The notes under the pieces: model-generated
Told to the model about the DNA's origin: nothing
The model's database searches: none
Seen by the model: the letters and a program-made list of their open reading frames with translations, nothing else
Assembly: GCA_045599245.1 (NCBI GenBank)
Contig: JAZRVP010000002.1
Coordinates: 4,488-68,487, forward strand
Length of the DNA stretch: 64,000 nt
Origin: Myxococcota bacterium
GTDB taxonomy: Bacteria; Myxococcota_A; Bradymonadia; UBA4248
Direction: 5' to 3'
Translations under genes and position numbers: made by a program
Shown: piece by piece, positions 1 through 64,000 of the stretch
How the letters are laid out: each line of letters opens with the position of its first letter
Numbering within the stretch: the first letter of the stretch is position 1

Positions 1-569
1 ACGGGGCTGTAGCCCTGAGAATGCTTGAGGTATCCGGAATCACCGATTCCTACGAGCACATCGGCTACAGGATGATGCCATGTTGCCGAAACGCCGACGG
101 TATCATAAAAGATTTCGGCGAATTTCATGTCATACAGGCCGAGATCACCGAAGTAGTAATCGAGCGTACCGACCTGCCAAACGACATCTTTGATGAGAAC
201 GTTGCCGGCCAAGGCATAGAGCTGCGTCAGGGAGAACTGTCCAAGTGTTCCGTTGAGCCAATCGGCGGCATGGGCCGATCCGCCCTCGATTTTGGCATGA
301 AGACTTGTCCACACTTCGTTGGTTCCCGGCGTCTGACGTATCAGCTGCAGACGCATCTCAAGGGCCGCCCACTGTGTTTCATTGAGCAATCGACCGGAAA
401 TATTCCACAATCCCAGTTTTGACCAGCCGCCCTGAAAATCCGGACGGGCACCAATTCTGAAATAACCCCCTGCTGAAAATCGATCTTCTTCAGCACTCGC
501 GTTTACAGGTGCTCCCAATGCCACGATCATGGATACCACGGCGGCAAACAACGCTAAAATTCGGCTCAT
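1..569 (-). CDS. putative outer-membrane beta-barrel porin-like protein (5' part; gene continues past window start)
   Basis: Minus-strand ATG at 567-569 opens an uninterrupted frame to position 1 (translated by hand: MSRILALFAAVVSMIVALGAPVNASAEEDRFSAGGYFRIGARPDFQGGWSKLGLWNISG...). It is absent from the ORF track because it has no in-window stop. It has an N-terminal signal peptide and an alternating hydrophobic (beta-strand) pattern. It lies 34 nt downstream of the isoamylase gene on the same strand. Confidence 0.6.
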   Translation of the reverse strand, partial: MSRILALFAAVVSMIVALGAPVNASAEEDRFSAGGYFRIGARPDFQGGWSKLGLWNISGRLLNETQWAALEMRLQLIRQTPGTNEVWTSLHAKIEGGSAHAADWLNGTLGQFSLTQLYALAGNVLIKDVVWQVGTLDYYFGDLGLYDMKFAEIFYDTVGVSATWHHPVADVLVGIGDSGYLKHSQGYSP

Positions 570-603
570 TTTTTTATTCATTATTCCGTCCTGTCTGAAT
601 TCA

Positions 604-3240
604 TTACATCGTTGCAATTACGATCGAGTGATCTTTTACGCCATACGTGCCTGACGTCTTGTTGCTGCCGGACAGCCACACATTATTCGTCGTATTGGCA
701 TTGATACCCTCACCTTTCAGGTATTCATCCGAGTCATAATACCGTTGTGTATCGAGAAGAATCGTCCATTCTCCCTCGGGAAGATGGAACGTTTTGTCGC
801 CGTATTCCATGTTGATCATCACATACAGAGCTTTTGTCTTGTCTGTCGCTGGATAATACATGCCCACCGATTTGCTCTCCCAGCAGCCGACTTCGACATT
901 TTCACACCCATCCGGCCACCACCATTGAACCGACCCGGTGTATTCACTTGGAGCAAGGAATTCTTTGTATTGCTTGCGGATTTTAATCACTTCACGAACG
1001 AAATCGTGCATTCTCACGTTCTCAGGCCGCGAAAGCCAATCACCCCATCTAAACCAGTTCCATTCGTTATCGGCACTGTCTGAATAGGCATCGTTGTTGC
1101 CGTACTGCGATCTCATATACTCATCTCCACCAAGAATTAACGGCGTTCCCGGTGTCATCAGCAAAAACGTAAACGCATTGCGGATCATCTGACGTTTCAG
1201 CTCTTCATGATAGGAATCAATGCAAGCGCCCTGGTTGTCGATATTTTCAATGCACGTCCTTTCACATTCCTCTTTTCTGTCACCCCAGTCTTTGCATTTG
1301 TTATAACAATAATCGCATTCTCCCTTATAACAGTCTCGCTGACACCAGTTATGGGAACGGTTATCCGTCGATCCGTTGTCCGTTTTGCAAAATGCATTGT
1401 AAGGCTGATCACAGCAGATTTGATTGAGTACACTGCAGCCGTTTTGTTTCTCCCAATAGGTCATCACGTCATACAGCGTAAAACCGTCATGAACCGTGAT
1501 CACATTCACGGAATGATACGGTTTTCGGCCATTGCTCGACTGAAACATATTGCTCGAACCCGTCAGGATATTCCCCATATCGACCGTTCGCTGCCAATCC
1601 GGAGAAAGATTCTCGGTTTTATTGAGTTTGACATCGTTATTGATGAAATCACGAACCATATCGCGGAAACGGCCGTTCCATTCACCCCATCCTTTCGTGT
1701 CGTCTTTGGTCGATTTCGGGAAACAGCCATTGACGTAATAACCGCCCCACGGTTCGGCGACAAAACGCGTATGATACTTGTTCAAGACTTCGTCTTCGAT
1801 GATCTCCTGAAGGACTGTCGTTCCCGTGTTGTCAAACCAGTATTTGTTGTCGTAACCGGCATCGCCATAGTCTTTGGTATCACCGTCGTCCGTGACCTGC
1901 TCTTCATGGACGCCAAGTGCCGTTGCAAGGTCGAAACGGAACCCATCGACGTGCATTTCTTCAACCCAGAATCGCAGGTTATCGAGGATCAGACGTTTGC
2001 CAGGCGTATTGTTGCAGCGGAACTGGTTGCCGACACCCGGTTCATCGAGATAACTCTGATTTCTCACGCCGCTCGTATCTTTCTTCAGGTGATAATATTC
2101 TTTGTTGTCAAGCCCTCGGAACGAATACAAAGTCAGAGCCGTTCTGTCGTCAAAATCTTTTTGTGCCCCGTACGAATTGGCCGGATCCTGGACTTTGCTT
2201 CGCCACAAACCGCCTTCACCCGTATGGTTATAGACGACGTCCAATATGACTTCGATGCCGTTCTGATGCAGCTTATCGACCATTTCTTTGAACTCGTCGT
2301 GAACACCGTTCGTCTTGCTCTGATTAATGCTCGTTGCAAAACGCTGTTCCGGGGCAAAGAAAGCAATCGTGTTATAACCCCAGTAACCGCCGTCATCCGG
2401 CTTTTCTGCCACCGGAAGCAGCTCGAGTGCGGTCACGCCGAGATCCTTCAGATAACCAGCCTTTTCACCGATGCCCTTCCAGGTTCCACGATTCTGAACA
2501 TCGTCGAGTGCCCGCATAGTGAACCCTTTGGGATGGGCTTCGTAATAAATGACGTCGTTCTGGGCATGCCCCTCAAAGGCATCGCCTTTCATGCGGTTGG
2601 CACGCCAGACTGCTTCGTTTTCACTCCACTGATACTCGCTCTTGATGACAACCGATTTCGCAGCCCCTTTCCAGTCCGAAATGCCTCGCGCCGAACCTGA
2701 CGCCGGATTGCCTCCGCTGTACCAGTCAAAATCGTGACTAATGCGGCGCGCATACGGATCGAGCAGAAGTTTGTTCGGATTGTACCGGTTGCCTTCCTCG
2801 TCACAGTCCGTGATGTAGCCTTCCGTCGTCCCCGGCTTAAATTTCTCTGTGTACGGCCAGTTCGGACCAAACGCGATATACCCGTAATGCGTCCCCACTC
2901 CGATGCCATACACAAACTGCGTCCAAATCCCGCTCGCTTCATCCTTCGTCATCGGTATCCGCATAACAGGAAGATCCGTATCCGGGTTGTTCGAATCAAA
3001 TATCAAAACTTCGACGCGCGTCGCATGCTTCGCATAAACGGCAAAATTGACCCCCTTGTCGATGATCGTCGGACCAAGATGATCGAACAGCGCATCCCCT
3101 TTCACCCCCTCCAAAGACGGGGCAATTGCCGACGATTCGTACACGTGATGACTGCTCGTTTCATCACAGGATATCCCCATGGCACCAGACAATACCAGTG
3201 AGGCGGCTAATAATACTTTTCCCAAAAAAGCATGTTTCAT
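604..3240 (-). CDS. GH13 glycogen-debranching enzyme / isoamylase (GlgX-type) lipoprotein with Cys-rich insertion
   Basis: ORF 604..3291. The likely start is MKHAFLGKVLLAASLVLSGAMGISC at 3240 (signal peptide + Cys). It has an N-terminal CBM48/E-set-like segment (VNFAVYAKHATRVEVLIFD...). GH13 conserved regions are DVVYNHTGEG, GFRFDLATALG, AEPWG, ITVHDGFTL. Confidence 0.85.
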   Translation of the reverse strand: MKHAFLGKVLLAASLVLSGAMGISCDETSSHHVYESSAIAPSLEGVKGDALFDHLGPTIIDKGVNFAVYAKHATRVEVLIFDSNNPDTDLPVMRIPMTKDEASGIWTQFVYGIGVGTHYGYIAFGPNWPYTEKFKPGTTEGYITDCDEEGNRYNPNKLLLDPYARRISHDFDWYSGGNPASGSARGISDWKGAAKSVVIKSEYQWSENEAVWRANRMKGDAFEGHAQNDVIYYEAHPKGFTMRALDDVQNRGTWKGIGEKAGYLKDLGVTALELLPVAEKPDDGGYWGYNTIAFFAPEQRFATSINQSKTNGVHDEFKEMVDKLHQNGIEVILDVVYNHTGEGGLWRSKVQDPANSYGAQKDFDDRTALTLYSFRGLDNKEYYHLKKDTSGVRNQSYLDEPGVGNQFRCNNTPGKRLILDNLRFWVEEMHVDGFRFDLATALGVHEEQVTDDGDTKDYGDAGYDNKYWFDNTGTTVLQEIIEDEVLNKYHTRFVAEPWGGYYVNGCFPKSTKDDTKGWGEWNGRFRDMVRDFINNDVKLNKTENLSPDWQRTVDMGNILTGSSNMFQSSNGRKPYHSVNVITVHDGFTLYDVMTYWEKQNGCSVLNQICCDQPYNAFCKTDNGSTDNRSHNWCQRDCYKGECDYCYNKCKDWGDRKEECERTCIENIDNQGACIDSYHEELKRQMIRNAFTFLLMTPGTPLILGGDEYMRSQYGNNDAYSDSADNEWNWFRWGDWLSRPENVRMHDFVREVIKIRKQYKEFLAPSEYTGSVQWWWPDGCENVEVGCWESKSVGMYYPATDKTKALYVMINMEYGDKTFHLPEGEWTILLDTQRYYDSDEYLKGEGINANTTNNVWLSGSNKTSGTYGVKDHSIVIATM

Positions 3241-3253
3241 TGGACTGTCCTTA

Positions 3254-5671
3254 TTATTTTGCTTTCCAGATGATGATCTGACGATCACCACTGAGTGTTA
3301 TCGTTGTCGTTTCTGAAATGCTCCGCGTTTCATCCAAAAGATCGACCCAGCCGTTCTGCCCCACTGTGACGCCATGCTCCGTAAGGACATAAGTCTGGTC
3401 ATCATCTCTGTCACTGATCCCCACAAGGATTGACTCCGTCCCGTCACTCACGACATACATGAAGGATCGTTCATAGGCATCCACAACCTGAATCCTGCCC
3501 CGTCTAAAGGCCGGATGTTTGTGGCGAAGCGTTCCAAGAGTCTGAACATGCGCCAGCGTCTGCTTCTGCAATTCATTGAGTGCCCCGTCAAACTCCATCA
3601 TGCGGCGATTGTCCGGATCATTGGCCCCTTCAAGCCCGTATTCATCGCCGTAATAAAGCATCGGTATTCCCGGCGTCGTGAGCAAAAATGTCCACGCCAG
3701 CTTGAGCTGATGATAGGCCCATGCATCCTGAACTTCACTGTTGTTTCCGTACTTTTCCTCGCTGTCGTGATGAATATGAGATATCGCTCTGGCAACATCG
3801 TGATTGCCAAGAAACGTGCTCATCAGCGCATCGCCGTACACATTTTCGTTGTCCAGAATATGATCCTTCAAATTATAAAATAGACCATTGCCGTTCATGA
3901 TCGTGTCTCGAAGCGAATTATAGAGCGGGAAATCAAACTGCCCGTGAAGCATATCGTCCCCGATATACTGCTTGATCTTGTCCTTCCCGTCGAACGTCTC
4001 ACCAACGATATAAAACGTCACTCCGGTTTTCCTGAACAAGTCATCGATACCGGCACGCAAATCACGAATAAACTGTATCGGCATGTGCTTGACGGCATCC
4101 AGTCGGAACCCGTCGATATCCGTTTCCTGGATCAGCCACCGTGCATGGTCAACCACAAATTCCCTCACCTCCGGGATCTCAAAATTGAAGTCCGGAAGAT
4201 TGTCACTAAACCAGCACGTCTCCGGTATCCTGTCCCAATTTTTCTGCGACAGCTTTCCATTTTCTGTCGGCCCTTCGCAAAGAACCGAATCGCGGTTGGC
4301 AACATCCACATAATTAAACCATTCCGGATGCTGCAAATATACGGGACTGTCATCCGCCACGTGGTTGACCGCAAAATCGACAAGCACTCGCATGCCCCTG
4401 TCATGACACGCCTTCACGAGCGACTTGAGCTCGTCCATCGTCCCGAAATGCGGCTCGATCGGCGTGATGAGAACCCCATTGGACGATGAATTGGCATACA
4501 TCGAGGCCGTCTTTTCCGAATACCCCGTCGTCACTGGCCAGTACGAGTGATACGCACACGACTGCCCCAACGGTTTCTGCGTGTTCATGCTCACCGACGA
4601 GAGCCACAAGGTATTCACCCCAAGGCGTTCAAAATATCCATCCTCAACCCTGGCCTTCAAACCGGCAAAATCCCCTCCCTGCCAGTCATACGTGATGCCA
4701 AGCTTGCCGTCATTCGCCGTATTCCCATTGTTGAAGCGATCGATAAAGGCAAAATACAGAACCGCATCCTTCCAGCTAAATTCCGTTTCTTCATTCCAGA
4801 CCGGAACAAACAGAGAAGCTGCCTCAGCCCCGTTGGACGTTTTCAAACTTACAACATAGCTATTTTTCTTCTCCGTCCCAACGTTTTCACTGAAGGAAAG
4901 CTCCTTTCCGCTCTGCGTTTTGACGATCCGGTCGCCTTTTTTGACGACGATTTCGGGACTCTCCGCCAGCTGATACATATCGTCCAGAGTCACAGAAAAC
5001 GACACGCTGCCTTCTGAAACAACCGGTTTTCCCGAAAGAACCAGCTTCGGCTTCACGGCATCCCCACAACTCAGTGCACGAATGCTCAAATTCTCGCCGT
5101 TATCATTGCCGGACGTCTTCCAGCCTCCATCCCCCCACGATGCCACATAAAATTTGTACCCATACGTTCCCGGCTTGAGAAGGAATGAACCGTCAAATAC
5201 GCCATCCGATGTTTCCGTCAGCTGATACTCTCTGTGCTGCCAGCCGTCGAATTCTCCCGTGACAAAAACCTTCTGCCCCTTCGCCTCCGGATTCTCATAG
5301 TGGAATCTGGAATAGCATGCTTCAACCGCCTCACACACACCGGCATTGTCGACATAACCCAGTTCACAGCCGCAAACCGCCTTGTCTCCCTCAACACGGC
5401 ATGTCTGATTAGGCTCCGTACACATCCCGACACAAACGCTTTGCGCCACACACTGTCCGCCCTGTTCCGAATATCCGGTATCACACACAGTGCACGCCCC
5501 ATCGGCATCCGTCGTATATCCCTTTTCACACTGGCAGCGCTCCATTGTCACGTTCATATAACAGCTTCCATGACCACACGCCTTGCTGCACATCGTATAG
5601 GAATCATGACTGTCCTCACAGCCATTCAACACCACTGCGCCAAGCCCTAAAATCCACCACAGTTTCCGCAT
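3254..5671 (-). CDS. GH13 alpha-amylase lipoprotein with N-terminal EGF-like Cys-rich module and CBM48/CBM20-like starch-binding domain
   Basis: ORF 3254..5695. The start is MRKLWWILGLGAVVLNGC at 5671 (lipobox). GH13 regions are VDFAVNH, GFRLDAVKHM, IVGETFDG, FLGNHDVARA. The CBM-like stretch is KVFVTGEFDGWQ...YGYKFYV. The upstream gene lies 13 nt away on the same strand. Confidence 0.85.
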   Translation of the reverse strand: MRKLWWILGLGAVVLNGCEDSHDSYTMCSKACGHGSCYMNVTMERCQCEKGYTTDADGACTVCDTGYSEQGGQCVAQSVCVGMCTEPNQTCRVEGDKAVCGCELGYVDNAGVCEAVEACYSRFHYENPEAKGQKVFVTGEFDGWQHREYQLTETSDGVFDGSFLLKPGTYGYKFYVASWGDGGWKTSGNDNGENLSIRALSCGDAVKPKLVLSGKPVVSEGSVSFSVTLDDMYQLAESPEIVVKKGDRIVKTQSGKELSFSENVGTEKKNSYVVSLKTSNGAEAASLFVPVWNEETEFSWKDAVLYFAFIDRFNNGNTANDGKLGITYDWQGGDFAGLKARVEDGYFERLGVNTLWLSSVSMNTQKPLGQSCAYHSYWPVTTGYSEKTASMYANSSSNGVLITPIEPHFGTMDELKSLVKACHDRGMRVLVDFAVNHVADDSPVYLQHPEWFNYVDVANRDSVLCEGPTENGKLSQKNWDRIPETCWFSDNLPDFNFEIPEVREFVVDHARWLIQETDIDGFRLDAVKHMPIQFIRDLRAGIDDLFRKTGVTFYIVGETFDGKDKIKQYIGDDMLHGQFDFPLYNSLRDTIMNGNGLFYNLKDHILDNENVYGDALMSTFLGNHDVARAISHIHHDSEEKYGNNSEVQDAWAYHQLKLAWTFLLTTPGIPMLYYGDEYGLEGANDPDNRRMMEFDGALNELQKQTLAHVQTLGTLRHKHPAFRRGRIQVVDAYERSFMYVVSDGTESILVGISDRDDDQTYVLTEHGVTVGQNGWVDLLDETRSISETTTITLSGDRQIIIWKAK

Positions 5672-5862
5672 GAATTCATCCTCCGAGCAGAACATACCAA
5701 TCTCATATTGCCTTATAACTTATTTATGCTCAAATTGGTAATTTGTAATTGACCCCAACGCACACACTCAACTCGATTCGACAATTTCTTTTCTCATCCC
5801 GATTCTATGCAGCCGTGACACATCCCAAAGCCCCCATCTCGATTCCATTTTGCCCTTTTTTG

Positions 5863-5990
5863 AGGAGACGTGCGAAGCGCACGTCTCTGCTCGCCTATCG
5901 CGCGCAAACGCGCAATACGGCTCGCAGCGCCCGGCTATTTTGAAGGCAAAATACGCCGGGCGCATTTTATCGGAATGCCGGCGCTTTGCG
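5863..5990. repeat. cluster of GC-rich hairpin repeats in the divergent promoter region (family member R1)
   Basis: Hairpins seen directly: gagacgtgcg-aa-gcgcacgtctc, cgcctatcgcgcg-caaa-cgcgcaatacggc, gcgcccggctattttg-aagg-caaaatacgccgggcgc. Half-sites are shared with the other intergenic repeats. Confidence 0.6.
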
Positions 5991-6155
5991 CCGCCCAACT
6001 CAAATCACCTATTGTTTCCCCACATCCACTCACTTGCATGACATGACCTCGATGTGTTCCATTTCCAGCTTCTTCCTGCTACTATTCTCTTTAGGCACAA
6101 ACCGCCGTGATTTTTTATAAAAGCCGTGTGACACCACATTTCACCAAGGACAATT

Positions 6156-9100
6156 ATGAAAAAATACATCTTTTTATGCGCAGTATTAAGTCTCGGACTT
6201 GTCGGATGCGGCGATGACTCAAACAACACGTCAGACCCCGTCGAAACTTCTCAATGCGGCAACTCAAAAGTCGAAAACGACGAAGCCTGTGATGACGGAA
6301 ACACAAACGCCGATGACGGCTGTTCTGCCGACTGCTCCCAGGTCGAAGACGGCTGGACATGCCCGAAAGAGGGCGGAAAATGCACGAAAAAAGATTCAGA
6401 ACAGGATCCGCCACTCGACGACGACGCCAAATGCGGCGACGGAAAAGTTACCGGCACAGAAGCCTGTGATGACAGCAACACCGATGACGGCGACGGATGC
6501 ACCGCTGACTGCTCAAAAATCGAAGATGGCTGGACATGCCCAAAAGAGGGCGGAAAATGCGCCAAATCCTCCCAATGCGGCAACAAATCAATTGAAGGCG
6601 ATGAAGCCTGTGATGACGGCAACACCGATGACGGAGACGGATGTGCCGCCGACTGCTCAAAAATTGAAGACAACTATCACTGTCCAACCCCCGGTTATCC
6701 ATGCATCCCTAATTCATGCGGCGATGGCATCACCGATACTTCAGCCGGTGAAGACTGCGACGCTGGCGATGAGAACATCGACTATGGCGATGAGAACGCC
6801 TGTTCGGAAAGCTGCCACCCTGCCCATTACTGCGGCGATGGTCTTCTCGATCAAATCGACATCGACAACGGCGAGGAATGCGATGCCGGTTCAGACACTT
6901 CCACTGAATACAACGGCTGCACATACGACTGCATGAGAAATAATTATTGCGGCGATGGCATCATTCAGTCCGCGAACGAACAGTGCGATGACGGAAACGA
7001 AGACGATGGGGACGGGTGTTCCTCAAGCTGCAAAATAGAACCGAATTTCACCTGCATCACTCAGGACGGAAAAAGCGTCTGCAAGTCCCTTTTGTGCGGA
7101 AATGGAAAAATCGACGAAGATACCGCTGAAACCTGTGACGACGGCAACCGTAACAATGGTGACGGTTGCTCCATGATATGCCTCGTCGAACACACTTTCC
7201 GATGTACCACCGACGAAAATACAGGAACATCCAAATGTGAAAGTACATGCGGCGACGGCATTGTCGATAAAGACACCGGTGAAGCCTGCGACGATGGAAA
7301 TACAAACGACGGCGATGGCTGTTCTTCACAATGCACGCTTGACCCCGGCTATGTCTGCAACGGCACACACTGTTTCGCCAGAGCCTGCGGTGACGGCATC
7401 GTCGCCGGACAGGAAGAATGTGACGATAAAAATACCGACTCCGGTGACGGCTGTTCAAAATTCTGCAAACGCGAAGAAAATTATCATTGCGACAAAGCGG
7501 GAGAACTCTGCCAGCTGGATGTCTGCGGCGACGGCCTCGTAACCGGTGACGAAACTTGTGACGAAGGCCATACCGATCATCCCGAGAACAAAACCGATGG
7601 CTGCCTCAATAGTAAGGTTCAGATGGGCTGGAAATGCGACACGGCAGGCACATCCTGTGTCTCCGCAGTCTGCGGAAACGGCATTCTTGAAGGCGCCGAA
7701 ACCTGTGAAATCCCTGACGCTGATCCCTCCGGTTGCTGCTTAGGCTGCGTTATTCAGCCATTCTGCAAGTGTGATACTGATGGTAAAAACTGCGAAAAAG
7801 GTTCTTGCGGCAATGGCAGGCTCGAAGCCGGTGAACAATGCGATGATGGCAATCTCACTGCCGGTGACGGCTGCGATCCCGTCTGTCGCATTGAGTCCAT
7901 CTTTGAATGCACCCGCGACGACGTAAACGGAACGGCTCAATGCCGCCCTGTGTGCGGCGACGGCGTTACCCTCTGGGACCTCGGCCCCGATGGCAAACCG
8001 TTCGAAGAATGCGACGACGGCAATCTCATCAACGGCGACGGCTGTTCAAGCGACTGCAAAATTGAAACTGGCTTCAGCTGCACGGAATTCGACACTTCCA
8101 CCCTCCCACCAACCCTTAACCTGCCAGTCACATACCGCGACTTCAAAGGACGCGGTGACCGCCGCTCCGGCGCTCAGACCGCAGACGCCGTTAACGGATA
8201 CATGGGCACAAACACATACCCCGCTGACTGCAAACCTACCCCTCTTAACGGCGACGGACATCCCGACTTCGGCGTCACTTCTTATGGCGAACTCCAGCAG
8301 GGAAACGTCCTGAACACCCTCGACAAGGACGGAAAACCCGTTCGAAGCGACCTGCGCCTGCGTTCCGCCTACTATGCCTGCAAGGAATCATTCCATGACT
8401 GGTACCGCGACCGCGAAGGCGTCAACTATCCCGTCAAAACTCACATCCCGGTCAACCTCGTCTCCGGTACCAAAAAATACGAGTTCGCAAACTCGGATTT
8501 CCACCCCATCAAAAATGATGGTTTCAACCGCCCCGGTTCCCCAAGCCCCGGCAACGCCGTCGGTTACATGTTCACTTCAGAGCTCAAAACCTATTTCAAA
8601 TACAACGGCAACGAAAGCCTCTCCTTCTACGGAGACGACGATGTCTGGATCTTCATCAATGGCAAACTCGCTGTCGATATTGGCGGCTGCCACGGCTCTC
8701 TGACAGGCACTCTGCAGCTCGACGACAAACGCGGCATCGGCACCGTTCACGTCAACGACCTCAATGGACATGACCACCCTTCCAATAACGTCCAGCTCGA
8801 CATGTATCCCGGCGGCATCTACGAAATGGCTCTCTTCCATGCCGAACGCTGCCAGGGCGGTTCCGCCTTCAAATTCACAATCGACAACTTTGTCAACACG
8901 GGTTCAAGTACATGCCAGTCCAATTGCGGTGACGGCTTCGTTCGCGGCGCTGAAGAATGCGATTATGTGACGAACAATCTCGATAACGTCGAAGAACAGC
9001 ATGCCAACGGATGTAACCACTGCAAAATCGCCCCATGGTGCGGTAATGGCAAGATCGAAGCCGGTGAAGCCTGTGATCCCGGTGCCGAGGAAACGGACTG

Positions 9101-9656
9101 GTGTTTTGGTCCCGGCAGTGAAAAGCCTTGCCAGCTCAAGACTTGCGGCAACGGCACGTTTGAACCCGAACACGAACAGTGCGACAAATCAGCTCCGGAA
9201 ACGGACGAAAATAAACACGAAAACTGCTCGGATATCTGCCGATTTGTGGGCTGCGGCGACGGCATCCTGCAGCCTGGCGAGGATTGTGATGACGGCAACC
9301 AGTCAGATGATGATATGTGTACAAGAAAATGTACAATTCCTATCTGCGGTGACGGCATCGTTTCCCCATCCATTGGCGAGGTCTGTGATGACGGCATAAA
9401 CGACGGAAGCTATGGCGGATGCGGCCTCGGGTGTACATATCAGACGCCCAAATGCGGCGACGGCATCATCGATGGCACACACGGCGAAGAATGCGATGAC
9501 GGCGAAGAAAACAACGTCGGCGGTTACGGCAAATGCAAAAAAGACTGTAAACTCGACGAACACTGCGGCGACGGCATCCTTCAGGAAGCCTTTGAACAGT
9601 GCGACCCCGGTTTAACCGCCGATTGCACATCAGCCTGTGAACACAGAATCAATTAA
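6156..9656 (+). CDS. Cys-rich repeat (CGDG..E.CDDGN..DGDGCS..C type) surface lipoprotein with central fibro-slime/PA14-like domain
   Basis: Lipoprotein signal MKKYIFLCAVLSLGLVGC. About 25 repeats of CGDGxxxxxEECDDGNxxxGDGCSxxC (Myxococcus cysteine-rich repeat type). The central segment ~8110..8910 (...GYMFTSELKTYFKYNGNESLSFYGDDDVWIFINGKLAVDIGGCHG...) matches the PA14-like fibro-slime domain architecture. Alternate-frame ORFs inside it are artefacts of the repeats. Confidence 0.85.
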   Translation: MKKYIFLCAVLSLGLVGCGDDSNNTSDPVETSQCGNSKVENDEACDDGNTNADDGCSADCSQVEDGWTCPKEGGKCTKKDSEQDPPLDDDAKCGDGKVTGTEACDDSNTDDGDGCTADCSKIEDGWTCPKEGGKCAKSSQCGNKSIEGDEACDDGNTDDGDGCAADCSKIEDNYHCPTPGYPCIPNSCGDGITDTSAGEDCDAGDENIDYGDENACSESCHPAHYCGDGLLDQIDIDNGEECDAGSDTSTEYNGCTYDCMRNNYCGDGIIQSANEQCDDGNEDDGDGCSSSCKIEPNFTCITQDGKSVCKSLLCGNGKIDEDTAETCDDGNRNNGDGCSMICLVEHTFRCTTDENTGTSKCESTCGDGIVDKDTGEACDDGNTNDGDGCSSQCTLDPGYVCNGTHCFARACGDGIVAGQEECDDKNTDSGDGCSKFCKREENYHCDKAGELCQLDVCGDGLVTGDETCDEGHTDHPENKTDGCLNSKVQMGWKCDTAGTSCVSAVCGNGILEGAETCEIPDADPSGCCLGCVIQPFCKCDTDGKNCEKGSCGNGRLEAGEQCDDGNLTAGDGCDPVCRIESIFECTRDDVNGTAQCRPVCGDGVTLWDLGPDGKPFEECDDGNLINGDGCSSDCKIETGFSCTEFDTSTLPPTLNLPVTYRDFKGRGDRRSGAQTADAVNGYMGTNTYPADCKPTPLNGDGHPDFGVTSYGELQQGNVLNTLDKDGKPVRSDLRLRSAYYACKESFHDWYRDREGVNYPVKTHIPVNLVSGTKKYEFANSDFHPIKNDGFNRPGSPSPGNAVGYMFTSELKTYFKYNGNESLSFYGDDDVWIFINGKLAVDIGGCHGSLTGTLQLDDKRGIGTVHVNDLNGHDHPSNNVQLDMYPGGIYEMALFHAERCQGGSAFKFTIDNFVNTGSSTCQSNCGDGFVRGAEECDYVTNNLDNVEEQHANGCNHCKIAPWCGNGKIEAGEACDPGAEETDWCFGPGSEKPCQLKTCGNGTFEPEHEQCDKSAPETDENKHENCSDICRFVGCGDGILQPGEDCDDGNQSDDDMCTRKCTIPICGDGIVSPSIGEVCDDGINDGSYGGCGLGCTYQTPKCGDGIIDGTHGEECDDGEENNVGGYGKCKKDCKLDEHCGDGILQEAFEQCDPGLTADCTSACEHRIN

Positions 9657-9718
9657 CCATTCACGTTGCACAGCCCCGTTCCCTGAATGATTTAACCGGG
9701 GTGCTGAAATATTAAAAC

Positions 9719-9813
9719 GAGCCGTATTGCGCCAAAGGCGCGATAGGCGAGTCGCGACGTGCGGTTCGCACGTCGCAGGCATGGCGTATTGGCCAAAGGC
9801 CGATAGCCATGCC
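9719..9813. repeat. three adjacent GC-rich hairpins (family member R2)
   Basis: gccgtattgcgcc-aaa-ggcgcgataggcgag; gcgacgtgcg-gtt-cgcacgtcgc (perfect 10-bp stem); ggcatggcgtattggcc-aaa-ggccgatagccatgcc. Confidence 0.6.
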
Positions 9814-9979
9814 GCATATCAATTCACAATGCTCTGGCCCGCAGTCTTGTAATGACGCATCACTGCGGGCTTTTCTGCATCAAGTGCTTCAAATCACAAG
9901 CTCCAAATCTTGCCTTTTTTCGACAAACTCCTAAAACGCCTTCAGGTTTACTTCATCGTATTTTGTATCAGAAGGCGAA

Positions 9980-10642
9980 ATGATTTCACTCGAAACGGCA
10001 AAAAATCTTGAGAACAATGGCGATTTTATCGCGGCCCTCAAGCTCTATCACGAGATATATTCTCAGGATAATGCCTGTGAAGAAGCCGTTCTGGGCATTG
10101 CCCAGTGTGCCCTCTCGCTCGACAATCCCGAGTTTGCCTTCGAGTTTTTCGTCAAACTCCTCATTCTTAACCACTCGAATCCCTGGGGCTATATCGGTCG
10201 CGCAAATGTCTTCTTCCGATATAACCAGGTCGATCGAGCACTGACCGATCTCTCAAGAGCGATTAAACTCGACGATCCTGCGACAGAACTTCGCATCGAC
10301 TGTGCAGCTCTGCTCAACGATTACGGCTACTGCAGCATCGCCATTCAAGCTCTGGCTCCCATTCGTTCTGCCTGCCTTCATGACAGTGATTTTCAGTGCG
10401 AATGGTTATTTGCCCAGATCGCTGAAAATCACTACGACAATCCCGACATTCCCTGGATTGCATCACAGTTCAAAGCCCAAGTCACGGATGACCCCTTTTA
10501 TGCGCTCTGCCTCGCTGCGATGAATCAACACAACGGATGTCCAGATCAAGAATATGATGTCATAAATATCCTGACTCATGCCCCGGATCTTATCCCCCGT
10601 GCACAAATTCTCGGCTTCGATATTCCAGAATCTTTGCCGTGA
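9980..10642 (+). CDS. TPR-like repeat protein
   Basis: ATG at 9980 preceded by gaagg. The protein is helical-repeat-like (...ALKLYHEIYSQDNACEEAVLGIAQCALSLDNPEFAFEFFVKLL...) and has no signal peptide. Confidence 0.65.
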   Translation: MISLETAKNLENNGDFIAALKLYHEIYSQDNACEEAVLGIAQCALSLDNPEFAFEFFVKLLILNHSNPWGYIGRANVFFRYNQVDRALTDLSRAIKLDDPATELRIDCAALLNDYGYCSIAIQALAPIRSACLHDSDFQCEWLFAQIAENHYDNPDIPWIASQFKAQVTDDPFYALCLAAMNQHNGCPDQEYDVINILTHAPDLIPRAQILGFDIPESLP

Positions 10643-10680
10643 TAATATGGCGCGGCCTATTGCCTCCGGCAATACGCGCC
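10643..10680. terminator. palindromic hairpin exactly filling the gap between convergent genes (family member R3); putative bidirectional terminator
   Basis: tggcgcggcctattgcc-tcc-ggcaatacgcgcc, a near-perfect inverted repeat lying between the stop at 10640-10642 (+) and the stop at 10681-10683 (-). Confidence 0.5.
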
Positions 10681-12252
10681 TTATGCATTCCATGTTTCAA
10701 TCACACAATCGTGCAATTTTTTATCCTTGTCGTAATTAACGCCGCATAAAAAGACTTCGCCTTTGTAATCACCAAAGAGATTGACATATCGACGGGATTT
10801 TATCTGTGCAATGGCGCCTTCGGCGTTTTGGTCCCATTTGAGCTCGACGACGATGGCTGCACGGCCGGACTTGATGGGAATCATCACGATATCGGCAAAG
10901 CCGGCACCGGATGGAAGTTCGCGAACAAAAATATATTCTTTTCGTGCCGAGGCACAGGCATACATGACAACAAGTGCAAGGTCGTTTTCGCGGTTGTAGG
11001 TCAAAACCGAGGATATATCGTCATGAACTTTTTGAATTTCAGCTGCGACGGTCGCTGCATCGCGTGAACGAAGTGCATCCATGATGTGCTTAGAACGGGC
11101 ATAAGCCTGAACAAAACCTTCCATGCCGCAGTCTTCCAGGGCTACTTCATACTCCATTCGAATTTCTTCATTTGGAATAAAACATTCGCCTGACGTTTCA
11201 TCATATCCAAGATATCCCAGATGAATGAGAAGTGTTAATACATCGTTTTTACTATTCAAATCGGTCATTTTATTTTTAAAATGCAACGTTTTGACAGGAA
11301 CGCGATCGCCCGTCATCAGACGGGCAACATCGTCTTTCAATCCATCGAAATTCATCGTGATATGGTCTGATATCTGTTCATACGTCCCGGTTTTAGTCCA
11401 GTAACTCTTAAAACGGCCACGCATCATCGACTGATAAATCGAGTTTGGATTATAGATATGTTCAATATCACAGATGTGATAACCGTCGTACCATCTGCTG
11501 CATTCTTCAAATTCCAGGTTGTAGCGGGAGCAAAGCTCCTGAACTTCGTCTTTGGTAAAACCGACGTATTTGGATAAAACATCGGAATCGACCATAGTGA
11601 ATTCACGAAACATGTTCATGGACGATTCCGTGTTGTATTTGACGATCGGGAAAATACCAGTCACATAAGCGAGTGCAATGCAATCATTTAAAGCTCTGCT
11701 CTTAAAGAGCTGACGCAGAAAATCGACGTATGCTCTTTGAATTCGATCGGGGAACTGATGCCTGAAGATGCCGTCCCATTCGTCGATAATGATGACAAAC
11801 TGTTCGCCATATTGAGCATAAACATAACACAAAGCATCGGGGATCGATTGTGCATAGTCATCTGGAATTTCCCACTTGGCTTGCATTTCAAAAATAAGAC
11901 ATCGATTTGTTTTGGGTAAAAAATCCTCTGGTTTGCTGCAGTCCATAAACTGCTGTGCATCCCAATAAAGCACGTTGAATTTGTTCAATCCCTTTTCAAA
12001 ACTGGGGTGTTTTGCGATTTCGAATGGTTCAAAAAGTGAACGACTGTCGACGGTTTTGTCATAGTATGCCGCGATCATGTCAGCCGCTATCGACTTGCCA
12101 AAACGTCGAGCCCGGCTGACGCACACGAAGCGATCGACCGAAAAAAGCCACTGATTGAGGTGCGCAATCAATCCCGTTTTGTCGACATAAAAGTAAGAAT
12201 TATCGACAACTTGTTTAAATCTGTTCAATCCCGTGTTCAGAAACATTCCCAT
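10681..12252 (-). CDS. AAA-ATPase-like / PD-(D/E)XK nuclease family protein (DUF1703-type architecture)
   Basis: ORF 10681..12312; the likely start is MGMFLNTGLNRF at 12252. The N-terminal P-loop-like part is YVDKTGLI...VSRARRFGKS. The C-terminal region has a restriction-endonuclease-like fold (..IVVELKWDQNAEGAIAQIKSRRY..), typical of the AAA-ATPase_like + PDDEXK family common in Bacteroides-type genomes. Confidence 0.7.
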   Translation of the reverse strand: MGMFLNTGLNRFKQVVDNSYFYVDKTGLIAHLNQWLFSVDRFVCVSRARRFGKSIAADMIAAYYDKTVDSRSLFEPFEIAKHPSFEKGLNKFNVLYWDAQQFMDCSKPEDFLPKTNRCLIFEMQAKWEIPDDYAQSIPDALCYVYAQYGEQFVIIIDEWDGIFRHQFPDRIQRAYVDFLRQLFKSRALNDCIALAYVTGIFPIVKYNTESSMNMFREFTMVDSDVLSKYVGFTKDEVQELCSRYNLEFEECSRWYDGYHICDIEHIYNPNSIYQSMMRGRFKSYWTKTGTYEQISDHITMNFDGLKDDVARLMTGDRVPVKTLHFKNKMTDLNSKNDVLTLLIHLGYLGYDETSGECFIPNEEIRMEYEVALEDCGMEGFVQAYARSKHIMDALRSRDAATVAAEIQKVHDDISSVLTYNRENDLALVVMYACASARKEYIFVRELPSGAGFADIVMIPIKSGRAAIVVELKWDQNAEGAIAQIKSRRYVNLFGDYKGEVFLCGVNYDKDKKLHDCVIETWNA

Positions 12253-12584
12253 GATGCGCCTCCTCACCAAGCATGCGGCATAACATGCAATACAAACATT
12301 AAAATAACACACCCATGATGCTTTGGCGAGTGTACCTGTTGTTTTGAGATACGGCCCGTTTCAATTTTTCTCGTTCCACGCCGGACTTCATGTGGAATAC
12401 GCCTTACAAGGCGCTTCGCGCCTTAGTTTTATGCCCAAAGCTTTTTCAAAATATCGATTTTTTCGTCTTGACGGAATGAATTTTCTTTTTATGAAACAAT
12501 GTCTTTTATGCGATGTAGAAGACCGTGTTTTACTTTTTAATCAATATAACAGTCCCACTTTGTACACATCAATTATGAGTTGCC

Positions 12585-13037
12585 ATGAGTAAAGACTCCA
12601 CACCCAATAATGAAGAACTTCGGTCACTCAATGCCATTCTTCGAACCAAATCCCTGACATCTATGCTGCAGCCCGTTGTGCTGCCGCTCTTTTTCCTAGC
12701 GCTTATCGCGTTTATCGGAATCAATTTTTATACGAGCCACAAAACACTATTTGCCACACCGAAAAAAGACTCTGCCTTTGATATTGTCAAGCAGCTTCGC
12801 GATAATCATGAACTCGCTGTACTCGATGTCACTATCGAAAAGCTGGCCGTCTATTCCTCCGAGCATCAGAATAATTCATTCGACTTCTCAGCTTGGCTCA
12901 CAAATAAAAAGCAATTCTGCAGCTCAAGCCGAGTTCTAGTTGTTGAAAAATGCCATCCTTATAACTTATTCCGACGTATTGTTCGATATTATCAAATCCG
13001 ATTTTTTCAAACGCGTTCAAACAACGGGAGCGGGTAA
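12585..13037 (+). CDS. hypothetical small membrane protein (weak call)
   Basis: 150-aa ORF with one hydrophobic segment (VVLPLFFLALIAFIGINFY). It has no recognisable family, and its 3' end overlaps a HAD-like fragment on the other strand. Confidence 0.3.
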   Translation: MSKDSTPNNEELRSLNAILRTKSLTSMLQPVVLPLFFLALIAFIGINFYTSHKTLFATPKKDSAFDIVKQLRDNHELAVLDVTIEKLAVYSSEHQNNSFDFSAWLTNKKQFCSSSRVLVVEKCHPYNLFRRIVRYYQIRFFQTRSNNGSG

Positions 13038-13098
13038 CGGGGAGCAGGACTTCACCCATATCGAATATAATATTTTTAATATTTTGAGAAATATTCAT
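12898..13098 (-). pseudogene. possible remnant of a HAD-superfamily hydrolase (N-terminal fragment only)
   Basis: MNISQNIKNIIFDMGEVLLPVTRSRCLNAFEKIGFDN... carries a HAD motif-I-like IIFDMGEVLL, but the frame stops after ~66 aa. No remaining HAD body exists in any minus frame downstream. Confidence 0.3.
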
Positions 13099-13126
13099 TT
13101 TTAAGCCAGAGAAAGCCAAAAGAAAC

Positions 13127-13200
13127 CGGCCGGGTGTATCGGCAAAGCCGATAGCCCGGCCCAAGCGAGCCGTATTGCGCGTAGCGCGATAGGCGAGTTT
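13127..13200. repeat. two GC-rich hairpins between convergent genes (family member R4)
   Basis: gccgggtgtatcggc-aaa-gccgatagcccggc and gccgtattgcgc-gtag-cgcgataggcgag; the second is almost identical to the first hairpin of R2. Confidence 0.6.
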
Positions 13201-13208
13201 ACCAATGA

Positions 13209-14015
13209 TTACATATATTTTTTAATGAAGTCAGCCGTCAGTTCAAACACGGTATCGGCCTCGCAATCCTGGCCGAGTTCATGCCCGGATTTATGAAGTG
13301 TATATCGTTCGCAGAAGGGACTGCAGACCGAATCATAGAGCAGCTGTGAGGTTTTGTATGGCACGACCTGATCGAGTTCTGAATGAATAATACGAAGGGG
13401 AATTTCGACGTCCTCGAGGCGTTTTCGCATATCATGCGCATAATCATAGAGTTCGACAAAGGCTTTTGTCGGAAATGTTTGATAATTGTGATTATTTTTT
13501 CTGCATTCGGGATCGTTGAAACTGTCCTGCCCTTTCCATTTTTTGAAAAAGATGGAAAGAGGCTTTGCCATCCAGGCCAAAGAGTTGACAAAACCGAGAG
13601 CAGCGGCCCAGGTTACACAGCCGACGATTTTATTTTTAAGCGGGTGGTCCTTGGCACAGAGATCGAGTGCAACGACCCCGCCCATGGAAAGCCCAATCAC
13701 GATAATGCGTTCCGCGCGCTGCGAGAGTTTTTCAAGTGCCGCATAGGCATCGTCGTACCAGTCCTTATGCGTGACGCCGATGAGTGCATCCGGAGTGGCA
13801 TTGTGACCGCGAAGGACGGGCATTTCATATTCAACGCCAAGGTTTTCAAGCGTTGGAATGAGGCCACTCACGGCATCGAGAGCCGATGTAAAACCATGAA
13901 GAAGAAGGATGCCCAGTTTGCCGCCATCCACTGCCTTAAAAGTGCCTCTCGAAATATAATCCGGTGTTTCGTTCATTTTCTTTGTCCTACGAGCGGCTTG
14001 CAAGAAAAGCCTCAT
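13209..14015 (-). CDS. alpha/beta-hydrolase fold esterase/lipase
   Basis: GLSMGG nucleophile elbow, HGF oxyanion-region motif (LLLHGFTS), and C-terminal His region (HKSGHE). An alternative start MNETPDY lies at 13976. Confidence 0.8.
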   Translation of the reverse strand: MRLFLQAARRTKKMNETPDYISRGTFKAVDGGKLGILLLHGFTSALDAVSGLIPTLENLGVEYEMPVLRGHNATPDALIGVTHKDWYDDAYAALEKLSQRAERIIVIGLSMGGVVALDLCAKDHPLKNKIVGCVTWAAALGFVNSLAWMAKPLSIFFKKWKGQDSFNDPECRKNNHNYQTFPTKAFVELYDYAHDMRKRLEDVEIPLRIIHSELDQVVPYKTSQLLYDSVCSPFCERYTLHKSGHELGQDCEADTVFELTADFIKKYM

Positions 14016-14107
14016 GTGTATTAGTATAATGAGCTACTTAGGCTTTTGACAGCCCGTATTCCATGATACAGGTACACGCAAAGACTTCCAATAAGGAATC
14101 CGGACAA

Positions 14108-16336
14108 ATGGCAAAGAAGAAATCCACCGCGTCAGAAAATCAGACCGCAGCAAAGACCCCGGAAACAACGCAAACCACTGCATCATCCAGTGATACAACA
14201 ATACTCAAGCCAACCAATCCGGAAAATGCCGTTCCAGACGAAATCTTAACCTCAGAAGGCAGTGCCGCAGAAAGCAAATCAGCGAGTGAGGCCCTGAAGC
14301 CGACCAATCCGGAGAATCCAATTCCCGATGAGATCGTCAGTGCAGAGAGTGCCACGTTGGATCCTGCGTCAGAAACCATCATTCTCAGGCCCACCAATCC
14401 GGAAAATCCGATACCGGAAACCATTTCGTCAGAACCAGACCAGGTCAGAGGCGAGCTGTCAGATGTTTTGTATTCGGACGACGCATCCTTTCTTGAGCGG
14501 ATACGATCGGTCAGTCTCACGTCGTCAGAAGCGTTCCATGAAGCGCAGCATTTTTCGTCGCGATGTCTGGATGTATCCAAACATCTCAAGAGCGGCCATG
14601 CCGTCCTTGTGAGCAATCTGCTGACGATATTAAAACTGATGGACTGCTGGAATTCAGAAGCCGTGAACGGGCTGTTTATTTCTGATGAAAAGGCTCGTGA
14701 TGTTGCCGAAAAATACTGTCTGAACGGCTTAAAAAAATTACAGGCCAACCCGGCTGATTTTGTTTTGAGCCTTGAGGCGCACGCCAAATCGGGGAGGGTC
14801 ATCGACAAAGCATTTCTGGACAGCATCTGCAGCATTCTTCTCAATCTGATAACGCAAAAAGAAGGCACGATGGCAGACAACCAGATGGCCATGACGCATC
14901 TGTGCAGCCTACTCGATTCTCAAAAAGTCAGTCGTCTTCTCTACGACCCGAGTCCGGAAGCCAGAATTTCCGTCATTCGTTTTCTCGCCGGTCAGCCCAA
15001 TATAGACATCAACGACCTGTCCATTGCGCTGATACTCCTAAAAGATCGAAACGATGCCGTCAATCAGGCCTTATTGGGACTTTTTGAGCATATTCAGACC
15101 TGTCCGGACATGGTCATTCCGGCTCTCGTTAACATCATGCCGGCATCATCAAGCGGCTTCCGTCAGGACATCATCAACATCATCAAAGGATATGGCGATG
15201 AAGCGATAGACCCGATCATGAATGCCATCGAAAGTCTCCAGACTGACATCTATTCATCAGTCAAAGACATCATCGCGCAGTCACCACAGCGTTATACGGA
15301 TGTTCTTATCAAGGCACTTGTGAGCGTCCGGACGAAAGAGCATGTCAGAGAACGAGTCAGCGAGATACTTCGTTCGCATCGCGATCCAGCGCGCCGCCAG
15401 GAGATCGAGAGAATATTACATTCGGTGAGCGGGCGTCCGAGCGTTGTTCCGAAATGGGTTCCGCCTGAAACATCAGAACGTTTTCAAGCGAAAGCGACGC
15501 AGGACAATAGAATTTATGAGCGTCTGTTAACGGATGAAGAGATTGCGGAGTTTGCCGCAAAAGCCGATGAGGTTCTTCTGTCAAAACTGCTCATGGATGC
15601 CTCAGACACGGTCAGAATCAATGCACTCAATGTCATTCGTTATCGGAAAACAGCATCACAGGCTTTGACAGGAACCATACTGGTGTGGATGAAATCCTCA
15701 TCGCCGGAGCTTGCGGGATCAGCCCTTGACGCCTATCTTACGCTCGAACCCGATCTGGAAAAATCTACAGCGAATATTATTGAGTCGTTTGCACACTGTG
15801 AGTCTGACGAAGTCAAAAAAAACTTTTTCAATGTCATCTTGCGCCATCAGTCATCGATTGACGCGCTCATTCGAGCATTTTATCAATCACCGCAACGATG
15901 CGTCGGCTTCATCAAGAAGTTCCTTCGACTTGGCCCCAACAAGGAAACACTCAAGTCTATTCTTCACGGCCTTGATCGAACGCAGACGGTTGCCTGTATT
16001 GATGAAACCTTACAAAGTCTTCTGCAGATTGATTTTGAATTTGACAATCGTCAAATTCGCAAAGAGCTGATCGAGCATGCAAGTCATCCCGTGTCGTTCG
16101 GCCAGCATGGCTTTATGGTTCGTCTTTTCAGCCTGAAGCTATTGAGAAAATATATGCTGGAGGACAAAGAAAGAGATTCGGAATCTGTATCATTTCTTCA
16201 GGCATTTTATAAAGAAGCCAAGAATGCGGAGCTCAAACAGTTCACCAAAACGCTGCTCAAGGATCTTGGAGAAGAGATATTCGATTTCGATGATGAGGAG
16301 GATGATTTTGATGATTTAAGGGATGAAGAAGACTGA
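14108..16336 (+). CDS. HEAT/ARM-like helical repeat protein with N-terminal tandem LKPTNPENxIPDEI repeats and acidic C-terminus
   Basis: ORF from 14063. The preferred start is MAKKKS at 14108, with aagga 9 nt upstream. There are three ~31-aa tandem repeats at the N-terminus, a long alpha-helical repeat body, and a C-terminal DFDDEEDDFDDLRDEED tail. Confidence 0.7.
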   Translation: MAKKKSTASENQTAAKTPETTQTTASSSDTTILKPTNPENAVPDEILTSEGSAAESKSASEALKPTNPENPIPDEIVSAESATLDPASETIILRPTNPENPIPETISSEPDQVRGELSDVLYSDDASFLERIRSVSLTSSEAFHEAQHFSSRCLDVSKHLKSGHAVLVSNLLTILKLMDCWNSEAVNGLFISDEKARDVAEKYCLNGLKKLQANPADFVLSLEAHAKSGRVIDKAFLDSICSILLNLITQKEGTMADNQMAMTHLCSLLDSQKVSRLLYDPSPEARISVIRFLAGQPNIDINDLSIALILLKDRNDAVNQALLGLFEHIQTCPDMVIPALVNIMPASSSGFRQDIINIIKGYGDEAIDPIMNAIESLQTDIYSSVKDIIAQSPQRYTDVLIKALVSVRTKEHVRERVSEILRSHRDPARRQEIERILHSVSGRPSVVPKWVPPETSERFQAKATQDNRIYERLLTDEEIAEFAAKADEVLLSKLLMDASDTVRINALNVIRYRKTASQALTGTILVWMKSSSPELAGSALDAYLTLEPDLEKSTANIIESFAHCESDEVKKNFFNVILRHQSSIDALIRAFYQSPQRCVGFIKKFLRLGPNKETLKSILHGLDRTQTVACIDETLQSLLQIDFEFDNRQIRKELIEHASHPVSFGQHGFMVRLFSLKLLRKYMLEDKERDSESVSFLQAFYKEAKNAELKQFTKTLLKDLGEEIFDFDDEEDDFDDLRDEED

Positions 16337-16475
16337 TCCTTGCATTATCACTTATTGACAATGCGATCATCATTTCCTATAAAACTCAATTCCCTGCCCG
16401 ATAATATATAAAAAATCGCCAGGGAACAGTTCATCAGAAAACGAAACTGCGCATGGTCGCTAAAGGGGCGGAGTC

Positions 16476-16871
16476 ATGACCACGGAAGAATTAGTTGCAC
16501 TGGCCATTCAAATGCAGGAACGAGCGTATTGTCCCTATTCCCATTTTCCAGTGGGAGCAGCCCTGGAATGCTGTGATGGAGCGATATATACGGGATGCAA
16601 TATTGAGAATGCGTCCTATCCAGTCGGTTCATGTGCTGAACGAACGGCAGTGTCGAAAGCAGTCAGCGAAGGTCATCGTTCATTTAAGAGGATTGTGATT
16701 GCAGCAAAGACGGAGGATTATTGTGTTCCTTGCGGAATGTGCCGCCAGTTCATGCAGGAGTTTTCCCCGAACATGGAAATCATCTGCACCAACATCAAAG
16801 GAGAGCACAAGAGCTTCAAATTGAACGAAATGTTGCCATTCGGATTTGATGGAAGCTGTCTAAAAGCGTAG
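16476..16871 (+). CDS. cdd: cytidine deaminase
   Basis: Zinc-binding motifs CAERTAV and PCGMCRQ, at a typical 131-aa length. Confidence 0.9.
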   Translation: MTTEELVALAIQMQERAYCPYSHFPVGAALECCDGAIYTGCNIENASYPVGSCAERTAVSKAVSEGHRSFKRIVIAAKTEDYCVPCGMCRQFMQEFSPNMEIICTNIKGEHKSFKLNEMLPFGFDGSCLKA

Positions 16872-16897
16872 AGAAGTCCGGCATTCACATCATAAAA

Positions 16898-16951
16898 AGG
16901 CTCCGCTCATATCCTGCTGAAAGGCAGATGGTATGAGGGAGCCTTTTTTTT
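16898..16951 (+). terminator. Rho-independent terminator after cdd
   Basis: ggctccgctcat...atgagggagcc stem followed by T8. Confidence 0.7.
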
Positions 16952-17029
16952 CGTATATACTCCGAAACAGTTCGGTCAGAGCAGAGGCAGAACAAAAAAA
17001 AGCACATCAAGAAATGATGTGCTTTACAA

Positions 17030-17102
17030 CAGGGGTGGAAGGACTCGAACCCTCGGCCCACGGCTTTGGAGGCCGTTGCTCTACCAACTGAGCTACGCCC
17101 CT
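17030..17102 (-). tRNA. tRNA-Trp (anticodon CCA), no encoded CCA tail
   Basis: The minus-strand read AGGGGCG-UA-GCUC-AGUUGGUA-GAGC-A-ACGGC-CUCCAAA-GCCGU-GGGCC-GAGGG-UUCGAGU-CCUUC-CACCCCU-G gives a cloverleaf with U8, A14, G18G19, U33, A37 and a T-loop GTTCGAGTCC. It closely resembles canonical bacterial tRNA-Trp. There is one C6-A67 mismatch in the acceptor stem. Confidence 0.8.
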
Positions 17103-17194
17103 ATCGGACGAGAAAAGATGATGCCACAACTGAAGACTGAAAGCCAGCAAAAAAAGAAAAAAGTTCAGAATAAAGTTACAGCTCAGTCTGGGCT

Positions 17195-17284
17195 CTGCCC
17201 CGAACCCCGCTGGGGCTTTGCCCGATTCCGAAAAGCAGTTGCCATTCGTGCATATCTGCCCCGAACCCCGCTGGGGCTCTGCCC
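17195..17284 (+). repeat. two tandem copies of the CTGCCCCGAACCCCGCTGGGGCT(T/C)TGCCC motif (a third, CTGCCCCCGAACCCCGCC, at 22031..22048)
   Basis: Seen directly at 17195..17223 and 17256..17284. Each unit contains a cccc-gct-gggg mini-hairpin. Confidence 0.6.
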
Positions 17285-17292
17285 CTTTCCTC

Positions 17293-17411
17293 AGTTCGCA
17301 ATATGAAATGCACTTCGTTTCCCGAGCCAGCCTCACCGCTTTGTCACTACGTGACGTTCGCCGTCTCCTTTATGGCGAGGGGGGATTTTGGGTAACATTT
17401 CATTTGCTCAC
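17293..17411 (+). repeat. structured repeat: conserved 36-nt 5' arm + variable perfect hairpin + conserved 3' arm (copy 1)
   Basis: 5' arm agttcgcaatatgaaatgcacttcgtttcccgagcc, inner hairpin gtcac-tac-gtgac, 3' arm catttcatttgctcac. The 36-nt 5' arm recurs exactly, inverted, at 63965..64000, and the copy-1 3' arm recurs with one mismatch (catttcatttgctcacGggg vs ..Tggg); the enclosed hairpin there is different but again perfect. Confidence 0.65.
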
Positions 17412-17413
17412 GG

Positions 17414-17499
17414 GGCTCTCGTCAATTTCTGCCTTAATATTGTGTAACAATCCTTTTTTTTTCGCCAATCTCTGCATATTTCAGTAGATTTGGGAATTA
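17414..17499 (+). promoter_or_regulatory. conserved ~85-nt leader/promoter-like element, copy 1 (upstream of csrA)
   Basis: ggctctcgtcaatttctgccttaatattgtgtaacaatcc...cgccaatctctgcatatttcagtagatttgggaatta, about 85% identical to 22142..22225. It contains the near-palindrome ttgtgtaacaa and a TAgaTTTG motif. Confidence 0.55.
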
Positions 17500-17607
17500 G
17501 GCGTGTCTGAGAAGTAACGATTTGGCGACCAAACCTACATGTGGTTTTATTACATTATTTTAAGTCTAAATACGCCAAAAGCGAGATAAAACCTAGATAA
17601 TTTGCAA

Positions 17608-17716
17608 ATGAGGGAAGAGGGATTATAAGTCGCGGAGTTGAGAACAGCCAGAAGGGTTGTGAACTTAGTCAAGGAAGACGGGATATTATCCCGGTTTCAT
17701 CAGGAAAAGAGGCAAT
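17608..17716 (+). promoter_or_regulatory. GGA-rich csrA leader (candidate CsrA autoregulatory / titration region)
   Basis: Six GGA motifs lie in ~100 nt upstream of the csrA start: gagGGAag, agagGGAtt, cgcGGAgtt, caaGGAaga, acgGGAtat, tcaGGAaaa. The last (tcaGGAaaa) adjoins the SD aagagg. Confidence 0.5.
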
Positions 17717-17941
17717 ATGCTGACATTAACGCGCAAACCTGAAGAGACAATTGTCATAGGAGACGGGCCGGAACGGATCGAAGTGATTGTGAAAGAGATC
17801 AGACGCAATCAGGTTCGGCTAGGGATAGTGGCCCCTGACAATGTGAGGATATTCAGAAAAGAGTTGATAGATCGCGAGGATGAAGAACGCGAGGAATCCG
17901 TGGACGTGACGTCAAGAGAAGAGGGCACACCGAAAAGATAA
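17717..17941 (+). CDS. csrA: carbon storage regulator CsrA (RNA-binding translational regulator) with acidic C-terminal extension
   Basis: MLTLTRKPEETIVIGDGPERIEVIVKEIRRNQVRLGIVAPDNVRIFRKEL matches the CsrA signature (MLxLTRK.GE...IGD......G.QV(R)(I/L)G(I)(D/V)AP..V.I.R.E). The SD is aagagg. Confidence 0.85.
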   Translation: MLTLTRKPEETIVIGDGPERIEVIVKEIRRNQVRLGIVAPDNVRIFRKELIDREDEEREESVDVTSREEGTPKR

Positions 17942-18077
17942 AGTTTGACGCAATAACAGGATAGGTGTTAGATAAAGAGACTAGGTGTAAAGAAGCACCA
18001 TTTGTATAGTTGGAAGAGATTTTCGCAAGAGAAGCTTTCAGCAGATTTTTTAAGTATTTTGATGAGGAGTCGCATCC

Positions 18078-19832
18078 ATGATTCAGGCCTTCGTATCGCT
18101 CAAGCCGCAGCAACCATCGCGAACGGAGTCCGGAATGCGGAGTTTTTTTGAAGCTCTGCAGGGAGCTGTTTTCAGTCAACCCACGATATTCCGGACCAAT
18201 GCGGATGCATCAATCCGACCATACTCGCTTGACGCAGTGTGTGAAGCTGCATTAAATCCGGGCTGCAAGTTTGTCGTTTTGAGAGCAGAATGCGAAAAAT
18301 TCTGGCAATGTACCTTCCTTCTTCCGGACAAGCAGGGAATGGGGGCATTATTTTTCGATCTTCAACGCCAGGAAAATCCGCGACGTCTCTCGCCAGACAG
18401 CCTGATAGAGATGTTCAAGAAGCTCTATCTTTCTCTTCAGCCGCGTCTTATCCGCATCGGCGATTCAGAAGCAAGAGAGAAGCTCAAGAGCCGTCACGGT
18501 CTGGTAATGATGCCTGGTTTGGGACGTATTGAGTGGCTTCAGATCGTTTCGCGAGAAGTTTATGGCGACATTTATAACTCATCAGAGCTCATTGCATCGC
18601 CAGGCTTTTCGACCGAAGTTTGGGAAGACGGTGCTCTCTTTATGCGAGTTTATGACGATCCCAATGACTGGGATCTCGAAGACAATATTTCTCGCGCCAA
18701 CTTCGTTCCCGGTTTTCTCGCAGGTATTGCCAAGATTTCTGACAGCGAAAAACAGAAAGAGACGCTGCGCGATCTTGAAAAAATCTGGACGCGTGCTGAA
18801 AAGACGGCTGAAAAAGCTTACGAAGTTCTCGATGCAGACCCGAACGCCAAGAAAGATACAGGCGTCAAGGTAAAAGAAGAAAAACAAGTGGTCGATGAGA
18901 CACCGCTTGTGAGCGAAGCTGCTGCCGAAGAAGGCGATGATGCCAAACTGGCTATCGTCAAGAAGAGACTCGAAGCCGATTATAAGATCACCGATATCGT
19001 TAAAGCCGGTCAGGAAGGCATTTGTACACTCTTCAAAGTCAAAGCCGAAAGAAGACCTGTCTTCTACGCAACCTATCAGGATATCGATCGCAAAGTCTTC
19101 ATCCTTACCGATATTGAAGACCTTGGCCGCTTCCTCGCCATTAACGACTGCGCTATCAAACCCGAGTGCTTTGACAAAATTAAATCACTCACAAAAAAAT
19201 ACTATCATCCCGACTATCAGCTGCTTGATTCTCTCGATGAACTGCCCGATACAGTCATTCGCGATCGCAGAATGCCCGATATGCGCGCAGAATTTAAGCC
19301 AGCCGCCGTTGAAAATATTGACGGAACACTTTCTCTCACATTCTGGTTCTATAAACCCGAACTTCTCGGTCTTGAAACCATTACATTTACACAAATGGAT
19401 GGCTGGCCCATGCAGCTCAACGCCAAAGTCCAGTGTACGGATATGGAAAATGAACCGGAAGTCAAGCCTGACCCCGTTCAGGAAGTCAAAGCTGAACCGG
19501 CAAAAGTCGAAGAGCCTGCAAAAGCTGAAGAACCTGCAAAAGAAGATGAAAAGGCAAGTGAAGGAGAAAGCCCGGTCTTCAATCTCGTCGACGACAATAA
19601 ACCTAAAGCCAAGAGAAAATCCGCTCAGGCAGAAGAAGAGGATGAAGTTCCTGAAAAAGCCGATGACAAAGGCGGCTTAAGCACCGGCGCAAAAGCTGGT
19701 ATTGCGGCAGTCTTCATCATTATCTTGATTGCTATTGTACTCTATGCTCTGGGTGTATTTGGTGGTGGTCAGGCAGACAACTCTTCAGTGCCGTCCGAAC
19801 CATCGAATGCGGCTGAACAGCCTGCCGAATAA
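18078..19832 (+). CDS. hypothetical protein with C-terminal transmembrane anchor, acidic EPAK-type low-complexity linker
   Basis: ATG at 18078 with gaggag SD. A single C-terminal TM helix (GIAAVFIIILIAIVLYALGVF) follows a KVEEPAKAEEPAKEDEK linker. No recognisable domain. Confidence 0.7.
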   Translation: MIQAFVSLKPQQPSRTESGMRSFFEALQGAVFSQPTIFRTNADASIRPYSLDAVCEAALNPGCKFVVLRAECEKFWQCTFLLPDKQGMGALFFDLQRQENPRRLSPDSLIEMFKKLYLSLQPRLIRIGDSEAREKLKSRHGLVMMPGLGRIEWLQIVSREVYGDIYNSSELIASPGFSTEVWEDGALFMRVYDDPNDWDLEDNISRANFVPGFLAGIAKISDSEKQKETLRDLEKIWTRAEKTAEKAYEVLDADPNAKKDTGVKVKEEKQVVDETPLVSEAAAEEGDDAKLAIVKKRLEADYKITDIVKAGQEGICTLFKVKAERRPVFYATYQDIDRKVFILTDIEDLGRFLAINDCAIKPECFDKIKSLTKKYYHPDYQLLDSLDELPDTVIRDRRMPDMRAEFKPAAVENIDGTLSLTFWFYKPELLGLETITFTQMDGWPMQLNAKVQCTDMENEPEVKPDPVQEVKAEPAKVEEPAKAEEPAKEDEKASEGESPVFNLVDDNKPKAKRKSAQAEEEDEVPEKADDKGGLSTGAKAGIAAVFIIILIAIVLYALGVFGGGQADNSSVPSEPSNAAEQPAE

Positions 19833-19868
19833 TTAAATCCCCCTTCCCACAGTAGGGTTTATCTTTTC

Positions 19869-19900
19869 AGCCCGGTTGCCACAGTGACCGGGCTTTTTTA
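19869..19900 (+). terminator. Rho-independent terminator
   Basis: gcccggt-tgccacagtg-accgggc followed by T6. Confidence 0.7.
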
Positions 19901-19932
19901 TTCCTGTTTCTGCTTTATTTTGGAGTTTTATT

Positions 19933-20601
19933 ATGGGTTCATTAGAAGGCGGCCTCACTTTTAAAACTTTTTACGTCGAGGGCGAGCCACCCAACGATTT
20001 TCAGGAAGCCTATCTCCACAACCTGCAAAGCCATTTTTTTGAACCACTCAGTCCTGTTGGTGAAGAAGAACGTTCCGTGGGATGGGTTCCGACTCAAGAT
20101 CCCATTGCAGAAGAATTCAGACGTGATCACGTTTTTTTCAATCAGTACATCGTCTTCTCAATGAGAATCGACAAATGGGCTTTGCCGGCACCATGGGTGA
20201 AAGCCATGACACGGCAGGCCATTGCCGAAAGACTCCCCGAACTGACGGCAGAAGAAGCTCAAAAACAAAAAGATGACGGCAAACTTCGTCCAACAGCAAA
20301 ACTCTCCAAGAGAGAAAAAGATAAAATCAAACTCGAAGTCATCACCGATATTAAGCATAAAATTCTTCCCGCGATGAAAATCATCGATGTTGTCTGGAAC
20401 ATTTCGGAATGCACCGTTCGGTTCTGGTCCACATCAAACGCGGTTTGTGATGAATTTACTGACCTTTTTGAAGCAACTTTTGGCCTGACACTTAATGCCG
20501 ATTCGCCATTTCTCATGGCGCAACATTTGGGCATCTCGGAAAAATTACTCGATGAAATGGTCGATGAAGAGCCCTGGCACCCGATTTTCGAAGAAGATTA
20601 A
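19933..20601 (+). CDS. RdgC-like recombination-associated protein, N-terminal and central part
   Basis: Architecture resembles RdgC as recalled: the SVGWVP region, KWALPAPWVK vs RdgC KILPSPVIK, and KREKDKIKLEV vs KKTEKDSLKDEV. It ends with TAA overlapping the SD of the next ORF. Confidence 0.6.
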   Translation: MGSLEGGLTFKTFYVEGEPPNDFQEAYLHNLQSHFFEPLSPVGEEERSVGWVPTQDPIAEEFRRDHVFFNQYIVFSMRIDKWALPAPWVKAMTRQAIAERLPELTAEEAQKQKDDGKLRPTAKLSKREKDKIKLEVITDIKHKILPAMKIIDVVWNISECTVRFWSTSNAVCDEFTDLFEATFGLTLNADSPFLMAQHLGISEKLLDEMVDEEPWHPIFEED

Positions 20602-20613
20602 GGAGAATTCACC

Positions 20614-21141
20614 ATGGACATGTTTGAAAAAATCGAGCGAACCCGTCACTTTGGTGAACTCTTTCTGATGTGGCTCTGGTACCATTCAGAAATTGATGAC
20701 ACCATTTTTTATCTCAGCGACGGCAGTGTACTCACACTCGCGATAGACAATCAAATCACACTGGAAGCCAAACTGACCGAAGCTGAAAAAACGGTCCTTT
20801 CGGGCGGTGCACCGGCCGACAGCCGTGAAGCCTACGAAGCACTCAGACAGGGAAAAGTCGTTTCTCAGGCTAAAATTCGTCTTCAAAGAGATGAAAAAGA
20901 ATGGATTTTCTGCCTTACCGGAGCCACGCTTGACATTTCCGGACTCAAAATTCCTGCCCTCATGACAAAAGCTGACGACGACAAACTTTATGAACGACAG
21001 GGACTTATCGAGGAAATTGATGGTCTGATTCGTGGACTGTTCGAAAAATTCCTCTCCATCCGCCTCTCCCATGACAACTGGAAAACAGAATACGATAACA
21101 TCTGTGACTGGATTCTGCGCAAATCACGGGGCGAAGAATAA
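20614..21141 (+). CDS. RdgC-like C-terminal domain protein (separate, translationally coupled ORF)
   Basis: GKVVSQAKIRLQRDEKEWIFCLTGATLDISGLK resembles RdgC's [29 protein letters not shown]. The start lies 13 nt after the upstream stop, with aaggag overlapping that stop. Confidence 0.55.
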   Translation: MDMFEKIERTRHFGELFLMWLWYHSEIDDTIFYLSDGSVLTLAIDNQITLEAKLTEAEKTVLSGGAPADSREAYEALRQGKVVSQAKIRLQRDEKEWIFCLTGATLDISGLKIPALMTKADDDKLYERQGLIEEIDGLIRGLFEKFLSIRLSHDNWKTEYDNICDWILRKSRGEE

Positions 21142-21165
21142 GAAAATTAAGAGAACGGACAGCCC

Positions 21166-21978
21166 ATGGAATCTTTCTTTTCGATTTACATCTCACCTTT
21201 TATTCTGGCCATTTTACAGGGGATCAGTGAATTTCTTCCGATCTCCAGTTCCGGCCACCTCATTCTTCTCAACACACTCATGCCCGTAGATGCAGGTCTT
21301 TTGTTCGACCTGGTGCTGCATTTTGCCACACTCATCAGTGTAGTCGCATTTTATCGCCGGGATATTGCAGAGATTTGTGTTGGCTGTGTTCAGGAAATTC
21401 GCACTCCCGTTGAAAAGAAAAATCTGAAATTTGTCGGTTTTCTTCTGGCAGCAACTTTTATTACCGGCATTATCGGTCTGTGTCTCAATGACTGGGTCGA
21501 AACGACTTTCCGTTCAGCAGTCATTGTCGGAAGTCTGCTCATTCTCAATGCCGGAATTCTCTGGTGTTCAAGAAAGAAAGGGCTCTGGAAATTAACGGAT
21601 GGAGCCTTAAACCTGAAAACAGCCCTGCTCATTGGACTGGCACAAGGACTGGCTGTTCTCCCCGGCATTTCACGTTCGGGAACGACCATTACAGCGGCAC
21701 TTCTCATGAGCGTTTCGCCAAAAGACTGCGCCAAAATTAGTTTTCTGCTCTCCATTCCGGTCATCTGCGGCGCACTCATTCTGCACATTCCCGATATGGA
21801 AAAAATGGAAATATCCAACCTGACTGTCACCATTTGCGCCGCCATTTGCGCCGCCATCGTCGGATATGTCAGCCTTGTTCTGCTCGATAAAATCCTAAAA
21901 AAAGCGAATTTTCACCATTTCGCCCCCTACTGTCTTGCCGTAGGCATCCTTGCCATTACACTTTCACTCATTTTCTGA
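21166..21978 (+). CDS. uppP: undecaprenyl-diphosphatase
   Basis: ILQGISEFLPISSSGHL and GISRSGTTI signatures, and a polytopic membrane profile. Confidence 0.9.
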   Translation: MESFFSIYISPFILAILQGISEFLPISSSGHLILLNTLMPVDAGLLFDLVLHFATLISVVAFYRRDIAEICVGCVQEIRTPVEKKNLKFVGFLLAATFITGIIGLCLNDWVETTFRSAVIVGSLLILNAGILWCSRKKGLWKLTDGALNLKTALLIGLAQGLAVLPGISRSGTTITAALLMSVSPKDCAKISFLLSIPVICGALILHIPDMEKMEISNLTVTICAAICAAIVGYVSLVLLDKILKKANFHHFAPYCLAVGILAITLSLIF

Positions 21979-22141
21979 CATCCATAACCACGCACCACTC
22001 TTTTTTTTTCGTTACTATTCAGGCGGAGCTCTGCCCCCGAACCCCGCCAAAGAGCTGAGCCTTTTGGAATCCTCAATATTTTAGGTGAATAAAAACTATT
22101 GGAGCTGCCTTACAATTGTTCCCCGCCGGGGCCCCTCCCCC

Positions 22142-22225
22142 GGCTCTCGTCAAATTTTACCTTATTATTGCGTAATAATCCGCTTTTCGCCAATCACTGA
22201 TCATATTTCAGAGGTTTGTGAATTA
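22142..22225 (+). promoter_or_regulatory. conserved ~85-nt leader/promoter-like element, copy 2 (upstream of small secreted-protein gene)
   Basis: ggctctcgtcaaattttaccttattattgcgtaataatccgcttttcgccaatcactgatcatatttcagaggtttgtgaatta. It is preceded by the CTGCCCCCGAACCCCGCC motif at 22031. Confidence 0.55.
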
Positions 22226-22332
22226 ACCCAGGCTGTGCTGTAACTTTTTTTATCGATTTATGGCGCGGATTTTGACTAGATGCTATAGTCTTCTCGTGCT
22301 GAACCCGTGTGTTAAATAAAAGGAGAATTAAA

Positions 22333-22728
22333 ATGAAAAAAGCACTTGTTTTCGTCATGATGGCAGTAGGGTTATTGACAGTTTCCACGACAGCATTTGC
22401 CTATGAAAAGGGCGATCGTGTTCTCGCTTTATGGGAAGATGCTTTCTGGTATCCCGGAACAGTTCAGTCACAGGACGGCAACGTTGTTCTGATTTATTTT
22501 GATGACGGCGACAAAGCAACCGTTGACTCGGAACGCGTAAACAAACTGGACTGGGCGGCCGGCGACAAAGTTGAATGCCGTTGGGACTACGACAACAAGA
22601 ATTATCCCGGCACCTTCGTAAAAGTTGAAGGCGAAAATGTCCGCATCGTCTATGACGACGGTGACAAAGCCAATACGACGGCATCGCGCTGCCGCCAGAG
22701 TCGCGCCAGCCGACTTGTCGGCCGCTAA
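22333..22728 (+). CDS. small secreted protein with two tandem ~45-aa Tudor/Agenet/SH3-like beta-barrel repeats
   Basis: ATG at 22333 with aaggag SD. Signal peptide MKKALVFVMMAVGLLTVSTTAFA. The repeats are GDRVLALWEDAFWYPGTVQSQDGNVVLIYFDDGDKATV / GDKVECRWDYDNKNYPGTFVKVEGENVRIVYDDGDKANT. Confidence 0.7.
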   Translation: MKKALVFVMMAVGLLTVSTTAFAYEKGDRVLALWEDAFWYPGTVQSQDGNVVLIYFDDGDKATVDSERVNKLDWAAGDKVECRWDYDNKNYPGTFVKVEGENVRIVYDDGDKANTTASRCRQSRASRLVGR

Positions 22729-22754
22729 TTCCGGCATTATCCCTAAATTTATGA

Positions 22755-22777
22755 ACCGGCTTCGGCCGGTTTTTTTG
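22755..22777 (+). terminator. Rho-independent terminator
   Basis: aaccggc-ttcg-gccggtt followed by T7. Confidence 0.7.
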
Positions 22778-22786
22778 CCTCTAACT

Positions 22787-23344
22787 ATGATGACAATCGT
22801 TGAAAAATATGAACGCAGTCTTTGCACCGAAAACTGCGATGAACTTTTCAAAACGATCGATGCCATGTCGGCTCAGGACAATCCCCTCCCGATTTCCTTA
22901 TGGAAATCGGCGTGTCATGCTTTGCAACTGATTGCTCAAAAAACGTGGTGGAAATGCCAATGCGGGCCCATTGAACCCAATGCATCAACCATCGATGCAC
23001 TTTGTCCAACATGCGGAGAATTCAGAATTTTACCGCAAAGAATGCAAAGATCACCCTGGCCATTGTATATTATTTGTCTCAAACATTTATATCCGGAGAC
23101 ATGGTTTGACGCATTATTTGCCTGGATGAAGCAAAAATATCCGGAAACAGAAATCAAAGCCGGCGTATGTCCAAAGGACATAGCCGGCGGGGGGAGCGCC
23201 GTATTGCCACCGGCAATAGGCGCGCGGGGGGCCGTGCCCCACGTCCCAAACGCCATTCACTGTATTGACGGCATGATCATCGAAGATACAGGCACGATTC
23301 GCGGCCTGCAATGGATTGCCCTTCCCATGATGCCGATCGATTGA
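22787..23344 (+). CDS. hypothetical protein with CxC...CxxC zinc-ribbon-like motif; 3' third of ORF is built from palindromic repeats
   Basis: The start was re-set to MMTIVEK at 22787, after the terminator. WKCQCGPIEPNASTIDALCPTCGE resembles a Zn ribbon. Codons 22787+ ~375..460 coincide with the hairpin repeats at 23159..23243. Confidence 0.4.
   Translation: MMTIVEKYERSLCTENCDELFKTIDAMSAQDNPLPISLWKSACHALQLIAQKTWWKCQCGPIEPNASTIDALCPTCGEFRILPQRMQRSPWPLYIICLKHLYPETWFDALFAWMKQKYPETEIKAGVCPKDIAGGGSAVLPPAIGARGAVPHVPNAIHCIDGMIIEDTGTIRGLQWIALPMMPID
23159..23243. repeat. GC-rich hairpin repeats embedded in the 22787..23344 ORF (family member R5)
   Basis: gccggcgtatgtcc-aaa-ggacatagccggc; gcgccgtattgcc-acc-ggcaataggcgcgc (its reverse complement is nearly identical to R3); gggggccgtgcccc. 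Confidence 0.6.
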
Positions 23345-23455
23345 CAAAATCATCCTTAACCCAACTTAGTCTCGAAATACGTTTGCTTTTTTGCTAAATG
23401 AGCGGCGTTTTCCTCCGCATTCTGCGGCCAGAATCTTTAATATGAGGTAAAAATC

Positions 23456-26035
23456 GTGAACTACCGAAGACTTTTCTCAATCAGCATTTTATCAGCACTC
23501 ACCGTGGCCGGATGTGCAGACAGCGTCTCCAACCCAATTCAGCCGGCAACCTGCGGAAACAATGTCCGTGAACTCAATGAAGTCTGTGATGGAACCGATT
23601 TAAACAATCTTTCATGCAGCCATTTTAAAATGGGCTCAACGGGAACGCTGGCCTGTGCAGCCGACTGCACCAAATATGAGATTTCAGGCTGTTCGGCACC
23701 AACCTGTGGAAACAATATCCTGGATGCCAACGAAGACTGTGATGGCGCACTGTTTGCGAACATGAAAAATGTCTGTCCCGCCGGAACCACGGGAACACCC
23801 GTATGTGTCAACTGCCAGATCACGGGCTGCACCCCTGTCACGCCATCCCCAACCTCGAAATGCGGAAACAACATACTTGAAACTGGCGAAGTCTGCGACG
23901 GCACGGATGTCGGCGGCAAAACATGCAACGACTTCATCGCCGGTTCTCAGGGTACGGTATCATGTCAGACAGACTGTCTCGCCTATAATGCCACCCAGTG
24001 CAAACTCGAAACCTGCGGAAACAAGTCCATTGATGCCGGAGAGGACTGTGACGATACCGCATTTGCCCCGGGCAAAGACAAATGCCCGGACGGTTATACG
24101 GGAACACCGGTTTGTGACGTAAACTGCACAATATCGGGCTGCACACCGATCGCCAAAGACTGCGATGACGGCGCATCCAAATGCGAAAATAATGCAGTGT
24201 CACAGTGCGCCGGCGGAAAATGGGTTGAAATCCAAAAATGCGAATATGGATGCAACGGAAATGTCTGCAACACCGAAGCTCCTGCCGGCTGCAACAACAA
24301 CAAACTCGATGCCGGTGAAGATTGCGACGGAACTTTGTTTGCCGATGGCAAAGACAAATGCCCGGACGGCTACACCGGCACTCCGGTCTGCAACGAGAAT
24401 TGCGTCGTCACGGGTTGCACACCGACACAGGAAGAAAAGCCCAAATGCGGCGATGGTGAAGTCAACCAGGAGAGTGAGGAATGCGACGGAACAAAATTCG
24501 CCGCTGGAAAAGACACATGTCCCGACGGATACACCGGCACACCGAGTTGTGACGCCGCGACATGCAAAGTCACCGGTTGCACACCTGTAACTGACACACC
24601 CAAATGCGGTGACGGTGAAGTCAACCAGGAAAGTGAAGAATGCGACGGAACAAAATTCGCCGCTGGAAAAGATACATGTCCCTCAGGATATACAGGCACT
24701 CCGGTTTGTGACCCCAACACGTGCAAAGTTACCGGATGCACGGAAGAATCGAGTGAAATCGAAATTAAGTGTACAGACAACGTACTCCAGATGTGCGAAA
24801 ACGGCACATGCATCGATGACAAAGATTGTACGGTCAGTGCCAAATTATGCGATGCTCAGAAAGGCGAATGCGTCGAACACGATTTCACATGCGACGGCAC
24901 AAAAATGGTCTTCGGCAACGACGGAACCGTTGACTGCAGCAAACGAAAAGACGGTCAGGTCGGCTGCGCCGATGCATTCGGCTGTGCCGATCAGTACTGC
25001 TCCGGAAACAAGCTCATGGACGGCACCAACGTCCAGATTGACTGCTCAAGTTTCGGCGGCACATGTGACAACACACTCGTCGAATGCGTCTGCACTGAAG
25101 ACGTCATCGGCTGTTTCGACAACGGTTCGAAAAAAATTTCCGTCGTGTGCGATGAAACAGGTGCCGAGATTGATTACTGCGCCGGCGACTGCGACGACAA
25201 CAACGGCTGCCTCGCCAAAGAACCTTCCTGCGGCGACGGCGAAATCAATACCGTCAACGGCGTGGCCGAACTCTGCGATTACGACAGCAACAACAAGCCC
25301 ATCTGGACTTCTGTTTACAACCAGTACTTCGTCAACTACGAACCAACCTGCAACTTCTATAATTACAGCCAGGGCGGCGACGTCATCTACGTCTCCGGTG
25401 CACCTTCCTGCAAAAACAAAAATAACAAGTGCAGCATCGATGTCTCGACCTGCAATGTCGCAACCGACGCCGATTTCGTCGATGTTTATTCCTGGAATTT
25501 CTCATCCATGGACTACATCAAAAATCTTACCAACAGCACGAACAGCAACAAAATCGGCGGTGTTGCCATTCATCACACGAGTGAAAATGACGGATTTAAA
25601 GTCAGTCAGTATGTCAAAGAAGATAAAGCCTGGCAGATCGGTTCCTGGACAAAAGGCACAAATCCCGATTTTGAAAACACTTATATGTGGTTCAAGGCCG
25701 GTGATGCCAAAAACAACGTCGTCCAAATTACCTTTGACATCAAACGCGCTGAAACCGGCCCGCAAAAAGCCCAGCTTCAGTTCTTTGACGGCACCACGGC
25801 TCTCAAAGAAAAAGTCAACAACAAGGAAGTCGATGCCAAATCCGCCGTCATTGATATACCAAAGAAAGACACCTATTATCCCGTCACGATCATTTATCGC
25901 CCCGATCGCTATCATGCCAACGAAGTTGTCGAAAACTTCACGTTCAAACTCACGGGTTATTCGGCCACAACAGGCGATGGAAACGGCTCAATGTCGATCA
26001 AAAATGTCGTCGTTAAAAGTGTGAATGCCCTCTAA
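23456..26035 (+). CDS. Cys-rich repeat surface lipoprotein (about 8 repeats TCGN..D.GE.CDGT.F....D.CP.GYTGTP.C.-C.VTGCTP) with C-terminal beta-sandwich-like domain
   Basis: Lipoprotein signal MNYRRLFSISILSALTVAGC. The protein-level repeats are very regular. There is a near-identical ~150-nt tandem DNA duplication at 24441..24745. The C-terminal ~300 aa are non-repetitive. Confidence 0.85.
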   Translation: MNYRRLFSISILSALTVAGCADSVSNPIQPATCGNNVRELNEVCDGTDLNNLSCSHFKMGSTGTLACAADCTKYEISGCSAPTCGNNILDANEDCDGALFANMKNVCPAGTTGTPVCVNCQITGCTPVTPSPTSKCGNNILETGEVCDGTDVGGKTCNDFIAGSQGTVSCQTDCLAYNATQCKLETCGNKSIDAGEDCDDTAFAPGKDKCPDGYTGTPVCDVNCTISGCTPIAKDCDDGASKCENNAVSQCAGGKWVEIQKCEYGCNGNVCNTEAPAGCNNNKLDAGEDCDGTLFADGKDKCPDGYTGTPVCNENCVVTGCTPTQEEKPKCGDGEVNQESEECDGTKFAAGKDTCPDGYTGTPSCDAATCKVTGCTPVTDTPKCGDGEVNQESEECDGTKFAAGKDTCPSGYTGTPVCDPNTCKVTGCTEESSEIEIKCTDNVLQMCENGTCIDDKDCTVSAKLCDAQKGECVEHDFTCDGTKMVFGNDGTVDCSKRKDGQVGCADAFGCADQYCSGNKLMDGTNVQIDCSSFGGTCDNTLVECVCTEDVIGCFDNGSKKISVVCDETGAEIDYCAGDCDDNNGCLAKEPSCGDGEINTVNGVAELCDYDSNNKPIWTSVYNQYFVNYEPTCNFYNYSQGGDVIYVSGAPSCKNKNNKCSIDVSTCNVATDADFVDVYSWNFSSMDYIKNLTNSTNSNKIGGVAIHHTSENDGFKVSQYVKEDKAWQIGSWTKGTNPDFENTYMWFKAGDAKNNVVQITFDIKRAETGPQKAQLQFFDGTTALKEKVNNKEVDAKSAVIDIPKKDTYYPVTIIYRPDRYHANEVVENFTFKLTGYSATTGDGNGSMSIKNVVVKSVNAL

Positions 26036-26074
26036 TTCCACAATTTCAACCGGCGCCTTGAGGCGCCAGCCGAA

Positions 26075-26102
26075 AGCCCGTTTTTACGGGCTTTTTTTTT
26101 GT
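26075..26102 (+). terminator. Rho-independent terminator (preceded by a second hairpin ggcgcc-ttga-ggcgcc at 26052..26067)
   Basis: gcccgt-tttt-acgggc followed by T9. Confidence 0.75.
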
Positions 26103-26169
26103 GTTTTTAAACCCAAATCGAGTAAAATCAGTGTTTTGTGATGGTCGTTTTTTATCTGGAGTTCCTGTT

Positions 26170-29100
26170 ATGAAAAAATATTGTTTCCGCGCAATGCTGC
26201 TTGCCGTTCTCATCACGGGATGCGGCAGTGAATCGGATGATTTGACTTTTTCAATCTTTGCCGATCCATCGCGCACCCATGCCCCGGGCGATATCACATT
26301 TGAACTGACGAGAGACGATGGCGAACCCGTCACGGAGTGCTCGGGAAAATGGGATTTTGGAGACGGCATCACCCTTGCGGGCGACTACGAGGCCAGTCAC
26401 CACTATCGAGATGCAGGAAAATACAAAGTCTCCGTTGCACTGACCTGTGACGACAAAAAAGGCAAGGCCTCGACCGACGTCGAAGTCTTCGGAACTGTCG
26501 ATCTCGGCGTTGCCGCCGTCGAGGCACGCCCCCTCGATATCAGCACAAACGGAACGCTTTCCGTCTCATTTCAGGTCTCAAACGGCGCCAATAACGCCCT
26601 CCAGATTCCGACCTATATCGACATCTATCTCACACCGACGGCTTCAGAAACGGCCTATCTCGAGTCCGGCGCATCGCGCATTTTCCGGCACACACTTCCC
26701 TCTCTTCCCGCCGCCGGAAATGAAAACAGTGTCCAGAAAATTGAACTCGACATCCCCCTGGATGCCTCCATTCGAACCGGCGCCTATTACCTTTCCGCCG
26801 TCATCAATCCCGATCATCAAATCGGCGAGGTCAGCTACGCCAACAACGTCGCCTTCGGAACACAGGCCGTCACGGTTAGAAATCAGGCCACAGACGGCGC
26901 CGATTTCGTCGCCTCACGCCTCCAGGTTTCACCCCCTGTCACTTCGATTCTAACCTCGGCAACCGCCCAGTTCGACATCATCAACCAGGGCTCCACAACC
27001 GCCGAAACCTTCCGTTATGAAGTCTGGATCGGCGCCAAAGACAACGCCGAAAACATGGACGGCGCCACAAAAATTCATGAGTCCACCATCGATGGAGGAA
27101 TGTCCGGCGTCGAACAGTCATTCAAAAACATTCTCCTCTCGATCACCCCGGCCATTTCCGATCCCGGTCTTTATTACTTCTGGCTCGTACTCGATCCCAA
27201 CGATGCCATCGTCGAACGTGACGAATCCAATAATACCGTCAGAAGTTCCGCCCCCATCCAGATTACCAACGAGCCCGTTCTGGATGCCGACATCACCGTC
27301 GAAAAACTCACGTTTGCCCCCACATCAACCAATCCTGGCGGCACGTTTTCCGCCACCGTCGATCTCTACAACCAGGGGTCACAGCCCACCGGCTCTTTCG
27401 TCTGCACAATATTCCTCTCCAACGACATGTCCCTCGATATCGACAAAGATTCCATCGTCGGTTCTCTCAACGTCGATAACCTTCTCCCGCTCAGTTCCCA
27501 GACCATGACCGGCATCATGGAAACCGACACCGGCATCACGCCGGGAAAATACTGGGTTTATGCCTTCTGCGACTCGAGCGGTGTCGTGTCCGAGGCCAAT
27601 GAAGACAACAACATTCAAAGAAGTGAAAACCAGCTCGTCGTGACCAGTGACGCCGACATCGATCTCGTCTTCGGACCGCCTCAGCTCGAATCCACCAGCA
27701 CTCTCAATGACGGAAACGATATCTCAATGTCAGTCATGTACTGCAACAAAGGATCGACAAGTGCCGGTCCCTCCTACGTCTCCGTCATGCGAATCAATCG
27801 ATGCGACAACACGGAAACCGAATTCAGCCGCATTCTCGTCGAAGGCATGGACGCCGGACACTGCGAAAACGTTTACGCAAAAGCTCCGCTCGTCTGCGAC
27901 TTCTGGTGCCCCAACTACGCATTCTATTTCATCGCCGATTCCACGATGATCGTCGATGAAACCGAAGAAAAAAACAACACGAAAAATCTCCAGGAAAAAA
28001 TCACGATGTCCGGCGACAACTGCGTCTGCGCCGGAGACAAATATGAGCCCAATGATCGCATCTCCGAGGCCGCACTCGTCCGCGCTGTCCATGACGACCT
28101 CACGCTCTGCCCGAATGATGCCGACCTCTTCCAGCTCGACCTCGTCGAAGGCGAAACAACAGAAATCCATCTCTCGCACGATCACCTGAAATCCCCACTG
28201 GAACTGTCCATGATTCGCGGCTCCGACGTCATCAGCTCCGTTTCGGGTTCCGACGACCTCTACCTGACCGATCTCCACGCCATCAACACAAAACAGATGC
28301 CGACCTACGTCAAAATCTCCGGCCTCACGGCCACAGACGCCAATCGATATCACCTCGATGCCGACATCTATTCGACGATCACAGGCATCGATTTGGCCGC
28401 ATCAACGCTCAAGATCGAGGACGATGCCCTCAACGCCTCCGATAACCGGCGCGTGTCCATGATCCTGACCAATCTCGGAAAATCGACCTCTCCTTCGGTC
28501 TCGATCGGATACTACCTGTCACGAACCACTCAAATCGATGACTCCGCCTGGCGTCTTGCCCGACAGACCGTCTCCCCTATCCCACCCAATACGACCACCG
28601 CTCCGGCCATCAACCTCAAACTCCCGGCCGATACCGAAGGCGGCAGCTACTTCCTCATCGCAAAAGTCGACGACGAGAACGAAATCAAAGATGCCCGCCC
28701 GTCAAACAACATCGTCCGAACCCCGCTGTGGAAGTTTGAACGAAGCTGCTGGGACATCCTCGATCCCAATGACACGATCGAAACCGCCCGCACCATCCCC
28801 CTCAAGGACGGACAGTTCCATCAGGACGAACTCGCAGTCTGCCAAAACAATCCCGATTTTTACGTCATCGACATGAAAAACGGTTACAGCCTCGACATCA
28901 CCGCAACGACAACCGGAACCGGCGACTTTGACCTGGTCCTCTACGACCAGAATTTCAACGAAATCGTCTCCAGCCGAACCGGTTCCGCCACCGAATCGAT
29001 CCATCGGGACGCCGTCATTGGAGACCAGAAACTCTATCTCCAGGTCTTCCTGCTTGAGAACATCTACAACGCCAAAGAGGCCGCCTACACCCTCGACATC

Positions 29101-30132
29101 AAGACCGCAAAGGCGCCTGAATGGCTCTCATGCAACGCGGATTTCGAGCCCAATGACTATCCGTCGTCAGCTTATGACCTTGTCAAGGCCGCCAAATCCG
29201 GCAAGACGCTCGAACTGTGCCCCTCCACCGACGAAGATTATTACAAAATCGATCTCCACGAGGGCGACCGCCTGCAGCTCGGTTTCAAGACTGAGGCCAC
29301 GGGGCTTCGCGCCGCTCTTTACGTCGGCACGGAACAACGCTTTCTCAAACTCCTCACGAATCCGGCCGCTCAGGGACTCGATTACACCGCAACCGAAGAC
29401 AACACGTACTATCTTCGCATCTACACAAACGTAACCAATGCCCCGACCATGCCCTACCAGCTCCAGTGGCTTGGCACGGAAGGCGTCGATATGGCCGTTT
29501 CCAACCTGAAATACGCCCCGGAAATTCCATCCGCCGGTTCCCCGATAACCGTCGATTACGACATTCATAACCGAGGATCGGTCGAAACCGCCTACAATAC
29601 CGCCGTTACACTCACGACGAATCAGCCCTACACGCTCGCGACGGCTTCCGGAAAACTCGCCCCAGGCGCCACCGAAAACGCGCGTCATAAAATCACAATC
29701 CCCTCACAAATTCAGGGCTTTGCGACGCTATCTGTCACCGTTTCGGCCGATGGCGACGAATCCTCCGGTAACGATCGCCAAATGCTCGAATTCACCATTC
29801 TGGCCGCCTGCATGAACGACGACAATGAACCGAACGACAACATCCTGCGCGCAACGCCGATCGAACACGCCATTCAAGGCACTCTCTGCCCCAATGACGA
29901 AGACTGGTTCAAAGCCGTCCTGACCGAAGCCGCAGCCGCGACTCTCAAATTCTCGCACGAGAACGGCGATCTCGATCTCGAGGCCTACGACGAAAACGGT
30001 GAACTCATCGGACAAAGTACGAGTGCAAATGACATCGAACGCATCGAGCTGCCAAATGCCGGCACATACTATCTTCGCGTTCGCGGGTCGAGTTCATCGG
30101 ATACGGGAACTTATGAGCTGACAATCGAGTAG
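26170..30132 (+). CDS. large surface lipoprotein with PKD domain, multiple CARDB-like domains and four pre-peptidase C-terminal (PPC)-like domains
   Basis: The start was re-set to MKKYCFRAMLLAVLITGC at 26170. The PKD motif is WDFGDGITLAGDYEASHHYRDAGKYKVSV. Repeated domain ends ..NNVAFG, ..SNNTVRS, ..EDNNIQRS, ..EKNNTKN, ..PSNNIVRT, ..SGNDRQM are typical of CARDB. The PPC-like modules are EPNDRISEA...DLFQLDL, DPNDTIETA...DFYVIDM, EPNDYPSSA...DYYKIDL, EPNDNILRA...DWFKAVL...GTYELTIE. Confidence 0.85.
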   Translation: MKKYCFRAMLLAVLITGCGSESDDLTFSIFADPSRTHAPGDITFELTRDDGEPVTECSGKWDFGDGITLAGDYEASHHYRDAGKYKVSVALTCDDKKGKASTDVEVFGTVDLGVAAVEARPLDISTNGTLSVSFQVSNGANNALQIPTYIDIYLTPTASETAYLESGASRIFRHTLPSLPAAGNENSVQKIELDIPLDASIRTGAYYLSAVINPDHQIGEVSYANNVAFGTQAVTVRNQATDGADFVASRLQVSPPVTSILTSATAQFDIINQGSTTAETFRYEVWIGAKDNAENMDGATKIHESTIDGGMSGVEQSFKNILLSITPAISDPGLYYFWLVLDPNDAIVERDESNNTVRSSAPIQITNEPVLDADITVEKLTFAPTSTNPGGTFSATVDLYNQGSQPTGSFVCTIFLSNDMSLDIDKDSIVGSLNVDNLLPLSSQTMTGIMETDTGITPGKYWVYAFCDSSGVVSEANEDNNIQRSENQLVVTSDADIDLVFGPPQLESTSTLNDGNDISMSVMYCNKGSTSAGPSYVSVMRINRCDNTETEFSRILVEGMDAGHCENVYAKAPLVCDFWCPNYAFYFIADSTMIVDETEEKNNTKNLQEKITMSGDNCVCAGDKYEPNDRISEAALVRAVHDDLTLCPNDADLFQLDLVEGETTEIHLSHDHLKSPLELSMIRGSDVISSVSGSDDLYLTDLHAINTKQMPTYVKISGLTATDANRYHLDADIYSTITGIDLAASTLKIEDDALNASDNRRVSMILTNLGKSTSPSVSIGYYLSRTTQIDDSAWRLARQTVSPIPPNTTTAPAINLKLPADTEGGSYFLIAKVDDENEIKDARPSNNIVRTPLWKFERSCWDILDPNDTIETARTIPLKDGQFHQDELAVCQNNPDFYVIDMKNGYSLDITATTTGTGDFDLVLYDQNFNEIVSSRTGSATESIHRDAVIGDQKLYLQVFLLENIYNAKEAAYTLDIKTAKAPEWLSCNADFEPNDYPSSAYDLVKAAKSGKTLELCPSTDEDYYKIDLHEGDRLQLGFKTEATGLRAALYVGTEQRFLKLLTNPAAQGLDYTATEDNTYYLRIYTNVTNAPTMPYQLQWLGTEGVDMAVSNLKYAPEIPSAGSPITVDYDIHNRGSVETAYNTAVTLTTNQPYTLATASGKLAPGATENARHKITIPSQIQGFATLSVTVSADGDESSGNDRQMLEFTILAACMNDDNEPNDNILRATPIEHAIQGTLCPNDEDWFKAVLTEAAAATLKFSHENGDLDLEAYDENGELIGQSTSANDIERIELPNAGTYYLRVRGSSSSDTGTYELTIE

Positions 30133-30281
30133 GCGATCCTATGCGCCGCAGACGCATACGGATCGCGGCGGCGCGGCCTAATAGATACGGCCGCGCTGCT
30201 TTTTTTTAAGAAAATCGCCGGGCGTATGGCGCAGGCCATAGACCGGCGCGCGGGGCGTATGGCGCAGGCCATAGTCCCGCC
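30133..30281. repeat. hairpin cluster plus terminator plus 2x tandem GGGCGTATGGCGCAGGCCATAG repeat (family member R6)
   Basis: gcgatcctatgcg..cgcatacggatcgc; gcgcggcc-taatagatac-ggccgcgc followed by T8 (terminator of the 26170 gene); then two tandem copies of gggcgtatggcgcaggccatag(a/t)cc. Confidence 0.65.
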
Positions 30282-30325
30282 CACAATCTTATTTCATCCC
30301 CTTTATCTGCAAGGTTTCACACGAT

Positions 30326-31984
30326 ATGACACGACAAAACACGCGTTCTCTTGCCAAAAATCCGAAGAAAAAGTCTGCCGGGACGGACACCGTTCGAAGC
30401 CTGACCACTGCCGTTCAGAAAAATTTGGAAGACGGACACTTTGATGAAGCCCTCACCCAGGCCCGTGAACTCGAACAAAACGCGCGCCCGGAAGGCGACG
30501 AGGCGGCCATCTATCTTACCTCAATGGTCTGGCAAATACGCGCACTTCAGGGCCTCAAACGCGATCGAGACGACATCGAAAACGCCGCCCGGCACTACGC
30601 CGAAGAAGCCGAAAAACTCGGCGATTTCAGACGCGTCGTCCAGGCAAACCGGATTGCTGCACAGGCCTATATCGATACCGGCACCTGGACCGTTGCCTGC
30701 GAATATCTCGAAAAAGCCCTGTCAGCCGCCATGGCTCACCAGTTCGGACGCGAAACACTCGAACTTCTCATGCATTTGAGTGCGCTCGAACTCAAGCTCT
30801 GCCACTACTGCGAAGCCATTGACTACCTGTCCCGGGCCATGCAGGCCATCACCCCCAACGGGGCGATTCGCGAGGATTTTCGAGACCTGGGGGCCATCGG
30901 CTACCGCCAGCTGTGCGAACTCTACGACACCATCGGCGACGGTCAGAACGCCTGCGACGCCCTCGAAAAAGCCCAGTCCGCCACCACCCGAGATCCCGAA
31001 GAACTATGGATGCAGCAGCTCATACTTGCCCGTTTTGACATGCGTTCCGGCGACGCCGACGCTTCTTGCGCGCGACTCAAAAAGATCGAATCCGACGTCA
31101 AAAAAGCCGTCTGCGACGGTCACTCGCGATGCGAACAACTCGCCATGGTTCAAATCGAATACGCCCAGGCACTCTGGAACAACGGCGAATACGAAATAGC
31201 TACCCAAAAGCTCGATGCCATCGGGATTTCCGAGGCCGATCACGCCATGAAAACAGCTCGCGCACTGACGAAATTTCAGTGGGCCGTCGAGGCCGGTCTG
31301 CCGGCCATGAACCCCGATGAATACAGCCGCATCTTTTCTGAAACATGCAACGAAGCCGAGAACACGGATATCCAAATTCTGCTCGCCGCCGCACTGACAC
31401 AGGCTTCGGTCGAAATCGAACGCGGTCACTACGACACCACCCTTGAGAGCCTTCTTCACATTGCCCAGACGGCCGCCTTCACCCAGCTCATTCCGTTTGC
31501 GACGCGCGCACTCGCGCTTCGCGGGCACATTTTTCACGCCCAGGGGAGCTATTCCGAGGCCGCCTGCGACGGCCGTGATGCCTGCGAAACGTTTGTCGAT
31601 CACGTCGATGACGTCTGTGCAAAACAGGCAGCAGCCCTCATGCTGCGCGCTCAAATCGACCTGACCCAGTCACAGGGAAACATGACGGTCGATGAAGGCG
31701 AAATCGCCGCCTTTGAACAGCTCGTGAACGATTTGTCCCGGTTTGAAGCCCATCATCACGCCGCTGCCTTCATCGATCTCGGACTGGAGCTCATCCAAAT
31801 CGCCGAAAAAATCGGCCGAATCGATACCGCCAAAGACATCCTCAAACGCCTTGATTCATGGATTGTATCGCCCTATATGGCGCATCGCGCCATGGTCTTC
31901 ATGCGCCTCAAGGCGCGACTCACGAAAGACGATACGCTGCTCGAAAAAGCAAATGAAATCGCTCGCGAAAACGCCTTTGTTTGA
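30326..31984 (+). CDS. TPR-like helical repeat protein
   Basis: 552 aa, alpha-helical repeat character throughout, no signal peptide. Confidence 0.7.
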   Translation: MTRQNTRSLAKNPKKKSAGTDTVRSLTTAVQKNLEDGHFDEALTQARELEQNARPEGDEAAIYLTSMVWQIRALQGLKRDRDDIENAARHYAEEAEKLGDFRRVVQANRIAAQAYIDTGTWTVACEYLEKALSAAMAHQFGRETLELLMHLSALELKLCHYCEAIDYLSRAMQAITPNGAIREDFRDLGAIGYRQLCELYDTIGDGQNACDALEKAQSATTRDPEELWMQQLILARFDMRSGDADASCARLKKIESDVKKAVCDGHSRCEQLAMVQIEYAQALWNNGEYEIATQKLDAIGISEADHAMKTARALTKFQWAVEAGLPAMNPDEYSRIFSETCNEAENTDIQILLAAALTQASVEIERGHYDTTLESLLHIAQTAAFTQLIPFATRALALRGHIFHAQGSYSEAACDGRDACETFVDHVDDVCAKQAAALMLRAQIDLTQSQGNMTVDEGEIAAFEQLVNDLSRFEAHHHAAAFIDLGLELIQIAEKIGRIDTAKDILKRLDSWIVSPYMAHRAMVFMRLKARLTKDDTLLEKANEIARENAFV

Positions 31985-31995
31985 CATGATGCGGG

Positions 31996-33255
31996 ATGCC
32001 GCACAGCCAGGCCCTCGAGGCCGATAGAAGCATTATTTTGAGAAAACACGACCACAGACATACATCCTCAGAGATGCATCCCGATGAAATTCTTGCGCGC
32101 GCACTGCTGCGCACCCAGGCTGATTACGACGACGTCGTATCGACGATTTCCTATTCTCGCGGTTTTCCCGTCTGGACTCACCGACAGACGGTTCTCTTTA
32201 TTCTTCGTCAGGACAACGGCCCCTGGGCGGTACGGGGCGATTTCAACGACTGGAATCCGTTTCCGATGCAGCAGGCCGAAAACGGCCTGTGGTATGCCGA
32301 ACTTCGCATACCGCGAATGATCGGTCAGGGGATTCGATACAGCTATATCAACGCCGAAAACGAGGTTATTGCCGATCCGCTTGCGCGCTGTTTTGGCGAA
32401 GACAACGACGGAGAATTTTCCTATCTCAAGCGGCCCTCCCGCACGCAGTACCTCATGCGCTGGAATGATTTCAAAAGCCCGCAGGGCCTGAAATCGCGTC
32501 CGCTTCACATCCTTGTTCCGCCCAATCCCGGGCCTTATGACGTTCTTTATGTTCACGACGGCCAGAACCTTTTCAGCAAGGACAGCATTTGCGGCGGCTG
32601 GAAACTGTGTGAAAACATGGCCGAAATCGGCGGAAATTTTCTCATCGTCGGCATCTGGAACAGTCCGGACAGAATGCGAGAATACACGCACGCAACCGAC
32701 CTGTACGATGACGACTATCACGCGACACTGGGCAGGAAATACGCGTCATTTGTCGAGGAAACGGTTCGTCCGTTCATCGAGTCGCATTTTGAAACGACGC
32801 CGCGAGCCGGCCTGATGGGTTCATCCCTTGGCGGCCTCATCAGCCTGTATATTGCGAACTGCTATCCCGGACGGTATGACTCGGTGTTTGCACTCTCGCC
32901 GACGACGGCCTGGGGGCACTTTGGGAGCGACAACGGACCTCTGATTCGCGATTTTTATGAGAAATCAGGCCATCAAAACACGTTTCTGTACATCGATCAC
33001 GGCGGCATGTTTCCGAAAGAAGGGATGCCGGATGTCTTTGACCGCAAGGCCGCGATACGAGATGAATCGGGCTGGGCCAGTCCGTACGACAACTGCTGTC
33101 ATACGTTTGATTTTGTGTCGGCCCTGGTCGAACTTGGCTACCGTCAGAGCGTCGATATGTTTTACCAGCACATTCCCGGGGCGATGCACAACGAAGGCGC
33201 GTGGGCCTCGCGCGTAAGCCGGCCGCTGCGGCTATTCATGCAAAAGAAAAAGTAG
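31996..33255 (+). CDS. esterase (putative-esterase / enterochelin-esterase-like alpha/beta fold) with N-terminal CBM48/E-set glycogen-binding-like domain
   Basis: WAVRGDFNDWNPFPMQQAENGLWYAELRI (E-set/CBM48-like), followed by the GSSLGG nucleophile elbow and a C-terminal HNEGAW region. An alternative start MHPDEIL lies at 32074. Confidence 0.75.
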   Translation: MPHSQALEADRSIILRKHDHRHTSSEMHPDEILARALLRTQADYDDVVSTISYSRGFPVWTHRQTVLFILRQDNGPWAVRGDFNDWNPFPMQQAENGLWYAELRIPRMIGQGIRYSYINAENEVIADPLARCFGEDNDGEFSYLKRPSRTQYLMRWNDFKSPQGLKSRPLHILVPPNPGPYDVLYVHDGQNLFSKDSICGGWKLCENMAEIGGNFLIVGIWNSPDRMREYTHATDLYDDDYHATLGRKYASFVEETVRPFIESHFETTPRAGLMGSSLGGLISLYIANCYPGRYDSVFALSPTTAWGHFGSDNGPLIRDFYEKSGHQNTFLYIDHGGMFPKEGMPDVFDRKAAIRDESGWASPYDNCCHTFDFVSALVELGYRQSVDMFYQHIPGAMHNEGAWASRVSRPLRLFMQKKK

Positions 33256-33330
33256 GCCGGGCGTATCGCTAAGGCGATAGCCCGGCAGGCGAGCCGTAGA
33301 GCCGCAAAATTTTACGGCTCAAGACGAGCC
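33254..33330. repeat. two hairpins between convergent genes (family member R7)
   Basis: gccgggcgtatcgc-taag-gcgatagcccggc (compare R4) and gccg-caaaatttta-cggc. Confidence 0.6.
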
Positions 33331-33339
33331 AAAACGGCA

Positions 33340-34683
33340 TCAGTTATCGGCGCGAACGAACCTGCCGGTTCCCGCTTCAGCCAGAACCTTTCCATCGCGA
33401 ACGATTTCCTCGCCGCGTCTGAAAACGCGTTCAACGATGCCGCGAGCGGTATGTCCATTGAAGGGAGAATAGCCCGCAAAAGACGTCATTTTGGTTTCAT
33501 CGACGACGAATTCCTCATCGCGAACGACGATGATATCGGCATCTAAACCGGGCGCAATGGCGCCTTTGTGCGGCCAGAGGCCATAAATCTGAGCGGGATT
33601 TCTGGCCAGGAGGCACGAGACCTGTTCCCAGGTGATATCGGGAAGGGAAGCGAGCATGGGCAGAAGCGTGAGGAACCCGGGAAGGCCGCCGGGGGTGGAA
33701 GTCGGGGCACTGATTTTCTGATCGCGGGTGTAGGAGCAGTGATCGGTGATGACCATATCGATGTCATCGGCATAAATGGCCTCGGCCAGACCGTCATTAG
33801 CGAGTTCGTCACGAAGAGGCGGCTGAAGAATGTAGCGCCAGGGTTCGGGGGAATCGGTGTTGTCGGAGGCGTTGAGGAAGAGGTACTGCGGAGCGGTTTC
33901 GTTAAAGACGGCGATGCCTTCCGCGCGAGCCTGTGAGACGACATCGGCGGTCTGTTCGGAGGAATTGTGAGCGATGACGACGCGGGCGCCGGTATAATCG
34001 GCGAGTCTGATGACTCGTTCAGCGGCCTCAACTTCGGCAATAGCGGGACGAAGAGAGGGATAATTCCGCCACAGGGAATCGGTGCCGTATTTGGCGGTCT
34101 CGTGGGAAACGATGGCGTCATTTTCGCAGTGAATGAGGACGGTAAGGCTGGCTTGTGCGGCGCATTCGAGGATTTTGACGAGGGCGTGGTCGTCGAGATA
34201 GTAGTTTGGGCGGTAAGTTGTATAGAGTTTAAGAGAGGAGATACCCCATTCGCGGCATTTTCTGACGCCGTCGAGGCTTTGCGGAGTGTCATCGAGGACG
34301 GTCATGTGGAAGGTGTAGTCGATGATAGAAGATTTAGCCTGATCGAGTCTGAAATCGAGGGCATGACGCAGGTCTTCCCCTGGCTGAGGGCCGACGAAAT
34401 CAATGACGGTCGTAATGCCGCCGCGAGCGGCCTCGGCAGAGCCGGAATTCCAGTCGTCGGGTGTAGCGAAGATGCCGGTATCGAGCTGAATATGGCAATG
34501 GGCGTCGATGAGTCCCGGCAAGACGAGCCGGTCTGAGCAGTCAATGACGCGGTCATCGGAGGAAAGGCCGAAAGCGCGGGCGTCGCCGAGCGCGAGGATG
34601 CGTCCATTTTCGACGAGGACGTCGGTTTTCTGACGCAAACCGGCGGAAATCACAGTACCGTTAACGAAACAGATTTTCATCAT
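33340..34683 (-). CDS. cyclic amidohydrolase (dihydropyrimidinase/hydantoinase/allantoinase-like)
   Basis: PGLIDAHCHIQ metal-binding HxH, internal SLKLY (carboxylated-Lys region), VLIHCEND, and a C-terminal ...DHCSYT... consistent with the D-hydantoinase family. Confidence 0.8.
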   Translation of the reverse strand: MMKICFVNGTVISAGLRQKTDVLVENGRILALGDARAFGLSSDDRVIDCSDRLVLPGLIDAHCHIQLDTGIFATPDDWNSGSAEAARGGITTVIDFVGPQPGEDLRHALDFRLDQAKSSIIDYTFHMTVLDDTPQSLDGVRKCREWGISSLKLYTTYRPNYYLDDHALVKILECAAQASLTVLIHCENDAIVSHETAKYGTDSLWRNYPSLRPAIAEVEAAERVIRLADYTGARVVIAHNSSEQTADVVSQARAEGIAVFNETAPQYLFLNASDNTDSPEPWRYILQPPLRDELANDGLAEAIYADDIDMVITDHCSYTRDQKISAPTSTPGGLPGFLTLLPMLASLPDITWEQVSCLLARNPAQIYGLWPHKGAIAPGLDADIIVVRDEEFVVDETKMTSFAGYSPFNGHTARGIVERVFRRGEEIVRDGKVLAEAGTGRFVRADN

Positions 34684-34951
34684 TGAGCCTTTAAAAGAGA
34701 GAGGGAAAAGGGAGGAAATGCCAGAGAGCGGGTGGGGCGTCTATGTCCTTCGGGCATACGACGACTGTTCCTCGGCTATTTCCCGGTGGTCAATACGCCT
34801 CGGAAAGGGTATGATGATAGCGTATCTTGAGAGCAAAAAAAGCACAATATGTGCAAAAGTGGCGTCTGAGACGGCTTGCGTATAAACCAAAGACAGAGTA
34901 AAGTAAGACGGTTTATGGTCTGCGCAAAGCGCATATTAAGGAAGGAACAAT

Positions 34952-37528
34952 ATGGGCGTATTGGCGAAACCCATCCCATTTGGCGATTATTTTTTATTGG
35001 AAAAGCTGAATACCGGCGGCATGGCCGAGGTATTTAAAGCAAAGACGTTTGGTGTCGAAGGCTTTGAACGCATCGTTGCTGTGAAGAAGATTTTGCCGTC
35101 AATCGCCGAGGACAAAGAGTTTATCTCGATGTTTATCGACGAGGCGAAGATAGCCGGGCAGCTGACGCATGCGAACATTGCGCAAATCTTTGATTTGGGC
35201 AACATTAACGACGAATACTATATTGCCCTGGAATATGTTGCAGGACATGACCTGCGTGTGATTTACGATCGATGTGTAAGGACCAACCGGAAGCTTGATA
35301 TCGGATGTGTTTGTTACATCATATCGAAGATCTGCGAGGGTTTGGATTATGCCCACAACAAGCGAGATGCGAACGGCGAATTGATGGGAATTATCCATCG
35401 AGACATCAGTCCGCAGAATATGCTCATCAGCTATGAAGGCGACTGCAAACTGATCGATTTCGGTATTGCAAAAGCGAGCAACAAATCGTCAGCGACGCAA
35501 GTCGGCATTCTGAAAGGCAAATTCAGCTACATGAGTCCGGAGCAGGTTTCTGGCAAGACGAACATCGATCGCCGAAGCGATATATTTGCATTAGGCATTG
35601 TCTTGTTTGAAATGCTGACACTCAAACGTCTGTTTTTGGGTGCGAGTGACTTTGAGACCCTGGAAAAGATCCGCAAAGTCGAGTTGAGTCCACCGACCCT
35701 GTACAATTCGGATATTCCGGAGGAGCTTGAAGACATCGTGATGAAGGCCCTGGAAAAGGATGTAACGCAGCGTTATCAGACGTGTGCGGAACTCCAGCAG
35801 GCACTCCAAAAATTCATGTTCACGCATAATATTTATTATACGGCAAAAGAATTGAGCGAGTTTATGCGCTCAATGTTTGCCCAGGAAATAGCGCTTGAAC
35901 AGAAGAAGATGGAGTTCTATCGGGAACTGACCCGTGATGTCCTGATTCAGTCAAAACAGCCGAGTGCGAATCTCGAAGATGAAACGTCGTTCTATGATCG
36001 GCAGAATGTGCCGAAAATGAGCGGAGTCCAATACGAGGCAGCAGTAGTCCAGACGGCGCAGCCTGCGCCGAAACAGGCTATTTATGCAGAGCTGGACGAC
36101 TTCCAGCCGCCTAATGAAGGGATCGTGTACTCGCCGAAACAGGCCGTAAACAGCCCGAATGTCATCGACAGTGTCAATGTCAATGACATCGTATCAGCGT
36201 CGGTCAATTCAGGCAAAGCACACCCCAGTGCGCGCAAGTCAATGGCTTCAATGGATGCGGTTGTTGTCAACAAAAATCGCGAAACCATTATGACAACTCC
36301 GGTTGAGAAAAAACAGAACGGAGAAAAGCGAGGTGCCTTTATCGCCATCGCCATCGTTCTCTTTATCGTTATTCTCATCCTGATCGGTCTGATTTCAGGT
36401 AAAGGCAGTCTGTTTGATAAACATGACGGCAAAGTCCGTTTCGACATCTATCCCGAAAACGTCAAAGTTAGCGTCGAAATCAATCACGAAAAGACGGGAG
36501 ACAATCTCACCAAATCATTCAATATCAGCGATCTTTCGACGAATACAGAAACGGCATATCGCATTTCAGCCCCGAATTATAAAGATTTTGAGGGCACGAT
36601 TATGGCGACAGGCGAAGGAGCCCTGGTCGAGATCAATCTGGAATCACTGATTGTTCCCAAAGCAAAGGTGTTTGTCGACGTCGATGGTGCCGATGTCTAT
36701 ATCGACGATGCGCATCAAGTGGGAGACAATCGCCAGTTTGAAAGTGAAGAGCTCTCGATTGGTGATCACGTCCTTCGCGTTGTGAAAGAAGGTTACAAAC
36801 CGGAAAAACGAACGATCAAAGTCGAAACAGGACGCGAAATCGAACCGATACACGTCAAACTTCGTCCTGCCATTGCCACCCTGGTCATCAAGACGGAACC
36901 GTACAATGCCTCCTATATTCTCAAGAATCTGAGAACCGGAGACATCGTGTCCAAAGACAACACGAAAGCGGGGGTTGCGCGAATCAGCAATTTGCCGGTA
37001 GATACCGATTATCAAATTGTAATTTACGATGGCAAAGAAGAGCGTATTGAATCATGGAAACCGCGTCCCGGTGCGTTGCCGACGGAAGATCAGGTTAGAA
37101 CGTTTACGATCAAGACGGATCCGGATGCCGTTGCGGTTGCCGCAGCACCGGCCCCGGTTCAGCAACCGGTAGCCGCGCCAGCACCTGCCCCGGAAAAAGA
37201 AACGAAAACCGCGAGTGCCGGAAGCAGCAAATCGACAACGCCCAAACCTAAGAAAACGGAATCGGAGAAGAAAGCCCCTGCACCAGCTGCGCCAGTGGCG
37301 AAGCCAACGCCAGTTGTTTCATCCGATGCCCCCGGTGTCCTCCAAATCGCAGGCAAACCGCCTTGCACGGTTACGATCAAGGGTAAATCATACGGTTCGA
37401 CCCCCATCAAGTATCTTGAAGTGGCGGCGGGTACGTACACAATCAAGTGCGCCAGTGCAGACAGTTCGGATGAAAAAACGGTCACTGTCGGCAGTGGTGA
37501 AACCAAAAAAGTCATGTTTACGCGTTAA
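34952..37528 (+). CDS. Ser/Thr protein kinase with transmembrane segment and extracellular PEGA domains
   Basis: Hanks kinase motifs GGMAEV...VAVKK, HRDISPQN, DFG, SPE. TM helix AFIAIAIVLFIVILILIGLIS. PEGA-like segments ...GADVYIDDAHQVGDN...GDHVLRVVKEGYKPEKRTIKV and ...CTVTIKGKSYGSTPIKYLEVAAGTYTIKCA. Confidence 0.85.
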   Translation: MGVLAKPIPFGDYFLLEKLNTGGMAEVFKAKTFGVEGFERIVAVKKILPSIAEDKEFISMFIDEAKIAGQLTHANIAQIFDLGNINDEYYIALEYVAGHDLRVIYDRCVRTNRKLDIGCVCYIISKICEGLDYAHNKRDANGELMGIIHRDISPQNMLISYEGDCKLIDFGIAKASNKSSATQVGILKGKFSYMSPEQVSGKTNIDRRSDIFALGIVLFEMLTLKRLFLGASDFETLEKIRKVELSPPTLYNSDIPEELEDIVMKALEKDVTQRYQTCAELQQALQKFMFTHNIYYTAKELSEFMRSMFAQEIALEQKKMEFYRELTRDVLIQSKQPSANLEDETSFYDRQNVPKMSGVQYEAAVVQTAQPAPKQAIYAELDDFQPPNEGIVYSPKQAVNSPNVIDSVNVNDIVSASVNSGKAHPSARKSMASMDAVVVNKNRETIMTTPVEKKQNGEKRGAFIAIAIVLFIVILILIGLISGKGSLFDKHDGKVRFDIYPENVKVSVEINHEKTGDNLTKSFNISDLSTNTETAYRISAPNYKDFEGTIMATGEGALVEINLESLIVPKAKVFVDVDGADVYIDDAHQVGDNRQFESEELSIGDHVLRVVKEGYKPEKRTIKVETGREIEPIHVKLRPAIATLVIKTEPYNASYILKNLRTGDIVSKDNTKAGVARISNLPVDTDYQIVIYDGKEERIESWKPRPGALPTEDQVRTFTIKTDPDAVAVAAAPAPVQQPVAAPAPAPEKETKTASAGSSKSTTPKPKKTESEKKAPAPAAPVAKPTPVVSSDAPGVLQIAGKPPCTVTIKGKSYGSTPIKYLEVAAGTYTIKCASADSSDEKTVTVGSGETKKVMFTR

Positions 37529-37568
37529 AGCCATCGGGTCGATTTCGCCCATGGCTTTTGTCAGGCAT

Positions 37569-37597
37569 AAAAAAGCTCCCAAATGGGAGCTTTTTTT
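37569..37597. terminator. bidirectional Rho-independent terminator (A6-hairpin-T7); an additional hairpin at 37529..37556
   Basis: aaaaaagctccca-aat-gggagcttttttt, lying between the kinase gene (+) and the Cys-rich pseudogene (-). Confidence 0.75.
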
Positions 37598-37615
37598 ATA
37601 AGCAAGCAAATCACG

Positions 37616-38334
37616 TTACATCATGCGAAGACATGCATCCTGTTCATCCACACCATTGCCTTCAATGCAAATGAACTCACAAGGTACTTCGCTGAATTGT
37701 TCGTTTTCGTCACAAACGAGAAGAATATTCTCGGTCAAACATTTTGCTTCACCCCAAAAGCATTTTTTAGTGATGCATTGATTTCCTTTTGAATTGAATT
37801 TGTATTCACTGGTACAAGTGATTTTGCACGTCCCATCAGCGAGACATTTTCCGGAAGCCACGCCTTCGCCTTGTGTACAATCGATTTCCAGTTCACCGCA
37901 TTTGTAATCACAACGGGAAGGCAAGTATTATTCGAAGAGAGGGCATATCCATCCTCACAGGTTGCGATTTTACAGGTTCCATCGGACTGGCAAGAAGCTG
38001 ATTGAACACAATCACCGGCCATGCAATCGATGCAGCTGTCACCGCAGCAATGTGCTGTCCCCATTTTAATGCATTCAAAACTGCCATTGACTTCACGAAC
38101 GAAATCGAGTGACTCCGGACAATAGCCATTTTTCAGGGATTTTTCGGCGTTTTTGGTATCGTATTCACATTTTGAACTGTCAGGATTTCGAAGACAGGAT
38201 TCAAAAACAGCCGTGCATGTCCCCGATTTTCCTTCCGGAGGACAAGGAAGTCCATTCTAGGAATCATCCCCACTGCAACCGGAAAATGCCATAAATAACG
38301 CGAGCCCCCCGAAACATTTGAATACAGTTTTCAT
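37616..38334 (-). pseudogene. Cys-rich lipoprotein gene disrupted by an in-frame TAG and a frameshift
   Basis: Minus-strand ATG at 38334 gives MKTVFKCFGGLALFMAFSGCSGDDS and then TAG (plus coordinates 38257-38259). The same frame continues Cys-rich to 37735. Near 37925-37935 the Cys-rich reading shifts frame (..SSNNTCLP / (L)PSRCDYKCGELEID..) and continues to 37616. Three track ORFs (37616..37924, 37735..38064, 37908..38129) are fragments of this gene. Confidence 0.5.
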
Positions 38335-38343
38335 ATCAACCTC

Positions 38344-38380
38344 AAACAAAAAAGTCCCAGGACACAATGGCCAGGGACTT
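38344..38380 (-). terminator. Rho-independent terminator of the 38413..41847 gene
   Basis: On the minus strand: agtccctgg-ccattgtgt-cctgggact followed by T6. Confidence 0.65.
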
Positions 38381-38412
38381 TAATAGACTGAGAAACAATA
38401 CCTACAACATCG

Positions 38413-41400
38413 TTATTTGCAATAAGAAAACGTCACGCCGCCCGACGTTTCGGTGACGCAAGCGTTGTTGCATCCCATGGAATGAGCGGCGGCATCTGTT
38501 GTATTGTTGTTTTGCCAATAAAGGACGTGGAGCGTATTGCCGTCACACGTGCCAAGTGTAGAGACAGGCTTTGTTGTAGAGTCAGAGAATATGAAGTTGC
38601 CAGCAGATTTGTTGCAAACGGCACGTGCAACACCATTGGAATTGACGACAGCGCAAGTACCGCCGGCCGTGGCGCAATCCATTTCGGCATAGACATTTCC
38701 GCCTTCACCGGAGTTATAAGTGGGATCGTAGAAGCAGTTCTGGGCTTTAGTTCCACTGCAGGTAGCAGAAACAGCCGCGCAGGAAGCGAAGCCGCAAGAC
38801 CCGTTTGTACAAGTTCCACCGCCGTTAAGACCGCAGTTCATATAATCGAAAACGATATGATTATTGTGACCAGCCGTTTTATCGACTCGACAGGAAATGG
38901 AGTTACCATTTTCACAGATACCGGACTGTCTCAAAACACCGTATTTTTCGACACCTTTATAATCGGTGCCTAATTCACATTTACCAATGTATTGAATGCC
39001 GTCCCATGTCGAACACCAGGTAACATTATTCGCAACATCCGTCGCGTTGCAAATGCTGTAGAAATTGGTTTCACCTTTAATGGTTCCACAGAAGTATTTG
39101 CTTGGATCGTTATAATAAACGAATTCAATGGTTTTGGTGTCTCTATCGCAGGATTCGAGATAAATTCTGCCGTTGTCTTCGTGGCAAACATTCTTGAACG
39201 TAGCGGGAACACAGGCCTTTCCGGCTCTGGATTCACAACGTCCATCCACGCAAGTGGATTGATAATCGCAAGCCATGGATTTTTTGGAGCCATCGCCGCT
39301 GTAATCGCAATAGATTAAATTACCATTCTCATCACAAGAAGGTTTAAAATCCTTGCCGCATTTATCGACGCAACCCTCGCCTTCGACGCATTTTTCGGTT
39401 GTTGATGGGCAGGTCACATCTTTATATTTTTTCGTTGTCGGATCGCAAATGTGAGCCGTGATGTTACTGCCACTGCACGTCGGGGTAGTTGTAACAGGAT
39501 CGCATTCTGCACAAATACCGTCGAGGCAAAGGCTTGGACACGAATCGACTTTTGCGACCTGGCCGTTCTGACAATAGATGCTGGTCTTTCCATCCTGACA
39601 TTTCTGACCATTGAGAAGGCCATCACACCGTTTGTCGACACAATTTCCTTCGTAGCAAACCTCAGTATCGGTGCATTTATTTTCCTTTTTGAGACCGGGA
39701 ACTGCACAAACCTGAACGGCAGAACGATCAGCAGAGCAGACTGCGGGTTGAGAAGGATCGCATTCGGGAACGAAGACGCATTTATTTTCTTTGCATTCGT
39801 AGTGTTCAAGCGCGCAATCAGCATTTGTCGAGCAAGTGGTTGAACAAGCATTGCCCTCGCAATGATAGCCGGTCGGACAATCCGTTTTTTCGATTTCATT
39901 CTTGTCATTGCAAGAGAAAAGCGCGTTATCTGTACAGTTCAAAGTATATTTTGCGGGATCGCAGGCGACGCATTGTCCATCGAGGCAGACGGCTTTATCA
40001 CCCGAGCAAGCTTCCTGTGCAGAGATATGCCCATCGACACAGGTGAGAGGTTTATTGTCACTATTGCAGCCTGGGACAAATGAATCGGGATTGCATTCGG
40101 CGCAAACGCCGTTGAAACATACCGGGAGATCGCCGGAGCATTCACTGACAGCAACTTTATAATTCTCACCGTCGAGTTTGCACTCAAGAATTTTGCCCTC
40201 GGTCGTACATTTGGGCGAGAAAGTATCGGGCTGACAAGGATCACCCTCTTTTGCGTCATCGACACAATCACCGGCGACACAATGCTGATTGGCATCACAG
40301 GCTTTTTTCTCGACTGTACTGCCTTCACAAACGAGCTTGTTGAAATCACCGCTGCATGAGGCAACAAAAGAAGCGGGATCACATTTCTCGGCAATGCATT
40401 GTCCAGCCTGACAAATCTGGGCACCGCAATCAAATTTAGTCACGACGCCGTCTTGAGAGCAAATATACGAGCTGTTGCCATCAATGCATTGAGGAACAAA
40501 GGATGCCGGGTCACAAGCATCACCTTCGTTGATATTGTCATAACAAATGCCATCCGTACAATGCTGATTTGCCGCGCAATCATACTTGGCGAGATAACCA
40601 AATTCACATTTAACGACAGCCGCGCCATCACAAGAAGCCGAACCGGCAGTTGACATGTTACATGTCGTAGCAGTCGAAGCATCAACACATGCACCGGCAA
40701 CACAAACCTCTGAATCGACTTTGCAATATTTGGAGTGCCATGTATCGTCTTTACAAATGCGAACAACATTTGCAGAAACGCAATAATCACCGCCGCTTGT
40801 GCAGGCTTCGCCAGGTTTCTGGCAGATACCGCCCTCACAAATCTCCCCCGTATCACAGCTGGATGGTGTCTTTACGCCTGTCGGGCCGCAAATTGTTACG
40901 GTACTTTCTTCCTGACAAACCGGAGTGAATTTATCGACATCACAGGAACCGCTGACTGTGCACGTTCCATTGATACATTCCGTTCCCTCGACGCAATCAA
41001 TACGTTCAACGACGCCAATATCACTGCATCTCTCGAGCTGACCATCGACGCATCTGGGTTTAAAATCCGCCTGAGAGCAAACGTCTGTTACGCAGGCTTT
41101 GTCTTTGCAGACATTACTGTTGCAAATTTTCGTTCGGATTTTCCCATTTTCACAATAAAATTGAGAAGTTCCATCGAGTGTACATTCCATGAACCCTTCA
41201 TCGCATTCGTCGGAGCAGGCGCCGTTTCTACATACCTGTTCGCCATCGCAATACATGGGGGTTTCATATCCATCGATGCACTGAATAATCGTTCCATTGA
41301 TACCGCATACCGGTGAATAGGATGCATCACACGGTTTAGCGGCGCCACAAACGCCGTTGAAACAAACCTCGCCATCGGCACAAGGATGACTGACGACATA

Positions 41401-41847
41401 TCCGCCCATACAGTGAAGCATTGTATGGGGATCGCGGCACTGTTCTTTATAGGTATTGTCACAAGTCGTCATACTTTCATCGCGGCAGTATCCCTGATGA
41501 CAGACATTGCCTTTTTCACAAGGCTCACTCACTGTCATACCGAGAGCATTGCAAATAAAGTGTGCATTATCGCCATCACAAGTCATGACATGAGTTGACG
41601 GCGTACATTTTGCGGAGCATTCACCGAGGTAACAAGTTGTTCCGGGCAAACAAGCCGTGGGTTCATAAAAGCCATTTTTACAAACGAGGACATCGCCGGT
41701 TTGGCTGCAAGTTTTTTCGCCGTCAACCGTACATGTCTGCCGTCCGGCCAGACCGGCGATACCGTCATCAGAGCAACCATAACCTGCCGCGAGAGCCATT
41801 GCAGCGAGAACGACAAATACATTTTTACGATTCATATTTAACCTCAC
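38413..41847 (-). CDS. very large Cys-rich surface lipoprotein (high Cys content; different repeat type from the CGDG proteins)
   Basis: Signal/lipobox MNRKNVFVVLAAMALAAGYGC (the alternative ATG at 41835 is the more likely start). Cys is spaced every ~6-10 residues over >1000 aa in EGF-like C..G.C..G.C patterns. No homologous known domain recognised. Confidence 0.8.
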   Translation of the reverse strand: MRLNMNRKNVFVVLAAMALAAGYGCSDDGIAGLAGRQTCTVDGEKTCSQTGDVLVCKNGFYEPTACLPGTTCYLGECSAKCTPSTHVMTCDGDNAHFICNALGMTVSEPCEKGNVCHQGYCRDESMTTCDNTYKEQCRDPHTMLHCMGGYVVSHPCADGEVCFNGVCGAAKPCDASYSPVCGINGTIIQCIDGYETPMYCDGEQVCRNGACSDECDEGFMECTLDGTSQFYCENGKIRTKICNSNVCKDKACVTDVCSQADFKPRCVDGQLERCSDIGVVERIDCVEGTECINGTCTVSGSCDVDKFTPVCQEESTVTICGPTGVKTPSSCDTGEICEGGICQKPGEACTSGGDYCVSANVVRICKDDTWHSKYCKVDSEVCVAGACVDASTATTCNMSTAGSASCDGAAVVKCEFGYLAKYDCAANQHCTDGICYDNINEGDACDPASFVPQCIDGNSSYICSQDGVVTKFDCGAQICQAGQCIAEKCDPASFVASCSGDFNKLVCEGSTVEKKACDANQHCVAGDCVDDAKEGDPCQPDTFSPKCTTEGKILECKLDGENYKVAVSECSGDLPVCFNGVCAECNPDSFVPGCNSDNKPLTCVDGHISAQEACSGDKAVCLDGQCVACDPAKYTLNCTDNALFSCNDKNEIEKTDCPTGYHCEGNACSTTCSTNADCALEHYECKENKCVFVPECDPSQPAVCSADRSAVQVCAVPGLKKENKCTDTEVCYEGNCVDKRCDGLLNGQKCQDGKTSIYCQNGQVAKVDSCPSLCLDGICAECDPVTTTPTCSGSNITAHICDPTTKKYKDVTCPSTTEKCVEGEGCVDKCGKDFKPSCDENGNLIYCDYSGDGSKKSMACDYQSTCVDGRCESRAGKACVPATFKNVCHEDNGRIYLESCDRDTKTIEFVYYNDPSKYFCGTIKGETNFYSICNATDVANNVTWCSTWDGIQYIGKCELGTDYKGVEKYGVLRQSGICENGNSISCRVDKTAGHNNHIVFDYMNCGLNGGGTCTNGSCGFASCAAVSATCSGTKAQNCFYDPTYNSGEGGNVYAEMDCATAGGTCAVVNSNGVARAVCNKSAGNFIFSDSTTKPVSTLGTCDGNTLHVLYWQNNNTTDAAAHSMGCNNACVTETSGGVTFSYCK

Positions 41848-41932
41848 AGGGATAGAAGAAAATCACACCCGATAAAAACACACAAAGCCGTCTCATAGCG
41901 AGACGGCTAAGAAAATTCAATGAGTACCCCAA

Positions 41933-42958
41933 TTATTTGGCAGAAACATCGGCATTTTCAGCCTTTTTTGGAGCTGCTTTAGGTGCTGCTTTTTTAACCG
42001 AAGCTTTCGGAGCGACGGCAGATGTATCGAGGCCGGCGGCCAAAGCCATCAACGTCGTCATCTGTTCGTCTGTAAACGATACCGTTGCTTTGATATTCTT
42101 TTTATCACCAGCAATTTTGACGGCATCTTTGACAAAACCAAGACCGATTTCATTGAGTGAAGGATCCGAGAGAATGCCATTAATCTGAGCATTGAGAATG
42201 GCAGCGCCGGAAGTCGCAACGGCATCACTGGCGACCTTGGCATCGGCAACGACATTGAGCCCTTTGGCAAAGCTGATGGAAACGGAGCCTGAATCGATAT
42301 CACTGACAGCGATAGAGGCATCCCCCTCTTTAAGGCTGTAAGATTTGGATTTTTCTTTGAGGTAACTGGTCATTTTAGCACCGATGCGGATATCGGCGGA
42401 CTTTGATGCAGCCTGATAGGCATCGTAAATGACCTTGTCACGGTCTTTGAGTGTTTTCGGCTTTTCAGCTTTTGCGTTATCGATAATCGGCTTGATATCG
42501 AGTTTATTTTCGCAAACAACGAGGCGTTTGTCGTTCAAAAGCACCATCGAATTGTTGGCATCGGAAAAAATCATGAGCTCGTTGTAAGCAGCTTGTGTTG
42601 ACTGCATTTTTTTGGCGGAAGCTTCAACGGCAGCGAGAAGAGAAACCTTGGCATCCACAGCCGCACATGCGCGGCCTTTTTCCGTCAATGCGATGGTGAT
42701 CGTATCGATATCTTTTTTGTAATCAATGCCGGAGGCTTTGAGTTCATCGAGAACAGCCTGGACACCGCTGTTTGATGCAATTCCCTGATTTACGGCATCC
42801 GACACCATTTTATTGGCAACAAGTTTATCAAAATCAATGCTGCCGACGCCTGCAAAATCGCCGACAAAAAGATCAATTGCATCCAAATCTTTGGCCATTG
42901 CCGTCGTACAAAAACCAAGAGAAAGGGCCGTAAAAGCAGCTACTAATGCGTTTTTCAT
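41933..42958 (-). CDS. secreted hypothetical protein with Ala/Lys-rich C-terminal tail
   Basis: Signal peptide MKNALVAAFTALSLGFCTTAMA. The C-terminus is KKAAPKAAPKKAENADVSAK. A hairpin at 41891..41912 lies downstream. Confidence 0.7.
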   Translation of the reverse strand: MKNALVAAFTALSLGFCTTAMAKDLDAIDLFVGDFAGVGSIDFDKLVANKMVSDAVNQGIASNSGVQAVLDELKASGIDYKKDIDTITIALTEKGRACAAVDAKVSLLAAVEASAKKMQSTQAAYNELMIFSDANNSMVLLNDKRLVVCENKLDIKPIIDNAKAEKPKTLKDRDKVIYDAYQAASKSADIRIGAKMTSYLKEKSKSYSLKEGDASIAVSDIDSGSVSISFAKGLNVVADAKVASDAVATSGAAILNAQINGILSDPSLNEIGLGFVKDAVKIAGDKKNIKATVSFTDEQMTTLMALAAGLDTSAVAPKASVKKAAPKAAPKKAENADVSAK

Positions 42959-43104
42959 TTTTATTCTCCTTCACAGATGCGGTCTTAAATTAAAAGAGTT
43001 GGCAATGGAGCCGGATTTTAGATACAGCAATTCTAATGCCAAACCCTGTTTTATGGCATATTTTGTCTTTTTCGTAAAGAGAACATGGCAAAAGCATAAA
43101 AAAA

Positions 43105-43166
43105 GCGCGGCGTATGTCAATAGCCGCGCTCGCGAAGCGTATTCGCCTTTGGCGAATAGCGAAGCC
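43105..43166. repeat. two hairpins between co-directional genes (family member R8)
   Basis: gcgcggc-gtatgtcaata-gccgcgc and gcgtattcgcc-ttt-ggcgaatagcg. Confidence 0.6.
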
Positions 43167-43168
43167 CA

Positions 43169-45262
43169 TCACTCAGCATCAAGACTGGCCCGGATAATCC
43201 CTACACCACAATTGTCTCCGCCGCCGCCAAGATTGGCCTGCATGATCAGTTCAAGACAAGCCAGAGCCGAATTATGGGCATGACGAACGACGTCCGCTAT
43301 TTTGGCCTCGCTCTCCGTAATTTCACACGCCACGTAATCAAGAATGCCGTCCGTCGTGAACATCAGCGTGTCACCCGGTATCAGGCTCATGCTGTAAACA
43401 TCATACGCCAGGTCGGTTCCATCCTGATTCTCCTCGTTATAACCAAGACATTGGACAAGCGACCCGGCATGTGGATGAACCGCACACATCTCAACGGGCA
43501 ATCCATTGATGATGCCCACGGTAAACAAATTGTGATCGCGCGTTATGCACGACATGAGTTCATCACGAATGATATATGCCCGCGAATCACCCACAGCGCC
43601 AAGGGTCAGAATGCCGTCTTCGATGAGTCCGACGAGTGCCGTTGTTCCCATACATTCCGACGCCGTCGGATTTTTATCTGCAAAACGGTCGCGGATGTAC
43701 TGGCAGATTTCCTCGTTCGATTCGAGTAAAATCTGACTGATTTCATGAATAGGACTCAGCGTCTTTGCTGCTTCTATTCGCTTGTTCCAGGCATCTTCGG
43801 CTTTGGCTATGACGATATGACTTGCAATATCTCCGGATCCGTAGGTCGATGTCGAAACCCCGTCGGCGACAACCATCAGAATGCGCTGGCCATTCTCACT
43901 TTTTCTCATGAACACAGCATCCTGATTGACAGGACACTTCAGACGCTTGGTCACCCCGATATGGGTATCGACGGCCGCATCATACTGCAGCTGCGCTCGA
44001 AAATCCCTGCGCTCATGCATGAAATCAAGCGCATTGCTCATCGCATTCATGAACTCCGTCATCGTACGATATCGAAATTCCGGAGAAGCATGAAGGGAGG
44101 CATGAATGATTTCATCCCAACCAATCGGAAATGTCGGATTAAAGGCGCGAGGATCAAGGGCCGGTTCAAAATTAAGCGCATCACAGGTCGGCACACGGTT
44201 TCCGGCAACGAGATAGTATGCCATTGCACCCAAAACATAAACGGCCTGTGCCATCGTCATGCGCTGTCTTAAAAATCCAAAACATTCCGGCGGAACCGAC
44301 GCCAAATCCCCCTGCCCATGCTCGATCGCGCAACGTTCATTCCACGGCAAATCAAACGATTCCGCGCCCATAAAGAGAATTTCATCGTCCCGAAGAACGA
44401 TATTTTCCGGTGAAATGCGAAGAAACGTATGTCCGGAAGCAAAGACTGCACTCAGCTTTGAACAGATAAACGTCAAAATGCGATACACAGAACTTGGCGC
44501 AACGAAATGCTGCGCCTCACGCCACGTTGCTACTGTCTCTATGCCATCGAGTGAATAGGCCTGTGCTATGGTTCCCGCAACTTTTCCCATGTACTGACAC
44601 GGCCATACATACGCCTTGCACTCTTCGGGAACCGGCTTTCTTCCTGACACGGGAAAATGAATGCACATCAGCCACGGACGGTGATCTGCGTCCTCGGCAC
44701 GCCACATCAAAGTCGCATCGAATCCCGGACAAGACTTCAGAAGCATCAGCTCCTGAACACCTTCCTGCGGCGAATAAAGAACAAATCCCAGCTGATCATT
44801 GCCTAATTCGAGAATTGCATAGCGAGTCTCCCCCGAGCCGCCTTCACACTGGCAGGCACAACCTTTCTGGACCAGATACGCGTCCACATCATTCGTGAAG
44901 ACAAACATATCTCCGTCTGCCGGACACGGAATGGCTGCATTATCCGACGACTCCGGGATTTCCGTAATGATCGGCATTACATCCGTGTCACAGGAATCCC
45001 CCTGCGACATCAAATTCGATGTCGCCAAATCATCGATGTCTTCTCTGACGTCTTCCGCATTGGCATATACATCTTTAGCCAGCATCGAAAGTGTACTGCC
45101 TGCACTGTAACCTTCATTCTCGTCGTCATTCAGAGCATTCTGTCCAGACACCTCGGCACTCTCTCCACATACCGCCGCCGATGTAACATCTTCCGCACGG
45201 CACACCGCGCCAAACCTATTCTCTGGCACTTCACGAAACTGTTCCGGTTCTTGTTCTGACAA
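43169..45262 (-). CDS. PP2C-family Ser/Thr phosphatase fused to an N-terminal degenerate kinase-like (pseudokinase) domain
   Basis: C-terminal PP2C motifs LMVVADGVSTSTYGSGDIAS, GTTALVGLI..GDSRAYI, FTTDGILD. The middle region is kinase-like, but the catalytic HRD is replaced (FLRISPENIVL). Confidence 0.8.
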   Translation of the reverse strand: MSEQEPEQFREVPENRFGAVCRAEDVTSAAVCGESAEVSGQNALNDDENEGYSAGSTLSMLAKDVYANAEDVREDIDDLATSNLMSQGDSCDTDVMPIITEIPESSDNAAIPCPADGDMFVFTNDVDAYLVQKGCACQCEGGSGETRYAILELGNDQLGFVLYSPQEGVQELMLLKSCPGFDATLMWRAEDADHRPWLMCIHFPVSGRKPVPEECKAYVWPCQYMGKVAGTIAQAYSLDGIETVATWREAQHFVAPSSVYRILTFICSKLSAVFASGHTFLRISPENIVLRDDEILFMGAESFDLPWNERCAIEHGQGDLASVPPECFGFLRQRMTMAQAVYVLGAMAYYLVAGNRVPTCDALNFEPALDPRAFNPTFPIGWDEIIHASLHASPEFRYRTMTEFMNAMSNALDFMHERRDFRAQLQYDAAVDTHIGVTKRLKCPVNQDAVFMRKSENGQRILMVVADGVSTSTYGSGDIASHIVIAKAEDAWNKRIEAAKTLSPIHEISQILLESNEEICQYIRDRFADKNPTASECMGTTALVGLIEDGILTLGAVGDSRAYIIRDELMSCITRDHNLFTVGIINGLPVEMCAVHPHAGSLVQCLGYNEENQDGTDLAYDVYSMSLIPGDTLMFTTDGILDYVACEITESEAKIADVVRHAHNSALACLELIMQANLGGGGDNCGVGIIRASLDAE

Positions 45263-45461
45263 TGCTTTTTCTCCGAATTAACTGCCTCACCCTCCGAATG
45301 GCAAATCAATTCCCCTTTTCTATCATTGCCCTTATTTCAATTAAATGCAAATTTACAACGTAGATAATTGCGTATTTACTGCATTTACTTGTGATTTTTT
45401 TTCCCACACATTAAATTCTTGTCCGTTTTGGTTTCGATAGCTCATTCTTCATGAGGCTTCC

Positions 45462-47420
45462 ATGCATTACAAATACTCGTTTTTGCCTCTCCTTCTCGGT
45501 TCGTTCCTCATGACTTCATGCGGTCCAACCCTCGATGAAGGCAGTGATGCCAGAATTCGTGTGACCCCGGCAAAGCAGATTACCTTCTCTCGCGTTACTG
45601 TCGGTGACTCACACAGCCTCCCGTTTGTCGTCTCCAGTGTCGGCAAAGACCCTCTCAATATCCGAAAAATCGAATGGAACGGAAGCAGTGCTGTCCTCCT
45701 TTCCATGACCGGAAATGAACTGCCAAGAACACTCGACGTTCACGGCTCTATCCCCGTCTCCGTGAATTATTCCCCATCTGAAGCCGCTCCATCTCCTGAA
45801 GGCATCGTCAAAATCTATTCCAATGACCCCGACACGCCCGTCTATGAACTCAAAATCGCCGCTCAGCAGCTCTCTCCTCTCATCCATGTCGTCCCTTCAT
45901 CCGAAGAAAAGCTCATCTTCGGACAGACTGAAAAAGGCGAAATCCTAAAAAAAGATGTCGTCATCACAAACGTCGGCGATCTTCCTCTCACACTCTCTGA
46001 TATCTCACTCTCGACCTCCGACGATTTCTCATACTCCCTCGTCAACTCCTCAAAACTTCCCGTTTCACTCGCTGCAAACGCCGCTGATCAGCTCACCGTC
46101 AGCGTCGCTTTTGAACCCAAAACCATCGGAAAACAGGAAGGAAAAATCGTCTTCTCTTCAAACGACCCGACACACCCTCACTACGCTCTTCCCATCATCG
46201 CAAACAGCGACTCGCCCTGCCTTAAAATTCAACCGACTATTCTTGAATTTTCCCCCTCTCTGAGCGTCGGAACCTCTCTCACAAAACCCGTCACACTCAC
46301 CAGCTGCAGCGATGTCCCCCTTAAAATTACAGACATCGTGAAAAATAGCGGCTCCGAGGTCTTCACCCACGAGCTTCTCGGCGCAAATACCGAACTCAAA
46401 AACGGCGAAAGTGCCACGCTCAACATCACATTCAGTCCCTTGAGTGAAGGCCCCGCTCAAGCTGAATACGTCATACTGAACAACGATCCGCTTCAGGCAA
46501 ATGCCCTGTTCAAAGTCATGGGCTCCGCCTCCGCAAACCAGTGCCCAAACGCCTCCGCTCAGGCACGCCTCGACTCCTCCAGCACTTGGTCAAAATCCCT
46601 CGACCTCGCGCCTCTTGACACCGTTATTCTCGACGGTTCCCAGAGTTCCGACAAGGAATCCACCGAACTCAAATATTACTGGAGCATCAAAAATGCCCCC
46701 AAAGACTCCACTTCCTCGATCTCGTCCGACGGCCCAAAAGCCTCTTTCTTCCTCGATCTCGCGGGAAGCTACGAGCTCTGTCTCGATGTCGAAGACTCCG
46801 GTAATATGATGAGCTGCAACTCCGACTGCATCACCATTACCGCCACACCTCGCGAAACCATTCACATCCAGCTCGTCTGGCATACCCCAAAAGACACCAT
46901 TCTCGGCGATGACGACGGAACCGACCTCGATCTCCATCTTCTTACACTCCCCGACGGCAAATGGGGAGATGTCGGAATCGCCGAAAAAAATGACGGAACC
47001 GACGTCTATTTCAACAACCGAGCCCCCGTCTGGACACCTAAAAATCTATCCCCCGAATATCCATCCCTCGATATCGACGACAAAGACGGCGAAGGTCCCG
47101 AAAATATCAACCTCGATCAGCCTAATCCCTGCCGTTGGTACGCCATCGGCGTGCACTACTATCAGGACAACGCATTCGGCCCTTCATACGCCACCATCCG
47201 CTCATACATCGACGGAAAACTCCGTTTCGAAAAATCAACCATTTCTCTCAAACAAACCGGCGTATTTAAACACATTGCCTGGCTCTTCTGGGACGGAACT
47301 CAGGGACTCTTCTACGAAACAGACAAAGCCTACGACGACAGCGATTGGATCAATGTGACCCCCGCCGTTCCAAATGATGTGCTCGAAAAAGCTAAAAAGG
47401 CAGCTCCCGGATGCTTCTGA
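45462..47420 (+). CDS. lipoprotein with tandem Ig-like (ASH/choice-of-anchor-type) beta-sandwich domains
   Basis: Lipoprotein signal MHYKYSFLPLLLGSFLMTSC. There are repeated ~100-aa units F..V.VG.S...P..V.N.G..PL.I..I. Confidence 0.75.
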   Translation: MHYKYSFLPLLLGSFLMTSCGPTLDEGSDARIRVTPAKQITFSRVTVGDSHSLPFVVSSVGKDPLNIRKIEWNGSSAVLLSMTGNELPRTLDVHGSIPVSVNYSPSEAAPSPEGIVKIYSNDPDTPVYELKIAAQQLSPLIHVVPSSEEKLIFGQTEKGEILKKDVVITNVGDLPLTLSDISLSTSDDFSYSLVNSSKLPVSLAANAADQLTVSVAFEPKTIGKQEGKIVFSSNDPTHPHYALPIIANSDSPCLKIQPTILEFSPSLSVGTSLTKPVTLTSCSDVPLKITDIVKNSGSEVFTHELLGANTELKNGESATLNITFSPLSEGPAQAEYVILNNDPLQANALFKVMGSASANQCPNASAQARLDSSSTWSKSLDLAPLDTVILDGSQSSDKESTELKYYWSIKNAPKDSTSSISSDGPKASFFLDLAGSYELCLDVEDSGNMMSCNSDCITITATPRETIHIQLVWHTPKDTILGDDDGTDLDLHLLTLPDGKWGDVGIAEKNDGTDVYFNNRAPVWTPKNLSPEYPSLDIDDKDGEGPENINLDQPNPCRWYAIGVHYYQDNAFGPSYATIRSYIDGKLRFEKSTISLKQTGVFKHIAWLFWDGTQGLFYETDKAYDDSDWINVTPAVPNDVLEKAKKAAPGCF

Positions 47421-47436
47421 TTTCTTTTTTTGGTAA

Positions 47437-47473
47437 GGCCGGCCTATGGCGCACATCGCGCCATACGTCCGCC
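47437..47473. repeat. hairpin (family member R9)
   Basis: ggccggcc-tatggcgc-acat-gcgccata-cg; this is the perfect tatggcgc/gcgccata stem. Confidence 0.6.
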
Positions 47474-47580
47474 AAAAGACGCTATGTTTTTTTGCCTCCC
47501 TTTGAGGCAAAAAAAGCATACGCGTCTTTTTCATTTTGCTCAAAACACGCCTGCCGCTTGCGCGCACCACGGCTCATGCC

Positions 47581-48975
47581 ATGATCGGATGGCTCGATGC
47601 ACTCATCGCCGCCGTATTTCTCGCCATCACACTCTGGATGGGACTGCGGCTCAAGGATAAAACCACCGATTCCGCCGGATATCTTCTCGGCGGACGTGCA
47701 CTCACTCTGCCCGCATTTGTGGCAACCACGGTTTCTACCTGGTACGGCGGCATTCTCGGCGTCGGCGAATATTCATTTCAATACGGCATTTCAAACTGGA
47801 TCGTGTTTGGTGTCCCCTATTATTTAGGTGCCCTGCTCTTTGCTCTCCTTTTGAGTAAACGCGCCAGAAAACATGAATCTCTCACAATCCCTCATATCTT
47901 CGAAACAGGATACGGAACAAAAGCCGCCAAATGTGCCGCCATTCTCATCTTCCTCACGACCATTCCCGGCGCCTACACCCTCATGATGGGTACTCTCTTT
48001 TCGATGACCTTTGCCATCCCTGCCGCCTTCGGTATCCTTCTTACCGCCGTCTTTGTCGTCATCTACCTCTGGCGCGGCGGTTTTAAAGCCGTCGTCAAAA
48101 CCGACGCCATCCAGTGTGCACTCATGTTCGGCGGCTTTTTACTGCTCACGCTGTGGCTCGTTATTGGATTCGGTCTTGAACCGCTCAAATCACTTCCTCC
48201 AGGGCATCTTCAACCGACTGGCGGACAGCCCGTCGGAAGCATCCTCATCTGGTACGTCATTGCCCTGTCAACACTCGCTGAACCCAACTTCTTTCAACGA
48301 GCTTTCGCCGCCAAAAACCCGGAAATCGCTAAAAAAGGTCTCCTCATCAGTATCGCATGCTGGTGCTTTTTCGATATCATGACGACGATTTGCGGTCTAT
48401 ACGCCAGAGCTTTACTCCCCGACCTCTCAAATCCCGTCCAGGCCTTTCCGGCTCTCGCCGCTCACGTTCTTCCCATCGGACTGACTGGAATCTTTTTTGC
48501 CGGACTGTTTGCTACCGTCCTTTCATCACTCGATTCCAACCTGTTTACCGCTGCTGCAACGTTCGGCCGCGATTTATGCCCCCGCCCCCTTAATCAATCT
48601 TCTAATCCTCGCTATACAAAAATCGGACTCATACTCGCCGCCATCCTCGCCAGTGCCATTGCTCTTTGCTCCGGTTCGGTCGTCCAAATATGGAAAATTT
48701 TTGGTTCTGTTTCAGCCGCTTCCCTTCTTATTCCCATCTTCGGTATCTATTATCCTAAACTTAAAATGTCCGAAACAGGCGCAATAATCCTCATGATCAC
48801 GAGCTGTATCACGACTTTGACATGGTTCGCTGCAGGTAAAATGACCGGAGCCTTCTGGTTTGAAATGGAACCGTTGTTTGCCGGCGGCCTGATGAGCATT
48901 TTCATCTTTTTGTCCGAAAAATGCCTCCGCCACTGTTCTTTGCTCAAACACACACAAAAAAATTGTGAAAAATAA
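47581..48975 (+). CDS. sodium:solute symporter family (SSF) transporter
   Basis: The track ORF starts at TTG 47536. The ATG at 47581 (MIGWLDALIAAVFLA) matches typical SSF N-termini. The SSF signature is YLLGGRALTLPAFVATTVSTWYGG. The protein is polytopic. Confidence 0.85.
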   Translation: MIGWLDALIAAVFLAITLWMGLRLKDKTTDSAGYLLGGRALTLPAFVATTVSTWYGGILGVGEYSFQYGISNWIVFGVPYYLGALLFALLLSKRARKHESLTIPHIFETGYGTKAAKCAAILIFLTTIPGAYTLMMGTLFSMTFAIPAAFGILLTAVFVVIYLWRGGFKAVVKTDAIQCALMFGGFLLLTLWLVIGFGLEPLKSLPPGHLQPTGGQPVGSILIWYVIALSTLAEPNFFQRAFAAKNPEIAKKGLLISIACWCFFDIMTTICGLYARALLPDLSNPVQAFPALAAHVLPIGLTGIFFAGLFATVLSSLDSNLFTAAATFGRDLCPRPLNQSSNPRYTKIGLILAAILASAIALCSGSVVQIWKIFGSVSAASLLIPIFGIYYPKLKMSETGAIILMITSCITTLTWFAAGKMTGAFWFEMEPLFAGGLMSIFIFLSEKCLRHCSLLKHTQKNCEK

Positions 48976-49303
48976 TATCCGAAACAGCTGAATCAATGCT
49001 CATGACCGCGAATTGTACGGCGACTTTGACTTGTTTTCCCGACTGTACAATTTCAGGAACTTTTTTGTTTGAATTTCAGTCATGATTTACAGGTAATTCC
49101 ATAAGTCCTCACCCCTTTTTCACCGAAAAATGCCTCCTTTTCTGTTCGTTAACCAAAATAATGCAAAAAAGTGCGAAAAATAACACCTCATGTGACTATT
49201 TACTTGACAGTTTGGGGCTCAAAACATACTTTTCGCCTTGTTTTTGACAAACGCCAAAGGCGAGTTGTCGTCTAGTACCTCTCTTTTTCTGGAGATTTGA
49301 GTT

Positions 49304-49720
49304 ATGAAAAAAGGTGAACTCCTTAAAGAAGTGTCCAAAAAAATCGCTGATCAGAAATTGACCAATGCTCAGCTGAATGCAACCGTTAAAGCCGTCTTTG
49401 ATGCTCTCGGCGAAGCCATTTGCTCAACCGGTCGCGTTGCTTTCCCAGATTTCGGTACGTTTACAGTTAAAGAACGTGCAGCTCGCGATGGCCGTAATCC
49501 TCGTACAAAAGAAACCATTAAAATTCCTGCTTCCAAGAATATCGCTTTCAAAATTTCCCCCAAACTCAAAGCTATGCTCAATGTCGACATGGCTGCCGAT
49601 GACAAAGCTGATGCAAAAGTAGCCGACAAAGTCGAAGAGAAAAAAGAAGCCAAAGCCGACAAAAAAGCTGCTGACAAAAAAGCCGCTGACAAAAAAGCCA
49701 CCAAAAAAACAAAGAAATAA
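49304..49720 (+). CDS. hup: HU-family DNA-binding protein with Lys/Ala-rich C-terminal tail
   Basis: HU fold residues (..GRVAFPDFGTFTVKERAARDGRNPRT.E.I.IPA...FK) plus the tail AKADKKAADKKAADKKATKKTKK. Confidence 0.85.
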   Translation: MKKGELLKEVSKKIADQKLTNAQLNATVKAVFDALGEAICSTGRVAFPDFGTFTVKERAARDGRNPRTKETIKIPASKNIAFKISPKLKAMLNVDMAADDKADAKVADKVEEKKEAKADKKAADKKAADKKATKKTKK

Positions 49721-49742
49721 GATTTAGTTATTATAAATTTAT

Positions 49743-49770
49743 AGCCGCTCAGTTGAGCGGCTTTTTTTTG
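49743..49770 (+). terminator. Rho-independent terminator after hup
   Basis: agccgctc-agtt-gagcggct followed by T8. Confidence 0.8.
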
Positions 49771-49824
49771 TACCATATTTCCCCCTGTTTCCCATCTTTG
49801 ATGAGAAACAGGGACAATTTGCTA

Positions 49825-52704
49825 TTATTTCTGGCAAATACCGCTGGTGCTTACTAATCGATATCCGGACTCACACTTCGTCGCTACACATTTGCCCGAC
49901 GTATTGCAATTAACCGCCGTACTGTTGGCCACTTTGGATATATCACACACCTGGTCATGACCTCCGCAATTCTTGTCGGAATTCACCTCACACGTGTTGT
50001 CATATACGTGATAATTGCTCTTGCAGCTACACTTTGAATAACTCAAAGTTGCATTCTCCACACAACTCGTTGCCTGACAAACGCCCCCTGTCGAACATTT
50101 ATATGCCGCACTCAAAGGCGCTGCTTTCTCATCACAGGCCTGTTCATGCGCCCCGCAGTTCGCGTCATCATTGAGTTCACATGTATTGTTATAGGCATGA
50201 AATTTAGCATTGCAGCTGCAAGTCTGTTGCGTTGTACTGCGCGTCGCATTATCGACACAGCTCTTGGCTACACATTTACCCTTTTCACACGCCAGTTCCT
50301 TGCCAAACGGAACCGTCTCGGCGTTACATGCGACTTCAACAGAACCACAATGTTCAAGACTGTCCTCTTCACAGGCATCGCCTTTTGCATTCAGATGCGT
50401 CCCCGTTTGACACAAGCATTTTCCTCCCGAAAGATTCGTTCCGGACTCACATTTCGTTGCTTCACACACACCTGACGTTGAACACTTCGCCGAGACACTC
50501 AACGGAACTTTTTTATAACTGCACTCCGTTTCATGCTCCCCGCAGTGTGCGTCCGAATTCTCTTCGCATGTATTTTCATACTTGTGATAACCGCTTGAAC
50601 AAACACAAGATCCGGAACTCACCGTGGCATGAGAAACACATGTCGATGCCTTGCACACCCCCGTCGTTGCCGGACACGATACAGTTTTACTCAAGGACAT
50701 TGTATTGACACTGCATTCTGCGCCGTGTTCACCACAGTTCTCCGTTGTGTTCTCCTCACAGGTGCTCTCATAAACGTGATAGTTGCTCCGGCATGTAATG
50801 ACACAGGCGCCGTCCTTGCACGCAACAGAACTCGCATTTTCCGGCTTGTCCGGGCACTTGTTGCCCTCCTTGCCGCAATTGTCTGTCGTATCCCTGACGC
50901 ACTCACTGTCCTTGATGTGATAGCCTGAGGCACATACACAAGTTCCACCCGAACACGTGCTGTTTGAAGGACAAACGGTATCATGCGTTCCGCAATGATT
51001 GTTGTCATCTTCCTCACAATCCGTACCGTTGGCATGATAACCACTGGCACAAACACAGGTCGCATTGACACAATCAAAGTGCTCTGAACAGGCCTTGTCA
51101 TGACTGCCGCAATGACCTGCATCATCCGCCTCACAATCCGCGCCATTGACGTGCATTCCCGCTCCGCACACGCCTTCTGCGCAGACACCGTCTGCACAAT
51201 TTTCATTGCCATTGCACGCCTTGCAGGCATCTCCCGTCACGCCGCATGCATTGATATTCGCCTTGCCATCAACACACGTGCCGCTGCTCAGACAATACCC
51301 TTCCTGGCACTTGCTCGGTGTACACTGCCCATGTGGGCATGTTCCTTCAAGCCACCCCTCAACCGTTTCTGCACATGAAATTCCATGTTCCGAGCAATTC
51401 TCGACCGTGTTGTCTTCGCACTCACCTTCATAAAGATGTTTGTCACCATCCGGACAGTCCGTATGAATGATGCAAATTTTCTCTTCTTCCACCAAATCAT
51501 AACCATCCAGACAGGATGCGGCGACACACTTGCCGGAGACACAGCTTACGTCCTTCCACCCTTCCAATGCCGAACAGTTATTTCCATAAGCCCCGCAATC
51601 CGTCAACGTATCATCCTGACATGCCCCATCCTGACGATGCTGGTTCTCAGGACACGCTTCTTCACACATCCCGGCAGCATTCACACGGTAGCCATCGATA
51701 CAAGTCCTGGCAAGACAAACGCCTTTTTCACACACACCCGTGAGCCAACCCGAAAGTTTTGTACAGTTATTGTCATGAGAACCGCAGTTTTCTGTACTGT
51801 TTGCTTCACATACCTCGCCGAACATGTGATGCGTCGTTCCCACGGCACACTCGCTGTTTGCCACACATGCATTGGAATTGACATCATACGAATATCCATC
51901 GGAACAGCTGGTTGGTGAACACTTTCCACTCAAACACGATCCAGATCCCCAGCCTTCCAATTTCGTGCAGTCATTGCCATGACTCCCGCAATTTTCCATG
52001 GAATTCTGTTCACAGCCATTCTCAAAGGCATGTTCATTGCCAAAACACGACACAGCTTTTGCCTGGCACGCTCCCCCAACGACCTCAAACCCTGCCTGAC
52101 ACGCGGTTGCCACACACACCTTATTGCGGCACTCACCGCTGTCCCATCCCTTGACGCTTGTACAGCCATAATCATGGCTTCCGCAATGCTCAACGCTGTC
52201 ACTCTCACAGTCGCCATCGTAAGCATGTTCATTGTCAAGACACGAAACAGGGTCCGGAACCGTTCCTTCACACACGCCTTTGACTAATTCATAACCATCC
52301 CGGCACTTGCTCGCCACGCACTTTCCATACTCGCAGGTACCTTCAACCCAACCGCTCAACTTTTCACACGATGTGTCATGCGAACCGCAGTGTTCTAATG
52401 AATTATCTACACATTCGCCATTATAAATATGTTGACCGGAAAAGCAGTTACTTTCTGCACAGAAATACTCTTCTCCTTCATTCAAACACTTCGGAAATTC
52501 CTTGGGGCATATATTATTTTTAAACGAGTTTGAAAAATCCCCCAAATCACAGGAAGTTTCCGTACAGGTTTGTGAAAAGATATAACTAATTCCATGGGAA
52601 GCAAATGTCGGTGGCGGACACACATCTCCATGCTCCACGGGATTATCTGAATCACATCCAACCAACAAAGCAGCCACAATCAAAAACTTCGCGTATCGTT
52701 TCAT
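49825..52704 (-). CDS. Cys-rich repeat surface lipoprotein (about 13 repeats of E(N/H)CGSHD..C..L.GW..G.C..GKC....C.DGY)
   Basis: Lipoprotein signal MKRYAKFLIVAALLVGC, with a regular ~45-aa Cys repeat. Many alternate-frame ORFs on both strands are artefacts. Confidence 0.85.
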   Translation of the reverse strand: MKRYAKFLIVAALLVGCDSDNPVEHGDVCPPPTFASHGISYIFSQTCTETSCDLGDFSNSFKNNICPKEFPKCLNEGEEYFCAESNCFSGQHIYNGECVDNSLEHCGSHDTSCEKLSGWVEGTCEYGKCVASKCRDGYELVKGVCEGTVPDPVSCLDNEHAYDGDCESDSVEHCGSHDYGCTSVKGWDSGECRNKVCVATACQAGFEVVGGACQAKAVSCFGNEHAFENGCEQNSMENCGSHGNDCTKLEGWGSGSCLSGKCSPTSCSDGYSYDVNSNACVANSECAVGTTHHMFGEVCEANSTENCGSHDNNCTKLSGWLTGVCEKGVCLARTCIDGYRVNAAGMCEEACPENQHRQDGACQDDTLTDCGAYGNNCSALEGWKDVSCVSGKCVAASCLDGYDLVEEEKICIIHTDCPDGDKHLYEGECEDNTVENCSEHGISCAETVEGWLEGTCPHGQCTPSKCQEGYCLSSGTCVDGKANINACGVTGDACKACNGNENCADGVCAEGVCGAGMHVNGADCEADDAGHCGSHDKACSEHFDCVNATCVCASGYHANGTDCEEDDNNHCGTHDTVCPSNSTCSGGTCVCASGYHIKDSECVRDTTDNCGKEGNKCPDKPENASSVACKDGACVITCRSNYHVYESTCEENTTENCGEHGAECSVNTMSLSKTVSCPATTGVCKASTCVSHATVSSGSCVCSSGYHKYENTCEENSDAHCGEHETECSYKKVPLSVSAKCSTSGVCEATKCESGTNLSGGKCLCQTGTHLNAKGDACEEDSLEHCGSVEVACNAETVPFGKELACEKGKCVAKSCVDNATRSTTQQTCSCNAKFHAYNNTCELNDDANCGAHEQACDEKAAPLSAAYKCSTGGVCQATSCVENATLSYSKCSCKSNYHVYDNTCEVNSDKNCGGHDQVCDISKVANSTAVNCNTSGKCVATKCESGYRLVSTSGICQK

Positions 52705-52854
52705 GCCACAACCTCCTCACGGTGCTGCAATTCAGGCAGCTGGTATTAACTCTTCACAAACACCTTTTTTTCATATTCCGCTGTCTGTTTTTACATGCTC
52801 CAGCATCATAAAAACAACCGCCATCAGGCGGTTTTCATCCGTACCTGACAGCTT

Positions 52855-53433
52855 TTATATTTCTTTTCCCTCGAGCATAAATCTCGATATGATATGATGA
52901 TGTGCACCCGTCTCATTTAAATCCGATCCAATTAATACAAATTCAAATATTTCCGACTGACCGAAATTTAAATCCCGAACGGCATTGATTGCATCCGTTA
53001 GATTGATGCGATTCGTCCGCGTTGCCACACGTCCAAGCAGCATATTTGTCTCAAAATGACGTCCATCATATCGCAGATTTGCCGCATTACATGCTTCCAT
53101 CAGCCTCTCTCTCAAATCGTGAAGCTTCTGGTTCGCCTCCGCCGAAACCTGAATAAGACGCGGACATTCCGGTGACGGATACGCACTTATCCCCGCTGTC
53201 ATCATCTGAAACGCAGGAAAACTCTTCGCCACCTGATGAAGAAGCTCGTTGAGCTCCGGAATCGATCCATCGTCGTGACGACCAAGGCAAAGGAGTGGCA
53301 AATGCAGGTGTTCCGGACGCGTCCAACGAGAATCCGCCCCTCGGCTCGATATGATTTTGCCAAGGTCTTCCTGCAAAAATGTCAGTCTCTCCACCAGCTT
53401 GATGTCTGGTTCTATTGCAATTGTAAATATCAT
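52855..53433 (-). CDS. 2H phosphoesterase superfamily (LigT/ThpR-like) protein, catalytic motifs atypical
   Basis: The start was re-set to MIFTIAIEPD at 53433; the track's N-terminal MAVRPLARTAWRMAVRPLAG is a translation of tandem repeats. Size and layout resemble ThpR/LigT (..HLHLPLLCLG.. and ..GRHFETNMLLGR..), but the two H-x-T/S-x motifs are altered. Confidence 0.5.
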   Translation of the reverse strand: MIFTIAIEPDIKLVERLTFLQEDLGKIISSRGADSRWTRPEHLHLPLLCLGRHDDGSIPELNELLHQVAKSFPAFQMMTAGISAYPSPECPRLIQVSAEANQKLHDLRERLMEACNAANLRYDGRHFETNMLLGRVATRTNRINLTDAINAVRDLNFGQSEIFEFVLIGSDLNETGAHHHIISRFMLEGKEI

Positions 53434-53454
53434 CGTTTCATCATGCTTTTTCTG

Positions 53455-53560
53455 AACGCCGGCTAATGGCCTAACGGCCATACGCCAGGCGGTCCTCGCT
53501 AGTGGCCTAACGGCCATACGCTCGGACTTTTTTTCGCCATCCGGCTAAAAGCCGGCACAA
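53455..53560. repeat. 2x tandem TGGCCTAACGGCCATACGC hairpin repeat + ccggctaaaagccgg hairpin (family member R10)
   Basis: taatggcctaacggccatacgc at 53464..53485 and agtggcctaacggccatacgc at 53501..53521, then T7 and ccggc-taaaa-gccgg. Confidence 0.6.
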
Positions 53561-53820
53561 CAAAATAGCAATTTTATTCCCTTCTGGCAATATCCGCACG
53601 AACTATATTCTATCTTTTGCAATTTCTTTTATTATATTTATTATACATATCCCATCATCATTCACCAAATACAAAATTTAATTATATAACAACTATATAA
53701 ACACCACATTTACCGCACAAATCAACGCTTTTATCATCTTCACCTCCCCCTAATATATATTCAAATTGTTCAGCACCTCTCTCGACACGCACTTCCACAC
53801 CGCAATTATCATATTATATG

Positions 53821-53877
53821 CCTGTGCGTATGAAATAGCACAGGCACGGGCGGCGTATGGCTTCGCCATAGACGCCC
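53821..53877. repeat. two hairpins inside AT-rich island (family member R11)
   Basis: cctgtgc-gtatgaaata-gcacagg and ggcgtatggc-ttc-gccatagacgcc. Confidence 0.6.
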
Positions 53878-53951
53878 TCAAATATCATTTCACGCATTCT
53901 AATAAAACAAAATATAATATCCCGTCACACATCACATCCATTATATACTTT

Positions 53952-54800
53952 TCATCTGACTTTCAATAAATAATCTATCACTTCATTCGCATCCGCAATG
54001 ATGCCTTCATCTGCAAATTGATATATCGGCGCATCCTTATCCGTATTCACACCAATCAGACGATGAACATTCTGAATACCCGCCAAATGCTGTATCGCTC
54101 CCGATATGCCAAAGGCAATATAGATTTCCGATGAAACGCTTCGCCCTGTCTGCCCCACCTGAATATCATTCCGGCACCACCCCATATCCACAGCCAGACG
54201 AGACCCCGCGACTCCCGCACCATATTTTTCGGCACATCGCGATAGCTTCTCAAACGCATCACGACTCCCCAGTCCACGACCTCCCGCAAAAATGATACGC
54301 GCCCCATCCAGTGGAACCCCTTCCGACATAAATGAATCAAACTGACCTCTCCAGCCCCCTGGCTTTATGCCCTGCGCTTCAATTAGACTCGACATCACCG
54401 GCCAAATCCCCACTTCCTTCGCCGGCTCTTCCGGCACCAGCGTCGCACAGAATATCTTTTCCGGTACTTCCACCGTCTCAAATACCCGATTCGCACACAT
54501 CGCCCGTTCACACTTCGGTAGATGAACACATTTCAGTCCGCTGATAAACGAACAGTTTATATATGACGATAATATTGATAACACCCGAAGCCAATGCGGC
54601 TCATGCGGCGCCAATATCGCACAGCATTCATACCCGGATACAAAATCCAGTATTTTTCTCACCTCATCCATCGGCGATTCATGCCTCACACGCCCCTCTT
54701 CATACACGATACACTCGCTCTGAAGCAGCTCTTTCATGCACTGAACCTGGTGCTGATGCACCGCCTGCGTTACCTGACCCAACCAGAGAAACGAACTCAT
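53952..54800 (-). CDS. etfA: electron transfer flavoprotein alpha subunit (short N-terminal domain)
   Basis: C-terminal FAD-binding region IFAGGRGLGS...GQTGRSVSSEIYIAFGISGAIQHLAGIQ...GVNTDKDAPIYQFADEGIIAD. Confidence 0.8.
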   Translation of the reverse strand: MSSFLWLGQVTQAVHQHQVQCMKELLQSECIVYEEGRVRHESPMDEVRKILDFVSGYECCAILAPHEPHWLRVLSILSSYINCSFISGLKCVHLPKCERAMCANRVFETVEVPEKIFCATLVPEEPAKEVGIWPVMSSLIEAQGIKPGGWRGQFDSFMSEGVPLDGARIIFAGGRGLGSRDAFEKLSRCAEKYGAGVAGSRLAVDMGWCRNDIQVGQTGRSVSSEIYIAFGISGAIQHLAGIQNVHRLIGVNTDKDAPIYQFADEGIIADANEVIDYLLKVR

Positions 54801-54809
54801 CTTTACCTC

Positions 54810-55517
54810 TTACAATATCTCAAGCAACGCTTCTTTTGTAATGAACCGGCATACACGACGACGAACATCCCCCTCCCTGACTGAAACCGTTTTGAGCATA
54901 GATTCGGCTTCGACCACGGCAATTTCTTCAATCGGCTTGCGACGCGCCTTAATGATACTGGGAAGCCCCGGATACCTTGGTTCGGCCAGTCTCAGCTCCG
55001 ACGTCACCACAAACGGCGGCACCGACTCATACCGATATTCCCCGCCATCGTCCTCACAAACAATCGACCACAAATCACCGGACTTTGATATTTTCGACGC
55101 TGAACTAAAACACGGACAACCAAGATGTGCCGCCAGAAGCTGCCCCGTCACATGACGCTCAAAGTTCACACCCAATTTTCCCGTCATCCATATCGCCGGC
55201 GATGCCCCAAAATGAGAAAGTGCAGTCGCCACCACGCGCTCCGGCGTCAGAAAACGATTCTCACACGCGCCCCACACAGCTCGATCAGCCCCCATTGCCA
55301 ACACCTTGAGCAAATGGGATTTGTCCCCCGAAAGGCTGAAAACAACGACTTCATCCAGAAACCCGGCCTCTTTGAGCGAAACAGCCGCCTCAACCGCTAT
55401 CAAATCAAAGTCGTTGATGATGATATTTTCCTGGACCGGTTCAAGAAAAGAGCCGCTGCAAACCAGCGGCTCCTCCGGATTCTGAACCGTCGACACAAAC
55501 ACAACGGCTCGCATCAT
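54810..55517 (-). CDS. etfB: electron transfer flavoprotein beta subunit
   Basis: NDFDLIAVEAAVSLKE (compare NPxDxxAlEeALrlKE) and ..LAMGADRAV..; it lies immediately upstream of etfA on the same strand. Confidence 0.75.
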   Translation of the reverse strand: MMRAVVFVSTVQNPEEPLVCSGSFLEPVQENIIINDFDLIAVEAAVSLKEAGFLDEVVVFSLSGDKSHLLKVLAMGADRAVWGACENRFLTPERVVATALSHFGASPAIWMTGKLGVNFERHVTGQLLAAHLGCPCFSSASKISKSGDLWSIVCEDDGGEYRYESVPPFVVTSELRLAEPRYPGLPSIIKARRKPIEEIAVVEAESMLKTVSVREGDVRRRVCRFITKEALLEIL

Positions 55518-55518
55518 A

Positions 55519-56517
55519 TCAGCAACTCTCTATCTCGCGAAGCAGCGGTTCATAGTGCGTAATATCGTACGCAATCGAAAACGCCATTCTTGCCGCATCC
55601 GGATACGCACCTTTCATCTGTTTGCCGATATACATCGCGAGTTCATAAACCGACGGCGACGGCCCCAGAGGTATCTTTGCATCCGACAAACGCTGCTTGA
55701 CCGTGTCAATTTTGGGCTTCGACAAATCCACTTCGCGATGTTTGGCAATGGAATTGAGCTGCGCTCTGGCCTGGCCGGAATCTTCATAATCAAGGCTCAG
55801 ATAAATGAGTGAAAGTGCCAGCTCAAACTGCTCCTCGATCATCGCCAAACCCGCATATTCTCTATAAAATCGCGCCAAATGCCCGCGCGTGAACAAATAC
55901 GGATAGACGACTTCAAGAAGCCTGCGGCATTCCGCCATGTCTTTCTCGACTTTCGCAATCTGAAGCAGCTCCATATAAATCGGGAAACTCACAGGACACA
56001 GTTCCAGCGCCATCCCGTAGTATTTCTTCGCTTCATCATATCGCTTCATCTCAAAATAGGCGCCGCCCATCTGCATGTAAATGAACTGCGCAAGCGTCGA
56101 TATCCGTTCCACCTCTTTTTCACGGTCGTATCCCGATCGAAACAGCATCTCTTCAAACGGATGCACAAATGAACAATACTTTTTCTTTTCATCCACAGGC
56201 GGCTTGACTTCGCCAACCAGTTCTTCAAAAAGAGCAATGCCTTCTTCATATTTTCCGGCCTTCAGACACCCCTGCGCCTTCTCAATCATGTCCGTAAAAC
56301 GCGTATAGGCTTCTTCAAAACGTTTCGCTTCCTTCACGACTTCTTCATCCGGAAAATGCTCCGCAGCATACCTGCCCACGGCAGTCACAATCGAAAGATT
56401 CTCCTCATTTTTCGGAAGATTTCGACAGTACTGACGAAGGATATCGACGTCGTGATGGCTGTCTCCTGTGAACTGTGCTTCAAGGGATTGGATGATTTCC
56501 TCTATTTTTTTGTCCAT
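55519..56517 (-). CDS. TPR-like repeat protein
   Basis: 332 aa, helical repeat, W/Y..A.....G.Y..A TPR-like units. Confidence 0.65.
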   Translation of the reverse strand: MDKKIEEIIQSLEAQFTGDSHHDVDILRQYCRNLPKNEENLSIVTAVGRYAAEHFPDEEVVKEAKRFEEAYTRFTDMIEKAQGCLKAGKYEEGIALFEELVGEVKPPVDEKKKYCSFVHPFEEMLFRSGYDREKEVERISTLAQFIYMQMGGAYFEMKRYDEAKKYYGMALELCPVSFPIYMELLQIAKVEKDMAECRRLLEVVYPYLFTRGHLARFYREYAGLAMIEEQFELALSLIYLSLDYEDSGQARAQLNSIAKHREVDLSKPKIDTVKQRLSDAKIPLGPSPSVYELAMYIGKQMKGAYPDAARMAFSIAYDITHYEPLLREIESC

Positions 56518-56553
56518 TCTTTTCTTTCCTGATATTTCGCCAATCTGGCGAGG

Positions 56554-57504
56554 TTATTTGATTTCACTACCATCAACCGTAAACGGGATGTTCTGAAGAC
56601 GCCACTGCTCAGGGGGATTGGCGAACCTGAGCTGGCCACCCATCATAAACTGCTTTATCGTTGCCTCGATCATGCGATCAAAAGATGAATTGCCGCTCTT
56701 TCGGATAAAATCCCAGCCCCAGACAACGCCGTTGTCTCCAATCTTAATCCAGACCTGAGCCTTGAGTTTTTGAAGCTGTGCCTTGGGCAAAGTCGCGGGC
56801 GGAACCATCGTATTATCCAGTTTTGCCTTAACTTTTTGAAGATATGGGTCACCTTTACCTGTCGCCGATTTAGAGAGTTTTGAACCGTCCAGAGAGCCGC
56901 CAGGATCGATCTCACTCACGGGACGTGCTTCATCAAAATCCGTTGCTGCATTGAGCAAATCGTCGATATTCGGCGTCTTCTTGACAGGTTTATCCGCTTT
57001 CTTTTTGACCGCATCTTTTGCCGTCGTGACGGTATTCTCCTGCGATGGCTCCGGCGTGTTGATGATCCTCGGAAGGGCCGTTTTCTTCGTCTCGCTGCCA
57101 AGACGCGGAGCCTCCACAATGCTCACATCCTGTAATATCGGCACTTCCTCTTTGTCTGAACATGAACAGCTCTCGCGCTGTGCATAAATCACGTCATTGG
57201 CCTGGTCTTCCAGAATTAACAGCGCTCCTTCCAGCAAAAGCGGACTCAGATGAACGTCTTTTTTCTGTGCACCGCAAACCTTGTCTTCCGCTTCCTGCCA
57301 GTCCACCGCATGCACTTCAACCTGGAACAGACGACCATTATCGATATAGCGACAATACACCGTGTTCGGCGTCTCTTCTTGCATTTTGCTCTCTTCTGAA
57401 CCGCTGCTGAGCAAAAACATCGAAAAGATTGCCACGTGAACCAATACGCTGATGACTGCCCCAAAGATCCGTTCCAGGCCACCGCTCGTGCGCTGATTTC
57501 TCAT
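56554..57504 (-). CDS. TonB/TolA-like energy transducer (N-terminal TM anchor, Lys/Pro-rich linker, C-terminal domain)
   Basis: TM IFGAVISVLVHVAIFSMFLL; linker KKKADKPVKKTP; the start overlaps the exbD stop by 4 nt (ATGA). Confidence 0.65.
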   Translation of the reverse strand: MRNQRTSGGLERIFGAVISVLVHVAIFSMFLLSSGSEESKMQEETPNTVYCRYIDNGRLFQVEVHAVDWQEAEDKVCGAQKKDVHLSPLLLEGALLILEDQANDVIYAQRESCSCSDKEEVPILQDVSIVEAPRLGSETKKTALPRIINTPEPSQENTVTTAKDAVKKKADKPVKKTPNIDDLLNAATDFDEARPVSEIDPGGSLDGSKLSKSATGKGDPYLQKVKAKLDNTMVPPATLPKAQLQKLKAQVWIKIGDNGVVWGWDFIRKSGNSSFDRMIEATIKQFMMGGQLRFANPPEQWRLQNIPFTVDGSEIK

Positions 57505-58034
57505 GGTTTGCCCTCCAGAACGGCTTTAAAATGCGGATCCGTTACAATATCCACGCTCTGAAGCCCAAGCCCGCGAAATGCCTGCAATACGCCTGATACA
57601 AAGCCATACGGCGCATCCGCATCTGCCTCCAGATACAATCCCTCTTTGATCAGACGCTGATTCTGCCCCAAAGTCTGGACAATGATGTCAAAACACGGCT
57701 GCCAGAGTGCAGGCTCCCGCGTCCGCGAACAGTCCGCAATCGGATCCTGACCGCCGGCACTCGACAGCCCTCGTACGACAAATACGCGCAAATTCTTATC
57801 AATTACGACCACCAGCTTCGTCGTATCCGGATCCGCCAGATAGTCATTGTCCGGGGTTATCGGCAAGTTCAGAGACACCAGTGATTCCGTCTTCTCCTGG
57901 ATACTCTCCTGCTTCTTCTGCTCCAGCTGCCGCTGCTCCGCCGCTGCCGTCGTCACCATAAATATGATCAGCAGTACAAGCAATACGTCGACCAGCGGCG
58001 TCACATTGATTTCACTCAGTTTTCCTGATGCCAT
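57501..58034 (-). CDS. exbD: ExbD/TolR family biopolymer transport protein
   Basis: INVTPLVDVLLVLLIIFMVT N-terminal TM signature. Confidence 0.85.
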   Translation of the reverse strand: MASGKLSEINVTPLVDVLLVLLIIFMVTTAAAEQRQLEQKKQESIQEKTESLVSLNLPITPDNDYLADPDTTKLVVVIDKNLRVFVVRGLSSAGGQDPIADCSRTREPALWQPCFDIIVQTLGQNQRLIKEGLYLEADADAPYGFVSGVLQAFRGLGLQSVDIVTDPHFKAVLEGKP

Positions 58035-58067
58035 CGTTTCTTTTCCAAATTGCTGGATGTACGCCGA

Positions 58068-58781
58068 TTATTTGAAGAAGTGACGCTTCACGATATTCAG
58101 AAAATCATTCGAAAAGCTCTCCATATCCGAATGAAGAACTTTTATCTTCTGATTAAAATAATTGTACGCCATGACGCTTGGAATAGCCGCAACCAGCCCG
58201 ATTGCCGTCGCAATCAGAGCCTCTGCAATCGGACCCGCAACCGTCTGTATACCCATGTCAGACGCCGTCGCCGACAAATTCACAAACGCATGCATGATCC
58301 CCCAGACCGTACCAAACAGACCGATAAACGGTGCCGTCGATCCCGTCGTCGCCAAAAATGACAGGCTCTTCTCAAGCTCCGTCGTCTCCGCCAACGACGC
58401 TCGTCTCAAGGCACGCTCCACGTTCTCTATCCCGGAGAGCTCCATCGTCTCCGCATCTTTGTCCTTCTCTTTCTCGCCCTTCTTGAGCTTCGTCAATTCA
58501 ACGTAGCCTGCTTTAAACATCTGTGCTATCGGACTCGTCTTGAGCTGCTCCGCTTCCTTGTACGTATTGTCCAGTCTCTTCGACTTCCAGAATATTTCCT
58601 GAAATTTATCCGACTGACGACGTGCTTTCGATAAATACACCGCCTTCATCGCAATAAAATACCAGCTGATCAGACTCATCGATACCAGGATCACCAATAC
58701 TGCCATCACCGCTCCGGTCGATTCCTTTACCAGAGTCAGTACATCAAGCTGTTCTGCCGCTACTATGACTATGTGCTCCAT
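58068..58781 (-). CDS. exbB: MotA/TolQ/ExbB proton-channel family protein
   Basis: Three-TM topology with the conserved C-terminal TAPFIGLFGTVWGIM...GPIAEALIATAIGLVAAIPSVMAYNYF. Confidence 0.85.
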   Translation of the reverse strand: MEHIVIVAAEQLDVLTLVKESTGAVMAVLVILVSMSLISWYFIAMKAVYLSKARRQSDKFQEIFWKSKRLDNTYKEAEQLKTSPIAQMFKAGYVELTKLKKGEKEKDKDAETMELSGIENVERALRRASLAETTELEKSLSFLATTGSTAPFIGLFGTVWGIMHAFVNLSATASDMGIQTVAGPIAEALIATAIGLVAAIPSVMAYNYFNQKIKVLHSDMESFSNDFLNIVKRHFFK

Positions 58782-59029
58782 TGAGCCTTCTCCTTACTTG
58801 TTTACACTTACGCTTCCCGCTTCCTGCGAAAAATCAGCTCACCCGTTTACAGGATTTCACCCCGTACGAAAAGTGAAAATGCCTTGCACCACCACACAAA
58901 CAAAGGCAAAATATAAATCTTTTCCCCTTTCAGACGCTCCCGGCTTGTCTGCCTCTGACTGGACCGATACTCTCGCAGAATTATTGTCAAACCGGAGCCT
59001 TTTTCACTTCTTTCAATGGAGCTTTTGAC

Positions 59030-60892
59030 ATGGCATCTCACATTCCTCCTTTTCAGATTGATATCCGTTTCGATGACGCCTCCTCCGATTCCGCTGAAAT
59101 TCAGGCTCTCGCCGCTTCCCTCGAAAAACGCGGTCATTCCGTCTCCGTCAAACGCGCTCTCACAAAAGGTTCATTAGTGCGAGACTTCGCAAAACAAGCT
59201 CGCGACTTCAAAGATTCCGCAGAAAAAGATCTCCGCGATATCGCTGAAAACGTCCGTGATGTCGCTGAAACCGGTATGCAAAAACTTAAAGACATCGTCG
59301 AACCATACGTCCAGGCCAAATCTTCCTCTCAAAAAGATGAAAAATCTAAATCCAATGACAAAAAATCGGAAAATGCTTTCGATGACATCGGCCCCTCTGC
59401 CGCGTCTTCAAACGCATCGGACTCAACCAATAACGATAATCGCGCTCTCATCGTCACTTCCCCCGATGCCCTCCTCGACACGCCCTGGGATGCCATGAGA
59501 ATCGGCCTCATGACAAAAACTGAACTTAACGCCACATGGCAGCCCTCAACTCTCGATGCCATGGTCATTCCTCACTCTTCTTTCAGACCTTATCTCGAAT
59601 TTATCCATTGGGATCCCAAACGAATCTTCGAAGGCGGTTACCTCGCTCTGACAAAAACTTGCCCCTCTCTGTCCCACGAGGACGCTCAAAAACGTTTCAA
59701 TCTCGATCGAAACAACGGCCCCGTCCTCCTCGTCATGGCATCCGAATTTGATGACCTGCAGTCCCTCATCATTCAGCTCTCTCTCATCAAAATCCCAATG
59801 CAGCTCTTCTTTTACCACGCCGGAGACGCCTATAAAGCCGATCAGCTCCGTCTCCTCGCTCAAAAATTCTCCGTCAGTGCCAGAATGTTCGGCCGCGTCG
59901 ATCCCCTTCCCGACTATATCGCCATGGCAGACCTCGCCATCATTCATGCAAACGACAAAAATGCACAGCTCCTCGAAAATGCCGGCGTCCCGACTGTATT
60001 CGTCCTCAACCAGCAGACTCCCGCTCTCGCCACTTTCCTCGCTCACGAAAATGCCGCAGCCATTTCGCCGTCTATCATTAAACTTTCAAACGTCCTTGCA
60101 TCCATCATTCCTGACAACGCAAAACTCGATTTGATGAGACAAATTGCACAAAATATCTCGGCACTCGCAAACATCGAAAGATGTGCCGATGCCATCGAAG
60201 CGGCTCTGGCTAAAAAATCCGAAATCGCTCCCGATACCAAATCACGAAGTGTCACTGCGGATGGATTTGAAACCATCGGAAACTTCAACAATCAACCCGT
60301 TGAACAGACCTTTATCACGCCTCAGTCGATCGCACCTCAAGCCACGGCTCCGACGCAATACATTCAGCCTCAGCCCGTTGCTCAGCCCATGCTGACACCG
60401 CAAAATGAACGTATTGAACCACAAATCACCAATCCTGCCCCTGCTGCGTTCCTCACACCAAGCCTCAGTGCACGCTCGAAGACCGAAATTTCTGAAGAAT
60501 ATACAAAGCTCACCATCGCTGAACGTTCCATCGACAAATCACTCGATGACATCAGTGCAGAAGTTCGAAAATGGGAACAGCGTCTCGATCTCGCCAGACA
60601 AAATAATCGTGACGATCTCATCAATATCGCTCAGGCAAACCTCAAAACGGCTCAGGCTCAGGAAATGTCCCTTTTCCAGCAAAAAGATCAGATTCTGCAG
60701 CAAAAAAGCGTCTTGAAACAGAGCTTCAAACTTGCTTCTCCAAGCCTTCAGGAACCCCGTTCAAACATCGCAGCCATGCTCGATGCCGAACTTAACAGCC
60801 CTTCAAAAGAAGAACTCGAGACCGAAAAAGCATTTCTCGAAATGCAGAAAAATGACGCCCTCGCCAGACTGAAAAAGGATATGGGACGCTAA
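59030..60892 (+). CDS. hypothetical cytoplasmic protein with Q/P-rich linker and C-terminal coiled coil
   Basis: 620 aa, no signal peptide. A central globular region is followed by PQATAPTQYIQPQPVAQPMLTPQ and a coiled-coil tail. Family not recognised. Confidence 0.65.
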   Translation: MASHIPPFQIDIRFDDASSDSAEIQALAASLEKRGHSVSVKRALTKGSLVRDFAKQARDFKDSAEKDLRDIAENVRDVAETGMQKLKDIVEPYVQAKSSSQKDEKSKSNDKKSENAFDDIGPSAASSNASDSTNNDNRALIVTSPDALLDTPWDAMRIGLMTKTELNATWQPSTLDAMVIPHSSFRPYLEFIHWDPKRIFEGGYLALTKTCPSLSHEDAQKRFNLDRNNGPVLLVMASEFDDLQSLIIQLSLIKIPMQLFFYHAGDAYKADQLRLLAQKFSVSARMFGRVDPLPDYIAMADLAIIHANDKNAQLLENAGVPTVFVLNQQTPALATFLAHENAAAISPSIIKLSNVLASIIPDNAKLDLMRQIAQNISALANIERCADAIEAALAKKSEIAPDTKSRSVTADGFETIGNFNNQPVEQTFITPQSIAPQATAPTQYIQPQPVAQPMLTPQNERIEPQITNPAPAAFLTPSLSARSKTEISEEYTKLTIAERSIDKSLDDISAEVRKWEQRLDLARQNNRDDLINIAQANLKTAQAQEMSLFQQKDQILQQKSVLKQSFKLASPSLQEPRSNIAAMLDAELNSPSKEELETEKAFLEMQKNDALARLKKDMGR

Positions 60893-60913
60893 TTTATATA
60901 TATTTTGACGACT

Positions 60914-61020
60914 GCTATTGCTTCGCAATACGCAGCTCGTCCTGCGGCTATCGGCTTCGCCAATACGCCGCAGCCGCCCGTCTCCTCGCCGCCATTTCAT
61001 GGCGACTCAATACGACGGGC
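60914..61020. repeat. hairpin repeats between convergent genes (family member R12)
   Basis: tattgc-ttc-gcaata and cggctatcggc-ttc-gccaatacgccg. Confidence 0.55.
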
Positions 61021-61069
61021 TTTTTATTTATCCGGAAACATTCGACAGAGAATACTTCCTTTTATTACT

Positions 61070-61597
61070 TTATTTCTTTGTGCGATGATACTCGACATAA
61101 TCCGGGTCATGCGTCAGATTCATCGACAAATACACGTGTTTGTTTTCGTGATTAAAGCCGTGTTTCCGAAAAAATCTGATGGCAGGTTCATTGTTCGCAT
61201 CAGTATCCACCAATATCATTCTCGCACCTAATTCAATAAATCGCTCCCGCATTACTTTAAATAATATCGAACCAACGCCAACACGTTCCAGATTCGGATC
61301 CACACCAAGCCAAACCAGATATCCGTACCGCCACGAACTCTTCTCTTTTTCAATCACATTTCCGAGGGCAAACCCTATCACCTTCTCCTGGCGCGTCGCC
61401 ACAAGACATGTTTCCGTATCCGACGAAAAAAACGACACAACCTCGTATTCATCCCAGGTTCGATACAGCGCCGGCCAGCGGTCCGCTGTAAATATTCTCT
61501 CTCCGAGATAAAATACCGCTGCCAGATCCCCGATTTCCATCTCCCGGATATCAAACGAATTCTCGCCGGCTTCGTGATGATAGAGTGTGTATGACAT
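61070..61597 (-). CDS. GNAT family N-acetyltransferase
   Basis: GNAT motif A region ..IGFALG..., RVGVGSILF, and the C-terminal NEPAIRFFRKHGF. Confidence 0.85.
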   Translation of the reverse strand: MSYTLYHHEAGENSFDIREMEIGDLAAVFYLGERIFTADRWPALYRTWDEYEVVSFFSSDTETCLVATRQEKVIGFALGNVIEKEKSSWRYGYLVWLGVDPNLERVGVGSILFKVMRERFIELGARMILVDTDANNEPAIRFFRKHGFNHENKHVYLSMNLTHDPDYVEYHRTKK

Positions 61598-61599
61598 CG

Positions 61600-62400
61600 C
61601 TATTTCTTACAGTTCGTTTTGGCTTCTTTCAGACGGCTGGATGCATCTTTATAACCAAGTGCCTCAAGTGTCTGGAACGATTTCTGAGCCAATTCACAAT
61701 TGCCTATCTTCATCCCTGAATCCCCCATAATATATATGATTTCATTGCGAGACGCTCCTTTGGGAAATACCTGAAGATATTTCGTCGTGTAACTGATCGC
61801 ATCGCGATCAAGCCCTTCTTTCGAACACAATGTCGCCATCTCCAGCAATAACGCTTCATTGCGTTCATCCGCAGGATATCGCTTCAAAAACTCAACCGTT
61901 CCGGCTTTTTGGGATGCCAGTTCGCCTGAAGCCTTTTTCTCTTGAATAAACTGATACAGGGCTTCCTGGTCGCTGGGAAGAATTACGTTCGATCCACCGG
62001 TCGTGCTTGCGACCGATCCCATCACCGTCTGAAGACTCGACTGCATTTCATCCAGTGCTTTCTGCTGAACATCGAGACGACCTCGCATCGCCGCGAGCTC
62101 TGCTCGCTCCTGTTCAAGTTCCAAGGACAACTGAACGTTCTGTTGTGACACGCGATCGTGCGTCTCATCCTGGCTGCTTCCCAATTCCTCCAGCTTCTTA
62201 TCCGCCCGAAGAATCATCTCCGTGAGCTGCGTCTGATCGTTATTCACGCGTTTCTGAATCTCATTAAACTGAAGCTGAAGTGCCTCAATATCGGCTTCCA
62301 TCTTCTCAACGCGAGTCGCGCAAACAAACCCCGTCGTCGGAATAAAAAGCAATACCAGCAATATAGAACATACAATACGGAATTTCATCGTTTCCTCCAT
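61600..62400 (-). CDS. secreted coiled-coil + C-terminal TPR protein (YbgF/CpoB-like architecture)
   Basis: Signal peptide, a long coiled coil (EALQLQFNEIQKRVNNDQTQLTEM...), and a C-terminal TPR-like portion (..ALLLEMATLCSKEGLDRDAISYTTKYLQVFP..). Its stop lies 2 nt before the GNAT start. Confidence 0.65.
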   Translation of the reverse strand: MEETMKFRIVCSILLVLLFIPTTGFVCATRVEKMEADIEALQLQFNEIQKRVNNDQTQLTEMILRADKKLEELGSSQDETHDRVSQQNVQLSLELEQERAELAAMRGRLDVQQKALDEMQSSLQTVMGSVASTTGGSNVILPSDQEALYQFIQEKKASGELASQKAGTVEFLKRYPADERNEALLLEMATLCSKEGLDRDAISYTTKYLQVFPKGASRNEIIYIMGDSGMKIGNCELAQKSFQTLEALGYKDASSRLKEAKTNCKK

Positions 62401-62852
62401 GAAAAAAGCCCCAATATCACTACCATATTCACTTATTTACCGACAAACCATTTTCATCGTTATTGTGCTGGCTATAGCCTTGCATCCCTCTAACCAAGCA
62501 CAAATGCACAAGGCTTCAAAGGAAACGCCAGGCTGCAAGTTGCCCCCGGATAACGCATCAAACCTCACGACCAACCATCATCTTGCCAAGACGATATGCA
62601 GCCACATTCCAGATCAAAATCACCTATTCAGGCAAACTGAATACGACCTTATGACCGGTTCAGGCGACATACACCACGATGAAATCGATGACGGCTAGAC
62701 TGTTGTTTTATGCGGCAATGAGAATTTCGAACACACCAGCACACGACTTTCCCCCTCCCCGAATTATTTTGTAAAATTTATGTCCTTTTTTCCGAAAAAT
62801 GCCCAATTAAATGCATACAAGTTCGTTCAGTCACAATAAATTGAGGTTCAAT

Positions 62853-63830
62853 ATGTCAGAATGTGATGTTCTATGTCGTGAATTTATGAGCGACCCGCAG
62901 ATATTTGCAGAAGCATTTAATTTCTATCTCTATCGTGGCGAGGAGGTCATAAAACCTGAAGACTTAAAGGAATGTGATACAAAACTCGTTCATTCATCAA
63001 ACAAAAAGCAAAGCAGCATTTGGAAAGAGAGAGACATTTTCAAAGAAGTTTATCGAGATGAAAACCATATCTATTTAGTTTTAGGAATTGAAAACCAGGC
63101 ATCCATTGACTACTGGATGCCACTTCGTATCATGTTATACGATGTCTTGAGCTATATATCCCAAATGCAGAACAAAACACTTCAAAACGCATTTATCGAT
63201 GCAGAAAAGCCCAATCAACATCACAGGCAGCGTCTTCTTCCTGTAATAACGCTTGTCATAAATTACAGTTTATCAGCCTGGACAGGTCCGAAAACATTAC
63301 ACGAACTCATGGGAAATCAACCAAAAGACCTGCTCAAGTTTGTTCCCGACTATCCACTGTTCGTTCTCGATCCGCATAAAATAAAATCATCAGAGCTTGC
63401 CATGATGAAAAGCGAGTTAGGTTGTGTATGCAAGTGCCTAAAATATTGCAGGAATAGATCAGGACTGAAAAAAATGGTAAAATTAGACAGCCGTTTCAAG
63501 TCACTGAGCAAAACTGCGGCTAAATTACTTAATCAAAGGTTAAATCTTGGTATAAAAATCGATAATCGAGAACCAAAGGAGAAATGCAATATGTGTCAAG
63601 CCATTGAAGAAATGAAAGCCATCGCAGAAAAACGGGGGGAAAAACGGGGGGAAAAACTCGGAGCAAAACAGGGAAACAAAGAGGGACGTCTTCTGGTTGC
63701 TAAAAATCTGCTTCAACAAACTGATATGACCATCAAGGCTATTGCTGCTTCAACTGAATTAACCCAACGTGAAATCAAACAAATTGCTGCTGAATTGTCT
63801 AAAGAAAGTCTGAATAATACACATTTTTAA
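62853..63830 (+). CDS. Rpn-family recombination-promoting nuclease / putative transposase (PD-(D/E)XK, YhgA-like)
   Basis: The start was re-set to MSECDVL at 62853. IYLVLGIENQASIDYWMPLRIMLYDV and LPVITLVINYSLSAWTGP match the family core. The C-terminal AEKRGEKRGEKLGAKQGNKEGRLLVAKNLLQQTDMTIKAIA is the characteristic repeat + HTH-like tail. Confidence 0.8.
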   Translation: MSECDVLCREFMSDPQIFAEAFNFYLYRGEEVIKPEDLKECDTKLVHSSNKKQSSIWKERDIFKEVYRDENHIYLVLGIENQASIDYWMPLRIMLYDVLSYISQMQNKTLQNAFIDAEKPNQHHRQRLLPVITLVINYSLSAWTGPKTLHELMGNQPKDLLKFVPDYPLFVLDPHKIKSSELAMMKSELGCVCKCLKYCRNRSGLKKMVKLDSRFKSLSKTAAKLLNQRLNLGIKIDNREPKEKCNMCQAIEEMKAIAEKRGEKRGEKLGAKQGNKEGRLLVAKNLLQQTDMTIKAIAASTELTQREIKQIAAELSKESLNNTHF

Positions 63831-63889
63831 GGCAAAAAATTGATAAAAGCTGAGGGTGGGTGCCGAGACGACAGGCGTCCACTGGACGA

Positions 63890-64000
63890 CTGGCATCGCA
63901 GCGCCCAGTGAGCAAATGAAATGAACGGCCAGTCGAGGCGTTGTGCACAACGCCTCGACCAACAGGCTCGGGAAACGAAGTGCATTTCATATTGCGAACT
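63890..64000 (-). repeat. inverted second copy of the 17293..17411 structured repeat (truncated by window end)
   Basis: Reverse complement of 63965..64000 equals 17293..17328 exactly (36 nt). The inner hairpin here is gtcgaggcgttgtg-c-acaacgcctcgac. The 3' arm catttcatttgctcac is conserved. Confidence 0.65.

Follow-up and report, generated by a model that had tools for sequence, protein, structure and literature searches.

We consider it rather probable that the gene at positions 6156–9656 of the window (the whole 64,000-nucleotide stretch of DNA analysed here) encodes one paralogue of a large, known family of surface proteins with a lipid anchor that act as lectins or adhesins, and that its adjacency to an amylase operon is not a conserved linkage. 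The gene belongs to a known family: both of its domains are catalogued, thousands of protein clusters carry the head domain, and homologues are annotated automatically as DUF4215 or fibro-slime proteins, the NCBI label already being "DUF4215 domain-containing protein". Among 8000 scored candidates, 7300 are homologues at E ≤ 1e-10. Up to four copies occur in tandem per MAG, with a fixed architecture of 13 repeats, a head, and seven repeats; GCA_045599925.1 has three copies, and GCA_016648615.1 has four in tandem.

In the proposed mechanism, Cys18 would be lipidated, as its lipobox suggests, and would tether the protein to the outer membrane. Disulfides, for which 108 cysteines are left after the lipidated one, probably staple the 20 small acidic modules, and these would make up a rigid stalk or scaffold whose length is fixed. 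The head of about 280 residues would bind carbohydrate, probably through a Ca2+ ion held by an invariant GDDD motif.

The lipoprotein and its proposed cysteine-rich stalk

The gene and its parts are listed below, where A1 and A2 denote alignments of 29 and 68 sequences, respectively.

6156–9656, plus strand: whole gene, a cysteine-rich lipoprotein of the DUF4215/fibro-slime family, 1166 residues (open reading frame list, translation, family HMMs)
6156–6209, plus strand: lipoprotein signal peptide MKKYIFLCAVLSLGLVG followed by C, the predicted lipidated residue Cys18, and then GDDS (read from the translation)
6255–8075, plus strand: 13 N-terminal TIGR02232/DUF4215 acidic cysteine-rich repeats, residues 34–640 (self-HMM, NCBIfam, Pfam)
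8076–8924, plus strand: central head domain of about 280 residues, 641–923 (A1, AlphaFold2, Foldseek)
8550–8876, plus strand: fibro-slime (TIGR02148)/PA14 (PF07691) match, residues 799–907 (NCBIfam and Pfam HMMs)
8631–8642, plus strand: GDDD motif, residues 826–829, candidate D-cis-D equivalent (columns of A1 and A2)
8736–8795, plus strand: loop insertion of about 20 residues, 861–880, IGTVHVNDLNGHDHPSNNVQ (A2; A1 columns 340–370)
8838–8849, plus strand: [HQ]AER motif, residues 895–898, with A896, E897, and R898 invariant (A1, A2)
8925–9650, plus strand: seven C-terminal cysteine-rich repeats, residues 924–1165 (self-HMM matches; cysteines invariant in A2)

The open reading frame starts with ATG, preceded by AGGA 7 nt upstream, and by composition its product has 109 cysteines (9.3%), a net charge of −145, and a pI of about 4.1. 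Read by eye from the sequence, without a dedicated predictor, the N-terminus MKKYIFLCAVLSLGLVGC carries the canonical lipobox LVGC, in agreement on inspection with the pattern [LVI][ASTVI][GAS]C. C18 is invariant across the 68 homologues of A2, and the commonest motif after the cysteine in the family is C-[GS]-[DE]-D-S. The lipobox and the invariant C18 bear out the original prediction of a lipoprotein, and the protein is probably surface-exposed. The GC content of the gene (52–53%) exceeds that of the downstream regions (45%), which suggested horizontal transfer; this was rejected, as the upstream genes stand at 51% and the higher value follows from the codons that Cys, Gly, and Asp require.

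The cysteine-rich repeats described in the original prediction are present, but their number, given there as about 25, is exactly 20 (13 + 7) according to an HMM built from the repeats. Those on the N-terminal side mostly contain six cysteines each with a period of about 46–50 residues (self-HMM i-E 2e-17 to 6e-11; families D1–D13 in the DNA, at 60–89% identity), and those on the C-terminal side contain four each with a period of 31–38 residues. Over the whole protein, TIGR02232 (myxo_disulf_rpt) matches at E 8.7e-126 (409.5 bits; cutoff 20.8), and Pfam DUF4215 (PF13948) at E 6.3e-75 (247.7 bits; cutoff 27); with its 20 clear repeats, the protein resembles the "Myxococcus cysteine-rich repeat" proteins that these two models describe. 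In A2, the 20 modules are conserved position by position across homologues, and the 13 + 7 layout and nearly every cysteine are kept at 44–60% identity. One copy of the DUF4215 repeat is found in human pappalysin-1 (residues 865–920, E 2.8e-7), where it has been structurally solved, and the literature searched contains a single mention of the repeat, for a diatom adhesive-trail protein.

The central head domain

According to A1 and the predicted structure, the conserved motifs LPxTYRDF, PDF, and WYRD lie in the N-terminal subdomain of the head, which is followed by a putative PA14-like β-sandwich. TIGR02148 (Fibro_Slime) matches residues 804–907 at E 2.4e-18 (66.4 bits; cutoff 45). This model and TIGR02232 both score above cutoff, as had been predicted, and the fibro-slime domain lies between the two repeat arrays. 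Pfam PA14 (PF07691) reaches E 5.1e-05 and 23.5 bits, marginally under its gathering cutoff of 24, and many homologues are precomputed as PF07691-positive. The head domain occurs in 7610 representative clusters, and its profile matches 4364 representative clusters at E ≤ 1e-10. The fibro-slime core motifs GDDDxWVFxNG and [HQ]AER are common to family members in both alignments; within GDDD, variation is confined to D827 (at least 90% conserved), with G826, D828, and D829 invariant.

The AlphaFold2 model of the head has a pLDDT of 81.7 and a pTM of 0.85, describing a compact and confidently modelled domain, and the full-length model has a pLDDT of 81.8. When the head model was compared with the PDB by Foldseek, the top matches were the Ca-dependent PA14 lectins Epa1A, Flo5, Flo1, Cea1A, and MpIBP-PA14 (E 4e-4 to 4e-3), with probabilities of 0.8–1.0 and low TM-scores (0.25–0.38). 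Since the TM-scores are low, the assignment of a PA14 fold rests on ranking and probability and not on tight superposition, and the fold similarity weakly suggests a divergent PA14-type β-sandwich. These model-based matches lend support to the broader notion, put forward in the original prediction, that the protein binds glycans at the cell surface. By sequence, the head profile has no match in the PDB at E ≤ 1, and NAD(P)HX dehydratase, which appeared in a single-sequence search at E ≤ 10, was rejected as a chance match.

According to PMC6650083, the Ca2+ ion that binds the sugar in PA14 lectins is held by the D-cis-D motif, the sole stretch to be conserved between distantly related PA14 domains. 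The GDDD motif, in its GDDD-x-W-V-F-x-N-G context, resembles this D-cis-D strand and is a candidate equivalent of it, a proposal drawn from motif context rather than from structural superposition. The protein further shares with the yeast PA14 adhesins (Epa1, Flo1, Flo5, and Cea1) and the RTX adhesins (MpIBP and MhLap) the arrangement of a lectin head, here a putative one, on a long repetitive stalk. It differs from them in a further subdomain of some 115 residues on the N-terminal side of the head, in the PA14 score just under cutoff and TM-scores that are modest, in a stalk of cysteine-rich modules instead of Ser/Thr-rich or Ig-like repeats, and in a putative lipid anchor instead of GPI or type I secretion retention.

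Identity to the query in A2 is 31–37% for the head and 52% for the repeats, and the loop at residues 861–880 is absent from most homologues (gap fraction 0.5–0.7, identity 0.04). As the head diverges more quickly than the stalk and has loop insertions particular to individual paralogues, the copies probably recognise different glycans. The fibro-slime domain has neither a solved structure nor a defined ligand, even in Fibrobacter, which makes the head with its invariant GDDD motif a reasonable target for a first biochemical characterisation.

The amylase operon and the intergenic region

A divergent operon of amylase, isoamylase, and porin genes had been predicted next to the gene, and all three members were identified.

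1–581, minus strand: LamB-like porin, N-terminal 193 residues, cut by the window edge (homology)
604–3291, minus strand: GH13 enzyme with CBM48, isoamylase/pullulanase-like, probable start at 3240 (domain search, N-terminus reading)
3254–5695, minus strand: GH13 α-amylase with an AMPK1_CBM (CBM48-like) module (domain search)
5696–6155: divergent intergenic region, 460 bp long, or 484 bp when counted from the second ATG of the amylase gene at 5671 (open reading frame coordinates)
5865–5995: four GC-rich REP-like palindromic hairpins (inverted repeats, folding)
9718–9812: three-hairpin array 3′ of the stop codon of the lipoprotein gene (inverted repeats; fold z −9.7)

The porin fragment is 79% identical to a 518-residue protein at locus L011 that carries PF02264 LamB at 3.6e-08. 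The true start of the amylase is probably 5671, as its 92%-identical homologue P0122 has 805 residues, not 813; read from there, the enzyme would begin with a lipoprotein N-terminus, MRKLWWILGLGAVVLNGC, followed by an EGF-like cysteine-rich stretch.

The adjacency of amylase and lipoprotein genes is kept only in strains of about 90% identity (L006 and L007). There is no amylase neighbour at five other homologue loci (L001, L002, L005, L008, and L012) or at the four-copy array of GCA_016648615.1, nor at L003, where the downstream side alone is visible. The lipoprotein gene is likewise absent beside the three orthologous amylase operons L009, L010, and L011, which are 56–60% identical, keep the amylase–CBM48-GH13 core, and have FG-GAP proteins or an M15 peptidase as their upstream neighbours. 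Pfam recognises DUF4215 and PA14 alone in the protein, with CBM20, CBM21, CBM25, CBM26, CBM41, and CBM48 all undetected, while the GH13 enzymes bring CBM48-type modules of their own. The proposed linkage to starch is not supported: no starch-binding module was detected in the protein, and the adjacency is confined to strains of about 90% identity. The gene order looks like a species-level, species-specific arrangement that is accidental rather than a conserved functional link; it is nevertheless real in the source species and could still be functional there. A literature search on gut Myxococcota and starch returned nothing informative.

The region between the two genes, described in the original prediction as a shared hairpin-rich regulatory region, is indeed hairpin-rich (−74.3 kcal/mol, z −5.7), but its hairpins belong to a dispersed REP-like palindrome family that recurs elsewhere, at 9718–9812, 13128–13197, and 30214–30275, which speaks against the regulatory part of the claim. 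A hairpin copy in a sister strain has substitutions in both arms and still forms a 9-bp stem. The amylase-proximal ~190 bp of the intergenic region is kept in the sister strains, and the ~170 bp proximal to the lipoprotein gene is not. No Rfam family was found in 5500–6300, and a scan for promoters and terminators gave two weak promoter-like sites, at about chance level, and no intrinsic terminator. The segment at 9738–9774 is an inverted copy (89%) of 5867–5903, and the possibility that this 37-nt inverted repeat bounds a mobile or invertible segment was rejected because the same hairpin modules occur at 13128–13197 and 30214–30275 and each arm lies within a local hairpin array. GC-rich intergenic hairpins can be dispersed REP-like repeats and not regulators.

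Possible ligands and relatives

In Bacteroides, the genes for the starch-binding surface lipoproteins SusE and SusF lie next to genes for an amylase and an outer-membrane channel, and the same placement of a surface lipoprotein gene underlies the earlier starch-binding idea. A starch- or glycogen-binding protein of this kind, co-regulated with the divergent operon, would fit the completeness of the adjoining operon, the retention of the arrangement in two sister strains, the acidic residues after the cysteine in the amylase, the isoamylase, and the present protein, all three of which are lipoprotein-like, the lectin-like fold predicted for the head, and a loop insertion of its own that could carry a distinct specificity. 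We nonetheless judge it unlikely: the protein has no sequence or domain similarity to SusE/SusF, the starch-binding modules lie in the enzymes, the homologue loci and orthologous operons dissociate the two genes, the hairpins are generic, and the promoter-proximal sequence of the gene itself is unconserved. Equally improbable, in our estimate, is an elaboration in which the family constitutes a lectin repertoire with a fixed stalk and a variable head (a conserved 13 + 7 scaffold of set length and a glycan specificity particular to each copy), from which this copy, with its loop at 861–880, was recruited beside the amylase operon as a binder of starch or glycogen granules. If true, the recruited copy would be a SusE/F analogue assembled from quite different components, in an uncultured gut bacterium related to Bradymonadia/Myxococcota. 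In a family with many paralogues, gene adjacency in a single species is weak evidence of function.

The fibro-slime domain also invites comparison with Fibrobacter. F. succinogenes S85 has 10 TIGR02148 paralogues (for example Fisuc_2031, Fisuc_1474, and Fisuc_0377), some of them in tandem pairs (PMC3079729), and the F. succinogenes fibro-slime proteins are located at the surface or extracellularly, and antibodies against them lower cellulose adhesion by 62% (PMC4668043). Both groups are multi-paralogue families with tandem copies and TIGR02148 above cutoff, and their members are large, carry signal peptides, are secreted or surface-located, and are thought to be adhesive. They differ in organism, and the cellulose link has no counterpart for the present copy. 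The fibro-slime domain of this copy is set in a fixed 13 + 7 DUF4215 frame on a lipoprotein. A plant-fibre or cellulose adhesin of the Fibrobacter type in a different gut bacterium would agree with the shared domain, with the implication of the Fibrobacter proteins in cellulose adhesion (PMC4668043, PMC3079729), and with the sample labels of the homologues, which mostly suggest ruminant-gut metagenomes, but we hold it to be very unlikely. Going by homologue names, the source does not belong to Fibrobacter, the window reading frames scanned include no recognised cellulase or hemicellulase, the domain is widespread across its clusters, also in Myxococcota and Planctomycetota without a cellulolytic specialisation, and the binding mechanism is not established even in Fibrobacter (PMC4668043).

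The domain combination had been taken as characteristic of Fibrobacter, a view contradicted by the nearest named homologues, which are "Proteobacteria bacterium" MAGs followed by Bradymonadia and Myxococcota; fibro-slime proteins with cysteine-rich repeats are not a signature of Fibrobacter. Named homologues of the lipoprotein, the amylase, and the head domain also include Polyangia and Nannocystis, and no Fibrobacter name occurs in these three hit lists. No paralogue of the Fibrobacter-specific TIGR02145 was found among the window proteins scanned, and a scan of unknown window proteins for myxobacterial families gave nothing decisive. Judged by the names of the nearest homologues and not by a phylogeny, the DNA appears to come from an uncultured bacterium, probably living in an animal gut, whose affinity is with Bradymonadia/Myxococcota and not with Fibrobacter.

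This affinity, with a lineage related to social or predatory ones, bears on a further explanation, in which the protein is an adhesin for cell–cell contact or prey recognition, or else a structural coat of the surface that binds Ca, and the head would bind self, prey, or host glycans in the manner of yeast flocculins and Epa adhesins. The best structural matches, Flo1, Flo5, and Epa1, are cell–cell or host adhesins, and the tandem expansion of paralogues with fast-evolving heads and the extreme negative charge of the protein point the same way. We regard this explanation as rather unlikely, given that the taxonomic placement is by homologue names alone and nothing within the window points to predation, and we retain a membership in the lectin/adhesin family as the preferred reading. 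In a search of genome contigs, one related locus only, L001, was retrieved; its label, "Bacteroidaceae bacterium", probably reflects an error in binning or naming and was not used for taxonomy.

Domain composition and cysteine-rich repeats

The open reading frame at 6156-9656 on the forward strand consists of a single frame of 1166 codons, with AGGA seven bases 5' of its ATG. Its product opens with a classic lipoprotein signal peptide, MKKYIFLCAVLSLGLVGC, whose lipobox is LVG↓C. It is acidic (net charge -145, pI ~4.1) and contains 109 Cys (9.3%), as well as 148 Asp and 157 Gly residues. Domain searches returned the following matches:

TIGR02232 cysteine-rich acidic repeat (NCBIfam): 409.5 bits, cutoff 20.8, E 8.7e-126
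DUF4215 (Pfam): 247.7 bits, cutoff 27, E 6.3e-75
TIGR02148 fibro-slime (NCBIfam), residues 804-907: 66.4 bits, cutoff 45, E 2.4e-18
PA14 (Pfam): 23.5 bits, cutoff 24, E 5.1e-05

The two NCBIfam families are exactly those named in the original prediction, and both score above their cutoffs. Membership is clear for the fibro-slime and DUF4215 families and probable, if marginal, for PA14; the protein belongs neither to the Fibrobacter cellulose-binding group nor to any known starch-binding family.

The repeats were counted with an HMM built on the protein's own copies, which finds exactly 20 and no more; the predicted Cys-rich array is thus present, and the proposed "about 25" copies were an overcount. 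Thirteen repeats, most of which have six Cys and recur every 46-50 aa, form the N-terminal array (residues 34-640), and seven, with four Cys each and a period of 31-38 aa, form the C-terminal array (residues 924-1165). No further copies were found outside the gene when the 64-kb window was searched in all frames with the same HMM. The repeats are old, because they are only 60-89% alike as DNA. In an alignment of 68 full-length homologues (44-60% identity), the repeats keep their number and order, almost all Cys are retained, that of the lipobox included, and, judged from this alignment, the architecture is fixed rather than a length-variable array. A single copy of the DUF4215/TIGR02232 repeat occurs in human pappalysin-1 (residues 865-920, E 2.8e-7), the only solved structure found, which fits a purely structural module. 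The human copy (PDB 8a7d, 7ufg, 7y5n) reads YCGDGIIQKDQGEQCDDMNKINGDGCSLFC... and lies within PAPP-A and PAPP-A2.

The variable head and a proposed mechanism

Between the two arrays lies the head domain (residues ~641-923), which is less conserved than the repeats: identity to the query falls from 52% across both arrays to 37% in the PA14-like part of the head and 31% in its N-terminal subdomain. Conservation is lowest in indel-bearing loops, among them a 20-residue insertion at residues 861-880. This His- and Asn-rich insertion (window 8736-8795) lies in the PA14-like domain, is missing from most of the 68 aligned homologues, and could be a mark of specificity peculiar to this paralogue.

An AlphaFold2 model of residues 640-925, with a 29-sequence alignment as input, reached a pLDDT of 81.7 and a pTM of 0.85, and shows an N-terminal part with little regular secondary structure followed by a beta-sandwich from about residue 757. 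The full-length model (pLDDT 81.8, pTM 0.57) is confident for the individual modules but not for their relative arrangement. Residues invariant in the 29- and 68-sequence alignments include G826, D828, D829, N835, and A896-E897-R898. In PA14 domains, the D-cis-D strand holds the sugar-binding Ca2+ and is the sole stretch common to distant members (PMC6650083). By motif context, the GDDD-V-W-I-F-I-N-G strand of the head is a candidate equivalent of this strand. The proposed equivalence also leans on the sequences of Flo5 and anthrax protective antigen.

These features suggest a mechanism in which Cys18, followed by the acidic C-G-D-D-S stretch, would be lipidated to anchor the protein in the membrane; no other post-Cys motif is as frequent in the family as C-G-D-D-S, and similar acidic stretches occur in the neighbouring amylases. 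The 20 acidic modules, probably stapled by disulfides, would form a scaffold of set size, and the PA14-like head would bind a glycan, probably via Ca2+ at the GDDD motif. We consider this general scheme, a lipid-anchored stalk bearing a glycan-binding PA14-like head, reasonably probable.

The genes clearly form a paralogous family: GCA_045599925.1 carries at least three copies, including a tandem pair, and four members of 1100-1200 aa lie in a row on a 29,726-bp contig of GCA_016648615.1; such tandem arrays show local amplification of lectin-like lipoprotein genes. Faster evolution of the head than of the stalk, together with expansion into tandem paralogues, suggests a repertoire of specificities. 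At the homologue locus L012 (10001-17197), two members of 1100-1200 aa stand in tandem.

The starch operon and the intergenic hairpins

The surroundings of the gene include the following features:

3254-5695, reverse strand: GH13 alpha-amylase with an AMPK1_CBM (CBM48-like) module, by domain search
604-3291, reverse strand: GH13 protein with CBM48, by domain search
581-1, reverse strand: N-terminus of a LamB-like porin with a signal peptide, cut by the window edge, by homology to a protein of an orthologous operon (L011)
5865-5995, intergenic: REP-like hairpin array, fold z -5.7
9718-9812, downstream intergenic region: array of three hairpins, fold z -9.7
13128-13197 and 30214-30275: hairpin modules of the same design

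The divergent neighbours are those originally described. The porin fragment aligns over 193 aa, at 79% identity, with a 518-aa protein in the same operon position at L011, and this relative has a LamB porin domain (E 3.6e-08). The probable start of the amylase is the second ATG, at 5671, because GGAGGA lies upstream, a 92%-identical homologue (P0122) has 805 rather than 813 aa, and the resulting N-terminus, ...VVLNGC-EDS, is that of a lipoprotein; an EGF-like Cys-rich stretch follows. The intergenic region measures 460 bp, or 484 bp with this start. Many Myxococcota homologues of the amylase have EGF domains (PF00008).

The hairpins of this region are genuine: positions 5855-6000 have a folding energy of -74.3 kcal/mol, versus -53.2 +/- 3.7 for shuffled sequences (z -5.7). 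Each hairpin consists of a GC stem, GTATxGGC, AAA, GCCGATA, and the complementary stem, in intergenic arrays of 2-4, and the region has no Rfam match. Two arms, 5867-5903 and 9738-9774, flank the gene as complementary copies of each other (89%). In sister strains (~90% identical), the alignment as read places substitutions in both arms of the first hairpin with the 9-bp stem retained, a pattern typical of REP-like elements. These flanking copies, the downstream array, the modules elsewhere in the window, and the retained stem identify the hairpins as a dispersed family. In the same alignment, ~190 bp beside the amylase are almost invariant and ~170 bp beside 6156-9656 are full of substitutions and indels, except for the ribosome-binding site, and no conserved control element shared by the two genes was seen. 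The regulatory role proposed for the hairpin-rich region is not supported.

Two sister-strain contigs (L006 and L007, ~90% identical in DNA) keep the order of gene, intergenic region, and amylase, which only shows within-species stability. The closest homologues (L002, 56% identity) have FolB and a succinate-dehydrogenase Fe-S subunit as neighbours, the L008 homologue (52%) an ABC permease and DUF3990, and the L005 homologue (51%) a protein kinase and unknowns; a UvrD helicase flanks the L001 homologue and lies downstream at L003, where the upstream side runs off the contig, and other homologues have further family copies beside them. Three orthologous operons (L009-L011, 56-60% identical) keep the amylase-CBM48-GH13 core and a third gene; upstream of them lie FG-GAP proteins at L009 and L010 and an M15 peptidase at L011, and none has a DUF4215 gene beside it. 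The link to the starch genes, proposed from adjacency that is kept only in the sister strains, is thus not conserved at the loci compared. At L009 and L010, an unrelated 624-629-aa protein without a Pfam match takes the place of the porin.

Homologues, alternative roles, and other genes of the window

Among 8000 candidates scored, 7300 are homologous to the protein at E<=1e-10, the 120 best of which are full-length (1050-1900 aa) with identical architecture. Named homologues are headed by [quoted passage not shown], followed by Bradymonadales/Bradymonadia, Polyangiaceae, and Myxococcales; those of the amylase are Proteobacteria bacterium MAGs (55-67%), then Bradymonadia (45%), Myxococcota, Deltaproteobacteria, and Polyangia. 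Among 1.84 billion, 7610 representative clusters match the head-domain profile at E<=1e-3, and 4364 of them do so at E<=1e-10. A profile of the head also finds small fibro-slime proteins of Nannocystis, Polyangia, Deltaproteobacteria, and Planctomycetota. TIGR02148 is known outside Fibrobacteres, at 0.2 copies per average bacterial genome in a 2016 survey (PMC4704652).

Three alternatives to the general scheme favoured here all rate as unlikely. A Fibrobacter-like fibre adhesin would recall F. succinogenes, whose ten fibro-slime paralogues are surface or extracellular (PMC4668043, PMC3079729) and whose adhesion to cellulose was cut by 62% by antibodies to these proteins (PMC4668043); their regulation by cellulose has been questioned (PMC6204037). 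No Fibrobacter name occurs in the homologue lists of the protein, the amylase, or the head domain, and the window proteins scanned include no paralogue of TIGR02145, a family with 17-119 copies per Fibrobacteres genome (PMC4704652). The original link to Fibrobacter is not supported; with moderate confidence, based on homologue names rather than phylogeny, the gene is probably not from Fibrobacter, and a fibre adhesin of that type is very unlikely.

A dedicated role in starch or glycogen binding, for which the divergent operon speaks, is scarcely more plausible: Pfam recognises no starch-binding module in the protein, and the operon enzymes (amylase and GH13/CBM48) bear their own. A role in adhesion to cells of its own kind, prey, or host, or as a structural coat, is also unlikely, if a little less so. 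Of the original reading, a probable lectin-like surface protein is supported, and Fibrobacter, co-regulation, and starch have no comparative support.

Just downstream of the gene, 10681-12312 (reverse) encodes an AAA-ATPase_like and PD-(D/E)XK (PDDEXK_9) protein; at L008, too, the homologue is followed by a gene that faintly matches AAA-ATPase_like. Eukaryote-like signalling typical of Myxococcota-type genomes is represented by a Ser/Thr protein kinase that ends in a PEGA domain (34952-37528, forward) and by a PP2C phosphatase-domain protein of 697 aa (43169-45262, reverse), and kinases also lie near family members at L005 and L012. Four large reading frames have no Pfam or NCBIfam match: 38413-41847 (reverse, 1144 aa), 23456-26035 (forward, 859 aa), 18078-19832 (forward, 584 aa), and 59030-60892 (forward, 620 aa). 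A 959-aa Cys-rich secreted protein (49825-52704, reverse) has a weak MXAN_6577-like match (E 6.6e-06, far below cutoff), and a YhgA-like (Transposase_31) gene lies at the window end (62811-63830, forward). The 1343-aa product of 26101-30132 (forward) combines PKD and two CARDB domains with a PPC domain at its C-terminus; genes for a TPR protein and an esterase come next. GC content in the window peaks in this region, at 28-34 kb (56%, versus 45-50% elsewhere).

Follow-up and report, generated by a model that had tools for sequence, protein, structure and literature searches.

Here we describe a family of GC-rich hairpin repeats that recurs throughout the window, the whole 64-kb stretch of DNA that was analyzed, and in related genomes. 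Our preferred reading, to which we assign a probability of roughly 0.6, is that these units are lineage-wide, REP-like, non-coding DNA repeats that are defined by structure and that would act and spread through a hairpin-specific enzyme working on a folded single strand. Three properties lead to this reading: a conserved core and loop that are strand-asymmetric, an orientation that is random with respect to transcription, and the presence of dispersed identical copies. In combination they point to a DNA-level repeat that is read as a folded single strand.

Architecture and inventory of the units in the window

Each unit is a GC-rich hairpin of 24–38 nt. Among the window hairpins, a GC-rich outer stem of 3–10 bp ends in a C:G pair and is followed by an unpaired G, TAT, an inner stem of 0–7 bp, a loop of 3–4 nt (usually 3), ATA, and the returning strand of the outer stem. 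The constant part consists of the closing C:G pair, the one unpaired G on the 5' arm, and then the pairs T-A, A-T, and T-A; both stems and the loop vary between copies while complementarity is kept. Aligned without gaps, 27 units all carry G-TAT and ATA-G unchanged, 25 of them have C:G as the closing pair, and double-sided changes occur at 11 of the 15 pairs. Paired cells make up 88.6% of this alignment, versus 65.8% in column shuffles and 28–44% with the partner slid, a fraction that is partly built in because the 27 units were picked for partial pairing; the double changes are not built in.

The core was also compared with its near variants across 466 kb of related sequence. Here, TAT:ATA hairpins carrying a 5' bulged G were found 91 times, versus 0–1 times when the bulge was missing or was an A, C, or T, and at most three times for a bulged G beside any other self-pairing trinucleotide. 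The triloops GCA, AAA, GAA, and AAC total 44 on the G-bulge strand, compared with about 8 for their complements, and the closing pair is mostly C:G. Since the loops are asymmetric on the G-bulge strand, each element has one distinguished strand.

A strict scan for this architecture gave 13 matches in the window, whereas 200 shuffles that preserved dinucleotide content averaged 0.1 and never exceeded 2. An earlier note on this DNA had listed 12 sites with hairpins built from CGTAT...ATAG half-sites, and all 12 contain them. Folding of these 12 regions placed the bulged G as predicted in every case, with z-scores of -2.9 to -9.0 and 0–1 of 200 shuffles per region folding as well as the real sequence; the stability beyond shuffled controls on which that note had made its claim depend is thus present. 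The shuffles, together with the bulge and trinucleotide controls, rule out chance GC palindromes. A covariance model built from the 27 units recognizes approximately 25 units at 13 intergenic sites in the window, the thirteenth being a minus-strand site at 34734–34804.

The first two sites contain the most elaborate arrangements. At site 1, on the minus strand, a GAGCC-GTAT...ATAG-GCGAG subtype unit (5888–5926, 18.2 bits), which folds with the bulged G, adjoins a perfect accessory hairpin, GAGACGTGCG-AAG-CGCACGTCTC (5865–5887), to form a 58-nt composite. A second minus-strand unit, GCGCCCGGC G TAT TTTG-CCTT-CAAA ATA GCCGGGCGC, lies at 5928–5962 (31 bits, strict scan match). Site 2, on the plus strand, begins with another GAGCC subtype unit (9716–9753, 14.6 bits, strict scan match, site fold z-score -9.0), continues with the accessory hairpin GCGACGTGCG-GTT-CGCACGTCGC (9754–9776), an inverted copy of 5865–5887, and ends with the unit GGCATGGC G TAT TGGCC-AAA-GGCCG ATA GCCATGCC (9778–9813, 31.7 bits, strict scan match). 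The 58-nt composite, a unit plus the GACGTGCG hairpin, is thus present at both sites in mutually inverted form, and a 37-nt inverted repeat at the accessory hairpin of site 1 is 89% complementary to 9738–9774. Site 4 carries a GCCGGG subtype unit (13128–13161, plus strand, 43.9 bits) paired with a GAGCC subtype unit (13164–13199, plus strand, 16.1 bits). This repeats the doublet of a GCCNGG unit and a GAGCC unit seen at site 1, so that the doublet occurs at both 5888–5962 and 13128–13199. The three GAGCC units at 5888 (minus), 9716 (plus), and 13164 (plus) have identical arms of 15 and 14 nt, CGAGCCGTATTGCGC and GCGCGATAGGCGAG.

The resemblances between loci that the earlier note had picked out were borne out: that of 9721 to 13168, that of 10648 to 23196 in reverse complement, and that of 13129 to 33257. 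The copy at 9721 is in addition similar to 5893 when the latter is reverse-complemented. The unit at 10646–10683 (minus strand, 22.7 bits, fold z-score -2.9) has an imperfect outer stem and occupies all 38 nt that separate two convergent stop codons. At the next site a plus-strand unit (23157–23190, 41.1 bits) is followed by a plus-strand composite at 23189–23243, which consists of a G-run, a unit at 23193–23226 (45.1 bits), and a GGGGGG-CCGT-GCCCC hairpin. The 33254 site has a plus-strand GCCGGG subtype unit (33255–33287, 35.2 bits) and, at 33289–33330 on the same strand, a degenerate GAGCCGTA...TACGGCTC hairpin that was recognized by folding, received no covariance-model call, and is possibly a decayed unit.

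The region from 30132 to 30281 holds four units. The first (30132–30167, minus strand, 23.2 bits, strict scan match) begins right after the stop codon at 30132. It is followed by a borderline minus-strand variant, GTAT..ATTAG (30171–30196, 16.9 bits), which on the plus strand reads as a hairpin and then T8, resembling a terminator. Two abutting plus-strand units, 30216–30248 (24.9 bits) and 30249–30281 (29.1 bits), form the direct repeat D19 and have their inner stem in common. The additional site comprises two abutting minus-strand units, one at 34734–34767 (23.9 bits), which forms the inverted repeat I8 with 23158–23186, and a weak one at 34769–34804 (15.5 bits).

The remaining sites include two units of short form. 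GCGCGGC G TAT GTCA ATA GCCGCGC (43104–43130, plus strand, 26.2 bits) has no inner stem and on its reverse strand runs into T7; beside it is a plus-strand unit with a weak outer stem (43131–43166, 16 bits, also seen by folding). The other short form, CCTGTGC G TAT GAA ATA GCACAGG (53820–53845, plus strand, 16.5 bits, strict scan match), precedes a plus-strand unit at 53847–53878 (21.9 bits). Two abutting minus-strand variants were also found by folding: GTAT...ATTAG at 53457–53491 (15.9 bits) and GTAT...ACTAG at 53492–53527, which is under the E-value cut-off of the model. A single minus-strand unit at 47437–47474 (18.1 bits) lies between a stop codon and an ordinary terminator. The last site has two minus-strand units, 60909–60939 (17.1 bits, strict scan match) and 60941–60974 (44.2 bits). 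The T-run hairpin beyond them, at about 60975–61020, had been taken for a family member; by the covariance model it is an ordinary terminator.

Abutting units are the rule. Two or more are found at 10 of the 13 window sites, many more than the two tandem pairs initially reported, and the covariance-model matches as a whole group into 65 singles, 45 doublets, 9 triplets, and 1 quadruplet. Adjacent units have the same orientation in 64 cases versus 2 with different orientation, at gaps of 0–4 nt. Array neighbors are mostly unlike in sequence; inner stems are held in common at 30216/30249 and 53457/53492.

Lineage distribution, copying and turnover

The family is specific to one lineage. When one genome per species was scanned for the pattern GCGGCGTAT-N7-19-ATAGCCGC, loci with multiple hairpins were confined to metagenome-assembled genomes (MAGs) from gut, rumen, and termite, titled 'Proteobacteria bacterium RGIG...', 'Myxococcota bacterium', 'uncultured Myxococcales', 'Myxococcales UBA4248', and, in one case, 'Bacteroidaceae'. 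The remaining taxa gave lone, non-palindromic chance matches. Applied to related MAG loci totaling 442 kb, with GC contents of 40–58%, the covariance model recovered 163 distinct units, whereas in 444 kb of control loci it returned only the pattern sites with which these had been seeded, so the enrichment extends beyond the window. Strict-scan density is 1–3 units per 10 kb in every lineage sample, including 523 kb of metagenome contigs. The suggestion that the relatives would be Fibrobacter was not upheld: the closest ones found are MAGs from gut and rumen that bear the titles 'Myxococcota bacterium', 'uncultured Myxococcales', or 'Proteobacteria bacterium RGIG...'. One window protein is 84% identical to a protein of a 'Myxococcota bacterium' MAG. 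A TPR protein of the window has one identical NCBI entry, with its next relatives at about 57% identity; in a relative at 52% identity (L001, GC 56%) the hairpins are likewise present, but with other stems.

Comparisons within the lineage show both retention and turnover. Between two species with syntenic DNA that is 73–88% identical, some units hold their place and orientation and others are present in one species only; one copy has decayed from GTAT to GCAT. At 57–63% protein identity, unit positions are not conserved. Within one MAG, near-identical 53-nt composites occur on separate contigs, and the differences between them are mainly compensatory and in the inner stem. A search for filled and empty sites among near-identical contigs found no polymorphism involving a unit. 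In addition, a synteny break between two near-identical contigs sits inside a unit, which could be an assembly artifact.

Many units, including that of window composite 23189–23243, are set in a larger frame, GAGGGGG-TA-[unit]-NCA-GGGGG-AGACTT-CCCCCTC. This frame has 36 pattern matches across the related loci, some of them in near-duplicate loci. It has 7-bp inverted ends, GAGGGGG and CCCCCTC, together with the repeated GGGGG, and folding indicates that the C-run can pair with either G-run. GTAG lies directly 5' of the bulged hairpin (G-GTAG-CGGC-G-TAT...) in approximately 20 of the 36 matches, near-duplicates included. Nearly all GGGGG-loop-CCCCC hairpins in the related loci adjoin a unit. 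Almost no empty hairpins of this kind exist, so insertion of units into pre-existing ones was rejected, and the composite itself is what is repeated. Reading the G5-unit-G5-C5 composite as a cis-regulatory RNA was likewise rejected on account of its mixed orientation relative to flanking genes. The composite matched nothing in Rfam. As for a MITE-type origin, we found neither an empty site nor a parent insertion sequence.

Mode of spread and relation to transcription

At least 86% of 186 units are extragenic, even though ORFs make up approximately 87% of the DNA and inter-ORF sequence approximately 13%. Density per kb is 3.2 units in co-directional spacers, 3.5 in convergent, and 1.1 in divergent. 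The window units all lie between annotated genes, the exception being a possible read-through ORF at 22787–23344. Their 13 sites fall between co-directional genes in seven cases, convergent in four, and divergent in two, which departs from the original description of sites mostly between convergent genes. The upstream stop codon is a median of about 50 nt away. Relative to transcription we found no orientation preference: in co-directional spacers 37 units are sense and 50 antisense, and the window arrays are divided four each way. As each element has one functional strand, which is transcribed in some places but not in others, the evidence points to single-stranded DNA. No bias of orientation with respect to the probable replication strand was visible in the window, where GC skew is negative throughout and the units divide into 13 plus and 12 minus, making a poor fit to strictly lagging-strand-targeted insertion.

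Under our preferred reading, the element would act and spread at the DNA level, with the G-bulge strand folding as single-stranded DNA. A trans-acting, hairpin-specific enzyme, by analogy an HUH/Y1 enzyme such as a RAYT, would read the asymmetric G bulge and the TAT/ATA core, and this putative enzyme would copy or move single units and whole arrays into new intergenic places. Arrays could then arise by same-orientation insertion beside an existing unit or by local duplication, and stem pairing would be maintained by compensatory change. Units that are transcribed would form very stable hairpins, which could buffer 3' ends and could terminate transcription where a U-run follows, as at 43104–43130.

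We searched for such an enzyme and its footprint. In the window, no Y1/HUH transposase was detected by Pfam on 40 ORFs, phmmer with E. coli RayT, an HUH/Y regular expression, or a custom HMM. The phmmer search and the regular expression gave no match in the lineage sequences either. The RAYT HMM was built from 120 RAYTs; a protein search with the RayT alignment gave only proteins from Enterobacteriaceae and Phycisphaerae. This HMM found no RAYT in 442 kb of related genome loci, although a single-copy gene could escape about 1 Mb drawn from many genomes, and in the related metagenome contigs (523 kb) it detected one RAYT-like ORF only. That ORF (L192:1003–1578) is frameshifted, contains the motif HIHMI and, in the shifted frame, YIQNNP, and was not recognized by Pfam. 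It is flanked by classical perfect-palindrome GTAG REPs, GTAGGGGCGACCGTCCCGGTCGCCC, a second repeat family seen in termite-type contigs only and not in the window. In L064 (Phycisphaerales), a RAYT that lies close to a pattern match was set aside, as the match is by chance and the repeats there are ordinary GTAG REPs. The cognate RAYT that the earlier note had proposed to look for was thus not seen flanked by units in any of these three data sets, and no gene family recurs beside the units. A more speculative variant, which we consider improbable though worth stating, is that the bulged-G/TAT hairpin is the recognition module of an undescribed, non-RAYT hairpin enzyme acting on single-stranded DNA or RNA, which would add units directionally and so produce head-to-tail arrays. 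If this were true, an uncultured gut lineage would harbor mobile or array-forming elements of a new, structure-coded class, which coexists with, and is independent of, the classical GTAG-REP/RAYT system in the termite-gut members.

The main rival holds that there is no dedicated mobilizing enzyme at all. The repeats would have spread by local tandem duplication, recombination, and gene conversion, with the core held constant by an abundant host factor that binds it, much as IHF, gyrase, and Pol I are bound by E. coli BIMEs; the factor could be a nucleoid protein, a structure-specific nuclease, or gyrase. The results of the transposase and neighbor-gene searches agree with this explanation, and the abutting same-orientation arrays resemble tandem duplications, particularly where the inner stem is held in common (30216/30249 and 53457/53492). 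The window also contains an HU-family gene at 49304–49720, though nothing links it to the hairpins. However, near-identical units and doublets occur at unlinked sites and on different contigs, which requires dispersal beyond local duplication, most array neighbors differ in sequence, and the variable spacing of the half-sites speaks against a duplex-binding dimer. We consider this rival unlikely, though it is the most serious of the alternatives.

A second rival places the function in RNA: each unit would have evolved where it now stands, as a 3'-UTR or terminator hairpin, with the G bulge and UAU core serving as the site of an RNA-binding protein or RNase. Several features are in keeping with this. 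Many units, including those at 9716–9813, 47437, and 60909–60974, are placed after a stop codon and ahead of an ordinary terminator; the distance to the upstream stop is short, as given above; and the predicted RNA hairpins are very stable in our folds. T-runs follow three units rather than the single one first noted, namely 30171–30196 (T8), 43104–43130 on the reverse strand (T7), and 53492–53527 on the plus strand (T7). Because its reverse strand runs into T7, which gives a U-run on the transcribed strand, 43104–43130 probably also terminates the upstream minus-strand gene.

These features are outweighed by others. The other units lack T-runs, and ordinary terminators stand alongside units at 9836–9876, 22753–22772, approximately 47487–47516, and 60975–61031. 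In the terminator scan, no unit at 5–24 kb was terminator-like while the ordinary terminators were flagged. This result, the mixed orientation, and the general lack of T-runs argue against an identity as intrinsic (Rho-independent) terminators, with 43104–43130 (reverse strand) and 30171–30196 as exceptions, and do not support the earlier proposal of spreading terminator hairpins. The ratio of 37 sense to 50 antisense units is also difficult to reconcile with an RNA element whose core and loops are strand-asymmetric, as are the near-identical copies at unlinked loci. Units are found in 5' regions (5888–5962, 34734–34804, and 53457–53527) and in divergent promoter regions, and one array (30216–30281) follows a terminator. 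A known structured RNA family was rejected as well: in the Rfam 15 gathering scan the sole match was tRNA-Trp and no unit matched, and E-value scans of three element regions gave a best E of 0.16, far under gathering scores. We regard an origin as RNA elements as quite unlikely. A role of the units as stable 3' hairpins in RNA is likely a by-product; individual sites, 43104–43130 among them, may truly have it.

Finally, it is very improbable that the hairpins are attC-like folded recombination sites that move the genes they flank, since, despite an extrahelical base and variable terminal stem reminiscent of attC and a DUF4215 gene (6156–9656) that is bracketed by the inverted 58-nt composites and missing from the amylase-TPR spacer of relatives, there is no GTT/AAC core, Pfam on the 40 ORFs found no integrase gene in the window, both orientations occur, most units flank ordinary housekeeping genes, and multi-unit arrays have no gene between their units. 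Pending a demonstrated enzyme or movement event, what remains is a well-characterized new REP-like family.

Comparison with known systems

REP-type repeats affect genome structure, mRNA stability, and rearrangement, and their mode of spread is understood only in part. In the broad sense the units described here are REP-like, being stable imperfect palindromes of 20–40 nt in extragenic locations. The copy number relevant to this class is approximately 25 units for the 64 kb of the window and 163 for the 442 kb of related loci, from which any whole-genome total is an extrapolation. The original description as REP/BIME-like holds for its first half, dispersed extragenic imperfect palindromes of the REP kind. 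It does not hold for the BIME architecture: BIMEs have alternating orientation and conserved linkers, whereas adjacent units here share their orientation (64 versus 2) across gaps of 0–4 nt. Adjacent units also do not form the inverted pair that makes up one long hairpin in a REPIN.

Known REPs carry a terminal unpaired tag, GTAG or CGTC, and the tag variants listed by Di Nocera et al. (2013, PMC3733652) do not include GTAT. Like the GTAG/CGTC REPs, the units are GC-rich imperfect palindromes of 20–40 nt that are extragenic, multicopy, and often transcribed; they also have subfamilies set apart by complementary stem changes, and some lie inside a larger palindrome. Unlike them, the units have no conserved terminal tetranucleotide of this type, GTAG being present 5' of the hairpin in the composite subfamily only. 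Their motif is an internal C-GTAT...ATAG in which the conserved GTAT...ATAG lies inside the stem and is paired, with a single bulged G, and their stems are far more variable between copies. The units are also mostly head-to-tail, a layout seldom encountered in known REP families linked to a RAYT (PMC3733652). The CGTC REPs are likewise without a known dedicated transposase (PMC3733652).

The REP/BIME and RayT system of E. coli group 2 offers a further parallel, as it also involves an irregular palindrome, and there recognition, which is strand-specific and acts on the folded single-stranded DNA, depends on the irregularity (Corneloup et al. 2021, PMC8266576). The composite subfamily resembles the group 2 REPs further in having GTAG directly 5' of the hairpin (PMC8266576). 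The irregularity of the units is a single-G bulge by TAT/ATA rather than an AA/GC mismatch, most units have no GTAG, orientation does not alternate, and no RayT flanked by units was found in the sequences searched. More generally, strand-specific reading of folded single-stranded DNA through stem irregularities or extrahelical bases is known for RAYT and IS200/IS605 TnpA (PMC8266576). For IS200/IS605, oriented insertion beside a short target could yield same-orientation neighbors like those seen here. The Y1 transposases of this family (IS608, ISDra2) recognize, within a DNA hairpin, a base that is extrahelical or mismatched. The units differ in being solitary or arrayed rather than in left-end/right-end pairs with a transposase gene between, and no conserved flanking tetranucleotide was seen at the units.

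The integron attC site is also a folded single-strand site in which extrahelical bases set the strand and the length of the terminal stem-loop varies. The units are much shorter, lack the R''/R' core (RYYYAAC / GTTRRRY), have no uniform orientation, and have no integrase in the window.

The C-GTAT...ATAG hairpins provide an easily scanned marker for an uncultured gut and rumen lineage labeled Myxococcota at NCBI, and the hairpin is a defined substrate with which to seek its reader enzyme; current ideas are not overturned. With a tag that is different and internal, a dominance of head-to-tail arrays, and no REPtron found in the DNA searched, the family falls outside the GTAG and CGTC superfamilies, BIMEs, and REPINs. 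Beside the GTAG and CGTC tags it adds a third conserved signature, the internal GTAT core with a one-base bulge, and a head-to-tail layout that is largely missing from known REP families, and it is apparently independent of the RAYT/GTAG-REP pair found in some of its relatives.

A cysteine-repeat gene between inverted composites

The DUF4215/PA14 cysteine-repeat gene at 6156-9656 is flanked by two inverted copies of the 58-nt composite, a GTAT hairpin unit of the GAGCC subtype joined to an accessory perfect hairpin, at 5865-5926 (-) and 9716-9776 (+). The two copies are 89% alike. In the relatives L001, L125, and L126, the amylase gene is next to the TPR gene, with no DUF4215/PA14 gene between them. 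The gene at 6156-9656 may be a hairpin-associated insertion. Like 23456-26035 and 49825-52704, it encodes a large protein of secreted type that carries many cysteine-rich repeats. A DUF4215 match was obtained for the protein of 6156-9656, and the other two are probably of the same cysteine-rich repeat type, judging from the repeat DNA in common. Most direct-repeat families returned by the repeat finder in the window derive from these three genes.

Two further reading frames meet GTAT units. An ORF of about 185 codons (22787-23344) continues, uninterrupted by a stop codon, through the two units at 23157-23226. It may belong to a small gene whose original 3' end the units replaced, or it may be spurious. 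The 3' end of a gene at 10681-12312 (-), with a predicted AAA-ATPase domain and a PD-(D/E)XK nuclease domain (PDDEXK_9), abuts the unit at 10646-10683.

Larger frames and variant units

GTAT units also occur within a conserved frame of approximately 55-70 nt, the G-run composite, with the arrangement GAGGGGG-TA-(GTAT unit)-NCA-GGGGG-AGACTT-CCCCCTC, in which two alternative G-run/C-run helices are possible. It is found at 23189-23243 of the window and in relatives at L014, L016, L025, L032, L042, L054, L058, L071, L086, L109, L120-L122, L001, and other loci, with mixed orientation relative to gene direction. Of 36 pattern matches, about 20 have GTAG immediately 5' to the bulged hairpin.

Variant units with in-stem tandem G.A/A.G mismatches (GTATAGAGGCC...GGCCGATATAG) are present at L128:6800-6880 and L129:1440-1520. 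Homology between these contigs, which are 98.5% identical, stops within the second variant unit, a position that marks either the breakpoint of a rearrangement or an artefact of assembly. Two contigs with 85% identity (L154:968-1230 and L183) differ in a distinct small palindromic repeat, CCCCTCTCCATAAATGGAGAGGGG: one carries it on either side of a GTAT composite, and the other lacks it.

Other repeat families

A repeat different from the GTAT hairpins, with a 36-nt perfect match, occurs at 17293-17419 (+), about 190 nt from tRNA-Trp (17029-17103), and at 63900-64000 (-), downstream of a YhgA/Rpn-like 'Transposase_31' gene (62811-63830); its length is at least 130 nt, the latter copy being truncated at the end of the window. 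A direct repeat of 100 nt (48765-48864 and 48974-49073; 70% identity) covers both the end of a sodium:solute symporter gene and the intergenic stretch that precedes an HU gene.

Classical GTAG REPs of the L192/L115 type are absent from the 64-kb window. Among termite-gut-type relatives (L192 and L115), such REPs (GTAGGGGCGACCGTCCCGGTCGCCC) lie on both flanks of a frameshifted ORF resembling RAYT, the REP-associated transposase (L192:1003-1578, (-)), and make up a second family of repeats alongside the GTAT hairpins.

Follow-up and report, generated by a model that had tools for sequence, protein, structure and literature searches.

A structured intergenic repeat of Bradymonadia-like gut and rumen bacteria is probably the core of a miniature mobile DNA element

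The 64,000-nucleotide stretch of Myxococcota DNA analyzed here (the window) carries two copies of a structured element, hereafter B. B is probably the core of a short repeat of the MITE/REPIN/BOX-like kind, non-coding and non-autonomous, that is, or was until recently, mobile as DNA; we favor a miniature mobile DNA element over an RNA gene as its most likely identity. It is part of a small family of mosaic non-coding intergenic repeats in uncultured gut and rumen Bradymonadia-like bacteria, and constitutes a new family of an already known kind of repeat. The original prediction had proposed a small RNA, a MITE-like element or a recombination site. The MITE-like option fits best, given the imperfect terminal inverted repeats of B, its presence at non-orthologous loci and a pair of filled and empty alleles, while the argument from compensatory evolution that accompanied these proposals did not survive. 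We retain the name B for the element first described and designate the adjoining modules A, C and D, and the mini-hairpin GGGGC-TCT-GCCCC as h0 (Table 1).

Table 1. Positions of B, its parts and the adjoining modules, in window coordinates unless a contig is named.
Feature	Position	Strand	Sequence or remarks
B copy 1	17293..17411	+	covariance-model score 152.9 bits; length ~120 bases
B copy 1, 5′ arm	17293-17328	+	AGTTCGCAATATGAAATGCACTTCGTTTCCCGAGCC
B copy 1, hairpin 1	17343-17355	+	GTCAC-TAC-GTGAC
B copy 1, hairpin 2	about 17359-17384	+	
B copy 1, 3′ arm	17396-17411	+	CATTTCATTTGCTCAC
B copy 2	63908..64000	-	same arms; 5′ flank beyond window end; 104.4 bits
B copy 2, interior	63932-63959	-	28-nt perfect palindrome (14+14)
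B copy 2, 3′ arm	63908-63923	-	CATTTCATTTGCTCAC
A module	17175..17223	+	GTTAC..CTCAG..GGGCTCTGCCCCGAACCCCGC and hairpin GGGGC-TTT-GCCC; second hairpin “empty”
A module, partial	17256..17292	+	ends in h0 (17273-17285), then linker TTTCCTC
A-like module without B	22026..22077	+	second hairpin CCAAAGAGC-TGA-GCCTTTTGG intact (“empty site”)
C module directly 3′ of copy 1	17414..17518	+	GGCTCTCGTCAATTTCTGCCTTAATATTGTGTAACAATCC...
C module, second	22142..22244	+	~90 nt upstream of start codon at 22334
C module, truncated	63806..63850	-	reverse complement gives last codons and stop (63828-63830) of the Rpn gene
D module adjoining copy 2	63858..63907	-	nested hairpin bounded by GGGC...GCCC; core hairpin 63868-63896
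B copy in contig L001	389-516		4.7-kb contig of a Myxococcota MAG

The anatomy of B initially described was recovered in full. The 36-nt 5′ arm of copy 1 is found again, without any mismatch and in inverted orientation, at 63965-64000, and these are its only two matches in the window at up to three mismatches, against none in 100 shuffles. The 3′ arm is likewise common to both copies (two window matches versus 0.11 expected), and each copy contains the inner hairpin attributed to it. As predicted, the 3′ arm pairs with the 5′ arm (GCAA.ATGAAATG / CATTTCATTTGC). The resulting closing stem has 12 bp and a single bulge, and the RNA and DNA folds of the four complete copies of B all contain it. 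The ends of the element are imperfect inverted repeats, GTTCGCAATATGAAATG matching the reverse complement of GTGAGCAA-ATGAAATG at 14 of 17 positions. Similarity between copies extends beyond the coordinates initially assigned, into GGGGCTCTGCCCCTTTCCTC on the 5′ side and into KGGGCKCT and further modules on the 3′ side. With a GC content of 0.48-0.53, as compared to ~0.49 overall in the window (range about 0.43-0.56), B is not AT-rich. Copy 1 is bordered left and right by an 8-nt motif, GGGGCTCT, which also flanks copy 2 and the copy in L001; being common to several copies, this motif either belongs to the repeat or represents a preferred target.

B does not appear to encode a peptide or to carry its own promoter. 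The frame opened in the 5′ arm (ATG AAA TGC...) runs for 30 codons in copy 1, is shifted by a 1-nt indel in L001 and has lost its ATGs in another copy, on contig L021, such that no peptide is conserved. The reverse strand of copy 1 contains a −35/−10-like pair that the other copies do not share; a consensus scan of B found no promoter, and no promoter or terminator was consistent among the copies. In an Rfam scan only the tRNA reached the gathering threshold, and at E ≤ 10 both copies of B returned just chance-level matches to eukaryotic and miscellaneous families. A candidate diverged copy at 32849-32861 proved to be a 13-nt chance match within a coding region.

Copies of B outside the window are few. 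The exact 36-mer had a single match among 185,579 representative genomes, in L001. A covariance model, a check that the original prediction had proposed, was derived from the two window copies and the L001 copy; run over 197 kb, it added two copies to these three: L021 6882-7008 (93.7 bits, E = 5e-23) and L024 6819-6909, which is truncated by the contig end (E = 2e-13). Filter-free searches with covariance models over about 175 kb revealed no further copies. B is thus represented by five copies at four non-orthologous loci in three lineages (5 matches in about 200 kb). A 22-mer had no match in JGI metagenomes or IMG/VR, a degenerate arm pattern had none in IMG/VR, blastn against plasmids found none, and the sole match to a gapped two-arm pattern was a chance occurrence inside an Hsp20 open reading frame. 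Syntenic loci of relatives were gathered through homologues of CsrA and of a 266-aa YfiO-like protein. The source samples are rumen or gut metagenomes, and the related proteins are labelled Bradymonadia or Bradymonadales.

The interior of B was said to be a compensatory hairpin, with a stem that was fully substituted between the two copies and still perfect. This part of the original prediction was not supported. The interiors of copy 1 (67 nt) and copy 2 (41 nt) are non-homologous and cannot be aligned, and the copy-1 interior is itself conserved in relatives: it forms a three-way junction with two short hairpins that is also found in L001, L021 and L024, and copy 1, L001 and L021 have two hairpins in common, TGTCAC-NNN-GTGACA and CCCCTCTCCAT..ATGGCGAGGGG. 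Because the two interiors are unequal and unalignable while that of copy 1 is kept in relatives, copy 2 represents the replacement of a module and not a base-by-base compensation. Between copy 1 and L001, the helices have no double-sided changes and three one-sided changes, all from U-G to U-A. When L021 is added, 9 of the 12 pairs of the closing stem are invariant, one shows a compensatory change (G-C to C-G) and two are broken in L021; hairpin 2 has one further compensatory pair and several broken ones. Within the lineage of the window, both arms are unchanged between the two window copies and L001 (36/36 and 16/16), whereas about 30% of positions differ between the interiors of copy 1 and L001. 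In comparison with L021, arms and interior have diverged about equally (~78-79% identity). Conserved arms around a divergent interior fit a need for mobilization or gene conversion, and also fit selection on an RNA.

Covariation is found next to B rather than in the stem originally singled out. The D hairpin, at 63868-63896 in the window, keeps an apex of the form T-YC-NNN-GG-A while its stems differ among four copies; 88.6% of cells are paired, 8 of 11 pairs are changed on both sides, none of 500 shuffles performed as well and pairing is far worse in slid registers. This covariation is real, and does not discriminate between an RNA and single-stranded or cruciform DNA.

Could B represent a family of small structured RNA genes, or an RNA element acting in cis, transcribed from the + strand at copy 1? 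We regard this as rather improbable. Selection on such an RNA would account for arms that remain identical while interior and flanks diverge, and for folds that are more stable than those of shuffled sequences (z-scores of −2.2 for copy 1, −5.7 for copy 2 and −5.4 for L001), yet the entire interior is swappable for an unrelated palindrome and two pairs of the closing stem are broken in L021. The single compensatory change in that stem and the one-sided changes, which are all U-G to U-A on the given strand, point in the direction of an RNA, as does the ~78% identity of B between lineages whose neighboring proteins are ~71% identical. Nonetheless, B is non-syntenic in relatives, its orientation toward genes varies, with one copy lying in a segment inverted between strains, and it has neither a consistent promoter or terminator nor a match to an Rfam family.

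B is embedded in a mosaic of other modules. A is a conserved double hairpin of ~85 nt (GTTAC..CTCAGCCGGGGCTCTGCCCCGRACCCCGC followed by a second hairpin) that is also found in distant relatives, and h0 is the tail of A. The left flank GGGGCTYTGCCC(C)TTTCCTC, which contains h0, is common to copy 1 and L001, and the D module lies to the right of B in copy 2, L001 and L021. C is present in two copies in L001. The modules are arranged as A-A-B-C at copy 1, as B-D-C at copy 2 and in L001, as A...C without B at about 22 kb in the window, and as A with B-D inside in L021. B is usually accompanied by h0 on its left and by the D hairpin on its right, in a unit of ~170-190 nt.

Comparison of related strains provided a filled and an empty allele of one site. 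The same 261-aa protein, P0252, is encoded without any difference by L020, L021, L022, L023 and L024; a 173-nt block consisting of B and D is present in L021 and L024 (L021 6844-7016) and absent from L020, L022 and L023. The YfiO-like and GNAT genes abut in the window and are separated by 400 nt in L020 and by 563 nt in L021. Alignment by blastn of L021 with L020 revealed an inverted segment of ~280 nt (an A module plus 224 nt) and 173 additional nucleotides, which correspond to B and D. In L021 and L024, the block aligns in the loop of the second hairpin of the A module, or at the 3′ edge of this loop. The L021 allele reads GCCAAAGGGC-TCTTGCC[B-D]CCCCTTTGG, and the empty hairpin reads GCCAAGGGC-ATGAT-GCCCTTGG in L020, L022 and L006. 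The hairpin that hosts the block, CCAAGGGC-ATGAT-GCCCTTGG, is intact in these three contigs and at 22026-22077 in the window. The loop of the second A hairpin measures 3-5 nt in all alleles and lineages other than L021 and L024. Since a short loop is common to four lineages, the filled state is most simply an insertion and the empty state ancestral. This is the only filled/empty pair, and it lies within a segment that is also inverted and 88% identical between alleles. At that level of identity, and with GGGCTCT-type flanks around all copies, no target-site duplication could be read at the L021/L020 site.

These alleles bear on the view that B is not mobile, and is instead a piece of mosaic promoter-region or spacer sequence (A-B-D-C) copied by recombination, gene conversion or segmental duplication, with hairpins that are incidental. 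Such copying is an unlikely origin for B. The order and orientation of B relative to D and C are constant, as a copied spacer would have it, whereas the combinations in which the modules occur differ among loci. Conservation continues past the inverted repeats, which along with the low density of copies in the available sequence also counts against a mobile repeat, but within one lineage the interior has diverged much more than the arms. csrA, the gene at 22334 and an open reading frame in L001 each have a C module upstream, consistent with a promoter-region sequence; moreover, A modules can serve as inverted repeats for an inversion and no target-site duplication was found. Against this stands the clean appearance of B and D inside one hairpin of an otherwise collinear A module.

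The inverted segment also raises the possibility that B is a site-specific recombination site, attC-like or of the inverted-repeat type found in invertons, acted upon by an integrase or invertase. We consider this highly improbable. B resembles integron attC sites in having imperfect inverted ends around a variable center, and one copy does lie within a segment inverted between strains; however, the end points of that inversion are ends of A modules (TTGGTAACTGTTCAGCCG) and not B. The ends of B (AGTTCGC... and ...GCTCAC) lack GTTRRRY / RYYYAAC core sites, no integrase, cassette array or recombinase is found near any copy, and the two copies in the window are 46 kb apart. The segment itself, between the YfiO-like and GNAT genes (L020 10835-11115 versus L021 6615-7058), is bounded in L020 by inverted repeats of ~18-20 nt, TTGGTAACTGTTCAGCCG / CGGCTGAATAGTTACCAA. 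This segment could act as an invertible switch, or its inversion could just be the outcome of recombination between ends of A modules.

The neighbors of B were correctly identified in the original prediction. Copy 1 lies between the tRNA-Trp gene (17029-17103, - strand) and csrA (17717-17941, PF02599), and copy 2 lies next to an Rpn/YhgA-like gene (62811-63830, PF04754). Nearness of B to csrA, tRNA-Trp and Rpn is incidental, and the orientation of B toward adjacent genes changes from copy to copy. B was not found in the orthologous tRNA-Trp/csrA spacers of relatives. In the P0130 group (L005 and L006) this spacer has an equal length and is occupied by heptamer tandem repeats and other GC hairpins instead, and in the P0125 group (L011-L015) there is no B within 385 nt of csrA. 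We discarded the candidate role of B as part of the csrA leader because upstream of csrA only the block CCTACATGTGGTT is common to relatives. A CsrB/RsmZ-type sponge for CsrA was discarded as well: B is absent upstream of the csrA genes of relatives and contains only 1-3 GGA motifs per copy on its forward strand, too few for a CsrB/Rsm-type RNA despite the nearby csrA.

The csrA region has features of its own. Comparison of the sequences upstream of csrA (window 17534-17716; L004 17-199; L005 8445-8630; L013 205-385) revealed a conserved block, CCTACATGTGGTTTTATT, ~180 nt upstream of the gene in all lineages examined. The csrA leader contains several GGA motifs, one of which lies over the ribosome-binding site (...CAGGAAAAGAGGCAATATG), an arrangement that would be consistent with autoregulation by CsrA, judging from these motifs. 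The tRNA-Trp/csrA spacers of the P0130 group (L005 8040-8400 and L006 290-650) have an unusual composition, with runs of the heptamers AATTAGC/AATTCGC, AGCAGTT, CGTAATT and GCGCATT surrounding GC hairpins that include one with a GGA-containing loop (CACGCCCCGGAGGGGGCGT).

Rpn proteins have been described as toxic nucleases and as antiphage toxins with an intragenic antitoxin (PMC5350276, PMC10400941), and neither of these reports describes Rpn as a transposase of such repeats. We rejected B as a part of an Rpn unit since Rpn homologues P0002 and P0003 lack the element: P0002 is followed by a plain terminator and P0003, a 76%-identical homologue (L003 122-760), by a separate small RpnS-like open reading frame starting MCQAIEEMKAIAEKRGEKRG. 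Like the Rpn/RpnS toxin-antitoxin genes (PMC10400941), the Rpn gene of the window encodes four-residue repeats of the GEKR type (AEKRGEKRGEKLG) together with an internal Met (MCQAIEEMKAI...). Its open reading frame runs into the reverse complement of the truncated C module, which supplies the last six codons and the stop, so that the protein ends in ...SKESLNNTHF* versus ...NKETA* in P0003. The second half of that C module was not found upstream of Rpn. In relatives, the gene upstream of the YfiO-like gene encodes a peptidase of family M3 and not Rpn, and with the peptidase gene at that position, Rpn and the adjoining B-D-C modules are a lineage-specific addition in the window.

In the way it would work, B is most like REPINs, and also like BOX elements, by analogy of architecture. 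REPINs are doublets of REP sequences served by RAYT transposases, with conserved inverted ends around a less conserved spacer and a long persistence in their lineages (PMC3116915). B similarly has two conserved inverted ends around a less conserved spacer of 60-90 nt that keeps its potential to form hairpins, is exclusively extragenic, persists across related lineages as variant copies and singlet remnants, and is adjoined by structure-preserving changes, namely those in the 8 of 11 D-hairpin pairs altered on both sides. It differs from REPINs in that its arms are unequal (36 versus 16-24 conserved nt), are not REP palindromes and lack a GTAG/GTGG head, in that a three-way junction takes the place of a simple spacer, and in the low density observed in the available sequence. 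A GT[AG]G head is a criterion for REP palindromes, and REP-RAYT systems are characterized by tens to hundreds of copies and a cognate RAYT gene in the genome. No gene for a RAYT (Y1 transposase) was found among the window open reading frames scanned.

Streptococcal BOX elements have the structure boxA-boxB(n)-boxC, in which terminal modules pair around optional inner modules (PMC3049150). B is modular in the same sense: paired terminal modules form its main stem, its inner modules fold on themselves and are absent, swapped or added, combined repeats form mosaics, and copies adjoin or overlap gene ends, as does the C module that contains the Rpn stop codon. By contrast with BOX elements, no copy of B contains tandem boxB-type arrays, the sequences are unrelated and from a different phylum, and the target-site duplications reported for BOX were not seen for B. 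With MITEs such as Correia, ERIC, RUP and Nezha, B shares a length of 90-190 nt, terminal inverted repeats (14/17), a strongly base-paired prediction, unrelated intergenic sites and a filled/empty polymorphism between strains; it differs from them in not being AT-rich and in that neither a target-site duplication nor a parent IS with matching ends was identified. The flanks of B are conserved, unlike those of MITEs, because B lands in, or is embedded within, another repeat.

BIMEs of E. coli are mosaics of palindromic units and conserved linkers, and IS1397 and ISKpn1 insert inside REP hairpins. IS1397 is an autonomous element of the IS3 family with its own transposase. The repeats described here resemble these systems in being a mosaic of palindromes and linkers in which a newer element sits inside a hairpin of an older one, and differ from IS1397 in that the inserted unit is non-coding. 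Integron attC sites differ from B in their R″/R′ core sites (RYYYAAC / GTTRRRY), cassette array and IntI, all of which are absent at the copies of B.

On a single strand, the inverted ends of B zip into the 12-bp stem around a dispensable interior, either a three-way junction or an unrelated GC-rich palindrome. If B is indeed a miniature mobile element, we propose that this interior would be free to be replaced. The h0-B-D unit would usually move as a whole and land in or next to hairpins of the older, lineage-wide A repeat. An enzyme whose gene lies elsewhere in the genome would mobilize it in trans; this enzyme may recognize the arms, which are conserved, and the apex of the hairpin, in DNA that is single-stranded or in cruciform shape, with hairpin loops as its preferred targets. 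Effects on neighboring genes, such as transcript stability or insulation, would be a by-product. Apart from the Rpn gene, the window open reading frames scanned contained no transposase, and neither an autonomous parent element nor a candidate transposase with matching ends was found. One could go further and suppose that h0-B-D is the substrate of an undescribed system of single-stranded DNA transposition or recombination that targets hairpin loops, recognizing the arms and the D apex and inserting into A loops, or else that B-D is a structured non-coding RNA spread by such a system, a conjecture to which we attach little weight.

Other repeats are present in the window. A separate family of short hairpins has the form G-TAT-[GC-rich variable stem]-loop-[stem′]-ATA-G (C...C on the other strand) and is usually nested in a further GC stem. 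It occurs at 5895-5918, 9724-9746, 9786-9806, 13136-13154, 13172-13192, 23165-23219, 30139-30274, 33263-33280, 43139-43159, 47444-47466, 53855-53871 and 60915-60931, with 17 matches in total as compared to 0.96 expected from shuffles, 13 of which fall in intergenic DNA, which by a crude gene call makes up ~10% of the window. Its sequence suggests a family of the REP type, in which a TAT/ATA collar is conserved and the stems covary freely. Two inverted 37-nt arms built of GC-hairpin repeats (5867-5903 and 9738-9774, 89% complementary) flank on both sides the gene for a 1166-aa cysteine-rich repeat protein (6156-9656). Large secreted proteins made of cysteine-rich repeats of the CGDG..E.CD type are encoded at this position, at 23456-26035 and by neighboring genes in the window, as well as in L001 (544-3794), and are the source of most direct-repeat families in the window. 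The L001 copy of B lies just upstream of the gene for a cysteine-rich repeat lipoprotein. In the closest relative (Logan SRR21151017), contigs L004 and L019 terminate at or beside these modules, their position 1 lying within ~20 nt of the end of similarity to the repeat-bearing spacers of the window. Short-read assemblies of the lineage are therefore probably interrupted by these repeats.

The B family opens no long-standing question, and its main interest would lie in the enzyme that moves it and in the apparent preference for hairpin loops. If our reading is true, B adds a new family of miniature mobile repeats to a poorly studied, uncultured Myxococcota/Bradymonadia-like lineage of the gut and rumen, with a clear architecture in which repeats are nested inside the hairpins of older repeats. 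Such repeats can alter the ends of genes, as illustrated by the Rpn open reading frame that reads into one of them, and can mark variation at the level of strains.

Follow-up and report, generated by a model that had tools for sequence, protein, structure and literature searches.

A conserved candidate CsrA recognition element in the csrA leader of a Myxococcota/Bradymonadia-like gut bacterium suggests translational autoregulation

The csrA gene in the window, as we term the whole 64-kb stretch of DNA analysed here, is preceded by a leader in which a 12-nt element, GUCAAGGAAGAC, lies near the ribosome-binding site, and it seems probable, at roughly 60%, that CsrA represses its own translation via this leader, as it does in the case of Escherichia coli csrA. 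A first-pass annotation of the same DNA had proposed a candidate autoregulatory leader because of the many GGA triplets upstream of the gene. This idea survives by virtue of the consensus element, which is conserved in 14 of 16 leaders, and not by virtue of the GGA count as such.

The gene concerned is the following.

17717-17941, plus strand: csrA coding sequence, assigned by its match to PF02599 (8.8e-19) and by alignment to 1Y00, 2BTI, and 2JPP.

This open reading frame, for which no in-frame start codon was found upstream of 17717, encodes a protein of 74 amino acids with the N-terminus MLTLTRK. Residues 1-53 are covered by the match to the CsrA family in Pfam (67.7 bits at a cutoff of 27), and residues 1-60 can be aligned with 1Y00 and also with 2BTI and 2JPP, the CsrA/RsmA structures from E. 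coli, Yersinia, and Pseudomonas. When compared with 1Y00, the protein retains M1-L2-T3-L4-T5-R6, and R47 is the equivalent of R44, while a three-residue insertion (G17-P18-E19) is present in comparison to E. coli CsrA. L4 and R44 have been singled out as critical for RNA binding by CsrA (PMC7652899). The signature that had been called clear at first sight is therefore confirmed by the Pfam match and by the retention of L4 and of the R44 equivalent, and the gene is a normal CsrA gene of a gut Myxococcota/Bradymonadia-like bacterium. Relatives of this CsrA are encoded in assemblies labelled Myxococcota, Myxococcales, Bradymonadales, Bradymonadia, or "Proteobacteria," and those closest to it, 75-87% identical, originate from gut samples, ruminant and other, in genomes assembled from metagenomes. 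The Fibrobacterota, in which the first-pass annotation had placed this DNA, are not borne out by these Myxococcota/Bradymonadia relatives. A DUF4215 Cys-rich repeat protein encoded in the window also fits a Myxococcota/Bradymonadia origin. The window codes for two very large Cys-rich repeat secreted proteins (6156-9656, plus strand, and 38413-41847, minus strand), one with five DUF4215 repeats and a PA14 domain and the other of 1144 amino acids and with no Pfam match. A full-text search on CsrA and Bradymonadales found no paper joining the two and, going by this search, CsrA is so far unstudied in the Myxococcota/Bradymonadia.

Upstream regions of the gut-clade csrA orthologues (16 non-redundant loci) have in common a block TTTTTG(C/T)C(A/G)-N17-TATAAG, and the spacing of exactly 17 nt to TATAAG is encountered in at least seven orthologues, including those of loci L001, L003, L004, L006, L007, and L037. 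In the window, this block provides the elements of a predicted promoter.

17602-17607, plus strand: predicted -35 element of the csrA promoter, TTGCAA, followed by a 16-nt spacer; assigned by conservation and geometry.
17608-17623, plus strand: promoter spacer ATGAGGGAAGAGGGAT between the conserved -35 and -10 elements, with the GGAs 17613 and 17620 inside.
17624-17629, plus strand: predicted -10 element TATAAG; TATAAG, TATAAC, or TATATC in orthologues.
17634-17637, plus strand: predicted transcription start region, 5-8 nt downstream of the -10 element, straddled by the GGA at 17634-17636.

In the register of the orthologues, the -35 element reads TTTGCA at 17601-17606 with a 17-nt spacer, and in a 10-sequence alignment the T, A, and T columns of the -10 element are invariant or nearly so. 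A consensus promoter scan made no call at this site, because the last T of the canonical element is missing from TATAAG, and it is therefore on conservation and geometry that the assignment is based. Judging from the distance to the -10 element, transcription would start at 17634-17637. The promoter is predicted to be of the sigma-70 type and csrA's own, and an additional upstream promoter is conceivable. In L006-L008, a divergent tRNA-Trp gene situated 226-270 nt from the csrA AUG also bounds the leader. The interval from tRNA-Trp (17029-17103, minus strand) to the csrA promoter contains two 36-nt direct repeats (17194-17229 and 17255-17290, plus strand), which are 92% identical, 61 nt apart, each endowed with a GC-rich hairpin GCCCCGAACCCCGCTGGGGC, and the sole copies in the window.

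GGA triplets occur upstream of csrA at six positions, 17613, 17620, 17634, 17673, 17681, and 17703, and the first-pass annotation had ascribed all six to a leader of about 110 nt that it regarded as unusually rich. The six are indeed present, and six GGA per 109 nt place this stretch in the top 0.45% among plus-strand windows; more than three GGA are found in 0 of the 39 other gene-upstream regions of the 64-kb window. On simple shuffling of the 109 nt, at least six GGA arise in 15.5% of cases, because the stretch consists of 67% purines. The raw count is real, yet partly a reflection of base composition. Furthermore, the conserved promoter lies inside the supposed leader, and the predicted transcribed leader is therefore only about 80 nt long with three GGA, a count that is equalled in 5 of the 39 other genes. 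The GGAs are thus upstream of csrA as claimed and denser than in other 5' regions over 109 nt, but their number is inflated by a purine-rich promoter spacer specific to the window and is unexceptional within the transcribed part. Among orthologues, the spacer sequence is free to vary and in most of them is not rich in GGA, and the GGAs 17613 and 17620 are probably outside the transcript made from this promoter. Of the six, the promoter spacer contains two, the predicted start region and a stem contain one each, and only two are conserved, namely 17673 within GUCAAGGAAGAC and 17703 beside the ribosome-binding site.

A local density of six GGA per 109 nt is on par with that of CsrB-type RNAs, and the leader had also been thought of as a decoy, i.e., as an RNA that, like CsrB but in cis, would draw CsrA off its other targets. 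The predicted transcript, with only three GGA of which only two are conserved, speaks against such a sponge, and a single mRNA leader, at 1:1 stoichiometry to its product, has no capacity to buffer a global regulator. No match to CsrB, RsmY, or RsmZ is offered by Rfam, which at the gathering score identifies only tRNA-Trp in the window and, at E values up to 10, only noise between 17100 and 18100. Nor is there any CsrB-like RNA in the 64-kb window, whose intergenic regions all remain at or below about three GGA per 100 nt. The decoy reading is not borne out, and we consider it hardly credible. One CsrB-like candidate with at least seven GGA (38175-38291, plus strand) was rejected, as it is the antisense of a frameshifted Cys-rich lipoprotein gene. 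This lipoprotein-like gene (37616-38367, minus strand) is distributed among three or more reading frames, with the signal peptide encoded at 38257-38367 and further open reading frames at 37908-38129, 37735-38064, and 37616-37924, and is either a pseudogene or the result of assembly frameshifts.

The upstream one of the two conserved GGAs forms part of the element on which the proposed autoregulation is mainly founded.

17668-17679, plus strand: candidate high-affinity CsrA site GUCAAGGAAGAC, recognised by consensus match, with the GGA at 17673-17675.

Within this element, UCAAGGAAGA (17669-17678) matches at 10 of 10 positions the RsmE/CsrA consensus (A/U)CANGGANG(U/A), which, as Schubert 2007 is quoted in PMC6849547, was derived from an RsmE-RNA structure. 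In GUCAAGGAAGAC, GUC and GAC are predicted to close a 6-nt loop, AAGGAA, that presents GGA 17673-17675, and presentation of GGA in a small hairpin loop is known from SELEX ligands of CsrA (PMC7652899). The strict consensus is kept in 14 of the 16 gut-clade csrA leaders, which otherwise are only about 45% identical per column, and also exists in three distant Bradymonadales-like leaders (L014, L017, and L028). Searching 312 kb of fetched loci for GTCANGGANGAC gave 12 matches, 11 of them on the sense strand of csrA leaders and located 33-85 nt upstream of csrA. The closing pair has undergone a compensatory swap from G-C to U-A in L037, and the GGA of the motif is mostly unpaired across the folds of orthologues. 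In L001 (303-366) and L002 (3937-4000), the AUG within GUCAUGGAGGAC opens an ORF of 18 codons, which stops 4 nt short of the csrA AUG. The idea of an upstream ORF was dropped because A, G, or C occupies the position in question in the window and several orthologues; as judged from these sequences, the variable N in the motif rules out a conserved upstream start codon.

The second conserved GGA is situated next to the start codon.

17702-17712, plus strand: ribosome-binding purine tract AGGAAAAGAGG, with the GGA at 17703-17705 as candidate second CsrA site.

The statement that the last GGA adjoins the Shine-Dalgarno sequence holds, since 17703 is inside AGGAAAAGAGG just before the AUG. GGA 17703-17705 begins 11 nt before the AUG and has an unpaired probability of 0.67-0.81. 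Of the 16 gut-clade leaders, 13 have CAGGA at -15 to -9, and all 25 of 25 Bradymonadales-like leaders have a Shine-Dalgarno-proximal GGA, while L001, L002, and L045 possess GGG instead of GGA at the ribosome-binding site. As GGA occurs in any good Shine-Dalgarno sequence, and any such sequence would be conserved together with its GGA, GGA 17703 does not constitute independent evidence. In eight Bradymonadales-like leaders, a hairpin with GGA in its loop, CACUC-GUGGAAAG-GAGUG or a close variant, overlaps the ribosome-binding site. The distance between the GGA of the motif and that of the ribosome-binding site amounts to 30 nt in the window and to 21-66 nt across orthologues, and the 30 nt fall inside the published range of 10-63 nt that a CsrA dimer can bridge (PMC7652899).

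Both sites are arranged in an order of elements consisting of a first hairpin (H1), the 12-nt element, a second hairpin (H2), a third hairpin in some orthologues, CAUCAGGAAAAGAGG, and the AUG.

17639-17667, plus strand: leader hairpin H1, present in the minimum-energy fold of the window; its position is kept and its sequence variable.
17679-17693, plus strand: leader hairpin H2, CGGGAUAUUAUCCCG, with the fifth GGA (17681) within the stem.

Directly 5' of the motif every orthologue has a differing hairpin, and 0-3 nt past the motif an H2-type hairpin of differing sequence begins in nearly all of them, the H2 stems being formed by GGGAU/AUCCC in the window, CCCACAG/CUGUGGG in L037, and UGCGCACA/UGUGCGCA in L006. 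Thus, the sequences of H1 and H2 are wholly different between orthologues and their positions are maintained. In per-sequence folds, these flanking hairpins are mostly more stable than shuffles (z about -1.5 to -3.0), whereas the whole leader shows no gain in stability over shuffled sequence (z = -0.6). MAFFT followed by RNAalifold on nine leader segments gave zero consensus pairs, because hairpins of unequal length and sequence were misaligned; structural conservation of the leader accordingly refers to per-sequence folds and shuffles, not to formal covariation statistics, a three-sequence seed being too thin for a covariance model. As to whether the GGAs fall in loops, the folds give a divided answer. 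GGA 17703 is predicted to be unpaired. GGA 17681, with unpaired probabilities of 0.00/0.00/0.03, is part of the H2 stem and is not kept as GGA in orthologues. The GGA of the motif at 17673 is ambiguous (0.79/0.06/0.06), as in the fold of the window it is partly paired via a weak GAA/UUC extension of H2, and the mini-stem of GUCAAGGAAGAC has only 3 bp and competes with H2 for C17679. H2 was also considered as a terminator or attenuator and rejected, for a U-tract is absent in the window and in orthologues. Likewise rejected was a long-range pairing of GUCA (17668-71) with UGAC (17721-24), seen in some minimum-energy folds, the 3' side of which is fixed by the MLTLT codons and shows no covariation in L006 or L007.

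A possible, if doubtful, alternative would be that csrA is not autoregulated by CsrA at all, that the GGA richness stems from a purine-rich promoter and leader, and that the GUCANGGANGAC element and its hairpins serve something else, for example as the target of another RNA-binding protein or of an sRNA, as an RNase processing signal, or as a ribosome standby or enhancer element. Such an explanation is in line with the 15.5% of 109-nt shuffles reaching at least six GGA, with the fact that the promoter spacer accounts for two GGAs, a stem for another, and the Shine-Dalgarno sequence itself for a further one, and with a leader GGA count that is no outlier (5 of 39 genes equal it). It also agrees with the behaviour of WCANGGANGW, which at 13 matches versus 8.5 expected is not enriched in the window overall. 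However, the element is a 10/10 match to the recognition consensus of precisely the protein that is encoded just downstream, 14 of 16 lineages have it at a distance from the ribosome-binding site that a dimer could bridge, and Rfam offers no alternative ligand.

Given the geometry known from glgC and from E. coli csrA, self-repression of translation is therefore the best reading, and we infer both the binding of CsrA to the leader and the translational repression from the sequence features described. According to this proposal, transcription of csrA from its own promoter (17602-17607/17624-17629) would give rise to the leader of about 80 nt, and a CsrA dimer would dock on the upstream element GUCAAGGAAGAC. 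The docked dimer could then reach across 30 nt to the downstream GGA of the ribosome-binding site and in this way block access of the 30S subunit, so that CsrA synthesis would be capped by negative translational autoregulation.

The neighbours of csrA are tRNA-Trp and cdd on the upstream side and, on the downstream side, a gene for which we use the designation p584.

17945-17974, plus strand: predicted separate p584 promoter, with TTGACG at 17945-17950, TG at 17966-17967, and TAGATA at 17969-17974.
18078-19832, plus strand: p584 gene for a 584-aa C-terminally membrane-anchored protein, a conserved csrA neighbour.

The description of the next gene as coding for a 584-aa tail-anchored protein is supported by an AlphaFold2 model (pLDDT 80.8), which has a membrane helix at residues 536-561 and two folded domains, 1-255 and 285-460. 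The best fold matches of p584 in the PDB are PA0821 (7DRG, E 1e-5) and the immunity protein of the PA3907-PA3908 complex (9OZ0), PA0821 and PA3908 being T6SS-associated proteins of P. aeruginosa, and no FliW fold is among its top 50 fold matches. The p584 family has 52 members, all in this clade, and no Pfam match. In every fetched locus carrying p584 the gene adjoins csrA, an adjacency that is kept down to p584 identities of 47% (L054) and 35% (L044), except in L053, where p584, the rdgC-like gene, p175, and bacA are together without csrA. It is always ahead of an RdgC-like gene (19933-20601), a 175-aa gene (20614-21141), and bacA. Right after the csrA stop, most gut-clade loci have TTTGACGC followed by (A/C)GTG-N-TA, and in the window the extended -10 promoter of p584 starts 4 nt past this stop. 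The ribosome-binding region AGGAGUCGCAUCC-AUG that precedes p584 is conserved, like its promoter, and no convincing terminator was seen between csrA and the p584 promoter. p584 is thus a conserved neighbour of csrA, and a role as its partner is putative.

The claim that no fliW-like partner is adjacent proves correct for the window and for at least 50 related loci, which have p584, or DUF4912 and GH57, beside csrA instead of fliW, and Pfam detects neither FliW nor flagellar domains among the 37 proteins of the window. Persicimonas is flagellated and Bradymonas is not (PMC7188933); flagellation is therefore mixed in the Bradymonadales, and taxonomy does not settle whether fliW is present genome-wide. 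In Bradymonadales proper (Lujinxingia and others), csrA is followed by genes for DUF4912 and a GH57 1,4-alpha-glucan branching enzyme (L020 4217-6369; L028 4204-6303), an adjacency that connects glycogen genes to the "carbon storage regulator" gene. The window itself contains, 12 kb from csrA (604-5695, minus strand), genes for two large alpha-amylase-family enzymes with CBM48 or AMPK-type glycogen-binding modules, and this pair looks like genes of glycogen or starch metabolism.

After the conserved R-x-E-[LIV], the tail of the window CsrA comprises 24 amino acids, compared to 14 in E. coli, and has 10 D/E versus 5 K/R. What had been described as an acidic C-terminal extension of about 20 residues is therefore acidic, and lineage-wide so, but exceeds the E. 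coli tail by only about 10 residues. Tails are net-negative in 38 of 40 CsrAs of the lineage, with a mean net charge of -5.6 versus +1 in E. coli; the exceptions with basic tails, L044 and L045, are both linked to p584.

CsrA might instead be controlled mainly at the protein level, with an acidic tail that autoinhibits by mimicking RNA or docks a partner, p584 in the place of FliW or CesT, and the leader in a secondary role. An argument for this is the precedent of FliW, which makes use of CsrA's extended C-terminus (PMC7652899), and one might add the net-negative tails in 38 of 40 lineage members, the persistence of the csrA-p584 adjacency at p584 identities of 35 and 47%, and the fact that locally neither fliW nor a CsrB-like RNA is seen. 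On the other hand, p584 has a conserved promoter of its own and a fold unlike that of FliW, L053 holds p584 and its rdgC-like, p175, and bacA neighbours without csrA, two p584-linked CsrAs (L044 and L045) have basic tails, and in Bradymonadales proper an acidic tail exists without p584 next door. Control mainly at the protein level thus appears unlikely. Still less probable, and in our opinion a long shot, is a new protein-level device in which the acidic tail would imitate RNA intramolecularly or serve as a docking peptide and p584 would sequester or release CsrA at the membrane. Either of these roles of the tail is speculative; if true, the tail/p584 device would represent a third class of CsrA antagonists, beside sRNA sponges and FliW/CesT.

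For the self-repressing leader that we favour, several implications can be drawn. A leader with the gammaproteobacterial consensus suggests that the RNA specificity of CsrA and the feedback by which it limits itself may both be of ancient origin and portable from phylum to phylum, and the 12-nt motif provides a handle for predicting CsrA targets in the uncultured gut predators of this clade. The question is also raised of what antagonises CsrA in this lineage. Elsewhere in the window, the leader of an 858-aa Ser/Thr kinase with a PEGA domain (34924-34951, plus strand) ends in UUAAGGAAGGAACAAU-AUG with two GGAs at the ribosome-binding site, and judging from this sequence the kinase mRNA may be a CsrA target.

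In comparison to known Csr systems, the window shares with the FliW-CsrA system of B. subtilis, Campylobacter, and Geobacter a CsrA tail longer than that of E. coli. In contrast to that system, neither the window nor any of about 50 related loci has fliW beside csrA, the tail is acidic and its sequence varies, and the closest solved structure by sequence is of the E. coli type (1Y00), not the FliW-bound Geobacillus structure 5DMB. With the sponge RNAs CsrB, CsrC, RsmY, and RsmZ, the stretch upstream of csrA has in common a high local GGA density in the raw sequence, but it is not a separate RNA, has two to three usable GGAs and no repeated hairpin units, and finds no match in Rfam.

The glgC leader of E. 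coli and the hcnA leader of P. protegens, the latter with RsmE, reportedly function as two-site clamps involving one GGA in an upstream hairpin loop and one at the Shine-Dalgarno sequence (Mercante 2009; Schubert 2007). Like these, the window has an upstream (A/U)CANGGANG(U/A) with GGA in a small loop and a second GGA at the ribosome-binding site. Unlike them, the target in the window is csrA itself, and the mini-stem of 3 bp competes with H2. The E. coli csrA leader, according to the summary of a 2011 study in PMC7652899, has four CsrA sites, one of which covers the Shine-Dalgarno sequence, and its translation is self-repressed. Its four mapped sites and five promoters contrast with two conserved candidate sites and one recognisable promoter in the window, the leaders have no sequence homology and belong to different phyla, and the window case is known from sequence alone. 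What both have in common are GGA sites in the csrA leader, one of them at the Shine-Dalgarno sequence, and a negative translational feedback, which for the window is predicted; the csrA leader described here is probably a new example of a known circuit and not a new mechanism.
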